From sequence record PQ330092.1: a stretch of 64,000 nucleotides of DNA; one strand, given 5' to 3'. A program made the translations under genes and the position numbers. How positions within the stretch are numbered: the stretch's first letter is position 1; every line of letters begins with the position of its first letter. This document shows positions 1 to 64,000 of the stretch, piece by piece. The notes beneath the pieces are model-generated. The model worked only from the letters and a program-made list of their open reading frames with translations, ran no database searches and was not told the DNA's origin.

Positions 1-768
1 ACGGAATGTAGTCGTACTTGAACTAAGAAAGTTTGGAGTTTGACCACATACGAAATATGATGTACCATTATAGTAATTTAATGCATTACCACCAATGGCT
101 GCATCGATTACACCAGAACTACGCAATCCCCAAGTGTTAATTTGTGTTTGGTTCCCCGTACCATGCTGCCCACTACTATTCCATCCAGAACTATATAGCT
201 TATTATCTAATGTAAGATACATACTATCATTCGCATTGGTCATTACTTTACGAACGTTCGTAGCACATTGAGTTAATGTATAAATTGATGATGAACCAAT
301 ACCCAAAGAACCACGATATCCATTATCTCCTGCACCATAGAGTACTGAATTAGTGCTAAGTACAAATATTAAACCATTTGTACATACAATATTAGCAATT
401 TCACTTACTGGTATAGCATTGGTAAACCAATTAGTCCTTTCAACTAATACAGTACTGTAAGAAGTAGTCGTAGAAGATGAGAACCAGTACGTTTGACCTG
501 ATGTCCATATAGTATTATCATTTTTAATAATAACAAGTGTACGATCACCCACGAAAAAATTAGAAACATCGGCACTTACTAATATCCATGAAGATACCGT
601 GTTGGTATTACCATTTCCAGATTCACCACCTTGATTTCTACCTATGTAATATAAATCATGTGAATCAGTCAATAAGAATTGACCTTGTGTAGAAGCACCA
701 ACTTTAATTATATTTTTAGGACCAGGTACAATATTTCCGTACTTAACCATTCTTCCAAAAGGTAACAT
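1..768 (-). CDS. RCC1/BLIP-II-like beta-propeller repeat protein, runs off window edge
   Basis: Hand translation from ATG 768 (MLPFGRMVKYGNIVPGP...) is open to base 1. SD AGGAGG. Repeats such as LYGAGDNGYRGSLGIG and LYSSGWNSSGQHGTG. Paralogue of 842..1990. Confidence 0.8.
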   Translation of the reverse strand, partial: MLPFGRMVKYGNIVPGPKNIIKVGASTQGQFLLTDSHDLYYIGRNQGGESGNGNTNTVSSWILVSADVSNFFVGDRTLVIIKNDNTIWTSGQTYWFSSSTTTSYSTVLVERTNWFTNAIPVSEIANIVCTNGLIFVLSTNSVLYGAGDNGYRGSLGIGSSSIYTLTQCATNVRKVMTNANDSMYLTLDNKLYSSGWNSSGQHGTGNQTQINTWGLRSSGVIDAAIGGNALNYYNGTSYFVCGQTPNFLSSSTTTFR

Positions 769-841
769 AAATCCCTCCTTATTCATTATACTATATTTAA
801 TACAAATAAGAAAAGCCAGTATCAAGTACTGGCATATCAAA

Positions 842-1990
842 TCACTGCAAAAATGACATATCGACTTCGGTATAATTAAGAACGTTCTGTCCAGCAATAC
901 CTCCCATTACTACAATTGAAGCCCCACAATAATATAACTTCGAAGTATCAGTAAGTATAAGTGAACCAGATGGGGTGCGTACCAAATTACACGAAGTATT
1001 AAACGAAGTATATGAAGGGGTATAAGAGTACTGATTAATATTATTACCAACACCTAATTGACCAGACGAGTTGCTTCCAGATGCATAAAGTACTTCATCA
1101 CCTTTAACTATATGTGACGCCATGTTACCAACACAAGTATATAAACTATAAACTCCTGAACTCAATAATGTTGGAGTTTTGTATTGTATATCTGTAGATG
1201 AAGAAGTACCACCTGTGCCAAATTCGTTCCCGTATTGTGCACCGAACTGTTTACCACATGCGTACAAATTATTATCTGATTTAATAAAAAATGTACTCTG
1301 ATAACTTACATCAAAATCTATAACATCCGAAGCAATCATCGTCACCCCAGTAATAGAAGTTTGATTACCTGTACCTAACTGATAGTAATAGTTAAAACCA
1401 CAACCCCATAAAGTATTATCTTCTTTTAGGTATATGTTACCAACTGCCTTTTTAACCGAAGTTATAGTATCTACCCTTTTGAATGTGTTAAAAGAATTAA
1501 TGTTTGTACCATCACCAAATGATGATAGGTTAGAGTTATTGTTAGCTCCACAACAATACAATGTACCATCGTTTGTTATCAAATTTACCTTCATATCATT
1601 AAAACTACTCATGTATTTTATATCAGAAACATTAATACCACTGGATGTTATCCACGTAGTACATTCCGTCCACAAAGTTTTTCTATCAGTTACACCAGTG
1701 AATGCCTTCGTGTTACCAGTGATAAAAACTTTTCCAGTACCTTTCTCTTCATACAATTGACAATCACTACTGTTATTTTCCAATAGAACTCGTTTAACAT
1801 TCTCCGCACTAAGAATAAATTTACTCGACGCTACACCAGTTCCAGTACCCCAATTCGTCGCAGAAGATGCATACAACTTATCAGTATAAGTATCATGAAG
1901 ATACATGGAATCACTGGAATATATTTTAAAACGTCCATCATCACCAGGGGCAATATTCCCGTAATTCATCATTCTAACAAAAGGTAACAT
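842..1990 (-). CDS. RCC1/BLIP-II-like beta-propeller repeat protein (382 aa)
   Basis: Start MLPFVRMMNYGNIAP after SD AGGAGG. Repeats LWGCGFNYYYQLGTG, LYACGKQ..EFGTG and LYASGSNSSGQLGVG. Confidence 0.85.
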   Translation of the reverse strand: MLPFVRMMNYGNIAPGDDGRFKIYSSDSMYLHDTYTDKLYASSATNWGTGTGVASSKFILSAENVKRVLLENNSSDCQLYEEKGTGKVFITGNTKAFTGVTDRKTLWTECTTWITSSGINVSDIKYMSSFNDMKVNLITNDGTLYCCGANNNSNLSSFGDGTNINSFNTFKRVDTITSVKKAVGNIYLKEDNTLWGCGFNYYYQLGTGNQTSITGVTMIASDVIDFDVSYQSTFFIKSDNNLYACGKQFGAQYGNEFGTGGTSSSTDIQYKTPTLLSSGVYSLYTCVGNMASHIVKGDEVLYASGSNSSGQLGVGNNINQYSYTPSYTSFNTSCNLVRTPSGSLILTDTSKLYYCGASIVVMGGIAGQNVLNYTEVDMSFLQ

Positions 1991-2038
1991 AAATCCCTCC
2001 TTATTCATTATATCATATTTACCCCATAAAGAAAACCC

Positions 2039-2067
2039 TTGACATCCTTTCAGTACTGGTGTACTAT
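2039..2067 (+). promoter_or_regulatory. sigma70-type promoter for the left small-gene array
   Basis: TTGACA-17-TACTAT upstream of SD AAGGAG and ATG 2093. Confidence 0.7.
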
Positions 2068-2092
2068 AGAAGGAATATAAGGAGAACTACAC

Positions 2093-2320
2093 ATGACAAA
2101 TACTCTTAAGTACTACCTCAATACTCTAAATGAACTAGAGTACGGGGAATTTCTCGCGGATAGTTCGTGGCTAATTGAGCTAAAAAATTATAATAGTCCA
2201 GGATGCACCCTTATGATGAACAATGCAATTGATACCCTCATTGTGAGTATTTTACACAGCAACATCTGCGGGGATAGCAATAAACAATTATCAAAAATCT
2301 TAGTACTGCTATCTATATGA
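2093..2320 (+). CDS. hypothetical, left array (divergent member)
   Basis: ORF with SD; Y-rich start; LLSI* end. Confidence 0.75.
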   Translation: MTNTLKYYLNTLNELEYGEFLADSSWLIELKNYNSPGCTLMMNNAIDTLIVSILHSNICGDSNKQLSKILVLLSI

Positions 2321-2520
2321 ATATCGAACAGTACTACATCGATGCACTACCAACAAAAGGTCTACGTGAAAGCCTACTGCATACACAAACTAATTTCAAA
2401 CACCTCAAACGTAGCCCTAAACTCCTGAACTCGTACAGGAATAATAACATAAGAAATGCTTTACAAGGGGTAGAATGTATGCAATACTATTACATCCTTA
2501 CCCTATTAATCGAGTACTAA
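2317..2520 (+). CDS. hypothetical, left ~60-aa paralogue array
   Basis: ATGA overlap; EQYY start; LLIEY* end. Confidence 0.75.
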   Translation: MNIEQYYIDALPTKGLRESLLHTQTNFKHLKRSPKLLNSYRNNNIRNALQGVECMQYYYILTLLIEY

Positions 2521-2521
2521 T

Positions 2522-2731
2522 ATGAATACTGAACATAAAGAATTCTACACCAAATACCTTAGCAACGAAGAACAATTGTTTCTAAGGAGTGTATCACCTG
2601 TAAGTACCAATACTCAATTCGGTAGAGATTGCTTTAATAATTGTATACGTAGTACTCTAGAAGCAATCGAATGCAATAACAAAAATATTATGTACTCAGG
2701 TTTAATAGGACTAATATATTTCTATGAATAA
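2522..2731 (+). CDS. hypothetical, left array; close paralogue of 6103
   Basis: MNTEHKEFY...FGRDCFNNCI. Confidence 0.8.
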   Translation: MNTEHKEFYTKYLSNEEQLFLRSVSPVSTNTQFGRDCFNNCIRSTLEAIECNNKNIMYSGLIGLIYFYE

Positions 2732-2918
2732 TCATAAAGATTTCTATTGTAGTAAACTACCCAAACAAGAACAGCTATCATTCTCTTTAGCACCACCTAT
2801 GAGAAAGGATAATCTGTATTATAATTACGATTTCAGGATGGTGACACGTTATGCAATAGAACATCAGTTCCCTGAAACTAAGTACCGCTCTATCCTGAAC
2901 CTCATCTTTAAGTTCTAA
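2724..2918 (+). CDS. hypothetical, left array
   Basis: MNNHKDFY...LIFKF*. Confidence 0.75.
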   Translation: MNNHKDFYCSKLPKQEQLSFSLAPPMRKDNLYYNYDFRMVTRYAIEHQFPETKYRSILNLIFKF

Positions 2919-2970
2919 AAGGTACACCAGGGACCGAGTACTTTAATATAGTAAGGCTAATTACATTATA

Positions 2971-3156
2971 ATGAATCATATAAGCTACTACTACCAACAA
3001 CTATCCGACAGAGACAAGTACAGTCACAACTCCCATGTGTGGTACTACAAACGCGGCAGTATAAGAGACAAACAACATTACTTCTGTATTTCTATTAAAG
3101 AAGCACTGACAACTAAGTACACGTACCGAGCAGTACTTAAACTTATTGAAATGTAA
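2971..3156 (+). CDS. hypothetical, left array (YRxVLKLI subfamily)
   Basis: C-terminus KYTYRAVLKLIEM*. Confidence 0.75.
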   Translation: MNHISYYYQQLSDRDKYSHNSHVWYYKRGSIRDKQHYFCISIKEALTTKYTYRAVLKLIEM

Positions 3157-3166
3157 AGAGAATACT

Positions 3167-3349
3167 ATGAACATTGAATTGTACTTAAGTAAATTACAGC
3201 CTGGCGATAGATTCATCTACAATAAGTTCGAATTCAACTACAAGAACGGGAGCAACAAATATCGTCGAGGATACCTATATACAAGCACAAGAGATGCACA
3301 AAACGAAAAGTACACATACAGAGAAGTACTTAAACTAATCTCTATTTGA
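3167..3349 (+). CDS. hypothetical, left array (YRxVLKLI subfamily)
   Basis: MNIELY...AQNEKYTYREVLKLISI*. Confidence 0.75.
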   Translation: MNIELYLSKLQPGDRFIYNKFEFNYKNGSNKYRRGYLYTSTRDAQNEKYTYREVLKLISI

Positions 3350-3357
3350 GGTAATAT

Positions 3358-3543
3358 ATGAATACATTTGAGTACTATACCAATAAACTATCTATGCCTG
3401 AAAGATCTCATCTCTATGTGTGGAGAAATGCGTATAAAAGCGGCAATAAACTTATACAAAGAAATTCCCTTACAGTGTGTACAAATTTAATTAAAGCAGA
3501 GTACCGCACATATATTGAAGTACTCAAACTGATAGCAATATAA
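3358..3543 (+). CDS. hypothetical, left array (YRxVLKLI subfamily)
   Basis: MNTFEYY...YIEVLKLIAI*. Confidence 0.75.
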   Translation: MNTFEYYTNKLSMPERSHLYVWRNAYKSGNKLIQRNSLTVCTNLIKAEYRTYIEVLKLIAI

Positions 3544-3551
3544 GGTACTCT

Positions 3552-3731
3552 ATGCAAGAATTCTATATCTATAACCTCCAGCACAAAGATAGATACAACT
3601 ATAATAAATTCCAAAGGTACTACACAGTCGGGAACAAAAGAGATAAAAAACGTTATCTACTCTCGTGTACAGTAGAAGCACAAAACGAAAAGTACACGTA
3701 CAGAGAAGTACTTAAACTAATCTCAATCTAA
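3552..3731 (+). CDS. hypothetical 59 aa, left array (below ORF-track cutoff)
   Basis: Hand translation MQEFYIYNLQHKDRY...AQNEKYTYREVLKLISI*. Confidence 0.75.
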   Translation: MQEFYIYNLQHKDRYNYNKFQRYYTVGNKRDKKRYLLSCTVEAQNEKYTYREVLKLISI

Positions 3732-3738
3732 GGTAGAC

Positions 3739-3927
3739 ATGAACACTTTTGAGTACTACTTCAATAAACTAAACCACATAGAACAAAGTATGCACCACAC
3801 ATTTATTCAGAACCATCAATCATCTTCACCTCTAATTAAAAACATATCGATTGAGATTATCACTACCCGTGTACAGTCATCTGAACGTTATATGTATATT
3901 GATGTACTGAAACTCATCTCTATGTAA
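3739..3927 (+). CDS. hypothetical, left array (YRxVLKLI subfamily)
   Basis: MNTFEYY...YIDVLKLISM*. Confidence 0.75.
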   Translation: MNTFEYYFNKLNHIEQSMHHTFIQNHQSSSPLIKNISIEIITTRVQSSERYMYIDVLKLISM

Positions 3928-3935
3928 GGAATACT

Positions 3936-4115
3936 ATGCAACAATTCTATAGAGAACACATAAGCATTAAAGACCGTTTCATGTACGACACCTTCGTGAA
4001 GTACTACAAACTAGGAACAAAAAGTACTAAAAATATTAATCTCAATAGCTGCATTTATGCTGTACTAACACAAGATAATCCCTACAGGGAAATCATTGCC
4101 CTGGCATCTATATAA
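3936..4115 (+). CDS. hypothetical 59 aa, left array (below ORF-track cutoff)
   Basis: Hand translation MQQFYREHISIKDRF...PYREIIALASI*; SD AAGGA. Confidence 0.7.
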   Translation: MQQFYREHISIKDRFMYDTFVKYYKLGTKSTKNINLNSCIYAVLTQDNPYREIIALASI

Positions 4116-4125
4116 AGGAAACCAA

Positions 4126-4785
4126 ATGAAACTTAATCCACACAGCAAACAATACCTTAAGCACTTTAAATACCTCAACAGTATTCAAGCAGAATCTTTT
4201 ACACCAGCATATACGTATCACCCAAATGTACTAAAGAAACGAAATAAAAAGAAAAAATCCAGAAATGTTCTCGTATCTAAGAACCTCAAATCGTACTTGA
4301 AGAAAAATAATATAGCTCTTGCTTTTATTAATATCTATAATACTGATTTAAAAGTATTGAGTACTAATACCAGCACAAAAGCACTAAAGAATGCATCTAT
4401 CTATATACACATGGATAATATCCCGTGCACTATAATTCTATCTTTCGGGAATGTATACTTCTTCGGGAATTGTAATAGCACCCATGATATCAGTACTGCA
4501 CAATTCCAAATCGGCGATATGTACTGCATGGGTTCAGAAAAAATACACGATAACATGCACTTCTTCCAAAAGCAACGTACTAACGAAACTGATACAGTAC
4601 TGCAATTCCTAAAAGAACTACAAAACAAAGAATTAACACCAGAAGAAGAATTCATGTACAGTACTGTAATCGATAATCCAGAACTCTATAAAAACGCGTA
4701 CAATCTAACAAAACATGTACAGGAACTTATCAGTACTGATAAGAAATTTCATCACCTCATTACGTATATTTCAAACTATGTATAA
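4126..4785 (+). CDS. hypothetical 219 aa with basic stretch and EEEFMYSTVID motif
   Basis: SD AAGGA before MKLNPHSK; KKRNKKKKSR; C-terminal variant of the EExFQxSLV motif. Confidence 0.8.
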   Translation: MKLNPHSKQYLKHFKYLNSIQAESFTPAYTYHPNVLKKRNKKKKSRNVLVSKNLKSYLKKNNIALAFINIYNTDLKVLSTNTSTKALKNASIYIHMDNIPCTIILSFGNVYFFGNCNSTHDISTAQFQIGDMYCMGSEKIHDNMHFFQKQRTNETDTVLQFLKELQNKELTPEEEFMYSTVIDNPELYKNAYNLTKHVQELISTDKKFHHLITYISNYV

Positions 4786-4960
4786 AGAATACTACAAAGA
4801 TAAAATCCCAATGCATCTACAACACCATATACCAAACGTTGCATTGGGTATCAAAGATCACGCAAAGATAATGTTCCAACAATGTACTAAGTACACGCTC
4901 ATATACGATGATAATCCATATATGCTGTACTACGTAGTAATGCTAACATTCAGGTACTAA
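4778..4960 (+). CDS. hypothetical, left array (HKEYY...RY subfamily)
   Basis: MYKEYY...LTFRY*. Confidence 0.75.
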   Translation: MYKEYYKDKIPMHLQHHIPNVALGIKDHAKIMFQQCTKYTLIYDDNPYMLYYVVMLTFRY

Positions 4961-4961
4961 T

Positions 4962-5141
4962 ATGAATACTTATAAAGAATTCTACCTCTCGTACCTTAAT
5001 TCCGATATAGTAACATCCAATACATTCAGTACTAAAATTATCTATAATGAATTAATGAAAGAATGTATTAAAGGTGCTATTAACCCTAAAGATACGTATG
5101 ACTTGTACTATGCAGTACTAACCCTTGTTTTCACGAAATAA
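4962..5141 (+). CDS. hypothetical 59 aa, left array (below ORF-track cutoff)
   Basis: Hand translation MNTYKEFYLSY...YYAVLTLVFTK*. Confidence 0.7.
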   Translation: MNTYKEFYLSYLNSDIVTSNTFSTKIIYNELMKECIKGAINPKDTYDLYYAVLTLVFTK

Positions 5142-5149
5142 CACATAAT

Positions 5150-5341
5150 ATGAATAACCACAAAGAATACTACATAGAGAAACTCCCAATGTATCTCCAA
5201 CACCTTGTACCAACAGTACCATTGGGTATAGAAAAAAACTACGAAAAAGACTACTTCATTCAGTGCACTAAATCCTCGATATATATTGAAGACTATAATC
5301 GAGTACTGTATCACATCCTTTTACTAATATATAGGTACTAA
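5150..5341 (+). CDS. hypothetical, left array
   Basis: MNNHKEYY...LIYRY*. Confidence 0.8.
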   Translation: MNNHKEYYIEKLPMYLQHLVPTVPLGIEKNYEKDYFIQCTKSSIYIEDYNRVLYHILLLIYRY

Positions 5342-5342
5342 T

Positions 5343-5525
5343 ATGCACAAAGAATACTACACACAATTTCTCCCCAGCATTTTTGAACACTACGCCAGAT
5401 ACAAAGTCCCTATGGATAACGATTTGGCAGTACTGGGATTCAATAACTGCATAGAACGAAGTATAGAAAATAGTAGTAGTTATGACCAGCTATATAACAC
5501 TATCCTACTTATATTCAGGTACTAA
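5343..5525 (+). CDS. hypothetical, left array
   Basis: MHKEYY...LIFRY*. Confidence 0.8.
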   Translation: MHKEYYTQFLPSIFEHYARYKVPMDNDLAVLGFNNCIERSIENSSSYDQLYNTILLIFRY

Positions 5526-5526
5526 T

Positions 5527-5715
5527 ATGCATAAAGAATACTACACAAAATATTTCCCAATGTACCTCAGTACTAATCTATTAGATAAACCTCGCGGTAT
5601 CAATGCACAAAACGATAAAGTGTACTTTACTATGTGCACTAAAGCATGTATACTAGATCATGACAGCTACCATCGAGTACTGTATCATACCCTGTACCTA
5701 GCTTTCGTATTCTAA
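5527..5715 (+). CDS. hypothetical, left array
   Basis: MHKEYYTKYFP start after AGGTACTAAT. Confidence 0.8.
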   Translation: MHKEYYTKYFPMYLSTNLLDKPRGINAQNDKVYFTMCTKACILDHDSYHRVLYHTLYLAFVF

Positions 5716-5724
5716 GAGAACAAT

Positions 5725-5910
5725 ATGCATAAAGAATTCTACTTAAGCCATCTCGATCTAAACTCCCAAATGCTTATACCACTAATCCCAATAGATATCA
5801 AGGATAAGAAAAATACCGAACAATTCATTTACCATACACAGTGTGCGATCACCCCAAATTACATTCCATATGAATTGTACTACATTATCGCCCTAATATA
5901 TAGGTACTAA
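5725..5910 (+). CDS. hypothetical, left array
   Basis: MHKEFY...LIYRY*. Confidence 0.8.
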   Translation: MHKEFYLSHLDLNSQMLIPLIPIDIKDKKNTEQFIYHTQCAITPNYIPYELYYIIALIYRY

Positions 5911-5911
5911 T

Positions 5912-6097
5912 ATGCATAGAGAATACTACACACAATTTGTTAAAGGGAACTACAAATGTGCCGTACCCAGAACCCCTTTAAATTCTCATGACCCAAGTAC
6001 TATATTCTTGTTTAATGACGCAATACGTACAGTACTCAATACTAAAGATGAAGATGTGCAGTACGTATTCTTACTATTACTTATATACAGACACTAA
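5912..6097 (+). CDS. hypothetical, left array
   Basis: MHREYY...LIYRH*. Confidence 0.8.
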   Translation: MHREYYTQFVKGNYKCAVPRTPLNSHDPSTIFLFNDAIRTVLNTKDEDVQYVFLLLLIYRH

Positions 6098-6102
6098 CTA
6101 AT

Positions 6103-6312
6103 ATGAATAAAGAACATAAAGAATTCTACTCCAAATACATAAGCCCCTCAGAACAAATGTTTCTAAGGACTACTCCACCTTTAAGTACTAATACATTTTT
6201 CGGCAGAGTATGCTACAATAATTGTATTCAAATGACTTTAAACGCAAATGAAGATGGTAACAGTACTAACCTGTACTCAGGTATCATAGGTATACTATTC
6301 CTGTATGAATAA
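6103..6312 (+). CDS. hypothetical, left array; close paralogue of 2522
   Basis: MNKEHKEFY...FGRVCYNNCI. Confidence 0.8.
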   Translation: MNKEHKEFYSKYISPSEQMFLRTTPPLSTNTFFGRVCYNNCIQMTLNANEDGNSTNLYSGIIGILFLYE

Positions 6313-6493
6313 TTACAAAGACTTCTATTTGAATACACTACCTACTGTACTTTCTCTAAGTGCTCAATGTAAAATCCCGCTGGATAATGCTTACGCCAGA
6401 TATAGCTATTCCATAACTGTTAATCGATGTATAGAGAATCATTGCAGTACTAACCAGTACTATAACATAATCCTACTTATATTCAGGTACTAA
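6305..6493 (+). CDS. hypothetical, left array
   Basis: MNNYKDFY...LIFRY*. Confidence 0.8.
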   Translation: MNNYKDFYLNTLPTVLSLSAQCKIPLDNAYARYSYSITVNRCIENHCSTNQYYNIILLIFRY

Positions 6494-6494
6494 T

Positions 6495-6677
6495 ATGAAT
6501 ACTGAACATAAAGAATTCTATATACGAAAACTAACATTCGTCCCCGTAAGAATATATAAAGAATGCGACCCAAGATTATACCTATGGCACTTCAATGAGT
6601 GCATAAAAGATTCTATATACCATAAGAACTATAAAGAACAATTGTGCTCAGTACTAACACTAGTACTATCATATTAA
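6495..6677 (+). CDS. hypothetical, left array
   Basis: MNTEHKEFY...FNECI. Confidence 0.8.
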   Translation: MNTEHKEFYIRKLTFVPVRIYKECDPRLYLWHFNECIKDSIYHKNYKEQLCSVLTLVLSY

Positions 6678-6692
6678 TTAATAGAGAATACT

Positions 6693-6884
6693 ATGTATAA
6701 AAACTTCTATATAAGTAAACTAAAAGAAAATGAACAAGTATGGATTAGATCTATAATTCCACTGGCATTTAATAGATATGCATTTAACAGATGTACCGAG
6801 ATTGCTATAGACCCTTATAATATCAAAGAGAATGTACAGTATAATCAGTACTACTATATCTTAATGCTTATATATAGGAAGTAA
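6693..6884 (+). CDS. hypothetical, left array
   Basis: MYKNFY...FNRC...LIYRK*. Confidence 0.75.
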   Translation: MYKNFYISKLKENEQVWIRSIIPLAFNRYAFNRCTEIAIDPYNIKENVQYNQYYYILMLIYRK

Positions 6885-6901
6885 TTAAACACAAGTAGAC
6901 A

Positions 6902-6986
6902 GGGGAAGCTCCTAGTGAACAACCTTTATGTACAGGCGAATTGTTAAAATTCAGCCTGGACAAATGCGATCACTAGGATTCTCCCC
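6902..6986. ncRNA. candidate rod-shaped structured RNA/ssDNA hairpin
   Basis: GGGGAAGCTCCTAGTGA (6902-6918) pairs with TCACTAGGATTCTCCCC (6970-6986); inner stem TGTACAGGC-GAATT / AATTC-A-GCCTGGACA; no ORF. Confidence 0.45.
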
Positions 6987-7284
6987 AGGCTAAACCCAGT
7001 AATCATAGGTAGTCATAAGTAATCATATATAAACATTTATATGAGCACCGTAGAATCACAGAATGATTATATATGATTCAGTACTGATTAGTATAGACAA
7101 GAATGCTCAAGAATGCACGGGAAGGATTCAGTACTGATATGCCACTAAGTAGGCAGAGGAAGTCTGCCGTACTTTGTAGTTTCCAAGCTCCTTTTCCATT
7201 TTGCAAATTACATCAAATGTAATCAAAAGTAATCACGCAATGATTAGTACTGAATTATTACTTTCACCTTAATTACAATTACCC

Positions 7285-7304
7285 TTTTACCCTTCGGGGT
7301 AAAA
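7285..7304. terminator. perfect hairpin TTTTACCC-TTCG-GGGTAAAA (UUCG tetraloop)
   Basis: 8-bp stem seen directly; possible terminator or end signal. Confidence 0.5.
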
Positions 7305-7512
7305 TTCAATTACCCCTTGAGGCTCCAGCAAAAAGTTGGTTAGTACTCCATCCTAAATCTCGATCCTAAAAATTTTGGAGTACCTATGAAATAAAAGTTG
7401 GATCTTCGAAAGTTGAAATTTACGTTGGGACGTTTATGATTTGTGGGATATAATGATGTTTGTAGACGGGTAGTTCTCAAGAATATCAGTACTGAATGGT
7501 GAAAGAAAGTTA

Positions 7513-7540
7513 TTGACATTATGATTCAGTACTGTATAAT
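7513..7540 (+). promoter_or_regulatory. first clear sigma70 promoter in the DTR
   Basis: TTGACA-16-TATAAT (consensus boxes). Confidence 0.85.
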
Positions 7541-7547
7541 GTTCTAC

Positions 7548-7644
7548 ATAGAGAGATGAGTTGCTGCGAACAATTCATTTACTCTACCTCCTGTCGTGAG
7601 ACAGTACAGAAAAGATAGTTCCTCCTGTGGTGGTACATCTTTTT
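7548..7644 (+). ncRNA. candidate sRNA, three hairpins, two CCUCCUGU anti-SD-like motifs
   Basis: Downstream of a consensus promoter with no ORF. ~15-bp 5' stem, CTGTC-GTGA-GACAG GNRA hairpin, AAAAGAT/ATCTTTT stem with T-run. Confidence 0.6.
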
Positions 7645-7724
7645 GAACCTCATATGAAAATTGTAATAACAGTACTGATATTAACAGAATGGTGTCAGTA
7701 CTGATTTTAATCTAAAGCATTATG

Positions 7725-7744
7725 CCACCAGCACAAGCTGGTGG
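7725..7744. other. inverted pair of Chi sites CCACCAGC-acaa-GCTGGTGG
   Basis: Exact E. coli Chi octamer on both strands. Confidence 0.8.
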
Positions 7745-7942
7745 ATTCCCTCTAACAGTATTCAGTACTACATGATAGTCTTCATCCTCCTAGGGTAACA
7801 TAGTGAGGGCTATGATGGCAGTACTGAATACTCCCTTTCAAAAGATAGATCTATGGTATAGTACTGACGGATTTTGGGTGTAGTTACCCTGGATGGATTT
7901 TGGACGTAGATATGTCTAGCCCTCCAGAAGTCTGGAAGTAAA

Positions 7943-8056
7943 GATGGCTATCCATCTAGACGGCTAAACGGCTAGATTTCTGGATGGCTGGATGGCTAGA
8001 CGTTTGGACGGCTAAACGGCTAGATGGTTACACGTCTGGAAGTATAGACGGCTAAA
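7943..8056 (+). repeat. cluster of ~9 short repeats (G/A)A(C/T)GG(C/T)T(A/G)
   Basis: GACGGCTAAACGGCTAGA twice plus GATGGCT variants; non-coding. Confidence 0.75.
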
Positions 8057-8236
8057 TCAAAATTTTATTTTGTTTTTCCAATAGTTCCCCTACCGCGTGG
8101 GGATAGTTTCCCCGCAGTATCTGTAGTTAGATTTTTCTGAATCTGGAATCATTATCTTATAAACTGGGGGCAATGTCAACGACCTGGCCGGATATTTTTA
8201 AAAATTTTTTCAGTACTGAATTTTGGGCGTAACTAT

Positions 8237-8465
8237 GCACCCGGTGGGCTTGAGTCTTTCTCGACTTGATGGAACTATTATACAGTACTGGAAAAATAAA
8301 GCAATACCCTGGATGAAAAAAGTTTTAATTAATTTGCTTGCCATCCTGGGCCGGACTATGGTACTATATTTCAGTACTGAGAAAGTGCGTTTACCTGCTA
8401 GGGTGCGGGAGTGTATCCTTTTTTTATATCTTGAATTTTGGGCGTAATTCCGCACCCTCTGGGGT
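8237..8465. promoter_or_regulatory. three CCC-Ann-GGGTGC elements with minus-strand promoters
   Basis: Motifs at 8237-8250(-), 8393-8406(+, degenerate) and 8452-8465(-). Minus-strand TTGCTT-16-TATAAT and TTGACT-16-TATAAT upstream. Confidence 0.6.
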
Positions 8466-8671
8466 TTCCGCTTTCTCGCGTCTATGTAGTAATTATACGC
8501 TTTTTCAGGATCAAGTCAATACCTAAAAACAAAATAATTGAAAATAATTTAACGCGTTTAAACGGCCTGTAAAGCCCTGGAATGATTGGAATGGTGCAAA
8601 TGTATAGCTTATGTGTATTAATGCGTTAGAATGCGTCTGAGGCCGTTTTATGGGGTGTAGTAGTGATTTGG

Positions 8672-8764
8672 TTGATTCAGTACTGAATAATAGTACTCCT
8701 ATATAGAAAGATAGTTCCCCTGGATTGATTCAGTACTGAATAATAGTACTCCTATATAGAAAGA
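8672..8764 (+). repeat. 40-bp exact direct repeat (8672-8711, 8725-8764)
   Basis: TTGATTCAGTACTGAATAATAGTACTCCTATATAGAAAGA x2. Confidence 0.9.
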
Positions 8765-8795
8765 AAACTATTTTAAAAGTATTTGTAGAAAGTAC

Positions 8796-8856
8796 TTGCA
8801 CCGTACTGATAAAAGCGTATAATGTTTTACATCGAGAGCGGGAACACTTCCCGCTA
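8796..8856 (+). promoter_or_regulatory. prototype promoter/stem-loop cassette head (~45 promoters per DTR, many with the hairpin)
   Basis: AAAGTAC-TTGCAC-16-TATAAT-GTTTTAC-ATCGAGA-GCGGGAA-cac-TTCCCGC. Variants at 9256, 9936, 11299, 11554, 13622, 13959, 15544, 15774, 16360, 16795, 19524, 21105, 23650, 23955, 24503, 24839, 25479, 26347 and others (approximate positions). Confidence 0.9.
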
Positions 8857-8878
8857 CACATTAAGAGAGATTAAAACG

Positions 8879-9241
8879 ATGGCGACTCAAATCAATAAAA
8901 TCATGCTTAACCTGGTAAACTTCCGCGAAGAGATGAAAGGTCTTCCGGCTGAAACTGTAAAAATTCACATTGCAGCTTATCGGGAACTTATTGCAATGTT
9001 GCCGCTTAAGCGTGAACAATACGCCGCTACTTTGATGCTTGATTCAATGATCCATATAATGATCTCAAATGATTTAACGATGGTTTATCAGTACATGGGC
9101 GAAAATTTCGCGGTGTGTAGTAAGCCAGTACCAGGGATGGCAACTACTGAGGAATTGCACGGTTTAAATTTAAAGCAAGATGCATGGGATAATATGCCTC
9201 GTTTCCTGGTATGGGCTGACAGTGGCAAAATTTACAAATAA
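8879..9241 (+). CDS. hypothetical early protein
   Basis: Own promoter/hairpin; MATQINK start. Confidence 0.8.
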   Translation: MATQINKIMLNLVNFREEMKGLPAETVKIHIAAYRELIAMLPLKREQYAATLMLDSMIHIMISNDLTMVYQYMGENFAVCSKPVPGMATTEELHGLNLKQDAWDNMPRFLVWADSGKIYK

Positions 9242-9333
9242 GTTTAATAAAGTACTTGCAAACTAAGTTTAAAAGCGTATAATGTTTTACATCAGGTGGG
9301 GAATAGTTCCCCACTATATAAGAGGATTAAAAA

Positions 9334-9573
9334 ATGGCTAAATCAAAAATGTTCTTAGGTCACAAAAACAAAACTCATTGGAATGTAAGCCTTTGGATTA
9401 ATAACGATGAATCATTATACCGGTTGGCCCAGGACTTTATTAACGATAGCACTAATCGCAATGATGCGGCCCGTCATATGATGTTATTTTTAGAACAGAC
9501 TGGACAAGATAAAACACCGGACGGATTCAAATATAGCACTACTGCGATCCGTGCGGCGATGGTTGGAATGTAA
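9334..9573 (+). CDS. conserved phage hypothetical (WNVSLWINNDE...TPDG type)
   Basis: Own promoter, SD GAGGA; motif recalled from phage hypothetical proteins. Confidence 0.8.
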   Translation: MAKSKMFLGHKNKTHWNVSLWINNDESLYRLAQDFINDSTNRNDAARHMMLFLEQTGQDKTPDGFKYSTTAIRAAMVGM

Positions 9574-9661
9574 TAGAATAGAATTTATTTAAAGTACTAT
9601 TGCACGCTGATAGTACTTTATAATAGTGTTTTATTCATACACCAACGATAAGGGCAACAGC

Positions 9662-9928
9662 ATGAATATTAAGTATTTTGCGACGCGTGAACAAGCTCGG
9701 ATCGCCGCACGCCAGGACGGGGCAACGTTTAAAGATATGGGCGTACAATCGGAACGTGGTAAACGTTGGGCCATTGTAAAGCGTAGTACCGCCAGATCAT
9801 TACAGTACTGGTTAGCGGCCTTAAAAAGTCCCGATAGTGTATCGCGTCGAGTGGTAGAAATAAAGCTCGACCGAAAGGGCAACCGCGTGACCGTGTACCG
9901 TACTAAAAAGATTGCAGTACTTGAATAA
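9662..9928 (+). CDS. hypothetical basic protein; paralogue of 21607
   Basis: ATRExAR...FKDMG...RWA...RKGNRVTVY shared. Confidence 0.8.
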   Translation: MNIKYFATREQARIAARQDGATFKDMGVQSERGKRWAIVKRSTARSLQYWLAALKSPDSVSRRVVEIKLDRKGNRVTVYRTKKIAVLE

Positions 9929-10015
9929 AAAGTACTTGCAAACTATGTTTAAAGGCGTATAATGTTTTACATCGAGAGCGGGAACTCTTCCCGCCTATAA
10001 CCTGGAGTAATAAAA

Positions 10016-10246
10016 ATGACTAATATGTATATGACTGAAGTTAAAACCGTAAAAGATACTACCACGAATAAAACTACTTACTTACAGCGGATCTGTGGTG
10101 TATGGCAACGTATCAGCAAATCAAAGTACTTTAAATTAACATCATATGCCAATCGTTCGGATTCATTCAGTACTGAAATAAAAGGTAATAAAGTACACCA
10201 ATACGGCACTTATTATTATTATAGCCTGGACGCGATTGTAGTATAA
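10016..10246 (+). CDS. hypothetical early protein
   Basis: Own promoter/hairpin, SD GGAG. Confidence 0.8.
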   Translation: MTNMYMTEVKTVKDTTTNKTTYLQRICGVWQRISKSKYFKLTSYANRSDSFSTEIKGNKVHQYGTYYYYSLDAIVV

Positions 10247-10278
10247 GTAGTTTACAAATCTTTACAATTGCCAGTATT

Positions 10279-10450
10279 GACTTATTTTGTCAGTACTGGC
10301 ATAATGTATTCATTGGCAGATAAGCCGTAGCCCATAGGGTGCGGAAGTGTATCTATAGAAAAAGTAGTTTAGTACAGTTACAATTGTGCACCCGGTGGGT
10401 TAGCTGTTGTCATGGGGTATATTATACCAGTACTGGATAGTGCTGTCAAT
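10279..10450. promoter_or_regulatory. convergent pair of ORF-less promoter units with CCC-Ann-GGGTGC motifs
   Basis: + TTGACT-17-CATAAT leads to AGCCCATAGGGTGC (10329); minus TTGACA..TATAAT leads to AACCCACCGGGTGC (10388-10401). Confidence 0.7.
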
Positions 10451-10531
10451 ACTTTTTTTTTACTATTCAGTACTGAAAACTATTTTTAAAAAGTACTTGC
10501 AAACTATGTTTAAAGGCGTATAATGTTTTAC

Positions 10532-10606
10532 ATCAGGACGGGGAACGAAATAAGTAACTTCCCGTTAAGTAGCCCAGGAGTAAGGCACACGAAAAACTCC
10601 CCTGAT
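10532..10606 (+). ncRNA. candidate pseudoknot ncRNA, copy A
   Basis: Own promoter, no ORF. ATCAGG/CCTGAT closing stem; core TAAGTAGCCCAGGAGTAAGGCACACGAAAAACTCC. Confidence 0.7.
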
Positions 10607-10674
10607 AAAATAGTTTGACAAATGTTTTTAAAAGCGTATAATACTTACATCAACTACTGAATGAGGGTTACAAA

Positions 10675-11286
10675 ATGAAAACTATCACTACTACTACTTT
10701 CGTTATGGATTTTTCTGAATTGAACGCAGAACAAAAAACGTCAGCTATCGAACTGGTTCGGGAACGTGAAAAAAACTCAAACGACAATTATTTTTCTGAA
10801 AGTGAAATTGAATACTATAAAGAAACAGTACTACCGGAATATGGCATTAATGACGCTGAAATACAATTCAGTGGTTTTTGGTCCCAGGGTGACGGTGCAT
10901 CAATCAGTACTGACCACGTTGACGCAGTGAAGTTTTTACGCAAGGTAAGAGCATTAACTAAGTATCGCTCAATCCGTCACCTGCTGAATGAAGATGATTT
11001 GGCGATGAGTGTAAAGCGTTCGCACTCCCACTACTCGCATGAGAATACTGTAAGCGGGTACATTGAATCGGCTTACACTGATTTAACCGCAAAACAAGAA
11101 ACGTTAGTTAATGAGCTTGAGGAATTACTCACTGAAACTATTCGTGAATTGTCACGCAAGTTGTACCGTGATTTAGAGAATGCATATGAGGATCAATTCA
11201 CTACTGAAAACATTACGGCACTGATTGAGGGTAACGAGTATCAATTCAATGTTATTGATGGCGTAGTGGAATCAATCGAATATTAA
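10675..11286 (+). CDS. conserved phage hypothetical, acidic (FSGFWSQGDGAS motif)
   Basis: 203-aa ORF; own promoter TTGACA-16-TATAAT. Confidence 0.85.
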   Translation: MKTITTTTFVMDFSELNAEQKTSAIELVREREKNSNDNYFSESEIEYYKETVLPEYGINDAEIQFSGFWSQGDGASISTDHVDAVKFLRKVRALTKYRSIRHLLNEDDLAMSVKRSHSHYSHENTVSGYIESAYTDLTAKQETLVNELEELLTETIRELSRKLYRDLENAYEDQFTTENITALIEGNEYQFNVIDGVVESIEY

Positions 11287-11378
11287 TTTAAAAAGTACTT
11301 GCAAACTAAGTTTAAAAGCGTATAATACTTTATATCGAGAGCGGGAATAGTTCCCGCTACTAATGAGGAATACTACAA

Positions 11379-11543
11379 ATGAATACTTTTACCTTCGCTC
11401 AATTGAACGCCCTGGATGTATTGTCTGATGCTTTGCGGGATGCAACTGAAAGCGGTTTATTTGACAATGTTGACATTCACCCTGATGTAATTAATAATTT
11501 TTGTGATGCTATCGCAGAAGTACTGGAAGATCTAAAAAAATAA
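11379..11543 (+). CDS. hypothetical 54-aa acidic protein (below ORF-track cutoff)
   Basis: Own promoter/hairpin, SD GAGGA; MNTFTFAQLNALDVLSDAL. Confidence 0.75.
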   Translation: MNTFTFAQLNALDVLSDALRDATESGLFDNVDIHPDVINNFCDAIAEVLEDLKK

Positions 11544-11631
11544 TAGAAAGTACTTGCAATTAGTTTTTAGTACTGTATAATAGTTTACATAGAGGGGAGA
11601 AATGGTTCTCCCTGGTAATGAGGAAAATAAA

Positions 11632-11853
11632 ATGGCAAATATCACTACTCTTTCCCAACTGGAAGCACTGGTTAAATCTATGCGGGAACATGCCGACAAA
11701 ATCGGCGTACAAGATCCAGCCGTTTGCTTCTGCGACGAATTGAATGATGATACCCTGGTAATAGCAGAAGTCCAGGACGTTTCTAACTATTCCTCGCGTT
11801 ACACTGGCGGCGTAGCAAATAAAGGTGACTTCTGTTTATACCTTACAAAATAA
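11632..11853 (+). CDS. hypothetical early protein
   Basis: MANITT start after SD GAGGA. Confidence 0.8.
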   Translation: MANITTLSQLEALVKSMREHADKIGVQDPAVCFCDELNDDTLVIAEVQDVSNYSSRYTGGVANKGDFCLYLTK

Positions 11854-11919
11854 CAACGCGGGGAGATAATAACTCCCCGTTACTTTTTCAGTACTGAATC
11901 ATTTAATAGACGGATCTCG

Positions 11920-11990
11920 GCACCCGGTGGGTTAGTGACTGTTTCGTCTTGATGTAGTAATTATGCCAGTACTGGATGCACTTGTCAACA
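11920..11990 (-). promoter_or_regulatory. minus-strand ORF-less unit with AACCCACCGGGTGC
   Basis: Reverse complement TTGACA-17-CATAAT...CATCAAGACGAAACAGTCACTAACCCACCGGGTGC, near-identical to the + unit at 17893. Confidence 0.7.
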
Positions 11991-12095
11991 ACTATTTTTC
12001 AAATACTTTTTATTAAAATACTTGCTAATAGTTTTTAAACGCGTATAATGTTTTGCATAGGGGAGCGGTTCCCCTGGTAACTAAGGAATAAGAAA

Positions 12096-12332
12096 ATGCT
12101 TGAACAAATCAAATCAACGTCTGCTAATGTAACGGGAACGGTATCACACTTTATTGGTGATGAATCGCGGGGCGTTCCCTATTGTGCTGTACATGTAAAC
12201 ACTGAGGGTAACTACTGGTTTACGGTTTACGGATCATATTCATTTGGACGGCCAGGGCATCAAAAAATTCTGGATAAAGTACAGCCAACGGGTAAAAATA
12301 TCACGGCTGAAATGTTTTATAAAAAATCATAA
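12096..12332 (+). CDS. hypothetical early protein
   Basis: Own promoter/hairpin, SD AAGGA. Confidence 0.8.
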   Translation: MLEQIKSTSANVTGTVSHFIGDESRGVPYCAVHVNTEGNYWFTVYGSYSFGRPGHQKILDKVQPTGKNITAEMFYKKS

Positions 12333-12416
12333 AGTACTTGATAATAGTTTTTAGTACTGTATAATATTTTACATAGCACGGGGGAGCGGTTCCCCCTGGT
12401 AACTAAGGATAATCAA

Positions 12417-12716
12417 ATGAAAATTGCAATCATCGCCCTGGCTTTATCTGTTTCCTCTTTCGCTGTTAATGCGTCGTTAGATGTGAGTAGTGAAAAATTC
12501 ATTCAGTGCACTGTTGCGATGACCAATGAAAGTACGGGCGAGATTGTTTTAAAGGATTTAGAGATCCAGCCACAAGCATTTAAAAACGGGCCGTTCCATG
12601 AAGAAGACGAAAACGGTAGCACAACCATTTATTATGATGCAAGTACTAAGCGTGGATCGGTCACGGTTATGGATACAGAGAAAGTAACGCACACAGGAGT
12701 AATTAACTGTTTATAA
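12417..12716 (+). CDS. putative exported protein (signal peptide)
   Basis: MKIAIIALALSVSSFAVNA: basic-hydrophobic-AxA. Confidence 0.7.
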   Translation: MKIAIIALALSVSSFAVNASLDVSSEKFIQCTVAMTNESTGEIVLKDLEIQPQAFKNGPFHEEDENGSTTIYYDASTKRGSVTVMDTEKVTHTGVINCL

Positions 12717-12733
12717 TCTAGTACTGAATCACT

Positions 12734-12760
12734 AGCCCACCTTAAACAGTGGGCTTTTTT
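12734..12760 (+). terminator. rho-independent terminator
   Basis: AGCCCAC-cttaaaca-GTGGGCT-TTTTT; part of a 43-bp repeat. Confidence 0.85.
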
Positions 12761-12839
12761 GTTTTGTAGTACTGCATACTTTAAAAATAGTTTTAAAAAA
12801 GTAGTTGACATTACCACAAAAAGGCGTAGAATGTATTAC

Positions 12840-12901
12840 ATCAAGACGGGGAGCACTAAGTAGACCGCCAGTAAGTCGAACGAAAAACTGGACACGTCGA
12901 T
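12840..12901 (+). ncRNA. candidate pseudoknot RNA, copy C (leader of H-NS-like gene)
   Basis: Core TAAGTAGACCGCCAGTAAGTCGAACGAAAAACTGG with compensatory changes vs copies A/B. Confidence 0.65.
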
Positions 12902-12955
12902 AAAACTTTGATACACTAATAAACGTAAACTAAACTTTAATTGAGGATTTATAAA

Positions 12956-13438
12956 ATGGCTAATGTAAAATCATTCCTGAAAGCACTGATTTCAAACGAT
13001 ACTGTTATTGCTGCTGAATTGCTGGCTGAACTGGATAACGATACAATGAAAGCGGTACGCAACAATTTTAACATTGCGTACAGTGAAGCTAAAGAACTGC
13101 AAGCCAAAAAGGTAGCAGAACTGGAAGAACAGAAAAAAGCCCGTGAAGCAGAACTACAAGCAACAATCGAAAGTATCCAGGCGGCAGTAGTTGGATTGGA
13201 TCTGGAAGTGGTTGTAGAAATGGCACATAAAGCCCTGGCGGTTAAGTACGGTGAAGATAAGCCGGAATCTAAGCCTAAAAAATGGATTCAGGAACGCGTA
13301 GCGGTAGTACTGGACAACGGGGAAGAATATCTTATTCCGGTGCGTGGTAACTGCATTGCGGTAGTACTGGACGCTATCAAAGAAAGCGGTATGACTCGCG
13401 AGGAATGGATCGAAGCTCATCGCAAAGTTGAAGCATAA
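12956..13438 (+). CDS. H-NS-like protein (coiled coil + degenerate DNA-binding domain)
   Basis: C-terminus LDNGEEYLIPVRGNCIAVVLDAIKESGMTREEWI aligns by eye with E. coli H-NS [35 protein letters not shown]; central coiled coil. Confidence 0.55.
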   Translation: MANVKSFLKALISNDTVIAAELLAELDNDTMKAVRNNFNIAYSEAKELQAKKVAELEEQKKAREAELQATIESIQAAVVGLDLEVVVEMAHKALAVKYGEDKPESKPKKWIQERVAVVLDNGEEYLIPVRGNCIAVVLDAIKESGMTREEWIEAHRKVEA

Positions 13439-13459
13439 CAATTAAAGTACTGAATCACT

Positions 13460-13486
13460 AGCCCACCTTAAACAGTGGGCTTTTTT
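13460..13486 (+). terminator. rho-independent terminator (identical to 12734)
   Basis: Same hairpin + T-run. Confidence 0.85.
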
Positions 13487-13505
13487 GTGTCTGTAGTATT
13501 CCAGT

Positions 13506-13575
13506 CCACCAGCACCGCCTAGAATCGATTCTAACGCATTAAACTGATTATCTGATACATCGCCCTAGCTGGTGG
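13506..13575. other. Chi sites 13506-13513(-) and 13568-13575(+) around 14-bp palindrome TAGAATCGATTCTA
   Basis: Seen directly; intergenic. Confidence 0.75.
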
Positions 13576-13723
13576 CGTTAAGGTCGTTAGAATGCGATTG
13601 AGAGCGTTTAAAGTATTTTGCAAAAAGTAATAAAAAGTACTTGCACGATAAAGAGATTAGCGTATAATGTTTTACATCGAGAGGGGGAAACGGTTCTCCT
13701 TCCAAATCAAAGGAATCAAAACA

Positions 13724-13951
13724 ATGGCTATTATCATTACTCGCGTATCTGGTACTACTGGCAACGAACAAGTAGTTGCAGTCATTACTAACAAGGCAGG
13801 TGCGGAATTGCAAAATGCAATGAATACCTGGGCCGTTAATGAGTTCGGTCAGTGGGCAAGTGTAGCATACATTGAAACCTATCAAGTGCCGTCGATTAGT
13901 TTAACTGATTTGGGCGTTGAGCGTATCCTTTGCCTGGATGAATTAAATTAA
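13724..13951 (+). CDS. hypothetical early protein
   Basis: MAIIITRV start after SD AAGGA. Confidence 0.8.
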   Translation: MAIIITRVSGTTGNEQVVAVITNKAGAELQNAMNTWAVNEFGQWASVAYIETYQVPSISLTDLGVERILCLDELN

Positions 13952-14036
13952 AAAAGTACTTGCAAAGTAAATCGAATAAAGTATAATACATTACATCAAG
14001 GGGAGAAATGATTCTCCCCACTACAAGGAAACTAAA

Positions 14037-14249
14037 ATGGCTATCATTACTAAAATCAAAGTTAACAAGACTATCGTTAAACTGGCAGAAGTGAAAGAAG
14101 GTTATAAAGTATCTTGGTGCGGTATGTATCGGACGTTCGCAGATATAGATGATGCGATCAATTATTACAGTGACACGGTTAAAAACTTTGTTCGTGCTGA
14201 TGTGGTTATGGCAGTGGCAACATATAAAGCAGCGAAAGAAAGTAAGTAA
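14037..14249 (+). CDS. hypothetical early protein; weak similarity to 17173
   Basis: Own promoter/hairpin. Confidence 0.8.
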   Translation: MAIITKIKVNKTIVKLAEVKEGYKVSWCGMYRTFADIDDAINYYSDTVKNFVRADVVMAVATYKAAKESK

Positions 14250-14340
14250 AAATATTATCACAGTACTATTGACATAGTTTGATAGTACTGGCATAATAGA
14301 TTTTATCAAGACGACACATATTAATTTAAGGAATACTAAA

Positions 14341-14664
14341 ATGGCTAAAACTATCATCAACACCGTTTCCCTGGCTGCAATCCATGCAATCAATGTTGAC
14401 GGTAAACGTTGGACTGATTCATATGGCAATACTTATCATTCTTGTCATGTAAGCGTTGAACTGGATAACGGCTTGAATGATCTGGCGGTTGAATCATTTA
14501 CTTATGGCTATGAGGATGCATATCAACAAACGGCGGTATCACTCTTAAAGGAATCAGTAGACGGGCTTGATACTGTTGAAACCTCCCTCTATCGTTTGTG
14601 CAATGATCTTAATATCCCGTTGCATTGTACTGTACAGGATGTAAAACGTAAAAAAGATCTTTAA
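14341..14664 (+). CDS. hypothetical; paralogue of 21188
   Basis: RWTD..GNTYHSC...FTYGY...DVKRKKD shared. Confidence 0.85.
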   Translation: MAKTIINTVSLAAIHAINVDGKRWTDSYGNTYHSCHVSVELDNGLNDLAVESFTYGYEDAYQQTAVSLLKESVDGLDTVETSLYRLCNDLNIPLHCTVQDVKRKKDL

Positions 14665-14744
14665 TTAGCTTTACTTTATGCAGATACTTTGATATAGTGT
14701 CTGCATAGGGGAAAGAAATTAAATCAACTTAAGAGGATAGTAAA

Positions 14745-15014
14745 ATGAAAAATATCAGTACTTTAATCGATGCAGGTACACATGTTCGTCGGTCTATGGT
14801 TGCAACCAGTACTACAAAACAAGTAGCAAGCGGTTATCTTGTATTTGTGCACGATGGTAAACTCCTGGAACGTTCAATCAATTTTGATGTTAAAAACAAT
14901 TGCCGTTTTATTATCTTTAAGCGTGAACAATATAAAATTGATTTGCCAGCGAAGCCCATAAGCGGGGCGTACAACGTGCAATCATTGTTTGAGCGTCAAC
15001 CATACACCTATTAA
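14745..15014 (+). CDS. hypothetical early protein
   Basis: SD GAGGA. Confidence 0.8.
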   Translation: MKNISTLIDAGTHVRRSMVATSTTKQVASGYLVFVHDGKLLERSINFDVKNNCRFIIFKREQYKIDLPAKPISGAYNVQSLFERQPYTY

Positions 15015-15065
15015 TCAAAACATCGTTAGCGGTCGATTCAGGCCGCTTATATTGGGGATTATACC

Positions 15066-15338
15066 ATGAACGTTAATCAAGTACTGAATGAGATCGAAAG
15101 CATCATAAAACCGATGAAGCGTACTGATGCTATGTTAACACCGGAAGAATGCCGCCTTTATGAGCGTTACAGCGTCGAACAAGTCCAGGCGATGGCTATG
15201 GCTACCCCAGCCGTTAAACCGCCTGAGAATGCGTTACAGGACGTTACAGGGGATTATATCATTAATCCAGTACTAGGGAAGATGGCGGCAATCACCGAAG
15301 ATCAACAAGACTACTTAAGCCAGTACTTAAAAGGTTAA
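15066..15338 (+). CDS. hypothetical early protein
   Basis: SD GGGGA. Confidence 0.75.
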   Translation: MNVNQVLNEIESIIKPMKRTDAMLTPEECRLYERYSVEQVQAMAMATPAVKPPENALQDVTGDYIINPVLGKMAAITEDQQDYLSQYLKG

Positions 15339-15343
15339 TTAAT

Positions 15344-15553
15344 ATGCTTACTGTACAGGATAAGATCGACATCTTAAAGGTTAATATGTATGTGATTGAT
15401 GCCGTACCTGGTAAAGTATTTGCATACGATGACACCACTGTAAGCGATTTCTACTATAGCCAGGACGTGGGGGATCTTTCTGTACAGTCGGTTATTGAAA
15501 ACGTAGTTAATGCAGCGTATGAGCATTTACTTTCAAATAGTACTTGCAATTAG
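15344..15553 (+). CDS. hypothetical early protein
   Basis: ORF track; SD AAGGT. Confidence 0.75.
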   Translation: MLTVQDKIDILKVNMYVIDAVPGKVFAYDDTTVSDFYYSQDVGDLSVQSVIENVVNAAYEHLLSNSTCN

Positions 15554-15622
15554 TTTTTAAACGCGTATAATGTTTTACATGAAGGGGAGAAATAGTACTC
15601 CCCACTAATTAAGGAATAGTAA

Positions 15623-15769
15623 ATGAAAGCATCAAAAAAGAGTACTAACAAGAAAGCACGTTCACCTTTCGCTGGGGTATTCCCTTTACGTTTCGTTGAT
15701 GAAGTAGTTTCCTACCCGCCGGGCCTTACTCCTGAGATGGTAGAAAGTTTGCGTAAATCTAAAAAATAA
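15623..15769 (+). CDS. hypothetical 48-aa basic protein (below cutoff)
   Basis: Own promoter/hairpin, SD AAGGA; MKASKKSTNKKARSPF. Confidence 0.7.
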   Translation: MKASKKSTNKKARSPFAGVFPLRFVDEVVSYPPGLTPEMVESLRKSKK

Positions 15770-15850
15770 TACTTGCAATTAGTTTTCAGTACTGTATAAT
15801 GTTTTACATCAAGGGGAGAAATGATTCTCCCCACTATCAGGAGAAACAAA

Positions 15851-16003
15851 ATGAAACAATATAATGCTCGGTTTGATGTTACTATCGGTAACGGCAAAGG
15901 TCAATTTTCTTTCAGTACTCGACGCAGTTATACAGAAAACTTCCTGCGTAATTGTGCACTGACCGCCGCTCAAATTAAACACTATTTTCAGGCTAAAAAA
16001 TGA
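15851..16003 (+). CDS. hypothetical 50 aa
   Basis: MKQYNARF after SD AGGAG. Confidence 0.75.
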   Translation: MKQYNARFDVTIGNGKGQFSFSTRRSYTENFLRNCALTAAQIKHYFQAKK

Positions 16004-16089
16004 AATCATTAGCTTATTACAGTTCGGCCCTGGTCGGTGCATTGATCGCGGCATTGTTAGTAACCTATCTATTCTTTATGGTGATTTAA
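16000..16089 (+). CDS. 29-aa hydrophobic membrane peptide
   Basis: ATGA overlap; MKSLAYYSSALVGALIAALLVTYLFFMVI. Confidence 0.55.
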   Translation: MKSLAYYSSALVGALIAALLVTYLFFMVI

Positions 16090-16224
16090 ATGAATCCTAA
16101 CGGTATAATTTACAGTACTCCTAAAACGAAAGCAGACAAGGTAAACGCTAAAAAAGCGAAAGTAAAGGAGTACATCAAACAAGGAATGACACGAAAGGCC
16201 GCAGTACTTAAAGCTAAAAAATAA
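16090..16224 (+). CDS. 44-aa Lys-rich peptide
   Basis: Abuts upstream stop; MNPNGIIYSTPKTKADKVNAKKAK. Confidence 0.55.
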   Translation: MNPNGIIYSTPKTKADKVNAKKAKVKEYIKQGMTRKAAVLKAKK

Positions 16225-16228
16225 ATGA

Positions 16229-16318
16229 AAAAAGTGGTTGACTTCGGTCAGCCATTTTGCTATTATATATTCATTGAGAGATAGCTCACTAGCCCACAGG
16301 GTGCAGGAGTGTATCTAT
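16229..16318 (+). promoter_or_regulatory. terminator hairpin fused to promoter, then CCC-ACA-GGGTGC unit
   Basis: AAAAGTGGTTGAC-TTCG-GTCAGCCATTTT overlaps TTGACT-17-TATTAT; motif 16291-16304 followed by TGTATCTAT. Confidence 0.75.
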
Positions 16319-16438
16319 TGTATAAGTATTGAGTACTGAAAACTATTTTTAAAAAGTACTTGCAAACTATCTCAATAGGCGTATAATGTTTTACATCGAA
16401 AGGGGAAACGGTTTCCCCTGGTAATAAGGAAACAAATC

Positions 16439-16780
16439 ATGACTATTGCAATTGCTCAATCTAACTTTGAAAATGAAATCATCGCTCAGACACTGCGTTT
16501 AAGTGATGGTCGGGCCGAAATTAATTACGGTTTCAATTCAGGCGGTTGTGAAAAATATCAGTACTTTGTAACGGCTGATGGCGGTGTCCTGGGTATCAAT
16601 ACAGTTATTGTAAACATCCAAAAAATTAATTTCAATGATCCAGACGATAGCCAGTTTTACATCACAGGCGTAGACGTGAACTATGAGGATGACTCACTAA
16701 CTGATGATCACACTGGCGAGCGGTTAGAAAGTGCATACGGTGAAGATGATTATCAGTCCGGTCCAGAAGATTTCGAATAA
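16439..16780 (+). CDS. conserved phage hypothetical, acidic (YFVTADGG...VNYED...ESAY)
   Basis: Own promoter/hairpin, SD AAGGA. Confidence 0.85.
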   Translation: MTIAIAQSNFENEIIAQTLRLSDGRAEINYGFNSGGCEKYQYFVTADGGVLGINTVIVNIQKINFNDPDDSQFYITGVDVNYEDDSLTDDHTGERLESAYGEDDYQSGPEDFE

Positions 16781-16876
16781 TATAAAAAAATAGTTTGACA
16801 ATAGATTATAGTACTGTATAATAGTTTACATCAAGGGGAGAAAAACTTCTCCCCACTAACAGAGAGAGAAAACAAA

Positions 16877-17089
16877 ATGGCTAATATCCGCACTGTACTG
16901 AAAAATGCAAAACAAGTTTTATTTTCTGACCACGATTATTTTAATAAAGATATTACAGGCGTTCGGAATATCAAAGATGTAAAAAGTGTTATGGGTATCT
17001 ATTGCAATATGAAACGTGTCGGCACGTTCGGCGATAAAGTACTATACCAGGCAGGGGATTACAATTTTACACTGACTATTATTAACTAA
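16877..17089 (+). CDS. hypothetical early protein
   Basis: Own promoter/hairpin. Confidence 0.8.
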   Translation: MANIRTVLKNAKQVLFSDHDYFNKDITGVRNIKDVKSVMGIYCNMKRVGTFGDKVLYQAGDYNFTLTIIN

Positions 17090-17172
17090 AAATATTATCA
17101 CAGTACTATTGACATAGTTTGATAGTACTGACATAATAACTTTTATCAACTACACTACTAAGGAATTAAAAA

Positions 17173-17352
17173 ATGGCTATCATCGCAAAAACTGAAATCG
17201 TTGGTATGGATTCTATCATCATGACGTTTGAAGATCAAAAAGGTATGTATGTAGTTTCCTATGGTGATTATGTTCGGGAGTATGAAACGGTAGACGAAGC
17301 CTTTGAAAGTTACATTCGCCAGGTGAATAAAGCATACGACGACTACCGCTAA
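17173..17352 (+). CDS. hypothetical 59 aa (below cutoff)
   Basis: Own promoter, SD AAGGA; MAIIAKTEIVGMDS. Confidence 0.75.
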   Translation: MAIIAKTEIVGMDSIIMTFEDQKGMYVVSYGDYVREYETVDEAFESYIRQVNKAYDDYR

Positions 17353-17442
17353 AATATATTACCAGTACTATTGACAACGTTTGATAGTACTGTATAATAA
17401 GTTTTATAAACAGTAGTTAACTTAACCTAAGAGAGAAATAAA

Positions 17443-17586
17443 ATGATCGCACTGGATTCATTCATCGACGCAGTACTGGCAAAAACTGGCGAGGATCTGA
17501 CCGCAGAACAATACGCGATGATCGAGCAATGTCAGCAAGACGGTAAATCGGTGAAAGATACTGTTAAGATTATCCGCAAGATGTAA
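17443..17586 (+). CDS. hypothetical 47 aa (below cutoff)
   Basis: Own promoter; MIALDSFIDAVLAKTGEDL. Confidence 0.7.
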   Translation: MIALDSFIDAVLAKTGEDLTAEQYAMIEQCQQDGKSVKDTVKIIRKM

Positions 17587-17592
17587 GATTAT

Positions 17593-17620
17593 AGCCCACT
17601 GGTTAACGCTGGTGGGCTTT
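17593..17620 (+). terminator. terminator-like hairpin containing a Chi site (17608-17615)
   Basis: AGCCCACTGG-ttaa-CGCTGGTGGGCTTT. Confidence 0.6.
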
Positions 17621-17691
17621 AATTCATCACCCTATACAATGCCAGTACTCAACCGTTTATCTCGTTAGAATGCGTTACAGGACGTTTAACA

Positions 17692-17889
17692 ATGATTAGC
17701 ATGAAATCAGTACAAAAACAAATAGAAACATTATCAAAAATTAAACGTAAACAGTACTCCTTAGAATATACAATCAATGGTAACTATCATCTAATGAAAG
17801 AGAATAATTTTATAGTCATTGATGAATCATTGCAAATCATTAGTATAGTACTGAAAGCATTAATCAATGACAGAAAAAAATTAAAATAA
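17692..17889 (+). CDS. hypothetical 65 aa
   Basis: ORF track; no clear own promoter. Confidence 0.55.
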   Translation: MISMKSVQKQIETLSKIKRKQYSLEYTINGNYHLMKENNFIVIDESLQIISIVLKALINDRKKLK

Positions 17890-17892
17890 TCT

Positions 17893-17975
17893 ATTGACAA
17901 TATCATCCAGTACTGGCATAATACTTACATCAAGACGAGAACGTCACTAACCCATAGGGTGCACAAATGTAACTG
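17893..17975 (+). promoter_or_regulatory. ORF-less unit with AACCCATAGGGTGC (17949-17962)
   Basis: TTGACA-17-CATAAT, hairpin GACG-agaa-CGTC, motif, TGTAACTGT. Confidence 0.7.
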
Positions 17976-18220
17976 TATAATATTGATCAAAAAATGATCT
18001 GATCAATACTTGATCAATTTGCGTAAAGTAGTATAATTCTATGCAGTTGGTTAGACGAAAGGTTATGATTAGTAGTGCAAGTGTATAAAAATTTTCATGG
18101 TGTATCGTTCCGCACATATGGCAATGAATATGTGGTATCATGTGGATTGGAAAAAGTAAGAACAAGTAATATTATTGTCGCATTACAGTACTATAGTATT
18201 TTTATAATGAGGTTAAAATA

Positions 18221-18478
18221 ATGGCTGTAGGATACGCGAAAGATGGGGCCGAGCAAGACGAGATTAACGCAGTGATTCAGGCCGCCGTTAACCACGCTAG
18301 AAAGCAAATTAACGCACAAATAGAATCACTGATACATTGCCTCGACTGCGGCGATAAAATCCCTGAGAATCGACGCCAGGCCGTTATAGGGTGCATGTAT
18401 TGTATTACTTGCCAGGAGGATCATGATAGTACTTTTAAAAGAGATCCGCGTAATTGTTGGCATAGATCTATGAGATAA
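18221..18478 (+). CDS. TraR/DksA-family C4 zinc-finger protein (YbiI-like)
   Basis: CLDCGDKIPENRRQAVIGCMYCITCQE matches CxxCGxxIPxxRRxAxPGxxxCxxCQ; N-terminus MAVGYAKD resembles YbiI MASGWAND. Confidence 0.85.
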   Translation: MAVGYAKDGAEQDEINAVIQAAVNHARKQINAQIESLIHCLDCGDKIPENRRQAVIGCMYCITCQEDHDSTFKRDPRNCWHRSMR

Positions 18479-18542
18479 AAAGTAATTGACAGTACTGAAA
18501 GATAGTGTATAATGTTTTATATCTTAACTGAGGATAGTAATC

Positions 18543-18899
18543 ATGGGAATACAACATATCACGCGTACTACTGACAATGGCGAGATCACTGGCTATCAAG
18601 TACAGGGCAAAGTAGCACAATTGCAGTACTGGTTTGTTAAACGTGGAATCATTGCACCGGATCTTGATTATGACCGTGTAGCGTTTATTGATTCTCTTTA
18701 TGTTGATCCTGATAGTCGGGGCAATGGTGAAGGTAACGAATTAATGAATGCCTTTATCGATGCCGCCGATGATTCAGATTGTATCATCTTAGAATGCGAT
18801 ACGGGAGAAGATAACGCCTTTAATCTTAAAGAATGGTACGAAGGTTTCGGATTCGAGGTATTGATAGATAGTGAATATCCTATCATGATTTTATCATAG
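18543..18899 (+). CDS. GNAT-family acetyltransferase
   Basis: Motif A IDSLYVDPDSRGNGEGNELM; motif B LKEWYEGFGF. Confidence 0.85.
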   Translation: MGIQHITRTTDNGEITGYQVQGKVAQLQYWFVKRGIIAPDLDYDRVAFIDSLYVDPDSRGNGEGNELMNAFIDAADDSDCIILECDTGEDNAFNLKEWYEGFGFEVLIDSEYPIMILS

Positions 18900-18977
18900 T
18901 ACTTGCATTTAGTTTTCAGTACTGTTATAGTACTTGCATCAAGGGGAAACATCTTCCCCTACTAAGAGGAAATAAAA

Positions 18978-19166
18978 ATGGAAAACTTATCAAGTATTTT
19001 AGTACAAGATGATTTCGGTAATCCTGGAAGTGCTATCATTGTTCGGGGTAATAAAGCAACATTTGTTATTGCTGGTGGACCTGTACAGCGTAGCATTAAA
19101 AACAATGCCGTTACTATTAATAATGTACGCTATCGCTTAGATAAAGAATTGATTCATAAACTGTAA
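18978..19166 (+). CDS. hypothetical early protein
   Basis: Own promoter/hairpin, SD GAGGA. Confidence 0.8.
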   Translation: MENLSSILVQDDFGNPGSAIIVRGNKATFVIAGGPVQRSIKNNAVTINNVRYRLDKELIHKL

Positions 19167-19193
19167 TATTAATTTAATAGAGGATAACAATAA

Positions 19194-19517
19194 ATGTACA
19201 TTCATACTACTATCACAAAGGAAGTCCGTTGCCAGTTCGAAAGTATTCCGGGCGTATGTTTCATCACTGGTACGTTTTCCCCTGGTGATCGTGATAATCC
19301 AGTACTGTTACAATTACGCCATCCATCATGGGATAAAGCATTTGATCTACCGTTGAATGAATTCGCAACTACTGCTGAAAAGTACATTAAAAATATTCGC
19401 GAGAATGATCGACTATTCATTAATGCTTTTAGTGATGCCGCGTTAAGTGAGATCCATGCTGTATTGGTTGCAATCATGGAATCAATGGAGAAAACTATAT
19501 TCAAACAAGGTGAATAA
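19194..19517 (+). CDS. hypothetical early protein
   Basis: SD GAGGA. Confidence 0.8.
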   Translation: MYIHTTITKEVRCQFESIPGVCFITGTFSPGDRDNPVLLQLRHPSWDKAFDLPLNEFATTAEKYIKNIRENDRLFINAFSDAALSEIHAVLVAIMESMEKTIFKQGE

Positions 19518-19600
19518 AAACTATTGACAATGCAATCTAGTACTGTATAATAAGTTACATGAAGGGGAGAAATGATTCTCCCCACTGAGAGGAAAGAAAA

Positions 19601-19813
19601 ATGCAAGGTCAACTAATCGTTCGTAAATGGTCTGATACTAACGAAAAACCGTGGGATGTACAATACATCGGACCGGATGGGGTATCACGTTATCAGCCTG
19701 GCGTAACGCATAGTACTGAGCAATATGCCGCCGCTCACCGCGAACGCCTGTTAGAATCCATGAAACAGGGATTCTGTGAAAAATTCATTCAAGATCATTG
19801 GCTGAAAGATTAA
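19601..19813 (+). CDS. hypothetical early protein
   Basis: Own promoter/hairpin. Confidence 0.8.
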   Translation: MQGQLIVRKWSDTNEKPWDVQYIGPDGVSRYQPGVTHSTEQYAAAHRERLLESMKQGFCEKFIQDHWLKD

Positions 19814-19830
19814 TAGAAGGAGTACAGCTT

Positions 19831-19923
19831 ATGCAAATGAATCCGATGATTATTGTTTTAGCTGTACTTATGATCATTCATGCAATTGTAGAAGTATTAA
19901 CGCAATCAGGAGTAATAAAATGA
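19831..19923 (+). CDS. 30-aa membrane peptide
   Basis: SD AAGGAG; MQMNPMIIVLAVLMIIHAIVEVL. Confidence 0.6.
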   Translation: MQMNPMIIVLAVLMIIHAIVEVLTQSGVIK

Positions 19924-20093
19924 TTCAAGTAGAATTATCAGTACTGAAAGATCTGTTTTATCGGATTGGTACTACTGGCGAATATCCGAAGGGTGATAAT
20001 GCAAAACTTTACGTATCACTCGACTTATGGCAACGCGAACAATTAGCAACGTCCTGGCGTAAAGGTAAAGCAGATAGCGAGGTGAAAGCATGA
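19920..20093 (+). CDS. hypothetical 57 aa (below cutoff)
   Basis: SD AGGAG, ATGA overlap; MIQVELSVLKDLFY. Confidence 0.7.
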   Translation: MIQVELSVLKDLFYRIGTTGEYPKGDNAKLYVSLDLWQREQLATSWRKGKADSEVKA

Positions 20094-20239
20094 AAGAATT
20101 CTTATTCGAAGTAGTGTTTCAAGGTGTCGGTAGTAACCAACTGATTCGCTCAAGTGGTTACAATGTTAACCAGGCATGGAATAACATTAAACAAATGTAC
20201 CCGAACGCTATCACCTATCGCAACCCGAAAGAAGTTTAA
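20090..20239 (+). CDS. hypothetical 49 aa (below cutoff)
   Basis: SD GAGGT, ATGA overlap; MKEFLFEVVFQG. Confidence 0.7.
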   Translation: MKEFLFEVVFQGVGSNQLIRSSGYNVNQAWNNIKQMYPNAITYRNPKEV

Positions 20240-20249
20240 AAAGAATTGA

Positions 20250-20346
20250 AAAAGGGATTGACTCCGGTCAGTCCCTTTGCTATTATATACGCATAGAAAC
20301 AAATCAGCCCACAGGGTGCATAAATGTATCTATTGTTAGCTGGTGG
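20250..20346 (+). promoter_or_regulatory. terminator-promoter fusion, CCC-ACA-GGGTGC unit (20306-20319) and Chi (20339-20346)
   Basis: AAAGGGATTGAC-TCCG-GTCAGTCCCTTT overlaps TTGACT-17-TATTAT. Confidence 0.75.
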
Positions 20347-20412
20347 CTAGTACTGAAAACTATTTTTAAAAAAGTACTTGCATTGTACTTAGAATCAAGT
20401 ATAATGTTTTAC

Positions 20413-20485
20413 ATCAGGACGGGGAACAAAACAAGTAACCCCGTTAAGTAGTCCAGGAGTAAGACATACGAAAACCTCCCCTGAT
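20413..20485 (+). ncRNA. candidate pseudoknot ncRNA, copy B
   Basis: Own promoter, no ORF; core TAAGTAGTCCAGGAGTAAGACATACGAAAACCTCC. Confidence 0.7.
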
Positions 20486-20554
20486 AAAAAAGATTGACAA
20501 TAGTTTGAAGTACTGATAAAATAATCACATCAACTACTGATAAGGTAATACAAA

Positions 20555-20755
20555 ATGAAACAATTCACTTTCGGCGTAGTAGGTTTCCCAGTATCTAACG
20601 GTGTTTACAATTCAGAACGCGGTGCAAAAAATGCAGCAAGCCGGGCGTATGGTAGTCAGCGTGATCTCCAAGTAGGTTATATCAGTACTATTAGTAACAT
20701 GTTTATTCCAGTATCTCAGCGTAAAGCTGGTAGCATGAAATGGGAAACTATCTAA
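20555..20755 (+). CDS. hypothetical early protein
   Basis: Own promoter. Confidence 0.8.
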   Translation: MKQFTFGVVGFPVSNGVYNSERGAKNAASRAYGSQRDLQVGYISTISNMFIPVSQRKAGSMKWETI

Positions 20756-20824
20756 TAAAATAGATTGACAAAGTATCTTAGTACTGTATAATACTTACAT
20801 CAACCACTGATAAGGAAACATAAA

Positions 20825-21100
20825 ATGCGGATTCTACTGACAGCTAACGAAATCGAGCAAGTACTGACTACTAACCTGGAAGACTGGAAACGTGAAGCAG
20901 ATATCCAGGCGGTTCAATGGCTTAACGATAAGTTAACGCCGGATGACTTAAGCAAGATTGTAGATCCTCAATTCTACGAAGATATCCACGACACCGCGTT
21001 AAGCGTCGAGGATGTACTTGATAAGCATTTTATTGATATTGATTTGCAGGTTTACGGTCGTAAAAACTTTATCACTATTCACGACATTTACAATAATTAA
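20825..21100 (+). CDS. hypothetical acidic protein
   Basis: Own promoter, SD AAGGA. Confidence 0.8.
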   Translation: MRILLTANEIEQVLTTNLEDWKREADIQAVQWLNDKLTPDDLSKIVDPQFYEDIHDTALSVEDVLDKHFIDIDLQVYGRKNFITIHDIYNN

Positions 21101-21187
21101 GTATTGACAAAGTATCTTAGTACTGTATAATAGTTTACATCAAGCGAGGGGAATGGTTCCCCTCCTAACAAAGAGAGAGAAATAAAA

Positions 21188-21511
21188 ATGACTATGATCC
21201 TTACCCAGAAAGTAGAACTGAAAATTGTAACCTCCTTTGACATTAAAGTTAATCGCTGGACTGATCGGAACGGTAACACTTACCACTCTTGCTACGTGTC
21301 CGCGTTAATTGGCGACCGCTGGGAAGACCTGGGACATGAAACCTTTACTTACGGTTACGGTACACAAGGCGAATACACGGGCTTGGAGATCATTAAAGAA
21401 ACCGTTATAGGTTTCAACCCGAAAGAAAAAGTTATTCACCGCATCGAGGAAGAGATCAACAAAGAAATAACAGTTCGCTACCACGATGTAAAACGTAAGA
21501 AAGACATGTAA
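21188..21511 (+). CDS. hypothetical; paralogue of 14341
   Basis: RWTDRNGNTYHSC...FTYGY...DVKRKKDM. Confidence 0.85.
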   Translation: MTMILTQKVELKIVTSFDIKVNRWTDRNGNTYHSCYVSALIGDRWEDLGHETFTYGYGTQGEYTGLEIIKETVIGFNPKEKVIHRIEEEINKEITVRYHDVKRKKDM

Positions 21512-21606
21512 TAGAATCCATTTAAAGTACTATTTGACATTGCCCAGATAGTACTTTATAATAGACTCTAACTTGTAGTACTAACTTAACTAATAGGATG
21601 TATACC

Positions 21607-22002
21607 ATGATTACTAAATTCTACGCTACCCGTGAAGCTGCCCGTATTGTTGCACGCGAGGAAGGCGAAACATTTAAAGACATGGGCAAAGATGCACCGA
21701 AAGGTCAACGCTGGGCCGTACAGTTCAAAGAGATCTCTGATATTGTGAATTCACCGGAGCCAGTACTAACAGCAGCAGAACTAAAACGAGCGGATTTACT
21801 GGCGTCAATACTTGATGCACAAGATGAGTTTATCGCTGATTCTGATATCAAAGTACAGACAAACCATACCGCATGGACTCACGCGGATCACCTGGCAAAC
21901 CTTAAGCGTCCAAGTGAACTGATTCGCAACCAGAAAGAGATCCGACACGACCGTAAGGGTAATCGTGTAACAGTATACAGTAAACGCCGCCAGGTTATCT
22001 AA
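21607..22002 (+). CDS. hypothetical; paralogue of 9662 with a longer middle
   Basis: ATREAAR...FKDMG...DRKGNRVTVY. Confidence 0.8.
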   Translation: MITKFYATREAARIVAREEGETFKDMGKDAPKGQRWAVQFKEISDIVNSPEPVLTAAELKRADLLASILDAQDEFIADSDIKVQTNHTAWTHADHLANLKRPSELIRNQKEIRHDRKGNRVTVYSKRRQVI

Positions 22003-22063
22003 TAACTTGCAGTACTAACAACACGGCGGGATCAGTTCCCGCCTTTTTTATAGGACAAACAAA

Positions 22064-22318
22064 ATGATTAAGGTTCAACTATATAAAGATAACATCTTAC
22101 GGGTACACTATAAAGCACCTCAGAGAATCATCACAAAGGCCGTACAGCTTGCTAATGAGTTTATTAATGGTAACCTATTACCTAGGAAGTTAAGCAACGG
22201 GAAACTGCGTGTAATCGATGTAGACACTAACAACAGAATAGTAATAGAGAACACAGGAAAGATAAACCTTTATGAGCATCAACAATACAATAAGAAAATA
22301 AAACTAATATCACGTTGA
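22064..22318 (+). CDS. hypothetical basic protein
   Basis: SD AGGA. Confidence 0.75.
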   Translation: MIKVQLYKDNILRVHYKAPQRIITKAVQLANEFINGNLLPRKLSNGKLRVIDVDTNNRIVIENTGKINLYEHQQYNKKIKLISR

Positions 22319-22371
22319 CAGTACTCAATTGTTTTAGTACTATGTACACATACCAACACGGGAGAAACAAA

Positions 22372-22590
22372 ATGAAATTATCTAAAATCGAAAAGAAAAC
22401 TATTGATGAAGCAGTTAAGCACGGTTATACCTTTCGTAATGATTCACATTTTACCAATTTTCAACAAGGGTATCGTACTATTAAAAAACTAATTGACAAA
22501 GGTTTATTAGTTGAAGTCAATAACGGTAACGGTATCGAGTATCAACCAACACAAGACGCATTTTATTTTAAGAAATATAATATTATCTAA
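22372..22590 (+). CDS. hypothetical, possible winged-helix
   Basis: YRTIKKLIDKGLLVEV resembles a wHTH recognition helix/wing; weak. Confidence 0.6.
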   Translation: MKLSKIEKKTIDEAVKHGYTFRNDSHFTNFQQGYRTIKKLIDKGLLVEVNNGNGIEYQPTQDAFYFKKYNII

Positions 22591-22648
22591 TTGACAGTAC
22601 TCAAATGTTTTAGTACTATATGTACATACCAACACGGGGAAAAACAAA

Positions 22649-22891
22649 ATGATTACTTTAGAAAAACGTATCAAAGAAACTACATCGCTGGTGGAATTGT
22701 TAACAGTACTGAAATGTAAAACTACTCGGTTTAGTACACCGGACTTTATTAATATGGTTGATGTTAACGGTCGTTATCGTATTGCAGTAGAACAAGGCAC
22801 GGCAAAAGTATTCAGTACTAAAAACACTAAGGAAGTGATTCACGCGGTTAGTGTAAAAAAAGTAGTTGCCATTGATAGTAAAGTACTGTAA
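22649..22891 (+). CDS. hypothetical early protein (contains Chi 22687-22694)
   Basis: Own promoter. Confidence 0.75.
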   Translation: MITLEKRIKETTSLVELLTVLKCKTTRFSTPDFINMVDVNGRYRIAVEQGTAKVFSTKNTKEVIHAVSVKKVVAIDSKVL

Positions 22892-22922
22892 TATAGTTTC
22901 ATTAACTCAAGGAGAACATGCA

Positions 22923-23507
22923 ATGCGTAATTATACTAAATTCATCCGTACACTGTCAGAAATGGAAACCAACAAAGAGATCCTTTCAGCTTGTCGGTTA
23001 GCTGGTCTGGAGATCATCGGGGCAGGTTCTTCCCGTATAGTTTTCGCTTTAAATGATCGGTTAGTGATCAAGGTCGCGAATTGTGATGCGGGTGTAGAAC
23101 AAAATGAAACAGAATGTAGGGTATGGAATTTTTTAGACTATGACCGCCCTCAGTTGAAACAGTTCTTCGCTAAAGTGCATATGCATTTAAGCGATCCTGA
23201 TAATATGTTTATTGTTATGGATCGGTTGAGTACTGCAAGTAAAGGCAGTGTAAAGCACGTTAACGCGTGCAATGAATTAAAGTACAATATTAAACGTAAT
23301 GCCATTGAACGCCAGCACCGCTTTGCTGATGCACTACAACACGTTGATGATACATTATCAACACTAACGATAAGAGATATCAGAAAACAGAATATCGGCC
23401 AGGATCGCAACGGCCTTATTAAAGTACTTGATTACGGTTTAACCCGCAATATCTGGAATCAGTACTATAAAAAGCGTGATGTAAAAGCCGTAACTATAAC
23501 ACGATAA
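22923..23507 (+). CDS. protein kinase-like (phage Ser/Thr kinase, T7 gp0.7-type fold)
   Basis: Gly loop IGAGSSRIVF, VIK lysine, helix-C E (QNETE), catalytic DIRKQN, DYG; SD AAGGAG. Confidence 0.8.
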   Translation: MRNYTKFIRTLSEMETNKEILSACRLAGLEIIGAGSSRIVFALNDRLVIKVANCDAGVEQNETECRVWNFLDYDRPQLKQFFAKVHMHLSDPDNMFIVMDRLSTASKGSVKHVNACNELKYNIKRNAIERQHRFADALQHVDDTLSTLTIRDIRKQNIGQDRNGLIKVLDYGLTRNIWNQYYKKRDVKAVTITR

Positions 23508-23519
23508 AAAAAGATTAAA

Positions 23520-23608
23520 AAAGGGATTGACTCCGGTCAGTCCCTTTGCTATTATATATTCATTGAGAGATAACTCACTGACCCATAGGGTGCGGAAGTG
23601 TATCTATT
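23520..23608 (+). promoter_or_regulatory. terminator-promoter fusion and CCC-ATA-GGGTGC unit (23580-23593)
   Basis: Same block as 20250 and 25780. Confidence 0.75.
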
Positions 23609-23729
23609 ATATAAGTATTCAGTACTGAAAACTATTTGATAAAAAGTACTTGCATTGTACTTAGAATCAAGTATAATGTTTTATATCGAGAGGGGGAAAC
23701 GGTTCTCCCTGGCAATAAGGAATAAAATC

Positions 23730-23951
23730 ATGACTACAATGACTTGCATTTACGCTTCCAATCTTCTGAATGATGCGGCCTTTAATGTTGATTCAGAATA
23801 TCAATGTTATCGGGATGAAAATAAAAAAGTTTTTGTAGTTGATAATAATGGTTTCCATATTGAATTACAATCCGGCTTCACTGGTGTTGATGGTAAATCA
23901 GTATGGGGCGTACAGGATGATAAAGGCACATATCATTTTAAACGTAATTAA
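23730..23951 (+). CDS. hypothetical early protein
   Basis: MTTMTC after SD AAGGA. Confidence 0.8.
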   Translation: MTTMTCIYASNLLNDAAFNVDSEYQCYRDENKKVFVVDNNGFHIELQSGFTGVDGKSVWGVQDDKGTYHFKRN

Positions 23952-24035
23952 GTATTGACAAAGTATATTAGTACTGTATAATAGTTTACATCAAGGGGAG
24001 AATAGTTCTCCCCGATACTAAAAGGAAACAAAATT

Positions 24036-24308
24036 ATGTCCAGCTACTCCGCTACTATGATCATTAAAGATATGAACGGTAATCCTACTTCTGCTGGTGG
24101 ATCATTTGGAAACATTAATTTAGATGGTCGGTTATCCATGCAATCAGCCATCGATGCAGCGAAAGAAGTTTTTAAGAATGAATGTACTGTTAGTAAGCTG
24201 GATTATATGGGATTCGCTATCGAAAAAACTAATCGTTTTGTGAACTACAAAAAACCATTGATGATTGATACTAACCTGAAAGCTAACGAAGTGGAGTACT
24301 TATTATGA
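24036..24308 (+). CDS. hypothetical early protein (contains Chi 24093-24100)
   Basis: Own promoter/hairpin. Confidence 0.8.
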   Translation: MSSYSATMIIKDMNGNPTSAGGSFGNINLDGRLSMQSAIDAAKEVFKNECTVSKLDYMGFAIEKTNRFVNYKKPLMIDTNLKANEVEYLL

Positions 24309-24496
24309 CAGTTGAAGAAGTTAAAAAAGTACTGGCAGTACTACGCTATCATAATCATTGCAAGGTGAAGAATGATCCTGATTATCTCGATTCATCCCTG
24401 GAAGAGGATACACTACAAGCAATAAGCCATATGCAAAAAATGCTTAAGCGTATGACTGAAAAGAATAGACCGGACTATATCGGAAATAAAATTTAA
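24305..24496 (+). CDS. hypothetical
   Basis: SD GGAG, ATGA overlap. Confidence 0.75.
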   Translation: MTVEEVKKVLAVLRYHNHCKVKNDPDYLDSSLEEDTLQAISHMQKMLKRMTEKNRPDYIGNKI

Positions 24497-24582
24497 AAAG
24501 TACTTGCATTGTAGTTAGATTAACGTATAATGTTTTACATAGAGCGGGGGAATAGTTCTCCCGCCAGTCCAGGAGATACACC

Positions 24583-24846
24583 ATGAACACTATCGAAATC
24601 ACTATCAATGCACACGTATACGACAACGTAGTACTGCAAACTACTATGACCGCTAATGATACCAGTACTTTGCGGAATACTGTTATTAGTGCCGTATGTG
24701 CTGCAATCGGTGATGTCGCCCTGGAAAATGCAAAACACGTAAACGATGGTTTCACTATGTGCAAACGTGATAACGCAAAACATATCATCGTAGAAGGTTA
24801 CGGCGGTGTAGAATATAATGTTTATATGAAAAAAGTACTTGCATAA
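24583..24846 (+). CDS. hypothetical early protein
   Basis: Own promoter/hairpin, SD AGGAG. Confidence 0.8.
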   Translation: MNTIEITINAHVYDNVVLQTTMTANDTSTLRNTVISAVCAAIGDVALENAKHVNDGFTMCKRDNAKHIIVEGYGGVEYNVYMKKVLA

Positions 24847-24913
24847 TAACTAAAACAAAGTATAATGTTTTGCATAGGGGGAGATATCCTCCCCCACTAA
24901 AAGGAGTAATAAA

Positions 24914-25138
24914 ATGGCTAACTTTGATGAACTGATGCGGGAAGTAGCTAACCTGGCAGAAGAGAAGAAATCATTCGATTCTATCTATAACACCGCTCAC
25001 CGTGATTCAGTACTGGCATGTAACCAGGATCAAAAAGATGAACTAATCGCCACCTATCATGAAGCATGGAAGTACTACCGACAATGGGAGAAAGAAGAAA
25101 GAGAGTCTACCATTGACGGCCTCAATAATCTAATCTAA
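24914..25138 (+). CDS. hypothetical helical protein
   Basis: Own promoter/hairpin, SD AAGGAG. Confidence 0.8.
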   Translation: MANFDELMREVANLAEEKKSFDSIYNTAHRDSVLACNQDQKDELIATYHEAWKYYRQWEKEERESTIDGLNNLI

Positions 25139-25214
25139 AAGTTTTATTTCAGTACTATTGACATAGCTTGATAGTACTGATGTAATAACTTTACTAACTA
25201 CAAGGGGAAACATA

Positions 25215-25472
25215 ATGGAACAGTTCACACAATATCGGGTAAATCCTCAAGCGATGGCCTACGTAGAAGACCATAAAACGTTACCAGTACTAACACCAAT
25301 TAAAGGCCATATCTATCGTGCAATGTCGTGGTGTACGGCCCAGGATGGCTATAAAACCGTAGCCGTTGGTATGTATTGCGGTAATGGTGAATGGTTTGAT
25401 CCAAATAATCCGGTAGCCATTGACAGTACTGAAAAAATGAAATGGGCCGACTACATCGAAGATATTTCATAA
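25215..25472 (+). CDS. hypothetical early protein
   Basis: Own promoter. Confidence 0.8.
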   Translation: MEQFTQYRVNPQAMAYVEDHKTLPVLTPIKGHIYRAMSWCTAQDGYKTVAVGMYCGNGEWFDPNNPVAIDSTEKMKWADYIEDIS

Positions 25473-25561
25473 AACTATTTGACAGTACTAACCAGTAATG
25501 TATAATGTTTTACATAGAGCGGGGGAATAGTTCTCCCGCCAATAGTTTGGAGTAAAATATT

Positions 25562-25762
25562 ATGTCTATCGCTCTCGCCCTGGTTGAAGTACTGAAAGAA
25601 GCTAAAGCCAACCTTATCGATGTACAGATTAAGGAATTGCAAAACGGCTTAATCGGCTGTACTTGTACCGCTGGCGGTGCGGCAGACTATCGAGAACACG
25701 AATCACTCGAATCACTGGTTCGGTATCTTACCATGATCGTTGATGATTGGAGAATCATCTAA
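25562..25762 (+). CDS. hypothetical early protein
   Basis: Own promoter/hairpin, SD GGAG. Confidence 0.8.
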   Translation: MSIALALVEVLKEAKANLIDVQIKELQNGLIGCTCTAGGAADYREHESLESLVRYLTMIVDDWRII

Positions 25763-25779
25763 CAAAAAAGAATAAAAAA

Positions 25780-25900
25780 AGGGATTGACTCCGGTCAGTC
25801 CCTTTGCTATTATATACGCATAGACAAAAACTAGCCCACAGGGTGCATAGGTGTATCTAAAATATATAGTTAATAACGGTGAGTAACTATCTGCTGGTGG
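25780..25900 (+). promoter_or_regulatory. terminator-promoter fusion, CCC-ACA-GGGTGC unit (25833-25846) and Chi (25893-25900)
   Basis: Same block as 20250 and 23520. Confidence 0.75.
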
Positions 25901-26007
25901 AACTAAAACTATTAATAAAAAAGTATTGACAAAGTATATCAGTACTGCGATAATGTATCTCGTAGGGCGGCAATGGTGCGACGGCCCACAAAGTTAGGAG
26001 CTTCAAA

Positions 26008-26340
26008 ATGACTACTTCAATCGCTATCGTTAAAGCTTTCATCCGTACCAATGTTTCTTCTGTATTCATCGACGGTATGGATCGGGAAGTAGAATACTCA
26101 ATCATTATCGCACAGACTGCAAACGGTGCTCGGTATATCCTTAATGATAGTGAAGCAAATCACTACTACTTCACTAAAGCCACTGGCTTTAAACGCATCG
26201 ATGCTGATGTAGTATACGCTAAGATGAATAAGCTGGTAGACAAGATTAACGCTAAAGGCACTATTGATTTACAGTACTGGACCGAAACCGATCCAGAATA
26301 TGGATCTCACCGCTACCTGAATCCAGGAATTAAAATGTAA
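26008..26340 (+). CDS. hypothetical early protein
   Basis: SD AGGAG. Confidence 0.8.
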   Translation: MTTSIAIVKAFIRTNVSSVFIDGMDREVEYSIIIAQTANGARYILNDSEANHYYFTKATGFKRIDADVVYAKMNKLVDKINAKGTIDLQYWTETDPEYGSHRYLNPGIKM

Positions 26341-26429
26341 AAAGTACTTGCATAGTACTTAGATTCATGTATAATGTTTTACATAGAGAGGGGGAAATGG
26401 TTCTCCCTCCTAAATTAAGGAGTTTTATC

Positions 26430-26831
26430 ATGACCTTCTCAATCACTTCCTTCGCTGACGTTTTAGTACTGGCTCGGACTTTTGGTAAAGATGCACTGGA
26501 GTACGCTGTAAGTAATGGCACTATCCAACCGGAACAGTGCCGCATCATTGGAAACTGCAAACGTTGGGCGGTATCCAATACTATTGCACTGGAAAACTTC
26601 CACGATGGCAACAATGAATATTCTGTTGATGTAGTATTCGAAGCCGTTGATCTCGGCGGTATCTATAATACTAACCTGAATGATGTGCGTATCGTTCGCA
26701 CGGGGTTCGGTGCTTATGATGTATCTATTCGTGAAGCTATGAACACCGGATACATTAGCAAGGACTTACTTGCTCACATCATGCAGCTGTGTACGGAACG
26801 TAACGAAGCACGCACAATCTTAGGACTGTAA
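26430..26831 (+). CDS. hypothetical early protein
   Basis: MTFSITSF after SD AAGGAG. Confidence 0.8.
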   Translation: MTFSITSFADVLVLARTFGKDALEYAVSNGTIQPEQCRIIGNCKRWAVSNTIALENFHDGNNEYSVDVVFEAVDLGGIYNTNLNDVRIVRTGFGAYDVSIREAMNTGYISKDLLAHIMQLCTERNEARTILGL

Positions 26832-26899
26832 GCGTTACACATCACCAAACATCATAGGCCGCTCTCTAGCGGCCTTAACTATATCAGGAGTACATACAC

Positions 26900-27109
26900 A
26901 TGATCTATACAGTATACAGCGTCCTAGGCACTATTGCAGGCGTACATGATAACGTCGATAGTGCTATGCGTACAGTACTGCAACAGGTTCCACTAAAGCC
27001 TAAGACCATTAAGCAGATGACAGCACGACTAACCAGGGCGACCGATGGCGTGGAAGTATGGCAGGACTACGGGGATACACAGATAATCGTTAGCGTAACG
27101 AAGGATTAA
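26900..27109 (+). CDS. hypothetical, last gene of the DTR
   Basis: SD AGGAG. Confidence 0.75.
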   Translation: MIYTVYSVLGTIAGVHDNVDSAMRTVLQQVPLKPKTIKQMTARLTRATDGVEVWQDYGDTQIIVSVTKD

Positions 27110-27137
27110 TGCGTAAAGGGATCTAGTACTGATTCAG

Positions 27138-27203
27138 AAAAAAGTCAAGGCGTTTTTAAAATTATGCGTTAAAAAAATGCATAGGTAATCCCTTGACTTT
27201 TTT
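27138..27203. repeat. 13-bp inverted repeat near the DTR right end
   Basis: AAAAAAGTCAAGG (27138-27150) / CCTTGACTTTTTT (27191-27203). Confidence 0.7.
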
Positions 27204-27661
27204 GAAATAAAAGGGATTGGACTATGGCAAAATGCGTAGGGGGCTAAAGGGCGGGTAACCTAGTAGGCAGAGGAAGTCTGCCGTACTTTGTAGTTTCCAA
27301 GCTCCTTTTCCATTTTGCAAATTACATCAAATGTAATCAAAAGTAATCACGCAATGATTAGTACTGAATTATTACTTTCACCTTAATTACAATTACCCTT
27401 TTACCCTTCGGGGTAAAATTCAATTACCCCTTGAGGCTCCAGCAAAAAGTTGGTTAGTACTCCATCCTAAATCTCGATCCTAAAAATTTTGGAGTACCTA
27501 TGAAATAAAAGTTGGATCTTCGAAAGTTGAAATTTACGTTGGGACGTTTATGATTTGTGGGATATAATGATGTTTGTAGACGGGTAGTTCTCAAGAATAT
27601 CAGTACTGAATGGTGAAAGAAAGTTATTGACATTATGATTCAGTACTGTATAATGTTCTAC

Positions 27662-27758
27662 ATAGAGAGATGAGTTGCTGCGAACAATTCATTTACTCTA
27701 CCTCCTGTCGTGAGACAGTACAGAAAAGATAGTTCCTCCTGTGGTGGTACATCTTTTT
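27662..27758 (+). ncRNA. copy of anti-SD-like sRNA candidate
   Basis: 7548+20114. Confidence 0.6.
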
Positions 27759-28992
27759 GAACCTCATATGAAAATTGTAATAACAGTACTGATATTAACA
27801 GAATGGTGTCAGTACTGATTTTAATCTAAAGCATTATGCCACCAGCACAAGCTGGTGGATTCCCTCTAACAGTATTCAGTACTACATGATAGTCTTCATC
27901 CTCCTAGGGTAACATAGTGAGGGCTATGATGGCAGTACTGAATACTCCCTTTCAAAAGATAGATCTATGGTATAGTACTGACGGATTTTGGGTGTAGTTA
28001 CCCTGGATGGATTTTGGACGTAGATATGTCTAGCCCTCCAGAAGTCTGGAAGTAAAGATGGCTATCCATCTAGACGGCTAAACGGCTAGATTTCTGGATG
28101 GCTGGATGGCTAGACGTTTGGACGGCTAAACGGCTAGATGGTTACACGTCTGGAAGTATAGACGGCTAAATCAAAATTTTATTTTGTTTTTCCAATAGTT
28201 CCCCTACCGCGTGGGGATAGTTTCCCCGCAGTATCTGTAGTTAGATTTTTCTGAATCTGGAATCATTATCTTATAAACTGGGGGCAATGTCAACGACCTG
28301 GCCGGATATTTTTAAAAATTTTTTCAGTACTGAATTTTGGGCGTAACTATGCACCCGGTGGGCTTGAGTCTTTCTCGACTTGATGGAACTATTATACAGT
28401 ACTGGAAAAATAAAGCAATACCCTGGATGAAAAAAGTTTTAATTAATTTGCTTGCCATCCTGGGCCGGACTATGGTACTATATTTCAGTACTGAGAAAGT
28501 GCGTTTACCTGCTAGGGTGCGGGAGTGTATCCTTTTTTTATATCTTGAATTTTGGGCGTAATTCCGCACCCTCTGGGGTTTCCGCTTTCTCGCGTCTATG
28601 TAGTAATTATACGCTTTTTCAGGATCAAGTCAATACCTAAAAACAAAATAATTGAAAATAATTTAACGCGTTTAAACGGCCTGTAAAGCCCTGGAATGAT
28701 TGGAATGGTGCAAATGTATAGCTTATGTGTATTAATGCGTTAGAATGCGTCTGAGGCCGTTTTATGGGGTGTAGTAGTGATTTGGTTGATTCAGTACTGA
28801 ATAATAGTACTCCTATATAGAAAGATAGTTCCCCTGGATTGATTCAGTACTGAATAATAGTACTCCTATATAGAAAGAAAACTATTTTAAAAGTATTTGT
28901 AGAAAGTACTTGCACCGTACTGATAAAAGCGTATAATGTTTTACATCGAGAGCGGGAACACTTCCCGCTACACATTAAGAGAGATTAAAACG

Positions 28993-29355
28993 ATGGCGAC
29001 TCAAATCAATAAAATCATGCTTAACCTGGTAAACTTCCGCGAAGAGATGAAAGGTCTTCCGGCTGAAACTGTAAAAATTCACATTGCAGCTTATCGGGAA
29101 CTTATTGCAATGTTGCCGCTTAAGCGTGAACAATACGCCGCTACTTTGATGCTTGATTCAATGATCCATATAATGATCTCAAATGATTTAACGATGGTTT
29201 ATCAGTACATGGGCGAAAATTTCGCGGTGTGTAGTAAGCCAGTACCAGGGATGGCAACTACTGAGGAATTGCACGGTTTAAATTTAAAGCAAGATGCATG
29301 GGATAATATGCCTCGTTTCCTGGTATGGGCTGACAGTGGCAAAATTTACAAATAA
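28993..29355 (+). CDS. hypothetical (DTR copy 2)
   Basis: copy of 8879. Confidence 0.8.
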   Translation: MATQINKIMLNLVNFREEMKGLPAETVKIHIAAYRELIAMLPLKREQYAATLMLDSMIHIMISNDLTMVYQYMGENFAVCSKPVPGMATTEELHGLNLKQDAWDNMPRFLVWADSGKIYK

Positions 29356-29447
29356 GTTTAATAAAGTACTTGCAAACTAAGTTTAAAAGCGTATAATGTT
29401 TTACATCAGGTGGGGAATAGTTCCCCACTATATAAGAGGATTAAAAA

Positions 29448-29687
29448 ATGGCTAAATCAAAAATGTTCTTAGGTCACAAAAACAAAACTCATTGGAATGT
29501 AAGCCTTTGGATTAATAACGATGAATCATTATACCGGTTGGCCCAGGACTTTATTAACGATAGCACTAATCGCAATGATGCGGCCCGTCATATGATGTTA
29601 TTTTTAGAACAGACTGGACAAGATAAAACACCGGACGGATTCAAATATAGCACTACTGCGATCCGTGCGGCGATGGTTGGAATGTAA
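29448..29687 (+). CDS. conserved hypothetical (DTR copy 2)
   Basis: copy of 9334. Confidence 0.8.
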   Translation: MAKSKMFLGHKNKTHWNVSLWINNDESLYRLAQDFINDSTNRNDAARHMMLFLEQTGQDKTPDGFKYSTTAIRAAMVGM

Positions 29688-29775
29688 TAGAATAGAATTT
29701 ATTTAAAGTACTATTGCACGCTGATAGTACTTTATAATAGTGTTTTATTCATACACCAACGATAAGGGCAACAGC

Positions 29776-30042
29776 ATGAATATTAAGTATTTTGCGACGC
29801 GTGAACAAGCTCGGATCGCCGCACGCCAGGACGGGGCAACGTTTAAAGATATGGGCGTACAATCGGAACGTGGTAAACGTTGGGCCATTGTAAAGCGTAG
29901 TACCGCCAGATCATTACAGTACTGGTTAGCGGCCTTAAAAAGTCCCGATAGTGTATCGCGTCGAGTGGTAGAAATAAAGCTCGACCGAAAGGGCAACCGC
30001 GTGACCGTGTACCGTACTAAAAAGATTGCAGTACTTGAATAA
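29776..30042 (+). CDS. hypothetical (DTR copy 2)
   Basis: copy of 9662. Confidence 0.8.
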   Translation: MNIKYFATREQARIAARQDGATFKDMGVQSERGKRWAIVKRSTARSLQYWLAALKSPDSVSRRVVEIKLDRKGNRVTVYRTKKIAVLE

Positions 30043-30129
30043 AAAGTACTTGCAAACTATGTTTAAAGGCGTATAATGTTTTACATCGAGAGCGGGAACT
30101 CTTCCCGCCTATAACCTGGAGTAATAAAA

Positions 30130-30360
30130 ATGACTAATATGTATATGACTGAAGTTAAAACCGTAAAAGATACTACCACGAATAAAACTACTTACTTACA
30201 GCGGATCTGTGGTGTATGGCAACGTATCAGCAAATCAAAGTACTTTAAATTAACATCATATGCCAATCGTTCGGATTCATTCAGTACTGAAATAAAAGGT
30301 AATAAAGTACACCAATACGGCACTTATTATTATTATAGCCTGGACGCGATTGTAGTATAA
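30130..30360 (+). CDS. hypothetical (DTR copy 2)
   Basis: copy of 10016. Confidence 0.8.
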   Translation: MTNMYMTEVKTVKDTTTNKTTYLQRICGVWQRISKSKYFKLTSYANRSDSFSTEIKGNKVHQYGTYYYYSLDAIVV

Positions 30361-30645
30361 GTAGTTTACAAATCTTTACAATTGCCAGTATTGACTTATT
30401 TTGTCAGTACTGGCATAATGTATTCATTGGCAGATAAGCCGTAGCCCATAGGGTGCGGAAGTGTATCTATAGAAAAAGTAGTTTAGTACAGTTACAATTG
30501 TGCACCCGGTGGGTTAGCTGTTGTCATGGGGTATATTATACCAGTACTGGATAGTGCTGTCAATACTTTTTTTTTACTATTCAGTACTGAAAACTATTTT
30601 TAAAAAGTACTTGCAAACTATGTTTAAAGGCGTATAATGTTTTAC

Positions 30646-30720
30646 ATCAGGACGGGGAACGAAATAAGTAACTTCCCGTTAAGTAGCCCAGGAGTAAGGC
30701 ACACGAAAAACTCCCCTGAT
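30646..30720 (+). ncRNA. pseudoknot ncRNA candidate A (copy 2)
   Basis: copy of 10532. Confidence 0.7.
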
Positions 30721-30788
30721 AAAATAGTTTGACAAATGTTTTTAAAAGCGTATAATACTTACATCAACTACTGAATGAGGGTTACAAA

Positions 30789-31400
30789 ATGAAAACTATC
30801 ACTACTACTACTTTCGTTATGGATTTTTCTGAATTGAACGCAGAACAAAAAACGTCAGCTATCGAACTGGTTCGGGAACGTGAAAAAAACTCAAACGACA
30901 ATTATTTTTCTGAAAGTGAAATTGAATACTATAAAGAAACAGTACTACCGGAATATGGCATTAATGACGCTGAAATACAATTCAGTGGTTTTTGGTCCCA
31001 GGGTGACGGTGCATCAATCAGTACTGACCACGTTGACGCAGTGAAGTTTTTACGCAAGGTAAGAGCATTAACTAAGTATCGCTCAATCCGTCACCTGCTG
31101 AATGAAGATGATTTGGCGATGAGTGTAAAGCGTTCGCACTCCCACTACTCGCATGAGAATACTGTAAGCGGGTACATTGAATCGGCTTACACTGATTTAA
31201 CCGCAAAACAAGAAACGTTAGTTAATGAGCTTGAGGAATTACTCACTGAAACTATTCGTGAATTGTCACGCAAGTTGTACCGTGATTTAGAGAATGCATA
31301 TGAGGATCAATTCACTACTGAAAACATTACGGCACTGATTGAGGGTAACGAGTATCAATTCAATGTTATTGATGGCGTAGTGGAATCAATCGAATATTAA
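30789..31400 (+). CDS. conserved hypothetical (DTR copy 2)
   Basis: copy of 10675. Confidence 0.85.
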   Translation: MKTITTTTFVMDFSELNAEQKTSAIELVREREKNSNDNYFSESEIEYYKETVLPEYGINDAEIQFSGFWSQGDGASISTDHVDAVKFLRKVRALTKYRSIRHLLNEDDLAMSVKRSHSHYSHENTVSGYIESAYTDLTAKQETLVNELEELLTETIRELSRKLYRDLENAYEDQFTTENITALIEGNEYQFNVIDGVVESIEY

Positions 31401-31492
31401 TTTAAAAAGTACTTGCAAACTAAGTTTAAAAGCGTATAATACTTTATATCGAGAGCGGGAATAGTTCCCGCTACTAATGAGGAATACTACAA

Positions 31493-31657
31493 ATGAATAC
31501 TTTTACCTTCGCTCAATTGAACGCCCTGGATGTATTGTCTGATGCTTTGCGGGATGCAACTGAAAGCGGTTTATTTGACAATGTTGACATTCACCCTGAT
31601 GTAATTAATAATTTTTGTGATGCTATCGCAGAAGTACTGGAAGATCTAAAAAAATAA
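31493..31657 (+). CDS. hypothetical (DTR copy 2)
   Basis: copy of 11379. Confidence 0.75.
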   Translation: MNTFTFAQLNALDVLSDALRDATESGLFDNVDIHPDVINNFCDAIAEVLEDLKK

Positions 31658-31745
31658 TAGAAAGTACTTGCAATTAGTTTTTAGTACTGTATAATAGTTT
31701 ACATAGAGGGGAGAAATGGTTCTCCCTGGTAATGAGGAAAATAAA

Positions 31746-31967
31746 ATGGCAAATATCACTACTCTTTCCCAACTGGAAGCACTGGTTAAATCTATGCGGG
31801 AACATGCCGACAAAATCGGCGTACAAGATCCAGCCGTTTGCTTCTGCGACGAATTGAATGATGATACCCTGGTAATAGCAGAAGTCCAGGACGTTTCTAA
31901 CTATTCCTCGCGTTACACTGGCGGCGTAGCAAATAAAGGTGACTTCTGTTTATACCTTACAAAATAA
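31746..31967 (+). CDS. hypothetical (DTR copy 2)
   Basis: copy of 11632. Confidence 0.8.
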   Translation: MANITTLSQLEALVKSMREHADKIGVQDPAVCFCDELNDDTLVIAEVQDVSNYSSRYTGGVANKGDFCLYLTK

Positions 31968-32209
31968 CAACGCGGGGAGATAATAACTCCCCGTTACTTT
32001 TTCAGTACTGAATCATTTAATAGACGGATCTCGGCACCCGGTGGGTTAGTGACTGTTTCGTCTTGATGTAGTAATTATGCCAGTACTGGATGCACTTGTC
32101 AACAACTATTTTTCAAATACTTTTTATTAAAATACTTGCTAATAGTTTTTAAACGCGTATAATGTTTTGCATAGGGGAGCGGTTCCCCTGGTAACTAAGG
32201 AATAAGAAA

Positions 32210-32446
32210 ATGCTTGAACAAATCAAATCAACGTCTGCTAATGTAACGGGAACGGTATCACACTTTATTGGTGATGAATCGCGGGGCGTTCCCTATTGTG
32301 CTGTACATGTAAACACTGAGGGTAACTACTGGTTTACGGTTTACGGATCATATTCATTTGGACGGCCAGGGCATCAAAAAATTCTGGATAAAGTACAGCC
32401 AACGGGTAAAAATATCACGGCTGAAATGTTTTATAAAAAATCATAA
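32210..32446 (+). CDS. hypothetical (DTR copy 2)
   Basis: copy of 12096. Confidence 0.8.
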   Translation: MLEQIKSTSANVTGTVSHFIGDESRGVPYCAVHVNTEGNYWFTVYGSYSFGRPGHQKILDKVQPTGKNITAEMFYKKS

Positions 32447-32530
32447 AGTACTTGATAATAGTTTTTAGTACTGTATAATATTTTACATAGCACGGGGGAG
32501 CGGTTCCCCCTGGTAACTAAGGATAATCAA

Positions 32531-32830
32531 ATGAAAATTGCAATCATCGCCCTGGCTTTATCTGTTTCCTCTTTCGCTGTTAATGCGTCGTTAGATGTGA
32601 GTAGTGAAAAATTCATTCAGTGCACTGTTGCGATGACCAATGAAAGTACGGGCGAGATTGTTTTAAAGGATTTAGAGATCCAGCCACAAGCATTTAAAAA
32701 CGGGCCGTTCCATGAAGAAGACGAAAACGGTAGCACAACCATTTATTATGATGCAAGTACTAAGCGTGGATCGGTCACGGTTATGGATACAGAGAAAGTA
32801 ACGCACACAGGAGTAATTAACTGTTTATAA
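32531..32830 (+). CDS. putative exported protein (DTR copy 2)
   Basis: copy of 12417. Confidence 0.7.
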   Translation: MKIAIIALALSVSSFAVNASLDVSSEKFIQCTVAMTNESTGEIVLKDLEIQPQAFKNGPFHEEDENGSTTIYYDASTKRGSVTVMDTEKVTHTGVINCL

Positions 32831-32953
32831 TCTAGTACTGAATCACTAGCCCACCTTAAACAGTGGGCTTTTTTGTTTTGTAGTACTGCATACTTTAAAA
32901 ATAGTTTTAAAAAAGTAGTTGACATTACCACAAAAAGGCGTAGAATGTATTAC

Positions 32954-33015
32954 ATCAAGACGGGGAGCACTAAGTAGACCGCCAGTAAGTCGAACGAAAA
33001 ACTGGACACGTCGAT
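32954..33015 (+). ncRNA. pseudoknot RNA candidate C (copy 2)
   Basis: copy of 12840. Confidence 0.65.
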
Positions 33016-33069
33016 AAAACTTTGATACACTAATAAACGTAAACTAAACTTTAATTGAGGATTTATAAA

Positions 33070-33552
33070 ATGGCTAATGTAAAATCATTCCTGAAAGCAC
33101 TGATTTCAAACGATACTGTTATTGCTGCTGAATTGCTGGCTGAACTGGATAACGATACAATGAAAGCGGTACGCAACAATTTTAACATTGCGTACAGTGA
33201 AGCTAAAGAACTGCAAGCCAAAAAGGTAGCAGAACTGGAAGAACAGAAAAAAGCCCGTGAAGCAGAACTACAAGCAACAATCGAAAGTATCCAGGCGGCA
33301 GTAGTTGGATTGGATCTGGAAGTGGTTGTAGAAATGGCACATAAAGCCCTGGCGGTTAAGTACGGTGAAGATAAGCCGGAATCTAAGCCTAAAAAATGGA
33401 TTCAGGAACGCGTAGCGGTAGTACTGGACAACGGGGAAGAATATCTTATTCCGGTGCGTGGTAACTGCATTGCGGTAGTACTGGACGCTATCAAAGAAAG
33501 CGGTATGACTCGCGAGGAATGGATCGAAGCTCATCGCAAAGTTGAAGCATAA
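33070..33552 (+). CDS. H-NS-like protein (DTR copy 2)
   Basis: copy of 12956. Confidence 0.55.
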   Translation: MANVKSFLKALISNDTVIAAELLAELDNDTMKAVRNNFNIAYSEAKELQAKKVAELEEQKKAREAELQATIESIQAAVVGLDLEVVVEMAHKALAVKYGEDKPESKPKKWIQERVAVVLDNGEEYLIPVRGNCIAVVLDAIKESGMTREEWIEAHRKVEA

Positions 33553-33837
33553 CAATTAAAGTACTGAATCACTAGCCCACCTTAAACAGTGGGCTTTTTT
33601 GTGTCTGTAGTATTCCAGTCCACCAGCACCGCCTAGAATCGATTCTAACGCATTAAACTGATTATCTGATACATCGCCCTAGCTGGTGGCGTTAAGGTCG
33701 TTAGAATGCGATTGAGAGCGTTTAAAGTATTTTGCAAAAAGTAATAAAAAGTACTTGCACGATAAAGAGATTAGCGTATAATGTTTTACATCGAGAGGGG
33801 GAAACGGTTCTCCTTCCAAATCAAAGGAATCAAAACA

Positions 33838-34065
33838 ATGGCTATTATCATTACTCGCGTATCTGGTACTACTGGCAACGAACAAGTAGTTGCAGTCATT
33901 ACTAACAAGGCAGGTGCGGAATTGCAAAATGCAATGAATACCTGGGCCGTTAATGAGTTCGGTCAGTGGGCAAGTGTAGCATACATTGAAACCTATCAAG
34001 TGCCGTCGATTAGTTTAACTGATTTGGGCGTTGAGCGTATCCTTTGCCTGGATGAATTAAATTAA
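33838..34065 (+). CDS. hypothetical (DTR copy 2)
   Basis: copy of 13724. Confidence 0.8.
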   Translation: MAIIITRVSGTTGNEQVVAVITNKAGAELQNAMNTWAVNEFGQWASVAYIETYQVPSISLTDLGVERILCLDELN

Positions 34066-34150
34066 AAAAGTACTTGCAAAGTAAATCGAATAAAGTATAA
34101 TACATTACATCAAGGGGAGAAATGATTCTCCCCACTACAAGGAAACTAAA

Positions 34151-34363
34151 ATGGCTATCATTACTAAAATCAAAGTTAACAAGACTATCGTTAAACTGGC
34201 AGAAGTGAAAGAAGGTTATAAAGTATCTTGGTGCGGTATGTATCGGACGTTCGCAGATATAGATGATGCGATCAATTATTACAGTGACACGGTTAAAAAC
34301 TTTGTTCGTGCTGATGTGGTTATGGCAGTGGCAACATATAAAGCAGCGAAAGAAAGTAAGTAA
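34151..34363 (+). CDS. hypothetical (DTR copy 2)
   Basis: copy of 14037. Confidence 0.8.
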   Translation: MAIITKIKVNKTIVKLAEVKEGYKVSWCGMYRTFADIDDAINYYSDTVKNFVRADVVMAVATYKAAKESK

Positions 34364-34454
34364 AAATATTATCACAGTACTATTGACATAGTTTGATAGT
34401 ACTGGCATAATAGATTTTATCAAGACGACACATATTAATTTAAGGAATACTAAA

Positions 34455-34778
34455 ATGGCTAAAACTATCATCAACACCGTTTCCCTGGCTGCAATCCATG
34501 CAATCAATGTTGACGGTAAACGTTGGACTGATTCATATGGCAATACTTATCATTCTTGTCATGTAAGCGTTGAACTGGATAACGGCTTGAATGATCTGGC
34601 GGTTGAATCATTTACTTATGGCTATGAGGATGCATATCAACAAACGGCGGTATCACTCTTAAAGGAATCAGTAGACGGGCTTGATACTGTTGAAACCTCC
34701 CTCTATCGTTTGTGCAATGATCTTAATATCCCGTTGCATTGTACTGTACAGGATGTAAAACGTAAAAAAGATCTTTAA
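34455..34778 (+). CDS. hypothetical (DTR copy 2)
   Basis: copy of 14341. Confidence 0.85.
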   Translation: MAKTIINTVSLAAIHAINVDGKRWTDSYGNTYHSCHVSVELDNGLNDLAVESFTYGYEDAYQQTAVSLLKESVDGLDTVETSLYRLCNDLNIPLHCTVQDVKRKKDL

Positions 34779-34858
34779 TTAGCTTTACTTTATGCAGATA
34801 CTTTGATATAGTGTCTGCATAGGGGAAAGAAATTAAATCAACTTAAGAGGATAGTAAA

Positions 34859-35128
34859 ATGAAAAATATCAGTACTTTAATCGATGCAGGTACACATGTT
34901 CGTCGGTCTATGGTTGCAACCAGTACTACAAAACAAGTAGCAAGCGGTTATCTTGTATTTGTGCACGATGGTAAACTCCTGGAACGTTCAATCAATTTTG
35001 ATGTTAAAAACAATTGCCGTTTTATTATCTTTAAGCGTGAACAATATAAAATTGATTTGCCAGCGAAGCCCATAAGCGGGGCGTACAACGTGCAATCATT
35101 GTTTGAGCGTCAACCATACACCTATTAA
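34859..35128 (+). CDS. hypothetical (DTR copy 2)
   Basis: copy of 14745. Confidence 0.8.
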   Translation: MKNISTLIDAGTHVRRSMVATSTTKQVASGYLVFVHDGKLLERSINFDVKNNCRFIIFKREQYKIDLPAKPISGAYNVQSLFERQPYTY

Positions 35129-35179
35129 TCAAAACATCGTTAGCGGTCGATTCAGGCCGCTTATATTGGGGATTATACC

Positions 35180-35452
35180 ATGAACGTTAATCAAGTACTG
35201 AATGAGATCGAAAGCATCATAAAACCGATGAAGCGTACTGATGCTATGTTAACACCGGAAGAATGCCGCCTTTATGAGCGTTACAGCGTCGAACAAGTCC
35301 AGGCGATGGCTATGGCTACCCCAGCCGTTAAACCGCCTGAGAATGCGTTACAGGACGTTACAGGGGATTATATCATTAATCCAGTACTAGGGAAGATGGC
35401 GGCAATCACCGAAGATCAACAAGACTACTTAAGCCAGTACTTAAAAGGTTAA
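35180..35452 (+). CDS. hypothetical (DTR copy 2)
   Basis: copy of 15066. Confidence 0.75.
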   Translation: MNVNQVLNEIESIIKPMKRTDAMLTPEECRLYERYSVEQVQAMAMATPAVKPPENALQDVTGDYIINPVLGKMAAITEDQQDYLSQYLKG

Positions 35453-35457
35453 TTAAT

Positions 35458-35667
35458 ATGCTTACTGTACAGGATAAGATCGACATCTTAAAGGTTAATA
35501 TGTATGTGATTGATGCCGTACCTGGTAAAGTATTTGCATACGATGACACCACTGTAAGCGATTTCTACTATAGCCAGGACGTGGGGGATCTTTCTGTACA
35601 GTCGGTTATTGAAAACGTAGTTAATGCAGCGTATGAGCATTTACTTTCAAATAGTACTTGCAATTAG
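35458..35667 (+). CDS. hypothetical (DTR copy 2)
   Basis: copy of 15344. Confidence 0.75.
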   Translation: MLTVQDKIDILKVNMYVIDAVPGKVFAYDDTTVSDFYYSQDVGDLSVQSVIENVVNAAYEHLLSNSTCN

Positions 35668-35736
35668 TTTTTAAACGCGTATAATGTTTTACATGAAGGG
35701 GAGAAATAGTACTCCCCACTAATTAAGGAATAGTAA

Positions 35737-35883
35737 ATGAAAGCATCAAAAAAGAGTACTAACAAGAAAGCACGTTCACCTTTCGCTGGGGTATTCCCTT
35801 TACGTTTCGTTGATGAAGTAGTTTCCTACCCGCCGGGCCTTACTCCTGAGATGGTAGAAAGTTTGCGTAAATCTAAAAAATAA
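35737..35883 (+). CDS. hypothetical (DTR copy 2)
   Basis: copy of 15623. Confidence 0.7.
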   Translation: MKASKKSTNKKARSPFAGVFPLRFVDEVVSYPPGLTPEMVESLRKSKK

Positions 35884-35964
35884 TACTTGCAATTAGTTTT
35901 CAGTACTGTATAATGTTTTACATCAAGGGGAGAAATGATTCTCCCCACTATCAGGAGAAACAAA

Positions 35965-36117
35965 ATGAAACAATATAATGCTCGGTTTGATGTTACTATC
36001 GGTAACGGCAAAGGTCAATTTTCTTTCAGTACTCGACGCAGTTATACAGAAAACTTCCTGCGTAATTGTGCACTGACCGCCGCTCAAATTAAACACTATT
36101 TTCAGGCTAAAAAATGA
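35965..36117 (+). CDS. hypothetical (DTR copy 2)
   Basis: copy of 15851. Confidence 0.75.
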   Translation: MKQYNARFDVTIGNGKGQFSFSTRRSYTENFLRNCALTAAQIKHYFQAKK

Positions 36118-36203
36118 AATCATTAGCTTATTACAGTTCGGCCCTGGTCGGTGCATTGATCGCGGCATTGTTAGTAACCTATCTATTCTTTATGGTGATT
36201 TAA
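36114..36203 (+). CDS. membrane peptide (DTR copy 2)
   Basis: copy of 16000. Confidence 0.55.
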   Translation: MKSLAYYSSALVGALIAALLVTYLFFMVI

Positions 36204-36338
36204 ATGAATCCTAACGGTATAATTTACAGTACTCCTAAAACGAAAGCAGACAAGGTAAACGCTAAAAAAGCGAAAGTAAAGGAGTACATCAAACAAGGAA
36301 TGACACGAAAGGCCGCAGTACTTAAAGCTAAAAAATAA
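36204..36338 (+). CDS. Lys-rich peptide (DTR copy 2)
   Basis: copy of 16090. Confidence 0.55.
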   Translation: MNPNGIIYSTPKTKADKVNAKKAKVKEYIKQGMTRKAAVLKAKK

Positions 36339-36552
36339 ATGAAAAAAGTGGTTGACTTCGGTCAGCCATTTTGCTATTATATATTCATTGAGAGATAGCT
36401 CACTAGCCCACAGGGTGCAGGAGTGTATCTATTGTATAAGTATTGAGTACTGAAAACTATTTTTAAAAAGTACTTGCAAACTATCTCAATAGGCGTATAA
36501 TGTTTTACATCGAAAGGGGAAACGGTTTCCCCTGGTAATAAGGAAACAAATC

Positions 36553-36894
36553 ATGACTATTGCAATTGCTCAATCTAACTTTGAAAATGAAATCATCGCT
36601 CAGACACTGCGTTTAAGTGATGGTCGGGCCGAAATTAATTACGGTTTCAATTCAGGCGGTTGTGAAAAATATCAGTACTTTGTAACGGCTGATGGCGGTG
36701 TCCTGGGTATCAATACAGTTATTGTAAACATCCAAAAAATTAATTTCAATGATCCAGACGATAGCCAGTTTTACATCACAGGCGTAGACGTGAACTATGA
36801 GGATGACTCACTAACTGATGATCACACTGGCGAGCGGTTAGAAAGTGCATACGGTGAAGATGATTATCAGTCCGGTCCAGAAGATTTCGAATAA
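36553..36894 (+). CDS. conserved hypothetical (DTR copy 2)
   Basis: copy of 16439. Confidence 0.85.
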   Translation: MTIAIAQSNFENEIIAQTLRLSDGRAEINYGFNSGGCEKYQYFVTADGGVLGINTVIVNIQKINFNDPDDSQFYITGVDVNYEDDSLTDDHTGERLESAYGEDDYQSGPEDFE

Positions 36895-36990
36895 TATAAA
36901 AAAATAGTTTGACAATAGATTATAGTACTGTATAATAGTTTACATCAAGGGGAGAAAAACTTCTCCCCACTAACAGAGAGAGAAAACAAA

Positions 36991-37203
36991 ATGGCTAATA
37001 TCCGCACTGTACTGAAAAATGCAAAACAAGTTTTATTTTCTGACCACGATTATTTTAATAAAGATATTACAGGCGTTCGGAATATCAAAGATGTAAAAAG
37101 TGTTATGGGTATCTATTGCAATATGAAACGTGTCGGCACGTTCGGCGATAAAGTACTATACCAGGCAGGGGATTACAATTTTACACTGACTATTATTAAC
37201 TAA
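36991..37203 (+). CDS. hypothetical (DTR copy 2)
   Basis: copy of 16877. Confidence 0.8.
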   Translation: MANIRTVLKNAKQVLFSDHDYFNKDITGVRNIKDVKSVMGIYCNMKRVGTFGDKVLYQAGDYNFTLTIIN

Positions 37204-37286
37204 AAATATTATCACAGTACTATTGACATAGTTTGATAGTACTGACATAATAACTTTTATCAACTACACTACTAAGGAATTAAAAA

Positions 37287-37466
37287 ATGGCTATCATCGC
37301 AAAAACTGAAATCGTTGGTATGGATTCTATCATCATGACGTTTGAAGATCAAAAAGGTATGTATGTAGTTTCCTATGGTGATTATGTTCGGGAGTATGAA
37401 ACGGTAGACGAAGCCTTTGAAAGTTACATTCGCCAGGTGAATAAAGCATACGACGACTACCGCTAA
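37287..37466 (+). CDS. hypothetical (DTR copy 2)
   Basis: copy of 17173. Confidence 0.75.
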   Translation: MAIIAKTEIVGMDSIIMTFEDQKGMYVVSYGDYVREYETVDEAFESYIRQVNKAYDDYR

Positions 37467-37556
37467 AATATATTACCAGTACTATTGACAACGTTTGATA
37501 GTACTGTATAATAAGTTTTATAAACAGTAGTTAACTTAACCTAAGAGAGAAATAAA

Positions 37557-37700
37557 ATGATCGCACTGGATTCATTCATCGACGCAGTACTGGCAAAAAC
37601 TGGCGAGGATCTGACCGCAGAACAATACGCGATGATCGAGCAATGTCAGCAAGACGGTAAATCGGTGAAAGATACTGTTAAGATTATCCGCAAGATGTAA
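37557..37700 (+). CDS. hypothetical (DTR copy 2)
   Basis: copy of 17443. Confidence 0.7.
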   Translation: MIALDSFIDAVLAKTGEDLTAEQYAMIEQCQQDGKSVKDTVKIIRKM

Positions 37701-37805
37701 GATTATAGCCCACTGGTTAACGCTGGTGGGCTTTAATTCATCACCCTATACAATGCCAGTACTCAACCGTTTATCTCGTTAGAATGCGTTACAGGACGTT
37801 TAACA

Positions 37806-38003
37806 ATGATTAGCATGAAATCAGTACAAAAACAAATAGAAACATTATCAAAAATTAAACGTAAACAGTACTCCTTAGAATATACAATCAATGGTAACTA
37901 TCATCTAATGAAAGAGAATAATTTTATAGTCATTGATGAATCATTGCAAATCATTAGTATAGTACTGAAAGCATTAATCAATGACAGAAAAAAATTAAAA
38001 TAA
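37806..38003 (+). CDS. hypothetical (DTR copy 2)
   Basis: copy of 17692. Confidence 0.55.
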   Translation: MISMKSVQKQIETLSKIKRKQYSLEYTINGNYHLMKENNFIVIDESLQIISIVLKALINDRKKLK

Positions 38004-38334
38004 TCTATTGACAATATCATCCAGTACTGGCATAATACTTACATCAAGACGAGAACGTCACTAACCCATAGGGTGCACAAATGTAACTGTATAATATTGA
38101 TCAAAAAATGATCTGATCAATACTTGATCAATTTGCGTAAAGTAGTATAATTCTATGCAGTTGGTTAGACGAAAGGTTATGATTAGTAGTGCAAGTGTAT
38201 AAAAATTTTCATGGTGTATCGTTCCGCACATATGGCAATGAATATGTGGTATCATGTGGATTGGAAAAAGTAAGAACAAGTAATATTATTGTCGCATTAC
38301 AGTACTATAGTATTTTTATAATGAGGTTAAAATA

Positions 38335-38592
38335 ATGGCTGTAGGATACGCGAAAGATGGGGCCGAGCAAGACGAGATTAACGCAGTGATTCAGGCCGCC
38401 GTTAACCACGCTAGAAAGCAAATTAACGCACAAATAGAATCACTGATACATTGCCTCGACTGCGGCGATAAAATCCCTGAGAATCGACGCCAGGCCGTTA
38501 TAGGGTGCATGTATTGTATTACTTGCCAGGAGGATCATGATAGTACTTTTAAAAGAGATCCGCGTAATTGTTGGCATAGATCTATGAGATAA
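38335..38592 (+). CDS. TraR/DksA-family C4 zinc finger (DTR copy 2)
   Basis: copy of 18221. Confidence 0.85.
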   Translation: MAVGYAKDGAEQDEINAVIQAAVNHARKQINAQIESLIHCLDCGDKIPENRRQAVIGCMYCITCQEDHDSTFKRDPRNCWHRSMR

Positions 38593-38656
38593 AAAGTAAT
38601 TGACAGTACTGAAAGATAGTGTATAATGTTTTATATCTTAACTGAGGATAGTAATC

Positions 38657-39013
38657 ATGGGAATACAACATATCACGCGTACTACTGACAATGGCGAGAT
38701 CACTGGCTATCAAGTACAGGGCAAAGTAGCACAATTGCAGTACTGGTTTGTTAAACGTGGAATCATTGCACCGGATCTTGATTATGACCGTGTAGCGTTT
38801 ATTGATTCTCTTTATGTTGATCCTGATAGTCGGGGCAATGGTGAAGGTAACGAATTAATGAATGCCTTTATCGATGCCGCCGATGATTCAGATTGTATCA
38901 TCTTAGAATGCGATACGGGAGAAGATAACGCCTTTAATCTTAAAGAATGGTACGAAGGTTTCGGATTCGAGGTATTGATAGATAGTGAATATCCTATCAT
39001 GATTTTATCATAG
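38657..39013 (+). CDS. GNAT acetyltransferase (DTR copy 2)
   Basis: copy of 18543. Confidence 0.85.
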   Translation: MGIQHITRTTDNGEITGYQVQGKVAQLQYWFVKRGIIAPDLDYDRVAFIDSLYVDPDSRGNGEGNELMNAFIDAADDSDCIILECDTGEDNAFNLKEWYEGFGFEVLIDSEYPIMILS

Positions 39014-39091
39014 TACTTGCATTTAGTTTTCAGTACTGTTATAGTACTTGCATCAAGGGGAAACATCTTCCCCTACTAAGAGGAAATAAAA

Positions 39092-39280
39092 ATGGAAAAC
39101 TTATCAAGTATTTTAGTACAAGATGATTTCGGTAATCCTGGAAGTGCTATCATTGTTCGGGGTAATAAAGCAACATTTGTTATTGCTGGTGGACCTGTAC
39201 AGCGTAGCATTAAAAACAATGCCGTTACTATTAATAATGTACGCTATCGCTTAGATAAAGAATTGATTCATAAACTGTAA
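39092..39280 (+). CDS. hypothetical (DTR copy 2)
   Basis: copy of 18978. Confidence 0.8.
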   Translation: MENLSSILVQDDFGNPGSAIIVRGNKATFVIAGGPVQRSIKNNAVTINNVRYRLDKELIHKL

Positions 39281-39307
39281 TATTAATTTAATAGAGGATA
39301 ACAATAA

Positions 39308-39631
39308 ATGTACATTCATACTACTATCACAAAGGAAGTCCGTTGCCAGTTCGAAAGTATTCCGGGCGTATGTTTCATCACTGGTACGTTTTCCCCTGGT
39401 GATCGTGATAATCCAGTACTGTTACAATTACGCCATCCATCATGGGATAAAGCATTTGATCTACCGTTGAATGAATTCGCAACTACTGCTGAAAAGTACA
39501 TTAAAAATATTCGCGAGAATGATCGACTATTCATTAATGCTTTTAGTGATGCCGCGTTAAGTGAGATCCATGCTGTATTGGTTGCAATCATGGAATCAAT
39601 GGAGAAAACTATATTCAAACAAGGTGAATAA
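39308..39631 (+). CDS. hypothetical (DTR copy 2)
   Basis: copy of 19194. Confidence 0.8.
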   Translation: MYIHTTITKEVRCQFESIPGVCFITGTFSPGDRDNPVLLQLRHPSWDKAFDLPLNEFATTAEKYIKNIRENDRLFINAFSDAALSEIHAVLVAIMESMEKTIFKQGE

Positions 39632-39714
39632 AAACTATTGACAATGCAATCTAGTACTGTATAATAAGTTACATGAAGGGGAGAAATGATTCTCCCCACT
39701 GAGAGGAAAGAAAA

Positions 39715-39927
39715 ATGCAAGGTCAACTAATCGTTCGTAAATGGTCTGATACTAACGAAAAACCGTGGGATGTACAATACATCGGACCGGATGGGGTATC
39801 ACGTTATCAGCCTGGCGTAACGCATAGTACTGAGCAATATGCCGCCGCTCACCGCGAACGCCTGTTAGAATCCATGAAACAGGGATTCTGTGAAAAATTC
39901 ATTCAAGATCATTGGCTGAAAGATTAA
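39715..39927 (+). CDS. hypothetical (DTR copy 2)
   Basis: copy of 19601. Confidence 0.8.
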   Translation: MQGQLIVRKWSDTNEKPWDVQYIGPDGVSRYQPGVTHSTEQYAAAHRERLLESMKQGFCEKFIQDHWLKD

Positions 39928-39944
39928 TAGAAGGAGTACAGCTT

Positions 39945-40037
39945 ATGCAAATGAATCCGATGATTATTGTTTTAGCTGTACTTATGATCATTCATGCAAT
40001 TGTAGAAGTATTAACGCAATCAGGAGTAATAAAATGA
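39945..40037 (+). CDS. membrane peptide (DTR copy 2)
   Basis: copy of 19831. Confidence 0.6.
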   Translation: MQMNPMIIVLAVLMIIHAIVEVLTQSGVIK

Positions 40038-40207
40038 TTCAAGTAGAATTATCAGTACTGAAAGATCTGTTTTATCGGATTGGTACTACTGGCGAATATC
40101 CGAAGGGTGATAATGCAAAACTTTACGTATCACTCGACTTATGGCAACGCGAACAATTAGCAACGTCCTGGCGTAAAGGTAAAGCAGATAGCGAGGTGAA
40201 AGCATGA
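40034..40207 (+). CDS. hypothetical (DTR copy 2)
   Basis: copy of 19920. Confidence 0.7.
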   Translation: MIQVELSVLKDLFYRIGTTGEYPKGDNAKLYVSLDLWQREQLATSWRKGKADSEVKA

Positions 40208-40353
40208 AAGAATTCTTATTCGAAGTAGTGTTTCAAGGTGTCGGTAGTAACCAACTGATTCGCTCAAGTGGTTACAATGTTAACCAGGCATGGAATAACA
40301 TTAAACAAATGTACCCGAACGCTATCACCTATCGCAACCCGAAAGAAGTTTAA
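40204..40353 (+). CDS. hypothetical (DTR copy 2)
   Basis: copy of 20090. Confidence 0.7.
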   Translation: MKEFLFEVVFQGVGSNQLIRSSGYNVNQAWNNIKQMYPNAITYRNPKEV

Positions 40354-40526
40354 AAAGAATTGAAAAAGGGATTGACTCCGGTCAGTCCCTTTGCTATTAT
40401 ATACGCATAGAAACAAATCAGCCCACAGGGTGCATAAATGTATCTATTGTTAGCTGGTGGCTAGTACTGAAAACTATTTTTAAAAAAGTACTTGCATTGT
40501 ACTTAGAATCAAGTATAATGTTTTAC

Positions 40527-40599
40527 ATCAGGACGGGGAACAAAACAAGTAACCCCGTTAAGTAGTCCAGGAGTAAGACATACGAAAACCTCCCCTGAT
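40527..40599 (+). ncRNA. pseudoknot ncRNA candidate B (copy 2)
   Basis: copy of 20413. Confidence 0.7.
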
Positions 40600-40668
40600 A
40601 AAAAAGATTGACAATAGTTTGAAGTACTGATAAAATAATCACATCAACTACTGATAAGGTAATACAAA

Positions 40669-40869
40669 ATGAAACAATTCACTTTCGGCGTAGTAGGTTT
40701 CCCAGTATCTAACGGTGTTTACAATTCAGAACGCGGTGCAAAAAATGCAGCAAGCCGGGCGTATGGTAGTCAGCGTGATCTCCAAGTAGGTTATATCAGT
40801 ACTATTAGTAACATGTTTATTCCAGTATCTCAGCGTAAAGCTGGTAGCATGAAATGGGAAACTATCTAA
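40669..40869 (+). CDS. hypothetical (DTR copy 2)
   Basis: copy of 20555. Confidence 0.8.
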   Translation: MKQFTFGVVGFPVSNGVYNSERGAKNAASRAYGSQRDLQVGYISTISNMFIPVSQRKAGSMKWETI

Positions 40870-40938
40870 TAAAATAGATTGACAAAGTATCTTAGTACTG
40901 TATAATACTTACATCAACCACTGATAAGGAAACATAAA

Positions 40939-41214
40939 ATGCGGATTCTACTGACAGCTAACGAAATCGAGCAAGTACTGACTACTAACCTGGAAGACTG
41001 GAAACGTGAAGCAGATATCCAGGCGGTTCAATGGCTTAACGATAAGTTAACGCCGGATGACTTAAGCAAGATTGTAGATCCTCAATTCTACGAAGATATC
41101 CACGACACCGCGTTAAGCGTCGAGGATGTACTTGATAAGCATTTTATTGATATTGATTTGCAGGTTTACGGTCGTAAAAACTTTATCACTATTCACGACA
41201 TTTACAATAATTAA
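40939..41214 (+). CDS. hypothetical (DTR copy 2)
   Basis: copy of 20825. Confidence 0.8.
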   Translation: MRILLTANEIEQVLTTNLEDWKREADIQAVQWLNDKLTPDDLSKIVDPQFYEDIHDTALSVEDVLDKHFIDIDLQVYGRKNFITIHDIYNN

Positions 41215-41301
41215 GTATTGACAAAGTATCTTAGTACTGTATAATAGTTTACATCAAGCGAGGGGAATGGTTCCCCTCCTAACAAAGAGAGAGAAATAAA
41301 A

Positions 41302-41625
41302 ATGACTATGATCCTTACCCAGAAAGTAGAACTGAAAATTGTAACCTCCTTTGACATTAAAGTTAATCGCTGGACTGATCGGAACGGTAACACTTACCAC
41401 TCTTGCTACGTGTCCGCGTTAATTGGCGACCGCTGGGAAGACCTGGGACATGAAACCTTTACTTACGGTTACGGTACACAAGGCGAATACACGGGCTTGG
41501 AGATCATTAAAGAAACCGTTATAGGTTTCAACCCGAAAGAAAAAGTTATTCACCGCATCGAGGAAGAGATCAACAAAGAAATAACAGTTCGCTACCACGA
41601 TGTAAAACGTAAGAAAGACATGTAA
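41302..41625 (+). CDS. hypothetical (DTR copy 2)
   Basis: copy of 21188. Confidence 0.85.
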   Translation: MTMILTQKVELKIVTSFDIKVNRWTDRNGNTYHSCYVSALIGDRWEDLGHETFTYGYGTQGEYTGLEIIKETVIGFNPKEKVIHRIEEEINKEITVRYHDVKRKKDM

Positions 41626-41720
41626 TAGAATCCATTTAAAGTACTATTTGACATTGCCCAGATAGTACTTTATAATAGACTCTAACTTGTAGTACTAACT
41701 TAACTAATAGGATGTATACC

Positions 41721-42116
41721 ATGATTACTAAATTCTACGCTACCCGTGAAGCTGCCCGTATTGTTGCACGCGAGGAAGGCGAAACATTTAAAGACATGGG
41801 CAAAGATGCACCGAAAGGTCAACGCTGGGCCGTACAGTTCAAAGAGATCTCTGATATTGTGAATTCACCGGAGCCAGTACTAACAGCAGCAGAACTAAAA
41901 CGAGCGGATTTACTGGCGTCAATACTTGATGCACAAGATGAGTTTATCGCTGATTCTGATATCAAAGTACAGACAAACCATACCGCATGGACTCACGCGG
42001 ATCACCTGGCAAACCTTAAGCGTCCAAGTGAACTGATTCGCAACCAGAAAGAGATCCGACACGACCGTAAGGGTAATCGTGTAACAGTATACAGTAAACG
42101 CCGCCAGGTTATCTAA
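41721..42116 (+). CDS. hypothetical (DTR copy 2)
   Basis: copy of 21607. Confidence 0.8.
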   Translation: MITKFYATREAARIVAREEGETFKDMGKDAPKGQRWAVQFKEISDIVNSPEPVLTAAELKRADLLASILDAQDEFIADSDIKVQTNHTAWTHADHLANLKRPSELIRNQKEIRHDRKGNRVTVYSKRRQVI

Positions 42117-42177
42117 TAACTTGCAGTACTAACAACACGGCGGGATCAGTTCCCGCCTTTTTTATAGGACAAACAAA

Positions 42178-42432
42178 ATGATTAAGGTTCAACTATATAA
42201 AGATAACATCTTACGGGTACACTATAAAGCACCTCAGAGAATCATCACAAAGGCCGTACAGCTTGCTAATGAGTTTATTAATGGTAACCTATTACCTAGG
42301 AAGTTAAGCAACGGGAAACTGCGTGTAATCGATGTAGACACTAACAACAGAATAGTAATAGAGAACACAGGAAAGATAAACCTTTATGAGCATCAACAAT
42401 ACAATAAGAAAATAAAACTAATATCACGTTGA
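42178..42432 (+). CDS. hypothetical (DTR copy 2)
   Basis: copy of 22064. Confidence 0.75.
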   Translation: MIKVQLYKDNILRVHYKAPQRIITKAVQLANEFINGNLLPRKLSNGKLRVIDVDTNNRIVIENTGKINLYEHQQYNKKIKLISR

Positions 42433-42485
42433 CAGTACTCAATTGTTTTAGTACTATGTACACATACCAACACGGGAGAAACAAA

Positions 42486-42704
42486 ATGAAATTATCTAAA
42501 ATCGAAAAGAAAACTATTGATGAAGCAGTTAAGCACGGTTATACCTTTCGTAATGATTCACATTTTACCAATTTTCAACAAGGGTATCGTACTATTAAAA
42601 AACTAATTGACAAAGGTTTATTAGTTGAAGTCAATAACGGTAACGGTATCGAGTATCAACCAACACAAGACGCATTTTATTTTAAGAAATATAATATTAT
42701 CTAA
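42486..42704 (+). CDS. hypothetical, possible wHTH (DTR copy 2)
   Basis: copy of 22372. Confidence 0.6.
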   Translation: MKLSKIEKKTIDEAVKHGYTFRNDSHFTNFQQGYRTIKKLIDKGLLVEVNNGNGIEYQPTQDAFYFKKYNII

Positions 42705-42762
42705 TTGACAGTACTCAAATGTTTTAGTACTATATGTACATACCAACACGGGGAAAAACAAA

Positions 42763-43005
42763 ATGATTACTTTAGAAAAACGTATCAAAGAAACTACATC
42801 GCTGGTGGAATTGTTAACAGTACTGAAATGTAAAACTACTCGGTTTAGTACACCGGACTTTATTAATATGGTTGATGTTAACGGTCGTTATCGTATTGCA
42901 GTAGAACAAGGCACGGCAAAAGTATTCAGTACTAAAAACACTAAGGAAGTGATTCACGCGGTTAGTGTAAAAAAAGTAGTTGCCATTGATAGTAAAGTAC
43001 TGTAA
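42763..43005 (+). CDS. hypothetical (DTR copy 2)
   Basis: copy of 22649. Confidence 0.75.
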   Translation: MITLEKRIKETTSLVELLTVLKCKTTRFSTPDFINMVDVNGRYRIAVEQGTAKVFSTKNTKEVIHAVSVKKVVAIDSKVL

Positions 43006-43036
43006 TATAGTTTCATTAACTCAAGGAGAACATGCA

Positions 43037-43621
43037 ATGCGTAATTATACTAAATTCATCCGTACACTGTCAGAAATGGAAACCAACAAAGAGATCCTTT
43101 CAGCTTGTCGGTTAGCTGGTCTGGAGATCATCGGGGCAGGTTCTTCCCGTATAGTTTTCGCTTTAAATGATCGGTTAGTGATCAAGGTCGCGAATTGTGA
43201 TGCGGGTGTAGAACAAAATGAAACAGAATGTAGGGTATGGAATTTTTTAGACTATGACCGCCCTCAGTTGAAACAGTTCTTCGCTAAAGTGCATATGCAT
43301 TTAAGCGATCCTGATAATATGTTTATTGTTATGGATCGGTTGAGTACTGCAAGTAAAGGCAGTGTAAAGCACGTTAACGCGTGCAATGAATTAAAGTACA
43401 ATATTAAACGTAATGCCATTGAACGCCAGCACCGCTTTGCTGATGCACTACAACACGTTGATGATACATTATCAACACTAACGATAAGAGATATCAGAAA
43501 ACAGAATATCGGCCAGGATCGCAACGGCCTTATTAAAGTACTTGATTACGGTTTAACCCGCAATATCTGGAATCAGTACTATAAAAAGCGTGATGTAAAA
43601 GCCGTAACTATAACACGATAA
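43037..43621 (+). CDS. protein kinase-like (DTR copy 2)
   Basis: copy of 22923. Confidence 0.8.
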   Translation: MRNYTKFIRTLSEMETNKEILSACRLAGLEIIGAGSSRIVFALNDRLVIKVANCDAGVEQNETECRVWNFLDYDRPQLKQFFAKVHMHLSDPDNMFIVMDRLSTASKGSVKHVNACNELKYNIKRNAIERQHRFADALQHVDDTLSTLTIRDIRKQNIGQDRNGLIKVLDYGLTRNIWNQYYKKRDVKAVTITR

Positions 43622-43843
43622 AAAAAGATTAAAAAAGGGATTGACTCCGGTCAGTCCCTTTGCTATTATATATTCATTGAGAGATAACTCACTGACCCAT
43701 AGGGTGCGGAAGTGTATCTATTATATAAGTATTCAGTACTGAAAACTATTTGATAAAAAGTACTTGCATTGTACTTAGAATCAAGTATAATGTTTTATAT
43801 CGAGAGGGGGAAACGGTTCTCCCTGGCAATAAGGAATAAAATC

Positions 43844-44065
43844 ATGACTACAATGACTTGCATTTACGCTTCCAATCTTCTGAATGATGCGGCCTTTAAT
43901 GTTGATTCAGAATATCAATGTTATCGGGATGAAAATAAAAAAGTTTTTGTAGTTGATAATAATGGTTTCCATATTGAATTACAATCCGGCTTCACTGGTG
44001 TTGATGGTAAATCAGTATGGGGCGTACAGGATGATAAAGGCACATATCATTTTAAACGTAATTAA
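43844..44065 (+). CDS. hypothetical (DTR copy 2)
   Basis: copy of 23730. Confidence 0.8.
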   Translation: MTTMTCIYASNLLNDAAFNVDSEYQCYRDENKKVFVVDNNGFHIELQSGFTGVDGKSVWGVQDDKGTYHFKRN

Positions 44066-44149
44066 GTATTGACAAAGTATATTAGTACTGTATAATAGTT
44101 TACATCAAGGGGAGAATAGTTCTCCCCGATACTAAAAGGAAACAAAATT

Positions 44150-44422
44150 ATGTCCAGCTACTCCGCTACTATGATCATTAAAGATATGAACGGTAATCCT
44201 ACTTCTGCTGGTGGATCATTTGGAAACATTAATTTAGATGGTCGGTTATCCATGCAATCAGCCATCGATGCAGCGAAAGAAGTTTTTAAGAATGAATGTA
44301 CTGTTAGTAAGCTGGATTATATGGGATTCGCTATCGAAAAAACTAATCGTTTTGTGAACTACAAAAAACCATTGATGATTGATACTAACCTGAAAGCTAA
44401 CGAAGTGGAGTACTTATTATGA
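44150..44422 (+). CDS. hypothetical (DTR copy 2)
   Basis: copy of 24036. Confidence 0.8.
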   Translation: MSSYSATMIIKDMNGNPTSAGGSFGNINLDGRLSMQSAIDAAKEVFKNECTVSKLDYMGFAIEKTNRFVNYKKPLMIDTNLKANEVEYLL

Positions 44423-44610
44423 CAGTTGAAGAAGTTAAAAAAGTACTGGCAGTACTACGCTATCATAATCATTGCAAGGTGAAGAATGATCCTGATTATC
44501 TCGATTCATCCCTGGAAGAGGATACACTACAAGCAATAAGCCATATGCAAAAAATGCTTAAGCGTATGACTGAAAAGAATAGACCGGACTATATCGGAAA
44601 TAAAATTTAA
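44419..44610 (+). CDS. hypothetical (DTR copy 2)
   Basis: copy of 24305. Confidence 0.75.
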   Translation: MTVEEVKKVLAVLRYHNHCKVKNDPDYLDSSLEEDTLQAISHMQKMLKRMTEKNRPDYIGNKI

Positions 44611-44696
44611 AAAGTACTTGCATTGTAGTTAGATTAACGTATAATGTTTTACATAGAGCGGGGGAATAGTTCTCCCGCCAGTCCAGGAGATACACC

Positions 44697-44960
44697 ATGA
44701 ACACTATCGAAATCACTATCAATGCACACGTATACGACAACGTAGTACTGCAAACTACTATGACCGCTAATGATACCAGTACTTTGCGGAATACTGTTAT
44801 TAGTGCCGTATGTGCTGCAATCGGTGATGTCGCCCTGGAAAATGCAAAACACGTAAACGATGGTTTCACTATGTGCAAACGTGATAACGCAAAACATATC
44901 ATCGTAGAAGGTTACGGCGGTGTAGAATATAATGTTTATATGAAAAAAGTACTTGCATAA
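44697..44960 (+). CDS. hypothetical (DTR copy 2)
   Basis: copy of 24583. Confidence 0.8.
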   Translation: MNTIEITINAHVYDNVVLQTTMTANDTSTLRNTVISAVCAAIGDVALENAKHVNDGFTMCKRDNAKHIIVEGYGGVEYNVYMKKVLA

Positions 44961-45027
44961 TAACTAAAACAAAGTATAATGTTTTGCATAGGGGGAGATA
45001 TCCTCCCCCACTAAAAGGAGTAATAAA

Positions 45028-45252
45028 ATGGCTAACTTTGATGAACTGATGCGGGAAGTAGCTAACCTGGCAGAAGAGAAGAAATCATTCGATTCTATCT
45101 ATAACACCGCTCACCGTGATTCAGTACTGGCATGTAACCAGGATCAAAAAGATGAACTAATCGCCACCTATCATGAAGCATGGAAGTACTACCGACAATG
45201 GGAGAAAGAAGAAAGAGAGTCTACCATTGACGGCCTCAATAATCTAATCTAA
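45028..45252 (+). CDS. hypothetical (DTR copy 2)
   Basis: copy of 24914. Confidence 0.8.
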   Translation: MANFDELMREVANLAEEKKSFDSIYNTAHRDSVLACNQDQKDELIATYHEAWKYYRQWEKEERESTIDGLNNLI

Positions 45253-45328
45253 AAGTTTTATTTCAGTACTATTGACATAGCTTGATAGTACTGATGTAAT
45301 AACTTTACTAACTACAAGGGGAAACATA

Positions 45329-45586
45329 ATGGAACAGTTCACACAATATCGGGTAAATCCTCAAGCGATGGCCTACGTAGAAGACCATAAAACGTTACCA
45401 GTACTAACACCAATTAAAGGCCATATCTATCGTGCAATGTCGTGGTGTACGGCCCAGGATGGCTATAAAACCGTAGCCGTTGGTATGTATTGCGGTAATG
45501 GTGAATGGTTTGATCCAAATAATCCGGTAGCCATTGACAGTACTGAAAAAATGAAATGGGCCGACTACATCGAAGATATTTCATAA
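45329..45586 (+). CDS. hypothetical (DTR copy 2)
   Basis: copy of 25215. Confidence 0.8.
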   Translation: MEQFTQYRVNPQAMAYVEDHKTLPVLTPIKGHIYRAMSWCTAQDGYKTVAVGMYCGNGEWFDPNNPVAIDSTEKMKWADYIEDIS

Positions 45587-45675
45587 AACTATTTGACAGT
45601 ACTAACCAGTAATGTATAATGTTTTACATAGAGCGGGGGAATAGTTCTCCCGCCAATAGTTTGGAGTAAAATATT

Positions 45676-45876
45676 ATGTCTATCGCTCTCGCCCTGGTTG
45701 AAGTACTGAAAGAAGCTAAAGCCAACCTTATCGATGTACAGATTAAGGAATTGCAAAACGGCTTAATCGGCTGTACTTGTACCGCTGGCGGTGCGGCAGA
45801 CTATCGAGAACACGAATCACTCGAATCACTGGTTCGGTATCTTACCATGATCGTTGATGATTGGAGAATCATCTAA
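45676..45876 (+). CDS. hypothetical (DTR copy 2)
   Basis: copy of 25562. Confidence 0.8.
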   Translation: MSIALALVEVLKEAKANLIDVQIKELQNGLIGCTCTAGGAADYREHESLESLVRYLTMIVDDWRII

Positions 45877-46121
45877 CAAAAAAGAATAAAAAAAGGGATT
45901 GACTCCGGTCAGTCCCTTTGCTATTATATACGCATAGACAAAAACTAGCCCACAGGGTGCATAGGTGTATCTAAAATATATAGTTAATAACGGTGAGTAA
46001 CTATCTGCTGGTGGAACTAAAACTATTAATAAAAAAGTATTGACAAAGTATATCAGTACTGCGATAATGTATCTCGTAGGGCGGCAATGGTGCGACGGCC
46101 CACAAAGTTAGGAGCTTCAAA

Positions 46122-46454
46122 ATGACTACTTCAATCGCTATCGTTAAAGCTTTCATCCGTACCAATGTTTCTTCTGTATTCATCGACGGTATGGATCGGG
46201 AAGTAGAATACTCAATCATTATCGCACAGACTGCAAACGGTGCTCGGTATATCCTTAATGATAGTGAAGCAAATCACTACTACTTCACTAAAGCCACTGG
46301 CTTTAAACGCATCGATGCTGATGTAGTATACGCTAAGATGAATAAGCTGGTAGACAAGATTAACGCTAAAGGCACTATTGATTTACAGTACTGGACCGAA
46401 ACCGATCCAGAATATGGATCTCACCGCTACCTGAATCCAGGAATTAAAATGTAA
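46122..46454 (+). CDS. hypothetical (DTR copy 2)
   Basis: copy of 26008. Confidence 0.8.
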   Translation: MTTSIAIVKAFIRTNVSSVFIDGMDREVEYSIIIAQTANGARYILNDSEANHYYFTKATGFKRIDADVVYAKMNKLVDKINAKGTIDLQYWTETDPEYGSHRYLNPGIKM

Positions 46455-46543
46455 AAAGTACTTGCATAGTACTTAGATTCATGTATAATGTTTTACATAG
46501 AGAGGGGGAAATGGTTCTCCCTCCTAAATTAAGGAGTTTTATC

Positions 46544-46945
46544 ATGACCTTCTCAATCACTTCCTTCGCTGACGTTTTAGTACTGGCTCGGACTTTTGGT
46601 AAAGATGCACTGGAGTACGCTGTAAGTAATGGCACTATCCAACCGGAACAGTGCCGCATCATTGGAAACTGCAAACGTTGGGCGGTATCCAATACTATTG
46701 CACTGGAAAACTTCCACGATGGCAACAATGAATATTCTGTTGATGTAGTATTCGAAGCCGTTGATCTCGGCGGTATCTATAATACTAACCTGAATGATGT
46801 GCGTATCGTTCGCACGGGGTTCGGTGCTTATGATGTATCTATTCGTGAAGCTATGAACACCGGATACATTAGCAAGGACTTACTTGCTCACATCATGCAG
46901 CTGTGTACGGAACGTAACGAAGCACGCACAATCTTAGGACTGTAA
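46544..46945 (+). CDS. hypothetical (DTR copy 2)
   Basis: copy of 26430. Confidence 0.8.
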   Translation: MTFSITSFADVLVLARTFGKDALEYAVSNGTIQPEQCRIIGNCKRWAVSNTIALENFHDGNNEYSVDVVFEAVDLGGIYNTNLNDVRIVRTGFGAYDVSIREAMNTGYISKDLLAHIMQLCTERNEARTILGL

Positions 46946-47013
46946 GCGTTACACATCACCAAACATCATAGGCCGCTCTCTAGCGGCCTTAACTATATCA
47001 GGAGTACATACAC

Positions 47014-47223
47014 ATGATCTATACAGTATACAGCGTCCTAGGCACTATTGCAGGCGTACATGATAACGTCGATAGTGCTATGCGTACAGTACTGCAACAG
47101 GTTCCACTAAAGCCTAAGACCATTAAGCAGATGACAGCACGACTAACCAGGGCGACCGATGGCGTGGAAGTATGGCAGGACTACGGGGATACACAGATAA
47201 TCGTTAGCGTAACGAAGGATTAA
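47014..47223 (+). CDS. hypothetical (DTR copy 2)
   Basis: copy of 26900. Confidence 0.75.
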   Translation: MIYTVYSVLGTIAGVHDNVDSAMRTVLQQVPLKPKTIKQMTARLTRATDGVEVWQDYGDTQIIVSVTKD

Positions 47224-47414
47224 TGCGTAAAGGGATCTAGTACTGATTCAGAAAAAAGTCAAGGCGTTTTTAAAATTATGCGTTAAAAAAATGCATAGGT
47301 AATCCCTTGACTTTTTTGAAATAAAAGGGATTGGACTATGGCAAAATGCGTAGGGGGCTAAAGGGCGGGTAACCTTAGCGACTTCGATAAAGGGGTATTA
47401 CGAATAAAATGTTA

Positions 47415-47442
47415 TTGATTTTTTATACGAATCGTATATTAT
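47415..47442 (+). promoter_or_regulatory. probable promoter of the LGTxxQE array with a palindrome in the spacer
   Basis: TTGATT-16-TATTAT; TATACG-aat-CGTATA overlaps spacer/-10. Confidence 0.5.
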
Positions 47443-47472
47443 AGGATTGATATTATTTTTAATGGAGTCCCT

Positions 47473-47670
47473 ATGCGTATTTTAACTAAAGAACAGCACC
47501 ACGAAAGACTTATCAATAACATGGCTATGATAATGTATAAGTCCCATGACCGTGGTATTGCCTATAAGCGTGAATTAATTATGGCACTATTCATTGGAAC
47601 TAACTTTCAGGAAAGGTATGTCAACGATTGGATTTGGTATTTAATTGAAGATATAACGAGTAAACTATGA
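47473..47670 (+). CDS. LGTxxQE-family paralogue 1
   Basis: FIGTNFQE; SD GGAG. Confidence 0.85.
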   Translation: MRILTKEQHHERLINNMAMIMYKSHDRGIAYKRELIMALFIGTNFQERYVNDWIWYLIEDITSKL

Positions 47671-47867
47671 AAATGCGTATTTTAAATAAAGAAGAATATC
47701 AATCACTGTTACGTAAAAACTTCACAAAGATTTATAATACAGACACACACGTAGAACGAATGGAGTTATACCTTTTGATTACTTTGGGAACTAACTATCA
47801 GGAAAGATGGGTGATTCAATATATGGATACATTGAAAAATAAAATATTGTCCACGAGGAAACAATGA
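47667..47867 (+). CDS. LGTxxQE-family paralogue 2
   Basis: TLGTNYQE. Confidence 0.85.
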   Translation: MKMRILNKEEYQSLLRKNFTKIYNTDTHVERMELYLLITLGTNYQERWVIQYMDTLKNKILSTRKQ

Positions 47868-48073
47868 AAACTATAACACGAACCCAATCATACGGTCTTA
47901 TCTTGAAATACATGGACTTAATGGTGGATATCAGCAAAGACCTTCCTAAAACTGAAATTCAAGTTGCAAGAGCAGAGATCCGTATGTTGGCTGTACTGAA
48001 CACAAACCATCAGGAAGAGTATGTTGAAGAATGGATTCGATTTTTAATAGAAGATATAAAGAGTAAATTATGA
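47864..48073 (+). CDS. LGTxxQE-family paralogue 3
   Basis: VLNTNHQE. Confidence 0.85.
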   Translation: MKTITRTQSYGLILKYMDLMVDISKDLPKTEIQVARAEIRMLAVLNTNHQEEYVEEWIRFLIEDIKSKL

Positions 48074-48285
48074 TTATTATAGAAAACTCATATCAATATA
48101 CTGAACGCATCGCTGCCAGACAACTTGAAATCCTCATAATATACGAAGAGACTTCTGATTTAAACTTAGCCGAGGTATTGGAAAATGATATACTATTGGG
48201 TGCATTCTTAGGAACAGACTATCAGAAGTATTATGAGGAAAAGTATTTGTCATCTCTTGAGAAATATATCAGGAGCAAATTATGA
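48070..48285 (+). CDS. LGTxxQE-family paralogue 4
   Basis: FLGTDYQK. Confidence 0.85.
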   Translation: MIIIENSYQYTERIAARQLEILIIYEETSDLNLAEVLENDILLGAFLGTDYQKYYEEKYLSSLEKYIRSKL

Positions 48286-48494
48286 TTTTTTTAACACCAG
48301 AAGAATATAAGAAACGTTTCAATTCCGCACAGGGTGAAATCTTACTTATATACCTTTCAAATGCAGACCTTAACTTATCAAGGGTATTAGAAAAAGATTT
48401 ACTTATGGGTGCATTCCTTGATACAGACTTTCAGGTGTATTATGTAGGGGAATACTTAATTGCACTTCAGAATTATATCAGGAGTAAACTATGA
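48282..48494 (+). CDS. LGTxxQE-family paralogue 5
   Basis: FLDTDFQV; close to paralogue 4. Confidence 0.85.
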   Translation: MIFLTPEEYKKRFNSAQGEILLIYLSNADLNLSRVLEKDLLMGAFLDTDFQVYYVGEYLIALQNYIRSKL

Positions 48495-48718
48495 AACATT
48501 TAAGTAATATTGAGAAGATGAGAATTATCATTGATGCATTAAACAAATACGATACCCTTTTACAAATAAAAGGTTTAACTCGATTGGAACACAAGATAAA
48601 CACCACCGATGTACGCATGTTGGCTGTACTGGGGACAAACTATCAGGAAGGTTATGTTCATGAGCACATAGTTGCACTCACTAATTACATAATGGACAAA
48701 TGTAATGAACATCATTAA
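48491..48718 (+). CDS. LGTxxQE-family paralogue 6
   Basis: VLGTNYQE. Confidence 0.85.
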   Translation: MKHLSNIEKMRIIIDALNKYDTLLQIKGLTRLEHKINTTDVRMLAVLGTNYQEGYVHEHIVALTNYIMDKCNEHH

Positions 48719-48929
48719 TAACTTTGAATACGAGGCCCGTGCTAAGAGTGCCAGAAAAAAAGAGAACACCATTTACTTCACTATGATGTACTTACAATGG
48801 ACTGAAATTGAAGAAAAGGTTGCTGAAGTATGGATGTTGGAATTCATGGGGACGCAGTATCAGAATAGGTTTGCGGGTGAGTATATCAATGTTCTTATGA
48901 AACAAATAGAAAGAAAGGAAAAGAACTAA
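48705..48929 (+). CDS. LGTxxQE-family paralogue 7
   Basis: FMGTQYQN. Confidence 0.85.
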   Translation: MNIINNFEYEARAKSARKKENTIYFTMMYLQWTEIEEKVAEVWMLEFMGTQYQNRFAGEYINVLMKQIERKEKN

Positions 48930-49087
48930 TGGTTTTCATTAACATATCTGACCAACTCGATACTAAACTAGAAGTCGAGCAGAGTGAGGGATGGATGCTG
49001 TACTTTCTTGGAACTTCTCATCAAAATTTTTATATCCATGAACACATAGTTGCACTCACAAATCTAATAAGGGATAAATGTAAATGA
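48929..49087 (+). CDS. LGTxxQE-family paralogue 8, shortened 52 aa (below cutoff)
   Basis: Hand translation ...FLGTSHQNFYIHEHIVALTNLIRDKCK*. Confidence 0.7.
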   Translation: MVFINISDQLDTKLEVEQSEGWMLYFLGTSHQNFYIHEHIVALTNLIRDKCK

Positions 49088-49341
49088 AACACTTAACACA
49101 AGATGAATTTGAAACTATAATTCGTAAACTAACCCCCATCACAAGGATAGTCTACGGTGACCCCAGCCTTACATGGAACCAAATGCGAGCTAAAGTTAAT
49201 GAGCTATGGTTGCTGTACTTTATGGGGACTCAATATCAAGATAAGTTTTGCACAGAATATATCGAACAATTAACGAATGTTATACAGGATAAACTAGATG
49301 ATTATTTGCTCACAAAACATGAAGACTTTATCAGGAGTTGA
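49084..49341 (+). CDS. LGTxxQE-family paralogue 9
   Basis: FMGTQYQD. Confidence 0.85.
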   Translation: MKHLTQDEFETIIRKLTPITRIVYGDPSLTWNQMRAKVNELWLLYFMGTQYQDKFCTEYIEQLTNVIQDKLDDYLLTKHEDFIRS

Positions 49342-49570
49342 GTATCAAACTGCCCTATTCTCTTTAATCCATGCCCTTAGAAAAAACAATGCCTTATATG
49401 GTGCACCTGAAGTGGATGTTATCAACGGTGAACTTTATCTTATGAAATTCATTGGAACAAACTATCAAGATCTGTTCATTCAACGATACTTATCAGCATT
49501 AAGAAACCAAATCCAATATAAAACCCAGAGAGCCAAAAAAGAATGGAATAAACAATGCGACACAGACTAA
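49319..49570 (+). CDS. LGTxxQE-family paralogue 10
   Basis: MKTLSGVEY start; FIGTNYQD. Confidence 0.8.
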   Translation: MKTLSGVEYQTALFSLIHALRKNNALYGAPEVDVINGELYLMKFIGTNYQDLFIQRYLSALRNQIQYKTQRAKKEWNKQCDTD

Positions 49571-49806
49571 ATCACAAAATGTATTGTAAACTATTGCAGA
49601 CACTGGCACAGAAACACTATGACACGGTATCTGAAATATTACCCTATGATATCATGCGTTTACTTCACTGTGAGGCCGAGATGCTTGTACTGATGACAGG
49701 CACTGATAAAAAAGCAATTGCCAAATCAATAGATATGTTCATCGAAGCACAATGTCAACACATTAGAACCGAGATATGGAGACGAGAGAATGATAACACT
49801 AAATGA
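49555..49806 (+). CDS. LGTxxQE-family paralogue 11 (divergent)
   Basis: EAEMLVLMTGTDKK. Confidence 0.7.
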   Translation: MRHRLNHKMYCKLLQTLAQKHYDTVSEILPYDIMRLLHCEAEMLVLMTGTDKKAIAKSIDMFIEAQCQHIRTEIWRRENDNTK

Positions 49807-50005
49807 GTTTCAGTATCATTGGAGGTTACAAGCTATAAGAAGGAAAGTTGTTAGTATTTCTTTAGACAAGTCTATTGCACAAGAGGACAAATGTGTTATA
49901 ATAGCTGAAATGAAGTTGGGTGCTTTCGTAGGGACAAACTATCAAAACATCTACACTGACGTATTGTTAAGTGCCTTACGTAACAAGGTGATATCAAAAG
50001 AATGA
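49790..50005 (+). CDS. LGTxxQE-family paralogue 12
   Basis: FVGTNYQN. Confidence 0.85.
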   Translation: MITLNEFQYHWRLQAIRRKVVSISLDKSIAQEDKCVIIAEMKLGAFVGTNYQNIYTDVLLSALRNKVISKE

Positions 50006-50220
50006 GAAATTTACAAGGCTTTGAATACATCAGACTCCTGAAAACATGCACCAGCAGAAGGAAAATCTTATCAAGCGATAAGAGCATCCAAGCTAACCTT
50101 AAGCACGCACTAGTAACTGAACTCTATGTAGGTGCACTCTTAGGCACAAACTATCAACAAATGTATGTAGATCTATGGATTGACGCTCTACAGAAAGAGG
50201 TTAAAAGTAAATGCAAATGA
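50002..50220 (+). CDS. LGTxxQE-family paralogue 13
   Basis: LLGTNYQQ. Confidence 0.85.
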   Translation: MRNLQGFEYIRLLKTCTSRRKILSSDKSIQANLKHALVTELYVGALLGTNYQQMYVDLWIDALQKEVKSKCK

Positions 50221-50429
50221 TTAATTTAAGTAAAGACGAATTTTATGTTATACTGGCGAAAACTTATCCAGCACGTAAGGCCGTTTATGATAGTCACATT
50301 ATTGAACCCTCAAAGAAGTTGATTTTAGTAAATGAGATAAAGATGCTTTCAGTCTTAGGAACAAACTATCAAGAGAATGCTGTACTGATGTTAATTGATG
50401 CCCTCCAGAGAGAGGTTAAACGTAAATGA
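50211..50429 (+). CDS. LGTxxQE-family paralogue 14
   Basis: VLGTNYQE. Confidence 0.85.
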   Translation: MQMINLSKDEFYVILAKTYPARKAVYDSHIIEPSKKLILVNEIKMLSVLGTNYQENAVLMLIDALQREVKRK

Positions 50430-50656
50430 AAATGATTAATTTAACTTACCATGAATATCAAAAACGTTTAAATGCATCCAGAGATATAAGGATTCAAATA
50501 TTCAATAACAAAAAATTGAAACCTGATACCAGAAGAATCAAAATCATAGAAGCCGTGTTGTGTAACTTCCTAGGGACTAACTATCAGGAAGGTAAGGTAG
50601 AAAACTATCTTATAGAACTCATGAATAGTATTGAAAATAAATGTAAGGGTAATTAA
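50426..50656 (+). CDS. LGTxxQE-family paralogue 15
   Basis: FLGTNYQE. Confidence 0.85.
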   Translation: MKMINLTYHEYQKRLNASRDIRIQIFNNKKLKPDTRRIKIIEAVLCNFLGTNYQEGKVENYLIELMNSIENKCKGN

Positions 50657-50657
50657 C

Positions 50658-50897
50658 ATGAAAATGATTAAATTATCTCAAGCAAAATATAAAGAACGCC
50701 TGGTGAAAATTGCACCTGGACTTAATGAAATCCATCACGGAGAAGTCATTAAACACGGAAATAAGATGATTATGAAACTTGAGTTAAAGGTGGGTGCATT
50801 CATAGGAACAAACTATCAGGAGTATTATGTAGATGAATACATAATCGCACTTAAGAGATATATTGGAAGAAAACTATATCTACAAACTAAAGAATAG
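50658..50897 (+). CDS. LGTxxQE-family paralogue 16
   Basis: MKMIKLSQ start; FIGTNYQE. Confidence 0.85.
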   Translation: MKMIKLSQAKYKERLVKIAPGLNEIHHGEVIKHGNKMIMKLELKVGAFIGTNYQEYYVDEYIIALKRYIGRKLYLQTKE

Positions 50898-50926
50898 TAT
50901 TGAAAATAAATGTAAGGGTAATTAAC

Positions 50927-51190
50927 ATGCAAATGATCAATTTAAGTAAAGATGAATATACCGAGCGTATGACAAAAATTACGCACAAACGTAATACAAT
51001 CTATCACAACCCAGAAATTCAACACAGTAAGAAAATGATTATGATGCGTGAGTTAAAGATGGGTGTATTCTTAGGAACAAACTATCAAGATACAGAAGTA
51101 AATCGCTTAATCGCGGAGTTACTACTGGAAATCAGAGGTAAGCTGTACTTTCATCAAATGACCCAACCACTGAGGTGTACTAAGAAATGA
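50927..51190 (+). CDS. LGTxxQE-family paralogue 17
   Basis: MQMINLSK start; FLGTNYQD. Confidence 0.85.
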   Translation: MQMINLSKDEYTERMTKITHKRNTIYHNPEIQHSKKMIMMRELKMGVFLGTNYQDTEVNRLIAELLLEIRGKLYFHQMTQPLRCTKK

Positions 51191-51402
51191 TCAACATCAC
51201 ATTGCAAGAAAGATTCATCCGAATCAACTATGCAATTACCAAATTAGATGCTACTATAGGATTCCAAAGTCTACCATACAAAACCAGATTGTTATTAGAG
51301 TGTGAAGCTAAGTTGGGTGTACTATTAGGGACGCAACACCAACAACGATATGTGGAAATCTGGATTGATCTTTTAACCCAGGATGTACATGAGAGAATGT
51401 AA
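51187..51402 (+). CDS. LGTxxQE-family paralogue 18
   Basis: LLGTQHQQ. Confidence 0.85.
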   Translation: MINITLQERFIRINYAITKLDATIGFQSLPYKTRLLLECEAKLGVLLGTQHQQRYVEIWIDLLTQDVHERM

Positions 51403-51657
51403 ATGCAAAATGAAATGATATACTTAACCTATAATGAATACGTCGAGAGATTAGTTCGTGCCAAGAGATATACCAATAAACGTCCAATTGACCTAAACCA
51501 AACCCCTGCCGAAAGGAGTGCAGAAGTTTTATTCCAATCACTACCATACCTTCTTGGAACTGATAGACAAGAGGAATATGTTGCACGTATGATTAGATAT
51601 CTTAAAATCACTATTAAGGAAAAAGTAAATGCAAATGAAATACTTAACAGACGATGA
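51403..51657 (+). CDS. LGTxxQE-family paralogue 19
   Basis: AERSAEVL...LLGTDRQE. Confidence 0.85.
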   Translation: MQNEMIYLTYNEYVERLVRAKRYTNKRPIDLNQTPAERSAEVLFQSLPYLLGTDRQEEYVARMIRYLKITIKEKVNANEILNRR

Positions 51658-51880
51658 GTTAAAAGAACGACTAATTAAATCCAGAAAACTTACAAATCAA
51701 CTTCCAAACGACACAAACAAGTCACATGCCGAAAGGAGTGCAGAAGTTTTATACATTCAACTCATGTACTTTCTTGGCACTGACAGACAAGAGTATTACA
51801 TTGAAAGTATGCTTCGATATCTTAAATTCTCTATAAAGGAAAAGATACATGCTCAAGAATTTAAAAATCCTAACAGTTAA
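51629..51880 (+). CDS. LGTxxQE-family paralogue 20
   Basis: AERSAEVL...FLGTDRQE; recent duplicate of 19. Confidence 0.85.
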   Translation: MQMKYLTDDELKERLIKSRKLTNQLPNDTNKSHAERSAEVLYIQLMYFLGTDRQEYYIESMLRYLKFSIKEKIHAQEFKNPNS

Positions 51881-52091
51881 TGAATATCATACGATTGTAA
51901 TGAAAACTAATAGTGCAATTTCTAAAAAATCAAACCCCAAGTACATACTGGAACACACATTCGAAGAACGTCAATTAGCTTTAGTTGAAGCAAAACTTCT
52001 TGCACTCCTAGGAACAAACTATCAGGAAGAATACATCAGAAAACTAATATACCTTTTAACTAAACATATAAGAAAAAGAAAAAATGCATGA
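51849..52091 (+). CDS. LGTxxQE-family paralogue 21
   Basis: LLGTNYQE. Confidence 0.85.
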   Translation: MLKNLKILTVNEYHTIVMKTNSAISKKSNPKYILEHTFEERQLALVEAKLLALLGTNYQEEYIRKLIYLLTKHIRKRKNA

Positions 52092-52318
52092 AACACTTGA
52101 CAGATGATGAACATGGACTTATAGTAATGGATGTAATCAACATCGAATACAAAAAGTTGATACGCTACCGTTGTTATGAAGATAAGCAACTCGTTCTAGC
52201 AGAACAGAAGTTGTTTCGACTCTTAAACACAAACTTCCAAGCACAATACGAAGAATCGTATATGTACCTTTTGGCGAGGAAAGCAAAAAGAGATTATGAA
52301 AATTTTAAGCAAAGGTGA
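52088..52318 (+). CDS. LGTxxQE-family paralogue 22
   Basis: LLNTNFQA. Confidence 0.85.
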   Translation: MKHLTDDEHGLIVMDVINIEYKKLIRYRCYEDKQLVLAEQKLFRLLNTNFQAQYEESYMYLLARKAKRDYENFKQR

Positions 52319-52517
52319 TTCAGTAATATTACTTATAGAGAGTTCAAGTAAATTCTTAAACATAACACTGTCTGATATAGATGAAGATGACAAAGAAGTA
52401 CTGAGAGCAGATTTAAGAGTACTGTTACATATCGGAACAAACCTACAAGAAGAATATGTAGAGTGCTACATTAATGAACTTAAAGAATCAGTACTGAGAA
52501 AATGCAAATGCAAATGA
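52296..52517 (+). CDS. LGTxxQE-family paralogue 23
   Basis: HIGTNLQE. Confidence 0.85.
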   Translation: MKILSKGDSVILLIESSSKFLNITLSDIDEDDKEVLRADLRVLLHIGTNLQEEYVECYINELKESVLRKCKCK

Positions 52518-52741
52518 AAATCATTTCACCCACAGAATACAACCAACTATTAAGTAGTTTAATTCTAAAGCTGTTTATAACAAAAAGCATGAAATTACCA
52601 GATGATGAAATAAGTATTCTAGTAAGTGAAATCTATGTTCAAGCTACACTAGGGACTAACTATCAAGAATGCAATATTAATGATTACATCAATGAACTAA
52701 AAAGGTTTATCCAATGCAAATGCGAATCATTACCGAAGTAG
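52502..52741 (+). CDS. LGTxxQE-family paralogue 24
   Basis: EIYVQATLGTNYQE. Confidence 0.85.
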   Translation: MQMQMKIISPTEYNQLLSSLILKLFITKSMKLPDDEISILVSEIYVQATLGTNYQECNINDYINELKRFIQCKCESLPK

Positions 52742-52956
52742 AATACCTAACAATCATAAATGGACTGTTTTCGAAGTTATTTGCCATTAACACATCAAAA
52801 CTTCCAGATTCTGATAAAATTATTAAGTTAAATGAAATCTACGTTCAAGCTACTCTAGGAACAAACTATCAAGAAGCCAATGTGTATAATTACATTAATA
52901 CACTCAAAAGGGTAATACAATTAAAATGCACAGACAGCACACACACAAACCCCTAG
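52714..52956 (+). CDS. LGTxxQE-family paralogue 25
   Basis: EIYVQATLGTNYQE; recent duplicate of 24. Confidence 0.85.
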   Translation: MQMRIITEVEYLTIINGLFSKLFAINTSKLPDSDKIIKLNEIYVQATLGTNYQEANVYNYINTLKRVIQLKCTDSTHTNP

Positions 52957-53156
52957 GAACAGCAGAATACATTGAACTAATGGCTGCAAACTTCTCATCC
53001 TTTAAGAAACTGATGCAAGAATCAAAGAATGATTTAGAATATCACATCAAAAGTTCAGATTTAAGATTGCTACTCACTCTAGGAACAGATTCCCAAGAGC
53101 GATTTGTCAATGAGCATATTAGAGCACTTTTAAATGGCATCAGGAATAAACTATGA
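52926..53156 (+). CDS. LGTxxQE-family paralogue 26
   Basis: TLGTDSQE; start uncertain. Confidence 0.8.
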   Translation: MHRQHTHKPLGTAEYIELMAANFSSFKKLMQESKNDLEYHIKSSDLRLLLTLGTDSQERFVNEHIRALLNGIRNKL

Positions 53157-53368
53157 AGGAAATATCAAATCAAGAGTACTTGGCACTATTCAGGAAGAAT
53201 AATCACAAATATATGGCACTTGATTCAAGAACTGATATAAGTGAACTTGAAAAAAATCTTTTGCGTTCAGAGATGATAGTACTGACACTCTTAGGAACAC
53301 AGCATCAAGAGAGAACTGTTAATTCACACATAGGGATTCTTATGCAGATAGTTCAGGAAAAGATATGA
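53153..53368 (+). CDS. LGTxxQE-family paralogue 27
   Basis: LLGTQHQE. Confidence 0.85.
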   Translation: MKEISNQEYLALFRKNNHKYMALDSRTDISELEKNLLRSEMIVLTLLGTQHQERTVNSHIGILMQIVQEKI

Positions 53369-53586
53369 GAATCATAACACAACAAGATATTCTTAAGTTC
53401 ACAAGGGTTCATGCATCTGAATTTGATGCTATATTATCAAAAAGTTACAACAACCCTTATACACAAGATGTACATTACAGTGAATTATGGATGTATATAC
53501 TTTTAGGTACAAATAAGCAAGAGCAAGCCGTACAGAAGTATTTGACAGCTTTACGTGATGCTACTGCTAATGGAGTACATGTTTAA
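53365..53586 (+). CDS. LGTxxQE-family paralogue 28
   Basis: LLGTNKQE. Confidence 0.85.
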   Translation: MRIITQQDILKFTRVHASEFDAILSKSYNNPYTQDVHYSELWMYILLGTNKQEQAVQKYLTALRDATANGVHV

Positions 53587-53587
53587 T

Positions 53588-53830
53588 ATGAAAGTACTGA
53601 CAGAACTAGAAATGTATCATAGATTTAATAAGTACTATCATTTACTTAAGCCTATACAGAGGATTAAATGTCCATTTGAAGAGAAACAGGTTTTAATCTA
53701 TGAGCACAAGTTCTTTGTATCATTAGGTACAGATCAACAAGAGTACTATTTGACGTTGTACTTGATTACATTAATAGATTTAATTCACTATAAAACCAAA
53801 CAAGCTAATAAAGAGAAATATGAAAACTAA
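53588..53830 (+). CDS. LGTxxQE-family paralogue 29
   Basis: MKVLTELEMY start (uncertain); SLGTDQQE. Confidence 0.8.
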   Translation: MKVLTELEMYHRFNKYYHLLKPIQRIKCPFEEKQVLIYEHKFFVSLGTDQQEYYLTLYLITLIDLIHYKTKQANKEKYEN

Positions 53831-54164
53831 TATACAACTCAAGGTATATAAATCATTTGAACATACATATATCAAAAGTAGTCTATGTAGAGATGTAATG
53901 GATTACAAGGGTAAGCCATTCACAATTACCTATGATTCTTATGTTAGTGATTTATATATATCATTTGTTAATTACGAAAATAAAATATACAAGCACGTTG
54001 ATATTAAAGATTTAAGTACTTTATCACCAGAGGAATACTTTCAGGAATCATTAGTATGGGATTTAGAGTTTCCTATGCCATTAGTACATAAGATGATAGT
54101 ACTAATGAAAGAATCTAAACAGGAGCCTAATGGTGATTATGAAGAACACACAGTTGAGTATTAA
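53820..54164 (+). CDS. EExFQxSLV-motif protein
   Basis: LSTLSPEEYFQESLVWD. Confidence 0.85.
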   Translation: MKTNIQLKVYKSFEHTYIKSSLCRDVMDYKGKPFTITYDSYVSDLYISFVNYENKIYKHVDIKDLSTLSPEEYFQESLVWDLEFPMPLVHKMIVLMKESKQEPNGDYEEHTVEY

Positions 54165-54534
54165 AAGTACTGATAATATTAAGAGTTATACAAGCTCAAG
54201 TACTGTGACAATCGAAGTGAATTCTCTTAATGCTGGTAATACAGTAGATAAGTTCTTTATTGCTCAAGGGTACAGGAAAGATATTCATCAATATTGTTCA
54301 GTATATGGGGAGTACAATAGTACTGAAGATATAATTTATTGGTCAACACATCAAGATTATATAACTAAAATTGGCGTTCCAGATGTTAGTACTTTATCTG
54401 AAGAAGAATACTTTCAGTACAGCTTAGTACATGATGTACCTATACCTTTAGGGTTAATCAAGGGTATACAGGAAGAGGTTCATAAGCTTAAATCCATGAG
54501 TAAAGGTACTTTCATTAGAACAGTGCAGTACTAG
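54139..54534 (+). CDS. EExFQxSLV-motif protein
   Basis: VSTLSEEEYFQYSLVHD; SD GGTG. Confidence 0.85.
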   Translation: MKNTQLSIKSTDNIKSYTSSSTVTIEVNSLNAGNTVDKFFIAQGYRKDIHQYCSVYGEYNSTEDIIYWSTHQDYITKIGVPDVSTLSEEEYFQYSLVHDVPIPLGLIKGIQEEVHKLKSMSKGTFIRTVQY

Positions 54535-54535
54535 C

Positions 54536-54564
54536 TTGACAGAACTTTTCATTACTGATATAGT
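54536..54564 (+). promoter_or_regulatory. sigma70-type promoter
   Basis: TTGACA-17-TATAGT. Confidence 0.7.
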
Positions 54565-54593
54565 ACACTAACGTTAATCATAGGGTAAAAATT

Positions 54594-54839
54594 ATGTTAA
54601 ATTTTTTAAATTTTCTTATCGTCTTGTGTATTGTTCTTGGGATTGCACCATTTGTATTGTATTTCATGGATTCAGATGAAATGCAAAAGATGAATTGCAC
54701 AAGGACAGGACAGAGTAGAGTAGAGACGATTCTTATGCCTGTTACGGTTATTGTTAATAATATGCCCATTACCAACATGGTCCCTACCCTAACGACAACG
54801 TACCAGTACTCTTGTGCTGACGGAGAGAGGTGGAGATGA
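54594..54839 (+). CDS. membrane-anchored small protein
   Basis: N-terminal TM FLIVLCIVLGIAPFVLYF; two Cys in the soluble part. Confidence 0.75.
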   Translation: MLNFLNFLIVLCIVLGIAPFVLYFMDSDEMQKMNCTRTGQSRVETILMPVTVIVNNMPITNMVPTLTTTYQYSCADGERWR

Positions 54840-55147
54840 AATTTAATATAGCAAAAACATCGAGTATATGTATTTTTGGTTATGCTGATGAGTTAGGTGA
54901 TATTGACATTCTTTTGTACAAAAAGGATGGTGTTATGCATTTCAAGTACCAGGATGAAGAGGCAGACAATTATCTTTTACCTAATTTAGTACAAATGCAG
55001 GAAGAGGAATTATTCCAGTACAGCTTAGTATACGACATTGATATTTGCACGATGCCAGTACTAATTAGTATTCAAAAAGTGATGCTCGATATGTATGATA
55101 AGCTAATACAAGGTATGTCAGGGAGGATCATTGAAATTGACATATAA
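54836..55147 (+). CDS. EExFQxSLV-motif protein
   Basis: MQEEELFQYSLVYD. Confidence 0.85.
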   Translation: MKFNIAKTSSICIFGYADELGDIDILLYKKDGVMHFKYQDEEADNYLLPNLVQMQEEELFQYSLVYDIDICTMPVLISIQKVMLDMYDKLIQGMSGRIIEIDI

Positions 55148-55343
55148 GAATATACCTAATGCATATGAAATGAAGTACAGGGAGTTTATTAAAAATGTAC
55201 ACACCGATCCTTTTAATATCAAAATATCAGAGTTTGATGTATTATTTTATCTAGGGTCAATAGCACAGGATCAATGCGTTGATAAGCTCATATGGTCCTT
55301 GAAAATGGAGATACAATGCAGACCCAAATATATAAAAAGGTAG
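55131..55343 (+). CDS. outlying LGTxxQE-like paralogue
   Basis: SEFDVLFYLGSIAQD; TTG start. Confidence 0.7.
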   Translation: MKLTYKNIPNAYEMKYREFIKNVHTDPFNIKISEFDVLFYLGSIAQDQCVDKLIWSLKMEIQCRPKYIKR

Positions 55344-55579
55344 ATTCTTTATTGTACGCTTCAAAGTACAGGGATTTTTGTTTACGAGGGGGAGAGGAAG
55401 ATTTCTCTCTGAGATTATCTGAATTTAATATGTTATTTTATCTTGGTACAAAAGATCAAGAAGATACAGTACAGAAATTTATCAAGCACCTTGAACAAAA
55501 AATTCATATGCAAATTTTTATGCTTAAGGTACATAATGAGATAAACAAATATGAACCCAACAATAGTACAGGATCTTAA
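55316..55579 (+). CDS. outlying LGTxxQE-like paralogue
   Basis: SEFNMLFYLGTKDQE. Confidence 0.75.
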   Translation: MQTQIYKKVDSLLYASKYRDFCLRGGEEDFSLRLSEFNMLFYLGTKDQEDTVQKFIKHLEQKIHMQIFMLKVHNEINKYEPNNSTGS

Positions 55580-55937
55580 AAAAGTAATATTTCTTTTGAA
55601 TACCAGAAGTGAATTGTATACAGAGTTAAAAGAGATTAATGCATTTTATCAGAATTTTGTAATCCAAGAGATCAGTGATTTAATTACAGATGCATTATTT
55701 GAATTCTCGGAGAAATACAAAGGTTCAGAGTTCAGTGTTAAGAATGTTATTCGTCCAAGTGCAAGGAAAATTATATTATCACATTTTACATTTGACAATA
55801 AAGATTTATTCAGTCATAATCCAAGTACAGCTTTATATTTTATTCCTGATTCAGACAAAAATCATCCTATTCATTACGGATGGATTTTGTCATATATAGT
55901 ACAAGGAAAGGAGTATCCTATTAAATGGAAAGATTAG
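55551..55937 (+). CDS. hypothetical
   Basis: 128-aa ORF in an overlapping chain. Confidence 0.75.
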   Translation: MNPTIVQDLKKVIFLLNTRSELYTELKEINAFYQNFVIQEISDLITDALFEFSEKYKGSEFSVKNVIRPSARKIILSHFTFDNKDLFSHNPSTALYFIPDSDKNHPIHYGWILSYIVQGKEYPIKWKD

Positions 55938-56086
55938 GGCGATTAGATTATTACACAATTAATACAAATTATTTGTTGCGTAATATAAAATCCGATTACA
56001 AAATATGGATAAAGAACAGAGATAGCATGTGTTATGAATTTTATTTAGATTATGCTATCAAACGATTTTTAAGAGAAGAACATTAA
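55925..56086 (+). CDS. hypothetical 53 aa (below cutoff)
   Basis: Hand translation MERLGRLDYY...FLREEH*; TAATG coupling to the next gene. Confidence 0.55.
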   Translation: MERLGRLDYYTINTNYLLRNIKSDYKIWIKNRDSMCYEFYLDYAIKRFLREEH

Positions 56087-56289
56087 TGCAAAAGATTAAT
56101 ACGATAACATTAAATGCATTACAGGATTCATTATTAGATAGTATTAAGATGTATTACAATATACATTTGAAGGGTGGTATTGATAATTACGATTATTATT
56201 TGAGTTTAATTACATTTGAGCACCTTTCAGTACAGGACAGGATTTTACATCCTACAAATCCTAGGTATCCATCGATAGGTAAATTATGA
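56086..56289 (+). CDS. hypothetical
   Basis: ORF track. Confidence 0.7.
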   Translation: MQKINTITLNALQDSLLDSIKMYYNIHLKGGIDNYDYYLSLITFEHLSVQDRILHPTNPRYPSIGKL

Positions 56290-56840
56290 ATGAGATAGAG
56301 TTATTAGCACACAAGATAAGTACAATAATGCTTATCCTCAATAACAACCATCCTATATCGCATATAGATGGAATCCTGAGTCAGAGGACAGGTGGTAGTT
56401 TATATTTGTCCATAAACGCAGATATCGCAAGGAAATACATTGATATTGACATTGATGTTGAAATCGAATATGATACAACGGGGATTGTTGATGTAGGTGC
56501 ATTAATCAGTTCAAATCCAGTATCAGCATCCCCATTGACCAAAGGTGTTAGTACAGGATTCGAAGGGTATTTGTGGTACAATACCAATGATGATTATTTT
56601 ATATATCAGCATTCCAATACAAATTATGATGAAGACAAATTTCAGTTCATAGACCCTTATGATGAAGCTGGCGTATTCCAACAATCATTAATCACAAAAC
56701 CGCATGAGATGATGTATCTAATGTTATTCAGTACAATGCATTTGAATTCATTAATTAAAGGTTTAAAATTTTATATTCAATTAAATTTAGTCCATGTAGT
56801 TTATGATTTATTAATGCAAGGATACAGTTATGAAGTATAA
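56286..56840 (+). CDS. FQxSL-motif protein; paralogue of 56912
   Basis: MNEIELLAHKIST...EGYLW...VFQQSLI...LMQGYSYEV. Confidence 0.85.
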   Translation: MNEIELLAHKISTIMLILNNNHPISHIDGILSQRTGGSLYLSINADIARKYIDIDIDVEIEYDTTGIVDVGALISSNPVSASPLTKGVSTGFEGYLWYNTNDDYFIYQHSNTNYDEDKFQFIDPYDEAGVFQQSLITKPHEMMYLMLFSTMHLNSLIKGLKFYIQLNLVHVVYDLLMQGYSYEV

Positions 56841-56890
56841 AATGATGTATACCCAAAGATATGATTTATGTTGAATTAGAAGATGATGCA
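56830..56890 (+). pseudogene. frameshifted, truncated copy of the 5' end of 57408
   Basis: Near-identical to 57408-57466 but ACCCAAAGAT vs ACCCCAGAT (+1) gives an early stop. Confidence 0.7.
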
Positions 56891-56911
56891 TCCATCAATA
56901 GGTAATAATAT

Positions 56912-57418
56912 ATGAATGAGATAGAATTATTAGCACACAAGATTAGTACAGTAATGCTTATGCTCAAGAATAATCATTCTATGCATAAGTACATTTATAT
57001 AGGTGATTTACGCATAGAAGATAGATATGATAAATTATCGTTTTTGTTTAAAGATGAAAGTAATGCAAAAGTTTGTTTTGCAGCATTTGCCCAAGGCAAT
57101 CCAGAACAAGCATCTCCTGTTATATACGAAAATAGTGAAGGGTATTTGTGGGTCAACACAAACGATTATTTCTTTTATGATTTGAAACAAAATGATGAAG
57201 TAGAAGCACGAATTGATTTAATTGATATTAGTTCAGATTGTAGTTCTGAATTATTTCAGAAATCGTTATTATACAGTCCTCGTCAAATACATTATCTAAA
57301 GTTATTCAGTTCATTGTACGCGAATCCTTTAATTAAGGGTTTTAAATTTTATATCAAAATTCCGTACCTTTCAAACGTTTATGATATTTTGATGCAAGGA
57401 TATAGTTATGAAGTATAA
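56912..57418 (+). CDS. FQxSL-motif protein; paralogue of 56286
   Basis: SSELFQKSLLYS. Confidence 0.85.
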   Translation: MNEIELLAHKISTVMLMLKNNHSMHKYIYIGDLRIEDRYDKLSFLFKDESNAKVCFAAFAQGNPEQASPVIYENSEGYLWVNTNDYFFYDLKQNDEVEARIDLIDISSDCSSELFQKSLLYSPRQIHYLKLFSSLYANPLIKGFKFYIKIPYLSNVYDILMQGYSYEV

Positions 57419-57719
57419 AATGATGTATACCCCAGATATGATTTATGTTGAATTAGAAGATGATGACGATGGGTGGAATTTGATTTATTCAAGAAGTTCA
57501 GGTTGGTACATGGCACATTTAAATGATTCGATAGTTACAGATTATTTTGTAGATTTCAATACATTATCCGATGAAGAATTGTTCCAACAGCAATTAGTGA
57601 TTGACACGGGTGGTTATGATGTCTTATTATTAAAAAAGATACAGAAAGCTGTTATTGATTTTAAGCCCATGATATGGCAAAGGAAATATTATGACCTCGA
57701 AGTACCGTACCAGCAATGA
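57408..57719 (+). CDS. EExFQ-motif protein
   Basis: FNTLSDEELFQQQLVID. Confidence 0.85.
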   Translation: MKYKMMYTPDMIYVELEDDDDGWNLIYSRSSGWYMAHLNDSIVTDYFVDFNTLSDEELFQQQLVIDTGGYDVLLLKKIQKAVIDFKPMIWQRKYYDLEVPYQQ

Positions 57720-58257
57720 TATTCAGTACACCTACGCTAATGCAATCCTTATGGGACAAAAGTTAGCTTGTATTGTTGCAGCCTTATATAATGCACAGAA
57801 AGATTACAAGCGTCACATCCACAAATGTATTGGTATTATTCCATCGAAGTACAATACATATATTACGTGCACGAGTCATTTTGATAAACGATTCAATACA
57901 CCTGATACACCAAATGCCCGTAGTGTTATTGGTCTTTTGGATTTTGCACCTGGTGCTGTTATTGGAAAGAATGATTTAGAGTACGCATGGTATAATAAAA
58001 ATGCCCCGTTAGTAATGGTAAAATATGATACAGAAACGAACAAAGCAATAGAGTACAATACATATAAATCAGAGGAAGAATTTTTCCAAGGTTCAATGCT
58101 TGTACCAGTGCGTTTGTTATTTTATAATGTCATAATGAGTACAGTACACAATAGTCCATTACACAAGAATCACAAAATTAATTTCAATTTTTGTGCTTAT
58201 GCGATTGATGGTGTGTATGAGTGTTTAATGGAGGTATTGAGTTATGAAGCTGAATAA
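57691..58257 (+). CDS. EExFQ-motif protein
   Basis: YKSEEEFFQGSMLV. Confidence 0.8.
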   Translation: MTSKYRTSNDIQYTYANAILMGQKLACIVAALYNAQKDYKRHIHKCIGIIPSKYNTYITCTSHFDKRFNTPDTPNARSVIGLLDFAPGAVIGKNDLEYAWYNKNAPLVMVKYDTETNKAIEYNTYKSEEEFFQGSMLVPVRLLFYNVIMSTVHNSPLHKNHKINFNFCAYAIDGVYECLMEVLSYEAE

Positions 58258-58585
58258 TACATTTGATATTAATAAGTTAAGAGAATGGTTTTATAGTATT
58301 GAAATTGAAGCCATCCCGTATCATAGATATGAACAATATAATTTAACCAGTATTGATATCCGTGAGTTGTACGCGTATTATCAAAGTGCATTAGAGATGC
58401 ATAAGTTATTTTTGAGTACAGATTTTGTTCTAAATTACAATTTTGAGGAATTTAAAAATTATAATTTAGTACAGAAATATGTAGTAGCAAAGTACATGTA
58501 CAATCAAGGAATCAAAGGTTGCATCGAATTCAATACCGTTCTTATTTTAGTTGAGGTAATTTTATGCACCGCATGTCTGATTTAG
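58244..58585 (+). CDS. hypothetical
   Basis: SD GGAGGT; ORF track. Confidence 0.75.
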   Translation: MKLNNTFDINKLREWFYSIEIEAIPYHRYEQYNLTSIDIRELYAYYQSALEMHKLFLSTDFVLNYNFEEFKNYNLVQKYVVAKYMYNQGIKGCIEFNTVLILVEVILCTACLI

Positions 58586-59070
58586 AGTTCAGTTTAGATG
58601 CAGCCTTTAAATTTGTTCACAAAATAGAAACAATATACAGTACATTATGTGCAATAACATCAGTATCAAAAGAGTTTGATGTTGGTGAAAGGTATCAGGT
58701 GTGGAATAATTCATTTTATAATAAAGAACATTCTGCGACGGCATTTTATATTTTAGCATTTAATCCCAGCAATTGTTACCCAGAGAAGCATGAACGTTAT
58801 CCAAATGACGACATGTGGTTTGAGTACAAAGAAGATTCTGATATGTCGTCAATTGTAGTTCCTGATGATTTTAATGCACAAGATTTAACAGAAGAGTGGT
58901 GGTTCCAGCAGAATTTAGTACATGATGATATTGATTTATTTTTCTATATTGCATTTAAAATGCTTTATCACAACAATATAGTTAAAGAAAGTGTATCGTT
59001 TTCATGTCTATATATTGATGATTTGTACAATGAAATTCAAATAAACATGCCCAGAACGCCTGTATCGTAA
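58573..59070 (+). CDS. EExFQ-motif protein
   Basis: LTEEWWFQQNLVHD. Confidence 0.8.
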   Translation: MSDLEFSLDAAFKFVHKIETIYSTLCAITSVSKEFDVGERYQVWNNSFYNKEHSATAFYILAFNPSNCYPEKHERYPNDDMWFEYKEDSDMSSIVVPDDFNAQDLTEEWWFQQNLVHDDIDLFFYIAFKMLYHNNIVKESVSFSCLYIDDLYNEIQINMPRTPVS

Positions 59071-59095
59071 GATATGGGCTTTTTTCGTTTTGGTA

Positions 59096-59124
59096 TTGAC
59101 ATAGAAGACCAAAGCTGTTATCAT
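59096..59124 (+). promoter_or_regulatory. sigma70-type promoter with extended -10
   Basis: TTGACA-17-TATCAT with TGn, after a GCCCA/TGGGC-TTTTTT terminator-like element. Confidence 0.65.
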
Positions 59125-59152
59125 GTGTAATCATTTTAAAGGAGAACATATA

Positions 59153-59665
59153 GTGAGTTTCATAATCCCAAGTACATACGAAGATGCATCAAGTGCAGTT
59201 CATAAGATTCATTATATTTTTAATTTAATTATTAGATCTGCAAAAATTAAAATGTATGCACCTCTTGTGACAAATAATCGAAATGAAGAAATTTTTATTA
59301 GCACAGACAAAATTATTTTTCCATCTTTCCATGAAGATAGATTGTGGTTCATGCATTTAGCTGCATTACAAAAATATAAAATGTCAATTCGTAATAATTT
59401 GGATATACCGTTATATCATCCTGATATTGGAGAGGATGAATATTTTCAGTACAGTACAGTACACCGCCATGAAGATATCTTTGTTGCTATGCTTATTGCT
59501 AAATTGAATACCGTTGATTTGGAGCAGCACAAATATAATAATACATCATGTAAGATCATAATCCCTGCATTCATAGCTCTTTATGATTATGTGGTGCATA
59601 ACATAAAAGATGATACATATGCTTTCAATGAAGAGTATTTGGATTTTTTTAAGGAGAACATATGA
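59153..59665 (+). CDS. EExFQ-motif protein
   Basis: Probable GTG start after GGAGA; IGEDEYFQYSTVHR. Confidence 0.75.
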   Translation: MSFIIPSTYEDASSAVHKIHYIFNLIIRSAKIKMYAPLVTNNRNEEIFISTDKIIFPSFHEDRLWFMHLAALQKYKMSIRNNLDIPLYHPDIGEDEYFQYSTVHRHEDIFVAMLIAKLNTVDLEQHKYNNTSCKIIIPAFIALYDYVVHNIKDDTYAFNEEYLDFFKENI

Positions 59666-60192
59666 GCAGTACAACAGTACAGAAAGCAATGTCATTCAAT
59701 GAAATTGGTACATTTAAAGATAAGATCATTGATTGCCTTGAATACATGATTTGTAGTAATATCGAAAGTATCGAGATATTTAACAAGACAAATCGCTCTT
59801 ACCATATGATGTACATTGCAAACAATAATGGTATCATTCCATTTATTTCGGATAGTACAATATGGTACGCATGTGATACGAAAAAAACCACAATAGGTTT
59901 ACATTTATTTGAGACACATTATGATCTAATTATTCCTGAACATTGTATGCAAGAAGAAGAATATTTTCAAATGCAATGTATACATTCACCATTAGTGTTG
60001 TTTAGTTTATATATTATACCTTATATCACCAAATGTGTTCATGAGAATAAAGCTCCGTGGAATCATGAATTTGTATCGTTGAAGTTATTGTATAATGTAT
60101 TAGTAGAATATTATGATTACAGGCACAATGGTACAATCAGTGATGTATGGGATTTTGAATCGCTAAGGGTGAAAACATACACAGGTGAATGA
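59662..60192 (+). CDS. EExFQ-motif protein
   Basis: MQEEEYFQMQCIHS. Confidence 0.8.
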   Translation: MSSTTVQKAMSFNEIGTFKDKIIDCLEYMICSNIESIEIFNKTNRSYHMMYIANNNGIIPFISDSTIWYACDTKKTTIGLHLFETHYDLIIPEHCMQEEEYFQMQCIHSPLVLFSLYIIPYITKCVHENKAPWNHEFVSLKLLYNVLVEYYDYRHNGTISDVWDFESLRVKTYTGE

Positions 60193-60808
60193 TATGACCA
60201 GAATTAAAATGTATGATTTGATGCAGTACAGTAAAAATGCCATTCCAGTGCTTAATAAAGTGCTGGATGCATTCATTGCCAAATACCCTGAGAATTCAGT
60301 GTTATGTATTCCATTTAGCGTTCCAGATAAAGATGATATATTCCAAGTGAATGTCAGTACACGTGGTATTACATTACAGCAGAAATACATGGATACGGAA
60401 TATTATGGAATAAAGTTGGATTCAGTACAGGGTTCAAAATCAGCCTATGATTTTTTTGTTCCTAATAATATAGAGTCATGGGAAACAAACATTTCAAAGA
60501 AAGATGAAAATGATGTTCCTATTAGTGGTGTGTTCAACAATAAAGTTTTTTATTATTACGAAACCGACAAATTCCCTGAAGAGTTATATTACAATTCAGA
60601 AATGAATGAAGATGTAGATGCATTCATGTTTCAATTATCTTTAGTACATGATATCATTGATGTTCAAGAGTTAAGAGCAGAAATCAATTTAGCTAAAGAG
60701 TTATCGGACATGCTGCCACCGTTTAGTATGCTTTTTTGTGAAGGTGGTTATTTTTCAAAAGAAGTGTTTGAACATTTCGTAGATGTTGTAAAAGGGTTGG
60801 ATATATAG
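60185..60808 (+). CDS. FQxSLV-motif protein
   Basis: DAFMFQLSLVHD. Confidence 0.8.
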   Translation: MNDMTRIKMYDLMQYSKNAIPVLNKVLDAFIAKYPENSVLCIPFSVPDKDDIFQVNVSTRGITLQQKYMDTEYYGIKLDSVQGSKSAYDFFVPNNIESWETNISKKDENDVPISGVFNNKVFYYYETDKFPEELYYNSEMNEDVDAFMFQLSLVHDIIDVQELRAEINLAKELSDMLPPFSMLFCEGGYFSKEVFEHFVDVVKGLDI

Positions 60809-60809
60809 T

Positions 60810-61004
60810 ATGCTTACAGTTGATGTTAAACAAAAATACCGTAAGTTTGATTGGTTCACCGACAGTTTCCAGCTTGAATTATTACATTTGAATATCTGTG
60901 AAACATTATGTGCAGAAACACAAGATGAATTTGATGATAGAGTGCTTCACATCGTAGTTCTTTCTTGCTTTAAACATTTTGGTTATTTTTTCGGACAGAA
61001 TTGA
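60810..61004 (+). CDS. hypothetical
   Basis: ORF track. Confidence 0.65.
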   Translation: MLTVDVKQKYRKFDWFTDSFQLELLHLNICETLCAETQDEFDDRVLHIVVLSCFKHFGYFFGQN

Positions 61005-61012
61005 GGTAAAAA

Positions 61013-61528
61013 ATGCATCAACACAAGCATCATTCATATGATTTTGCAATTAACATTATGAAGTTCATTCGAGCGTTGGAGGATGGGAAGCTTAGTCATA
61101 AGTACAGGAAAGAGGGTAACAATTGGTTCAGAAATGATTCCGAGTTCAGTTGTCATAAAATCGTGTATAGTAATCAGTACAGTGCCAATTACCTACAAGA
61201 TGTAGTGATGTGTTTTGAATACGTGTTGCAGTTCAGGGGTTCAATCCAAGATGAGTTGATGGAGAACATGTACATCCGATACCTTCCAATGCTCAAAGAT
61301 GAAAATGTATTATTAAATTCAATATACCAACGAGTTCGTGAAATTGAGTGCAGGGATATATTAGATACAGAAGAATCGTATTTCCAGCAATCCCTGATTT
61401 ATTCACCTGATTTATTACAGGTACATAATTTGTTTAATACATTACGTCAGAACATCAGTACAGACATATTTTTGTCATTATCGGATTATGATACATTTGT
61501 TAAAGATTTAGAGGAAATAGGTTTATGA
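61013..61528 (+). CDS. EExFQxSL-motif protein
   Basis: DTEESYFQQSLIYS; SD GAGGT. Confidence 0.8.
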   Translation: MHQHKHHSYDFAINIMKFIRALEDGKLSHKYRKEGNNWFRNDSEFSCHKIVYSNQYSANYLQDVVMCFEYVLQFRGSIQDELMENMYIRYLPMLKDENVLLNSIYQRVREIECRDILDTEESYFQQSLIYSPDLLQVHNLFNTLRQNISTDIFLSLSDYDTFVKDLEEIGL

Positions 61529-61869
61529 GTCAATTTTCGGTTTATATAGTAAACGTCAGTAAAGATGGTAGTTTAATTGAATTTGATGTAGTTGATAACA
61601 ATGATAATTCATATGGTATTAAGGTACAGGACAATGATGTACAGTTCAGTACAAGGACAAATTTTGAAAATCCAGTCCAAGTTCCGAATTTCATAGAAGA
61701 TGAAGCTGCACGATTCCAATACGAAACGGCATATGACAATGTACATATGCATATTATTATGCAAACGAGTTTAGTTCAATTAGTTCCTTTGTTCAGACAA
61801 AATATATATGTACATGAAGTGTCGATTAATGGCATTCAAAGTTCCGTTTTGTTCGGTACAAATATGTAA
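61525..61869 (+). CDS. EExFQ-motif protein
   Basis: EDEAARFQYETAYD. Confidence 0.8.
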   Translation: MSQFSVYIVNVSKDGSLIEFDVVDNNDNSYGIKVQDNDVQFSTRTNFENPVQVPNFIEDEAARFQYETAYDNVHMHIIMQTSLVQLVPLFRQNIYVHEVSINGIQSSVLFGTNM

Positions 61870-61879
61870 GGAAAGTATA

Positions 61880-62422
61880 ATGAGTTTATTAGATACATTA
61901 GAAAAAGACAGAAGTGCAATTAAGCGTTTAAAAGAGCAAGTACAAAAGATTGTATACAACGTTGATAAGTTTGAAGTCCCAGGAAGATTTGGTGATATTT
62001 CCCATACGGAGATCAAATCCCTTAAGTCAGATTTGTTGATTAAAAATAAAAATGGGTTGATTTTAGTTTTGAGTTCAGATATGATGGGGGCAACACATAG
62101 TTATAATGCAGTATCGGTGCGTTCAGAGTGTGAAGGTATATATCTATCACAGGGTTTCAATAGCGAGACACAGGTTTGTTTTTGTGATGCAGTACATGAC
62201 CCTATGAAGTTCACGAGAAGTGAAGCCCAAGCGTTATTAGAGATATCAGACGAGAGTTTGTTTCAGTACAGTACAATGTATGACAATGATAAGCTTCGTT
62301 GTATGTACGCTGTAAAGCATTATACACAGGAGTTTTCTGGATTTGCATACCTTTTAGTTAGAACCAATACCAGATATATTGATATGTTAGAAGATTACAT
62401 CGATAAAGTTGTTAATGTATGA
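61880..62422 (+). CDS. EExFQ-motif protein
   Basis: MSLLDTL after SD AAGGA; ISDESLFQYSTMYD. Confidence 0.8.
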   Translation: MSLLDTLEKDRSAIKRLKEQVQKIVYNVDKFEVPGRFGDISHTEIKSLKSDLLIKNKNGLILVLSSDMMGATHSYNAVSVRSECEGIYLSQGFNSETQVCFCDAVHDPMKFTRSEAQALLEISDESLFQYSTMYDNDKLRCMYAVKHYTQEFSGFAYLLVRTNTRYIDMLEDYIDKVVNV

Positions 62423-62444
62423 TGTATGATTATGGGATGGGATA

Positions 62445-62612
62445 ATGCTGATGAAAGAGTTATTTGAAGATCAGTTCGATACATATGTGGATAATATTCT
62501 TTATTCCAGCCGTGCTAGTCAACGAGGAAATCGTGCTTACAATATAGATTACCTATTAGTGGTGCTGAGTTCACAGTACACCTACGCTGTACAGAGGACA
62601 TATTATGAATAA
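62445..62612 (+). CDS. hypothetical 55 aa (below cutoff)
   Basis: Hand translation MLMKELFEDQFDTY... Confidence 0.5.
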   Translation: MLMKELFEDQFDTYVDNILYSSRASQRGNRAYNIDYLLVVLSSQYTYAVQRTYYE

Positions 62613-62808
62613 TTTTAGAGATGTTGCTAAGGAGAAGTTCAAGTGCAGTTTAGATTACGGTTTAAATGATTTTCTTACATGCACAATGTACAGGAATGAT
62701 GATTATGAGCAATCCGTAATTTCGTTGCACAGATATTTCGAAATAATTTACGCAAGATATCTTAGAAGGTTAGATGGGATAGGGGATTGGAATTATGATT
62801 ACGTTTGA
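62605..62808 (+). CDS. hypothetical
   Basis: SD GAGGA. Confidence 0.7.
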   Translation: MNNFRDVAKEKFKCSLDYGLNDFLTCTMYRNDDYEQSVISLHRYFEIIYARYLRRLDGIGDWNYDYV

Positions 62809-63004
62809 AGAGCCGGAAGTGTTAAGTTCGCATAGTATTAAGGGTTTTGAATACATGATGGATTTGATTTTGAAGGATACATATTTGGTTCAGAGTGTAG
62901 ATAATACGGTACACCGAGTATTGAATTTATACGAGATGACGAGTCGAAGGCTTTGTGCGATGAAAAGGATTGAAGAAATTAAGCTTTCTAGGCTGAATAA
63001 ATAG
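62795..63004 (+). CDS. hypothetical
   Basis: ORF track. Confidence 0.65.
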   Translation: MITFEEPEVLSSHSIKGFEYMMDLILKDTYLVQSVDNTVHRVLNLYEMTSRRLCAMKRIEEIKLSRLNK

Positions 63005-63036
63005 AGACGTTTCATTTTGACAGGCCGCAGGGGGGT

Positions 63037-63091
63037 NNNNNNNNNNNNNNNNNNNNNNNNNNNNNNNNNNNNNNNNNNNNNNNNNNNNNNN
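63037..63091. other. assembly gap (55 N)
   Basis: N run preceded by GCAGGGGGGT; CCCCGCCCCCGC ~45 bp downstream. Confidence 1.
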
Positions 63092-63201
63092 TATTGTGTT
63101 TTTCAGAGTACAGTTCATGTTTCCTGAAACAAAAAATACCCCGCCCCCGCAACGTGCTCCTTATATTGGAGTTTACCTTATTAATTATAGTAGAGATTAA
63201 G

Positions 63202-63579
63202 ATGGAAATAAAATATAATGAATTTTGTGCAAGGACATGGATGTACACTGGTGAGTTAGTTACGCACTCTAACTTATACAAGGGTGATTTAAACTACGCT
63301 AGGGACAAGATTTTAAAGTACTGGAATGCTGACTTTTATTTGATGGATTTTAGTACTGGGTTTCATGGGATATCTATCGAGATGCCGGACTATACAGTAC
63401 TTGATGATGCTGCACTGTTCCAGGAGGCATTAGTATTTGATAAGAAGTACATCTGTACATTAGAAGAGATGATTGAATTACAGCGTAGAATTAAATGTAT
63501 TCACAGGGAATGTATAGATATCTGGTGCAGTACTGGTGAAGATAATTTTTGTAATCATTTCAATCTAGGGGAAGTGTGA
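63202..63579 (+). CDS. FQxxLVFD-motif protein; paralogue of 63576
   Basis: MPDYTVLDDAALFQEALVFDKKYICT. Confidence 0.8.
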   Translation: MEIKYNEFCARTWMYTGELVTHSNLYKGDLNYARDKILKYWNADFYLMDFSTGFHGISIEMPDYTVLDDAALFQEALVFDKKYICTLEEMIELQRRIKCIHRECIDIWCSTGEDNFCNHFNLGEV

Positions 63580-63935
63580 TGGAATTTGATTTTTTAATAT
63601 CAGTACATACTTTCAAGCACAGTTATCAGTACTTTTGTAATTTAAACAAAGGTGATTTAATGCACAGTGCGAATGAGTATATTCATTACACTCAGGGTAA
63701 ATTTACATTCATTGATTACAGTTCATTACAGTATCCACACCAAGATATGCCGGACTATACATTAATGGATACCGCAGAACTATTCCAAGAATCATTAGTA
63801 TTTGATAAGAAGTACTTGTGTACATTTGAAGAAGTTATTGCAATACAAAATGAAATGAAAGAGTATGCTGCTTTGCATAAACCCAATGCAAGTATTAATC
63901 AAGAATACAAATTCAATTTAGGAATTCAAGAATGA
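63576..63935 (+). CDS. FQxSLVFD-motif protein; paralogue of 63202
   Basis: MPDYTLMDTAELFQESLVFDKKYLCT. Confidence 0.8.
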   Translation: MMEFDFLISVHTFKHSYQYFCNLNKGDLMHSANEYIHYTQGKFTFIDYSSLQYPHQDMPDYTLMDTAELFQESLVFDKKYLCTFEEVIAIQNEMKEYAALHKPNASINQEYKFNLGIQE

Positions 63936-64000
63936 CATATGATTATTCTATGTACTATTATAAGTTACCTAAAGGATGGGACTTGTGCTGTAATCTTATT

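What the first reader, a model, noticed from the sequence alone, without database searches (positions are those of the whole stretch)
53820..63935. At least 17 otherwise dissimilar proteins share a short acidic EExFQxSLV(H/Y)D motif
Seen: e.g. LSPEEYFQESLVWD, LSEEEYFQYSLVHD, MQEEELFQYSLVYD, LSDEELFQQQLVID, LTEEWWFQQNLVHD, GEDEYFQYSTVHR, TEESYFQQSLIYS, SDESLFQYSTMYD and TAELFQESLVFD, plus EEEFMYSTVID in ORF 4126 on the other side of the DTR. The motif lies in the C-terminal half and is followed by an amphipathic helix, while N-terminal parts differ. Inference: a shared docking tag for one partner (phage scaffold, capsid loading, or a host hub; QxSL loosely recalls the beta-clamp motif QL[SD]LF), with variable payload domains attached.
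Basis: partly seen in the sequence, partly recalled or inferred. Interest (0 to 1): 0.65.

Follow-up and report, generated by a model that had tools for sequence, protein, structure and literature searches.

The report
Expanded phage family sharing one helix
The shared acidic motif is real, but it is the best-conserved helix of one huge, fast-diverging family of small non-virion proteins (about 40 tandem copies) in a jumbo E. coli phage, not a loose tag on unrelated proteins; what the family does is unknown.

Summary
The window comes from an Asteriusvirus jumbo coliphage; 53820-60000 is 100% identical to phage JP4. The motif is confirmed. Sixteen + strand ORFs between 53.8 and 63.9 kb, plus a borderline one at 4096-4785, carry [LM]-[ST]-E-E-E-[LY]-F-Q-x-S-[LT]-[VIL]-[YHFW]-D. 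A loose pattern gives 15 hits against 1.4 expected by chance. Conservation is at the protein level, because synonymous codons vary freely.

The 55-N gap lies upstream of the likely ATG 63202 and more than 320 nt from the nearest motif.

The "docking tag on dissimilar payloads" reading is only partly supported:
- AlphaFold places the motif in a high-confidence internal helix of a compact fold: a five-stranded sheet, two helices and a final strand.
- Paralogues at 16-26% identity superpose over their whole length.
- Profile comparisons extend the shared region to 40-140 columns.
- The acidic part fits a helix capping box with a hydrophobic staple.

In relatives the array continues past the window, to about 40 tandem members. 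It is expanded in Asteriusvirus and Alcyoneusvirus, and absent or marginal in CBB, GAP32 and PA5oct. No member is in the phAPEC6 virion proteome. Most members are acidic and under purifying selection.

Most likely these are early host-interaction proteins built on one scaffold. That function is inferred, not shown.

The parts
53820..54164 (+). Family member, short form, 114 aa; motif LSPEEYFQESLVWD (Phe codon at 54039)
   Evidence: hits phrog_13866
54130..54534 (+). Family member, short form, 134 aa; LSEEEYFQYSLVHD (Phe at 54412)
   Evidence: leave-one-out E 8e-10
54830..55147 (+). Family member, short form, 105 aa (probable true start ATG 54836); MQEEELFQYSLVYD (Phe at 55013). This is the member that was modelled.
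56286..56840 (+). Family member, long form, 184 aa; DEAGVFQQSLITK (Phe at 56676)
   Evidence: phrog_19795
56912..57418 (+). Family member, long form, 168 aa; SSELFQKSLLYS (Phe at 57254). 41% identical to 56286-56840. Absent from G17, PBECO4 and phAPEC6. Modelled at low confidence.
57408..57719 (+). Family member, short form, 103 aa; LSDEELFQQQLVID (Phe at 57582)
57691..58257 (+). Family member, long form, 188 aa; SEEEFFQGSMLVP (Phe at 58084)
58564..59070 (+). Family member, long form, 168 aa; LTEEWWFQQNLVHD (Phe at 58903). Its profile aligns to the 56286/57691 subfamily over 143 columns.
59123..59665 (+). Family member, long form, 180 aa; GEDEYFQYSTVHR (Phe at 59444)
59662..60192 (+). Family member, long form, 176 aa; looser motif QEEEYFQMQCIHS (Phe at 59965); leave-one-out support weak (E 0.3)
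60185..60808 (+). Family member, long form, 207 aa; DVDAFMFQLSLVHD (Phe at 60629); leave-one-out support weak (E 0.1)
61013..61528 (+). Family member, long form, 171 aa; TEESYFQQSLIYS (Phe at 61382). Matches phrog_9317 over residues 12-165 and phrog_12674 over 78-169.
61525..61869 (+). Family member, short form, 114 aa; degenerate motif DEAARFQYETAYD (Phe at 61714)
61808..62422 (+). Family member, long form; 204 aa from the first start codon, more likely 180 aa from ATG 61880, which has an AAGGA upstream; SDESLFQYSTMYD (Phe at 62261)
63202..63579 (+). Family member, short form, 125 aa from ATG 63202 (listed as 63094-63579 from a TTG right after the N gap); DDAALFQEALVFD (Phe at 63418)
63576..63935 (+). 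Family member, short form, 119 aa; DTAELFQESLVFD (Phe at 63783). Last member before the window ends; the array continues in relatives.
4096..4785 (+). Borderline member on the far side of the terminal repeat: 229 aa, basic (pI 9.4), TPEEEFMYSTVID with Met in place of Gln. Similarity is at motif level only (leave-one-out E 0.43).
63037..63091 (.). Assembly gap (55 N), probably in the spacer between ORF 62795-63004 and the ATG at 63202; not filled or looked up
59058..59124 (+). Terminator-like hairpin (59058-59079) followed by a sigma-70-like promoter, TTGACA-17-TATCAT with an upstream TG (59096-59124), inside the array
   Evidence: G17 annotates a terminator at the matching place
54536..54564 (+). 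Sigma-70-like promoter, TTGACA-17-TATAGT with TG, in one of the few intergenic spacers of the array
   Evidence: consensus match only

Best explanation
The motif is the signature of one large lineage-specific paralogue family, not a portable tag. Shown: 16 tandem members lie in the window (17 with the borderline ORF at 4096-4785), and the array continues for about 19 kb beyond the window in close relatives, to about 40 members. The members are small (about 100-210 aa), mostly acidic and not found in virions. They share a core of an antiparallel beta-sheet, helix 1 (the motif), helix 2 and a final strand; the long forms add an N-terminal and a C-terminal helix. Inferred from established helix rules: within the motif, [LM]-[ST]-E-E-E-[LY] is a helix start signal, namely a capping box S/T-x-x-E plus a hydrophobic staple, with acidic residues in the first turn and Pro tolerated at N1. 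F, S, L/T and V/I then form the packing faces of helix 1. Inferred from position and analogy: the array starts about 6.5 kb after the ~20.1-kb direct terminal repeat, is co-oriented with it, has consensus-like sigma-70 promoters in its few spacers, and so is probably transcribed early by host RNA polymerase. The paralogues most likely act as host-interaction proteins (takeover or counter-defence) that keep a constant scaffold while their sheet surfaces and extensions have diverged to bind different targets. The nearly invariant Phe-Gln pair suggests a constraint beyond simple packing, such as a buried hydrogen bond or a shared contact. This could not be resolved here.
For: Identity of the phage and all-hypothetical annotation. 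Motif excess and protein-level conservation. Fold: AF2 model of 54830-55147 (pLDDT 81, pTM 0.74) with strands 2-50, motif helix 58-67 in the most confident blocks (pLDDT 94 and 90), helix 75-94 and strand 100-104. BFVD models of paralogues at 16-26% identity superpose over 102-125 columns, TM 0.57-0.78. The long-member model shows the same order of elements plus terminal helices. Extended homology: BLASTP pairs; hhalign 143 columns at probability 94.5%, 111 columns at 82%, 76 columns at 98%; short and long members hit phrog_12674 in the same register. Family size: iterative HMM finds 17 window ORFs and 25 in G17 315-334 kb, one of which is the counterpart of the window's last member. Whole-genome profile hits at E<=0.001: 35 in JP4 and 35 in G17; 0 in CBB, 2 weak in GAP32, 0 in PA5oct; at E<=0.01, 31 in Klebsiella phage K64-1. 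Real genes: pooled dN/dS 0.32 against G17 orthologues. Acidic: pI 4.2-6.1 for 15 of 17. Not virion. Position next to the repeat. The analogous region in phage CBB is suspected to hold early genes with RpoD-like promoters (PMC5259590). Motif logo consistent with helix capping.
Against: No direct evidence of expression time or function: the only RNA-library hits are short contigs in wastewater metatranscriptomes, which may be DNA carry-over. Sigma-70-like sites are not enriched overall (65 found against 84 expected). With the motif removed, the flanks are not significantly similar in leave-one-out tests within this genome. Short against long groups align over only 39 columns, and the long-form model is low confidence, so full-domain homology of long and short forms rests on transitive, moderate-probability evidence. 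I had no model coordinates, so burial of the motif residues is inferred from helical periodicity and pLDDT, not measured. An invariant Gln is unusual for a purely structural position.
Confidence: 0.6

Rival explanations
1. Adaptor family. The conserved module of about 40 aa (strand, motif helix, start of helix 2) is a shared docking surface for one hub protein of host or phage, and the variable sheet or N-terminal part recruits different targets. This is the reader's idea moved from a linear tag to a folded module, comparable in logic to poxvirus ankyrin/PRANC proteins.
For: Phe is present in all 60 non-redundant motif-bearing members and Gln in 57, while everything else has drifted to 15-25% identity (the pattern used to pick these members itself requires Phe, and 82 of 86 profile-defined members match it). 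Short against long profiles share only this module at high probability. A possible single-copy occurrence of the module at the N-terminus of a different 162-aa protein in temperate-phage contigs.
Against: The module is predicted to be the most ordered internal part of the domain. Nearly every helix position except +2 is conserved, which fits packing on several sides better than a single exposed face. The acidic part is explained by helix capping. No partner is known, and the complex predictor was unavailable.
Confidence: 0.2
2. Paralogue co-assembly. The conserved helix is a homo- or hetero-oligomerisation interface, so that co-expressed paralogues form mixed complexes.
For: About 40 co-oriented, probably co-transcribed paralogues share one conserved helix. 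The weak structural neighbours (polo-box and p32/Mam33 folds, Z 4-6) are oligomerising folds.
Against: No test could be run. The structural matches are below the tool's own noise level of Z 8. There is no covariation evidence.
Confidence: 0.1
3. Host beta-clamp binding motif: the proteins dock on the DnaN sliding clamp through Q-x-S-L-[VIL].
For: Partial resemblance to the clamp-binding consensus QL[SD]LF, recalled from the literature and not tested here: Q, S and L are in register in most members.
Against: Clamp-binding motifs act as extended peptides in flexible or terminal segments, whereas here the residues lie in a high-confidence internal helix. Position 2 is variable and position 5 is V/I, not F. 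About 40 paralogues aimed at one clamp cleft is hard to rationalise. Not testable here.
Confidence: 0.03
4. Capsid-targeting or scaffold-docking signal that loads the proteins into the virion.
For: Jumbo phages of this group have an inner body and package many proteins (PMC7247149).
Against: None of the family's phAPEC6 orthologues (gp443c-gp466c) is among the 62 virion proteins detected by ESI-MS/MS. No JP4 CDS04xx is mentioned among its structural proteins. Known capsid-targeting signals are N-terminal and cleaved (my own knowledge), whereas this motif is internal.
Confidence: 0.03
5. Chance, or a DNA-level repeated element (a promoter or recombination site) that merely reads as a peptide.
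For: None beyond the tandem arrangement.
Against: 15 observed against 1.4 expected, and 10 against 0.03 with the acidic prefix. Synonymous codons vary freely, including Ser from both the TCN and AGY boxes. The motif sits at a constant place in a shared fold.
Confidence: 0.01

Closest known systems
PHROG families phrog_13866, 19795, 15629, 12674, 33987, 34516, 30978, 31297, 28680 and others (all 'unknown function')
   Same: Each window member belongs to one of these families, often over its full length at E 1e-40 to 1e-143, and many cross-hit neighbouring families around the motif.
   Different: PHROGs splits the 17 members over at least 13 families and gives no function. The superfamily link, the motif and the fold are not recorded there.
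Lineage-specific paralogue expansions in jumbo phages, such as the ~35-copy zinc-ribbon expansion of Bacillus phage G (PMC7824862) and the 'nearly 10% paralogues' noted for RaK2 (PMC3622015)
   Same: Dozens of small tandem paralogues in one jumbo phage genome; the phenomenon as such is known.
   Different: A different fold and motif. This family is not named or described in the papers I read. With about 40 tandem copies it is at least as large as the phage G case, which that review calls unprecedented.
Terminal multigene families of large eukaryotic DNA viruses (ASFV MGF360/505, poxvirus ankyrin/PRANC and BTB-kelch families); comparison from my own knowledge
   Same: Works alike in layout: arrays of diverged paralogues next to the genome end, with copy gain and loss between strains (56912-57418 is present or absent; the Salmonella phages show more indels). 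A host-interaction role is presumed.
   Different: No sequence or fold relationship. The host is a bacterium and the proteins are much smaller. A role in host range or counter-defence is not shown here.
Polo-box domains (4rs6, 9fjg, 5lhx, 6mf4, 8a0k) and p32/gC1qR/Mam33 proteins (7te3, 3qv0, 1yqf, 3jv1)
   Same: An antiparallel sheet with helices packed on one face. VIA-align Z 5.1-6.0 for the polo boxes (69-76 residues aligned) and Z 4.1-5.8 for the p32 family (88-91 of 105 aligned). The p32 family is also very acidic.
   Different: All Z values are below the tool's stated noise level of about 8. Foldseek against the PDB finds nothing, PDB sequence profiles find nothing, and there is no Pfam hit. 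This is a common arrangement at most, not membership.
Beta-clamp binding motif QL[SD]LF / QLxLxL
   Same: Q, S and L fall in the same register in Q-x-S-L-[VIL].
   Different: Predicted helical and internal rather than an extended flexible peptide. Positions 2 and 5 differ. Binding was not tested.

Membership tests
One homologous paralogue family (as opposed to unrelated proteins sharing a tag) | Similarity extends beyond the about 14-residue motif | tested here: met
   BLASTP pairs: 41% over 196 columns, 39% over 111, 30% over 103. hhalign between subfamily profiles: 143, 111 and 76 columns at probability 82-98%. Negative part: flanks alone are not significant in leave-one-out tests.
One homologous paralogue family | Same fold over the whole length | tested here: met
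   Met for the short forms: the model of 54830-55147 matches BFVD models of at least seven other proteins at 16-26% identity, TM 0.57-0.78 over 102-125 columns. Inconclusive for the long forms: the model has pLDDT 58, with the same order of elements only.
One homologous paralogue family | Short and long forms share the sheet region upstream of the motif | tested here: inconclusive
   Group profiles align over only 39 columns. Subfamily pairs give 45-54 columns at probability 36-52%. Both forms hit phrog_12674 in the same register about 45 residues upstream of the Phe.
   The motif is helix 58-67, in the highest-pLDDT blocks (94 and 90) of a compact domain. Seven of eight positions from -1 to +7 are conserved. 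Burial was not measured because no coordinates were available.
Beta-clamp binding proteins | Consensus QL[SD]LF or QLxLxL | tested here: inconclusive
   Q-x-S-L-[VIL]: three positions match, position 2 is variable, and position 5 is V/I/L rather than F.
Beta-clamp binding proteins | Binding to the clamp cleft as an extended peptide | not testable with these tools
The predicted helical, internal context argues against it.
Capsid-targeted or scaffold-docked virion proteins | Presence in purified virions | tested here: not met
   phAPEC6 gp443c-gp466c are absent from the 62-protein virion proteome. No JP4 CDS04xx appears among its structural proteins.
Polo-box / p32 (MAM33) folds | Structural match clearly above background, and a family sequence signature | tested here: not met
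   Best Z is 6.0, under the tool's noise level of about 8. No Foldseek PDB hit. No Pfam or PDB sequence hit.
Early (host RNA polymerase-transcribed) phage genes | Transcribed early from sigma-70 promoters | tested here: inconclusive
   Two 11/12 consensus sites with TG lie in intergenic spacers (54536-54564 and 59096-59124), but there is no overall enrichment. No usable RNA data. The CBB paper only suspects this for the analogous region.

The most novel reading that the evidence does not exclude
The roughly 40-50 paralogues form a combinatorial adaptor system. The invariant Phe-Gln helix module docks all of them on one hub, such as a host protease, a chaperone, RNA polymerase or a phage factor, or lets them co-assemble. 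Their diverged sheets and extensions each capture a different host protein. This would be a phage counterpart of the poxvirus ankyrin/PRANC or F-box logic, and one of the largest effector families known in any phage.
Probability: 0.12. Interest if true: 0.8.

Novelty: new member of a known kind. Interest (0 to 1): 0.45.

Why it matters
Asteriusvirus and RaK2-like jumbo phages are being developed against pathogenic E. coli, Salmonella and Klebsiella, yet more than 80% of their genes have no known function. This analysis joins at least 13 separate "unknown" PHROG families into one superfamily with a defined signature and a predicted fold. That superfamily accounts for roughly 5-7% of the genes in these phages.

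With about 40 tandem copies it is at least as large as the phage G zinc-ribbon expansion, which a 224-genome survey called unprecedented. Together with the neighbouring 23-copy LGTNYQE array, it shows that the first ~50 kb after the terminal repeat is built from two massive paralogue arrays.

This gives a concrete, testable target. One can delete the block, or express single members, to ask what a jumbo phage needs so many variants of one small protein for. If the family acts in counter-defence or host takeover, it would be a rich source of new inhibitors. If it is only a drifting family with a structural core helix, the finding is mainly an annotation improvement.

Tried and rejected
- Complex prediction (homodimer of the short member, with a clamp test as a possible follow-up) was unavailable and nothing was folded.
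- The search for related loci with A1 and with A2 failed for lack of a conserved stretch.
- A degenerate DNA pattern scan of IMG/VR returned only phage 121Q and one temperate-phage lineage. By my rough estimate about 1-3 chance hits are expected, so that lineage is only a possible relative.
- The 1.84-billion-protein profile search gave only 32 clusters, all close relatives, with no annotated homologue. The word-index search gave 5 near-identical proteins.
- Pfam gave nothing. PDB sequence profiles gave nothing. Foldseek against the PDB gave nothing below E 0.18. Both ESM Atlas calls gave no usable lead.
- The VIA-align polo-box and p32 matches (Z at most 6.0) were rejected as membership because they are below the tool's noise level.
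- Searches with the long-form model (pLDDT 58) gave nothing meaningful.
- RNA evidence: only short contigs in wastewater RNA libraries, and one probable DNA run. This shows neither transcription nor timing.
- A link between the FQ family and the neighbouring LGTNYQE family was tested and rejected: hhalign probability 0.4% and 0.1%.
- ORF 60810-61004 (FQLELL) matches the loose pattern but is not recognised by the family profile.
- The first literature search was too broad to be useful.

Full report
**What the window is.** Positions 53820-60000 are 100% identical to Escherichia phage JP4 and 93-99% identical to other Asteriusvirus jumbo coliphages and Salmonella phages (BF17, slurp01, PBECO4, G17, phAPEC6, 121Q). 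Every gene under the match is annotated "hypothetical protein".

The window holds two tandem copies of a 20,114-bp unit, at 7141-27254 and 27255-47368, with 8 mismatches. This matches the roughly 20.7-21 kb direct terminal repeats determined for the related phages Sharanji and fEgEco12. The assembly therefore runs across the joined genome ends. The region in question lies 6.5-16.6 kb after the repeat, on the same strand as nearly all the repeat's ORFs.

**The gap.** The 55 N at 63037-63091 follow the stop codon of ORF 62795-63004. The ORF listed as 63094-63579 begins at a TTG directly after the N run, which is an artefact of the listing. An ATG at 63202, preceded by GTAGAGATTAAG, gives 125 aa, and a 378-nt CDS of that length is annotated in the corresponding part of the G17 array.

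Continuity and frame across the gap cannot be known. This ORF's motif starts at 63418 and does not depend on them.

- A loose pattern gives 15 hits in the 594 six-frame ORF segments of the window: 14 in + strand ORFs at 53.8-63.9 kb and one at 4096-4785. Residue shuffles give 1.4 +/- 1.25.
- With an acidic prefix the count is 10 against 0.03 expected.
- One of the 14 (ORF 60810-61004, FQLELL) is not recognised by the family profile. Three looser members (59662, 61525, 63202) are. That makes 16 members in the block plus the borderline ORF at 4096-4785, and a profile of these 17 finds nothing else in the window.
- Codons show that the conservation is on the protein: Phe TTT 7 / TTC 10, Gln CAG 9 / CAA 7, and Ser from six codons in both the TCN and AGY boxes.

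Aligned on the Phe, 60 non-redundant members give this signature: [LM](-6) [ST](-5) E E E [LY](-1) F(0) Q(1) x S(3) [LT] [VIL] [YHFW] D(7), with a frequent P-D near -11/-10. These members were picked with a pattern that itself requires the Phe; 82 of 86 profile-defined members match that pattern.

**How many members?** "At least 17" is a window-edge undercount.
- In G17 the same co-oriented block continues for about 19 kb, and motif-bearing ORFs follow one another down to about 315 kb.
- An iterative HMM over the window plus G17 300-334 kb converges on 17 window ORFs and 25 G17 ORFs. One of those 25 is the counterpart of the window's last member. That makes about 40 tandem members.
- A whole-record search with the un-iterated 17-sequence profile gives 35 hits at E<=0.001 in JP4 and 35 in G17. 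At E<=0.01 it gives 48 in G17, 49 in phage A4 and 31 in Klebsiella phage K64-1 (Alcyoneusvirus).
- The same search gives 0 hits in Pectobacterium phage CBB, 2 weak hits in Cronobacter phage GAP32 and 0 in Pseudomonas phage PA5oct. These three also serve as negative controls of similar size.
- In a library of 1.84 billion representative proteins, only 32 clusters reach E<=0.001, all with the motif.

The family is therefore narrow in range but hugely expanded within it.

**Are the proteins otherwise dissimilar?** At the level of one genome's sequences, nearly so. With the motif removed, neither the N-terminal nor the C-terminal flank is significant in leave-one-out HMM tests (E 0.1-80), while whole proteins score E 1e-10 to 0.4. 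Three further lines of evidence show more than a tag.

1. Some pairs are plainly homologous over most of their length: 56286/56912 at 41% over 196 columns, 63094/63576 at 39% over 111, and 56912/57691 at 30% over 103.
2. Profile-profile alignments between subfamilies reach 143 columns (probability 94.5%), 111 columns (82%), 76 columns (98%) and 54 columns (88%). Short and long members hit the same third-party profile, phrog_12674, with the Phe at profile position 108-111 and the alignment starting about 45 residues upstream.
3. The fold agrees. The AlphaFold2 model of the short member 54830-55147 (24-sequence alignment, pLDDT 81, pTM 0.74) has five strands (2-50), helix 58-67 (the motif, in the highest-confidence blocks), helix 75-94 and strand 100-104. 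Foldseek against BFVD finds its own orthologue. It also finds independently predicted models of at least seven other proteins, from RaK2, slurp01, PBECO4 and unnamed entries. These share 16-26% identity, TM 0.57-0.78 and 102-125 aligned columns.

For the long forms the evidence is weaker. The model of 56912-57418 has pLDDT 58. It shows an N-terminal helix, poorly defined strands, the motif helix 111-120, helix 123-136, strand 145-149 and a C-terminal helix. That is the same order of elements with two extra helices. The short and long group profiles align over only 39 columns. I therefore treat [quoted passage not shown] as the best reading, without claiming it is proven for every member.

**What the motif is, structurally.** This paragraph is inference from established helix rules, not a tool result. 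DSSP starts the helix at the first Glu. With S/T at the N-cap, [LM]-[ST]-E-E-E-[LY] is a capping box (S/T-x-x-E) combined with a hydrophobic staple (N' and N4 hydrophobic). Acidic residues are favoured in the first helical turn, and Pro is tolerated at N1, as in LSPEE and LTPEE.

After that, positions -1, 0, 3, 4 and 7 form one face of the helix and positions 1 and 5 form another. Only position +2 is free to vary. This is the pattern of a helix packed on several sides, and it agrees with the helix being the best-ordered part of the model. It argues against a short linear motif, which would sit in a flexible, exposed segment.

I could not measure burial because no coordinates are returned. The near-invariance of Phe and Gln, while the other core positions tolerate L/T/M/C or V/I/L/M, leaves room for an additional shared contact.

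**Properties bearing on function.**
- Fifteen of the 17 members are acidic (pI 4.2-6.1, net charge to -17). The exceptions are 57691-58257 (pI 7.6) and the borderline 4096-4785 (pI 9.4).
- Against G17 orthologues the pooled dN/dS is 0.32 (61 synonymous and 87 non-synonymous differences), so these are maintained genes.
- Gene content varies between otherwise near-identical phages. ORF 56912-57418 is missing from G17, PBECO4 and phAPEC6, and the Salmonella phages show more indels.
- None of the phAPEC6 orthologues (gp443c-gp466c) is among the 62 virion proteins found by mass spectrometry, and the JP4 paper lists none either.
- The genes abut or overlap. The few spacers carry a terminator-like hairpin (59058-59079) and two 11/12 sigma-70 consensus sites with an upstream TG (54536-54564 and 59096-59124). 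Such sites are not enriched overall.
- The CBB paper suspects that the analogous block next to its terminal repeat holds early host-takeover genes.
- RNA libraries gave only ambiguous contig fragments.

**Comparison with what is known.**
- Pfam and PDB sequence profiles give nothing, and Foldseek against the PDB gives nothing.
- The exhaustive structural search gives at best Z 6.0 for polo-box domains and Z 5.8 for p32/gC1qR/Mam33. This is below the level the tool itself calls common background, so I do not file the family under either fold.
- PHROGs places the 17 members in at least 13 families, all of unknown function.
- The RaK2 paper notes that nearly 10% of its proteins are paralogues, without describing them.
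- A 224-genome survey of jumbo phages calls the ~35-copy zinc-ribbon expansion of phage G unprecedented and does not mention this family.

The phenomenon is therefore known, but this family, its signature and its size are, as far as I could find, undescribed.

**Verdict.** There is a shared module, and the N-terminal parts do differ. But the motif is the capped core helix of a common fold in a very large paralogue family, not a portable tag. Capsid loading is contradicted, and clamp binding is unsupported.

The most likely mechanism is an array of early, cytoplasmic host-interaction proteins on a constant scaffold with diversified surfaces. This is inferred from position, charge, absence from virions and analogy; I put it at about 0.4 on its own. 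The family-and-fold statement I put at about 0.8. The main rival, at about 0.2, is that the folded module is a common docking surface. Mutagenesis combined with folding controls and partner identification would separate the two.

Noticed in passing
window 47419-55579, + strand: A second, separate paralogue array: at least 23 ORFs of 67-99 aa with the motif [LI]-G-[TS]-x-x-Q-[EDQ] (for example LLGTNYQEEYV) in their C-terminal third. It starts right after the second repeat copy, and two members (55131-55343 and 55292-55579) are interspersed in the FQ array. hhalign shows no relation to the FQ family (probability 0.4% and 0.1%). It hits phrog_4148, of unknown function.
   Followed up: partly
window 7141-27254 and 27255-47368: Two head-to-tail copies of a 20,114-bp unit with 8 mismatches. 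This is the phage's direct terminal repeat, present twice because the assembly runs across the joined genome ends. The size agrees with the published 20.7-21 kb repeats of related phages.
   Followed up: yes
window 56912-57418: This family member is present here and in JP4, BF17 and slurp01, but absent from G17, PBECO4 and phAPEC6. The Salmonella phages SD-* show further indels in the array. Gene content in the array is in flux among genomes that are otherwise 95-99% identical.
   Followed up: partly
window 63020-63036 and 63137-63150: Unusually GC-rich runs (ggccgcaggggggt and ccccgcccccgc) flank the N gap in a region of 31-34% GC. They may be part of a hairpin or a hard-to-sequence element that caused the gap. 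I did not look into other copies.
   Followed up: no
window 54594-54839: An 81-aa ORF with a strongly hydrophobic N-terminus (probably a small membrane protein; phrog_8826, unknown function). It sits inside the array, directly downstream of the best promoter-like site.
   Followed up: no
L009:9044-9532 (- strand); also in L007 and L008: A single-copy 162-aa ORF carries NLSEEEHFQQSLVRDD at residues 47-62, in contigs that also carry a serine integrase and terminase (temperate-phage-like). hhalign to the short family gives probability 93.5% over 31 columns. However, it was found by a motif pattern scan whose chance expectation I estimate at about 1-3 hits, so homology is uncertain.
   Followed up: partly
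window 50596-50821 and 50865-51090: A 226-nt direct repeat at 76% identity, spaced 269 nt apart. It marks a comparatively recent duplication within the LGTNYQE array.
   Followed up: no
window 54830 and 61808: Two listed start codons are probably too far upstream. Homologues and the Atlas record start 54830-55147 at ATG 54836 (MKFNI). ORF 61808-62422 more likely starts at ATG 61880, which has an AAGGA upstream and follows the previous ORF's stop.
   Followed up: partly
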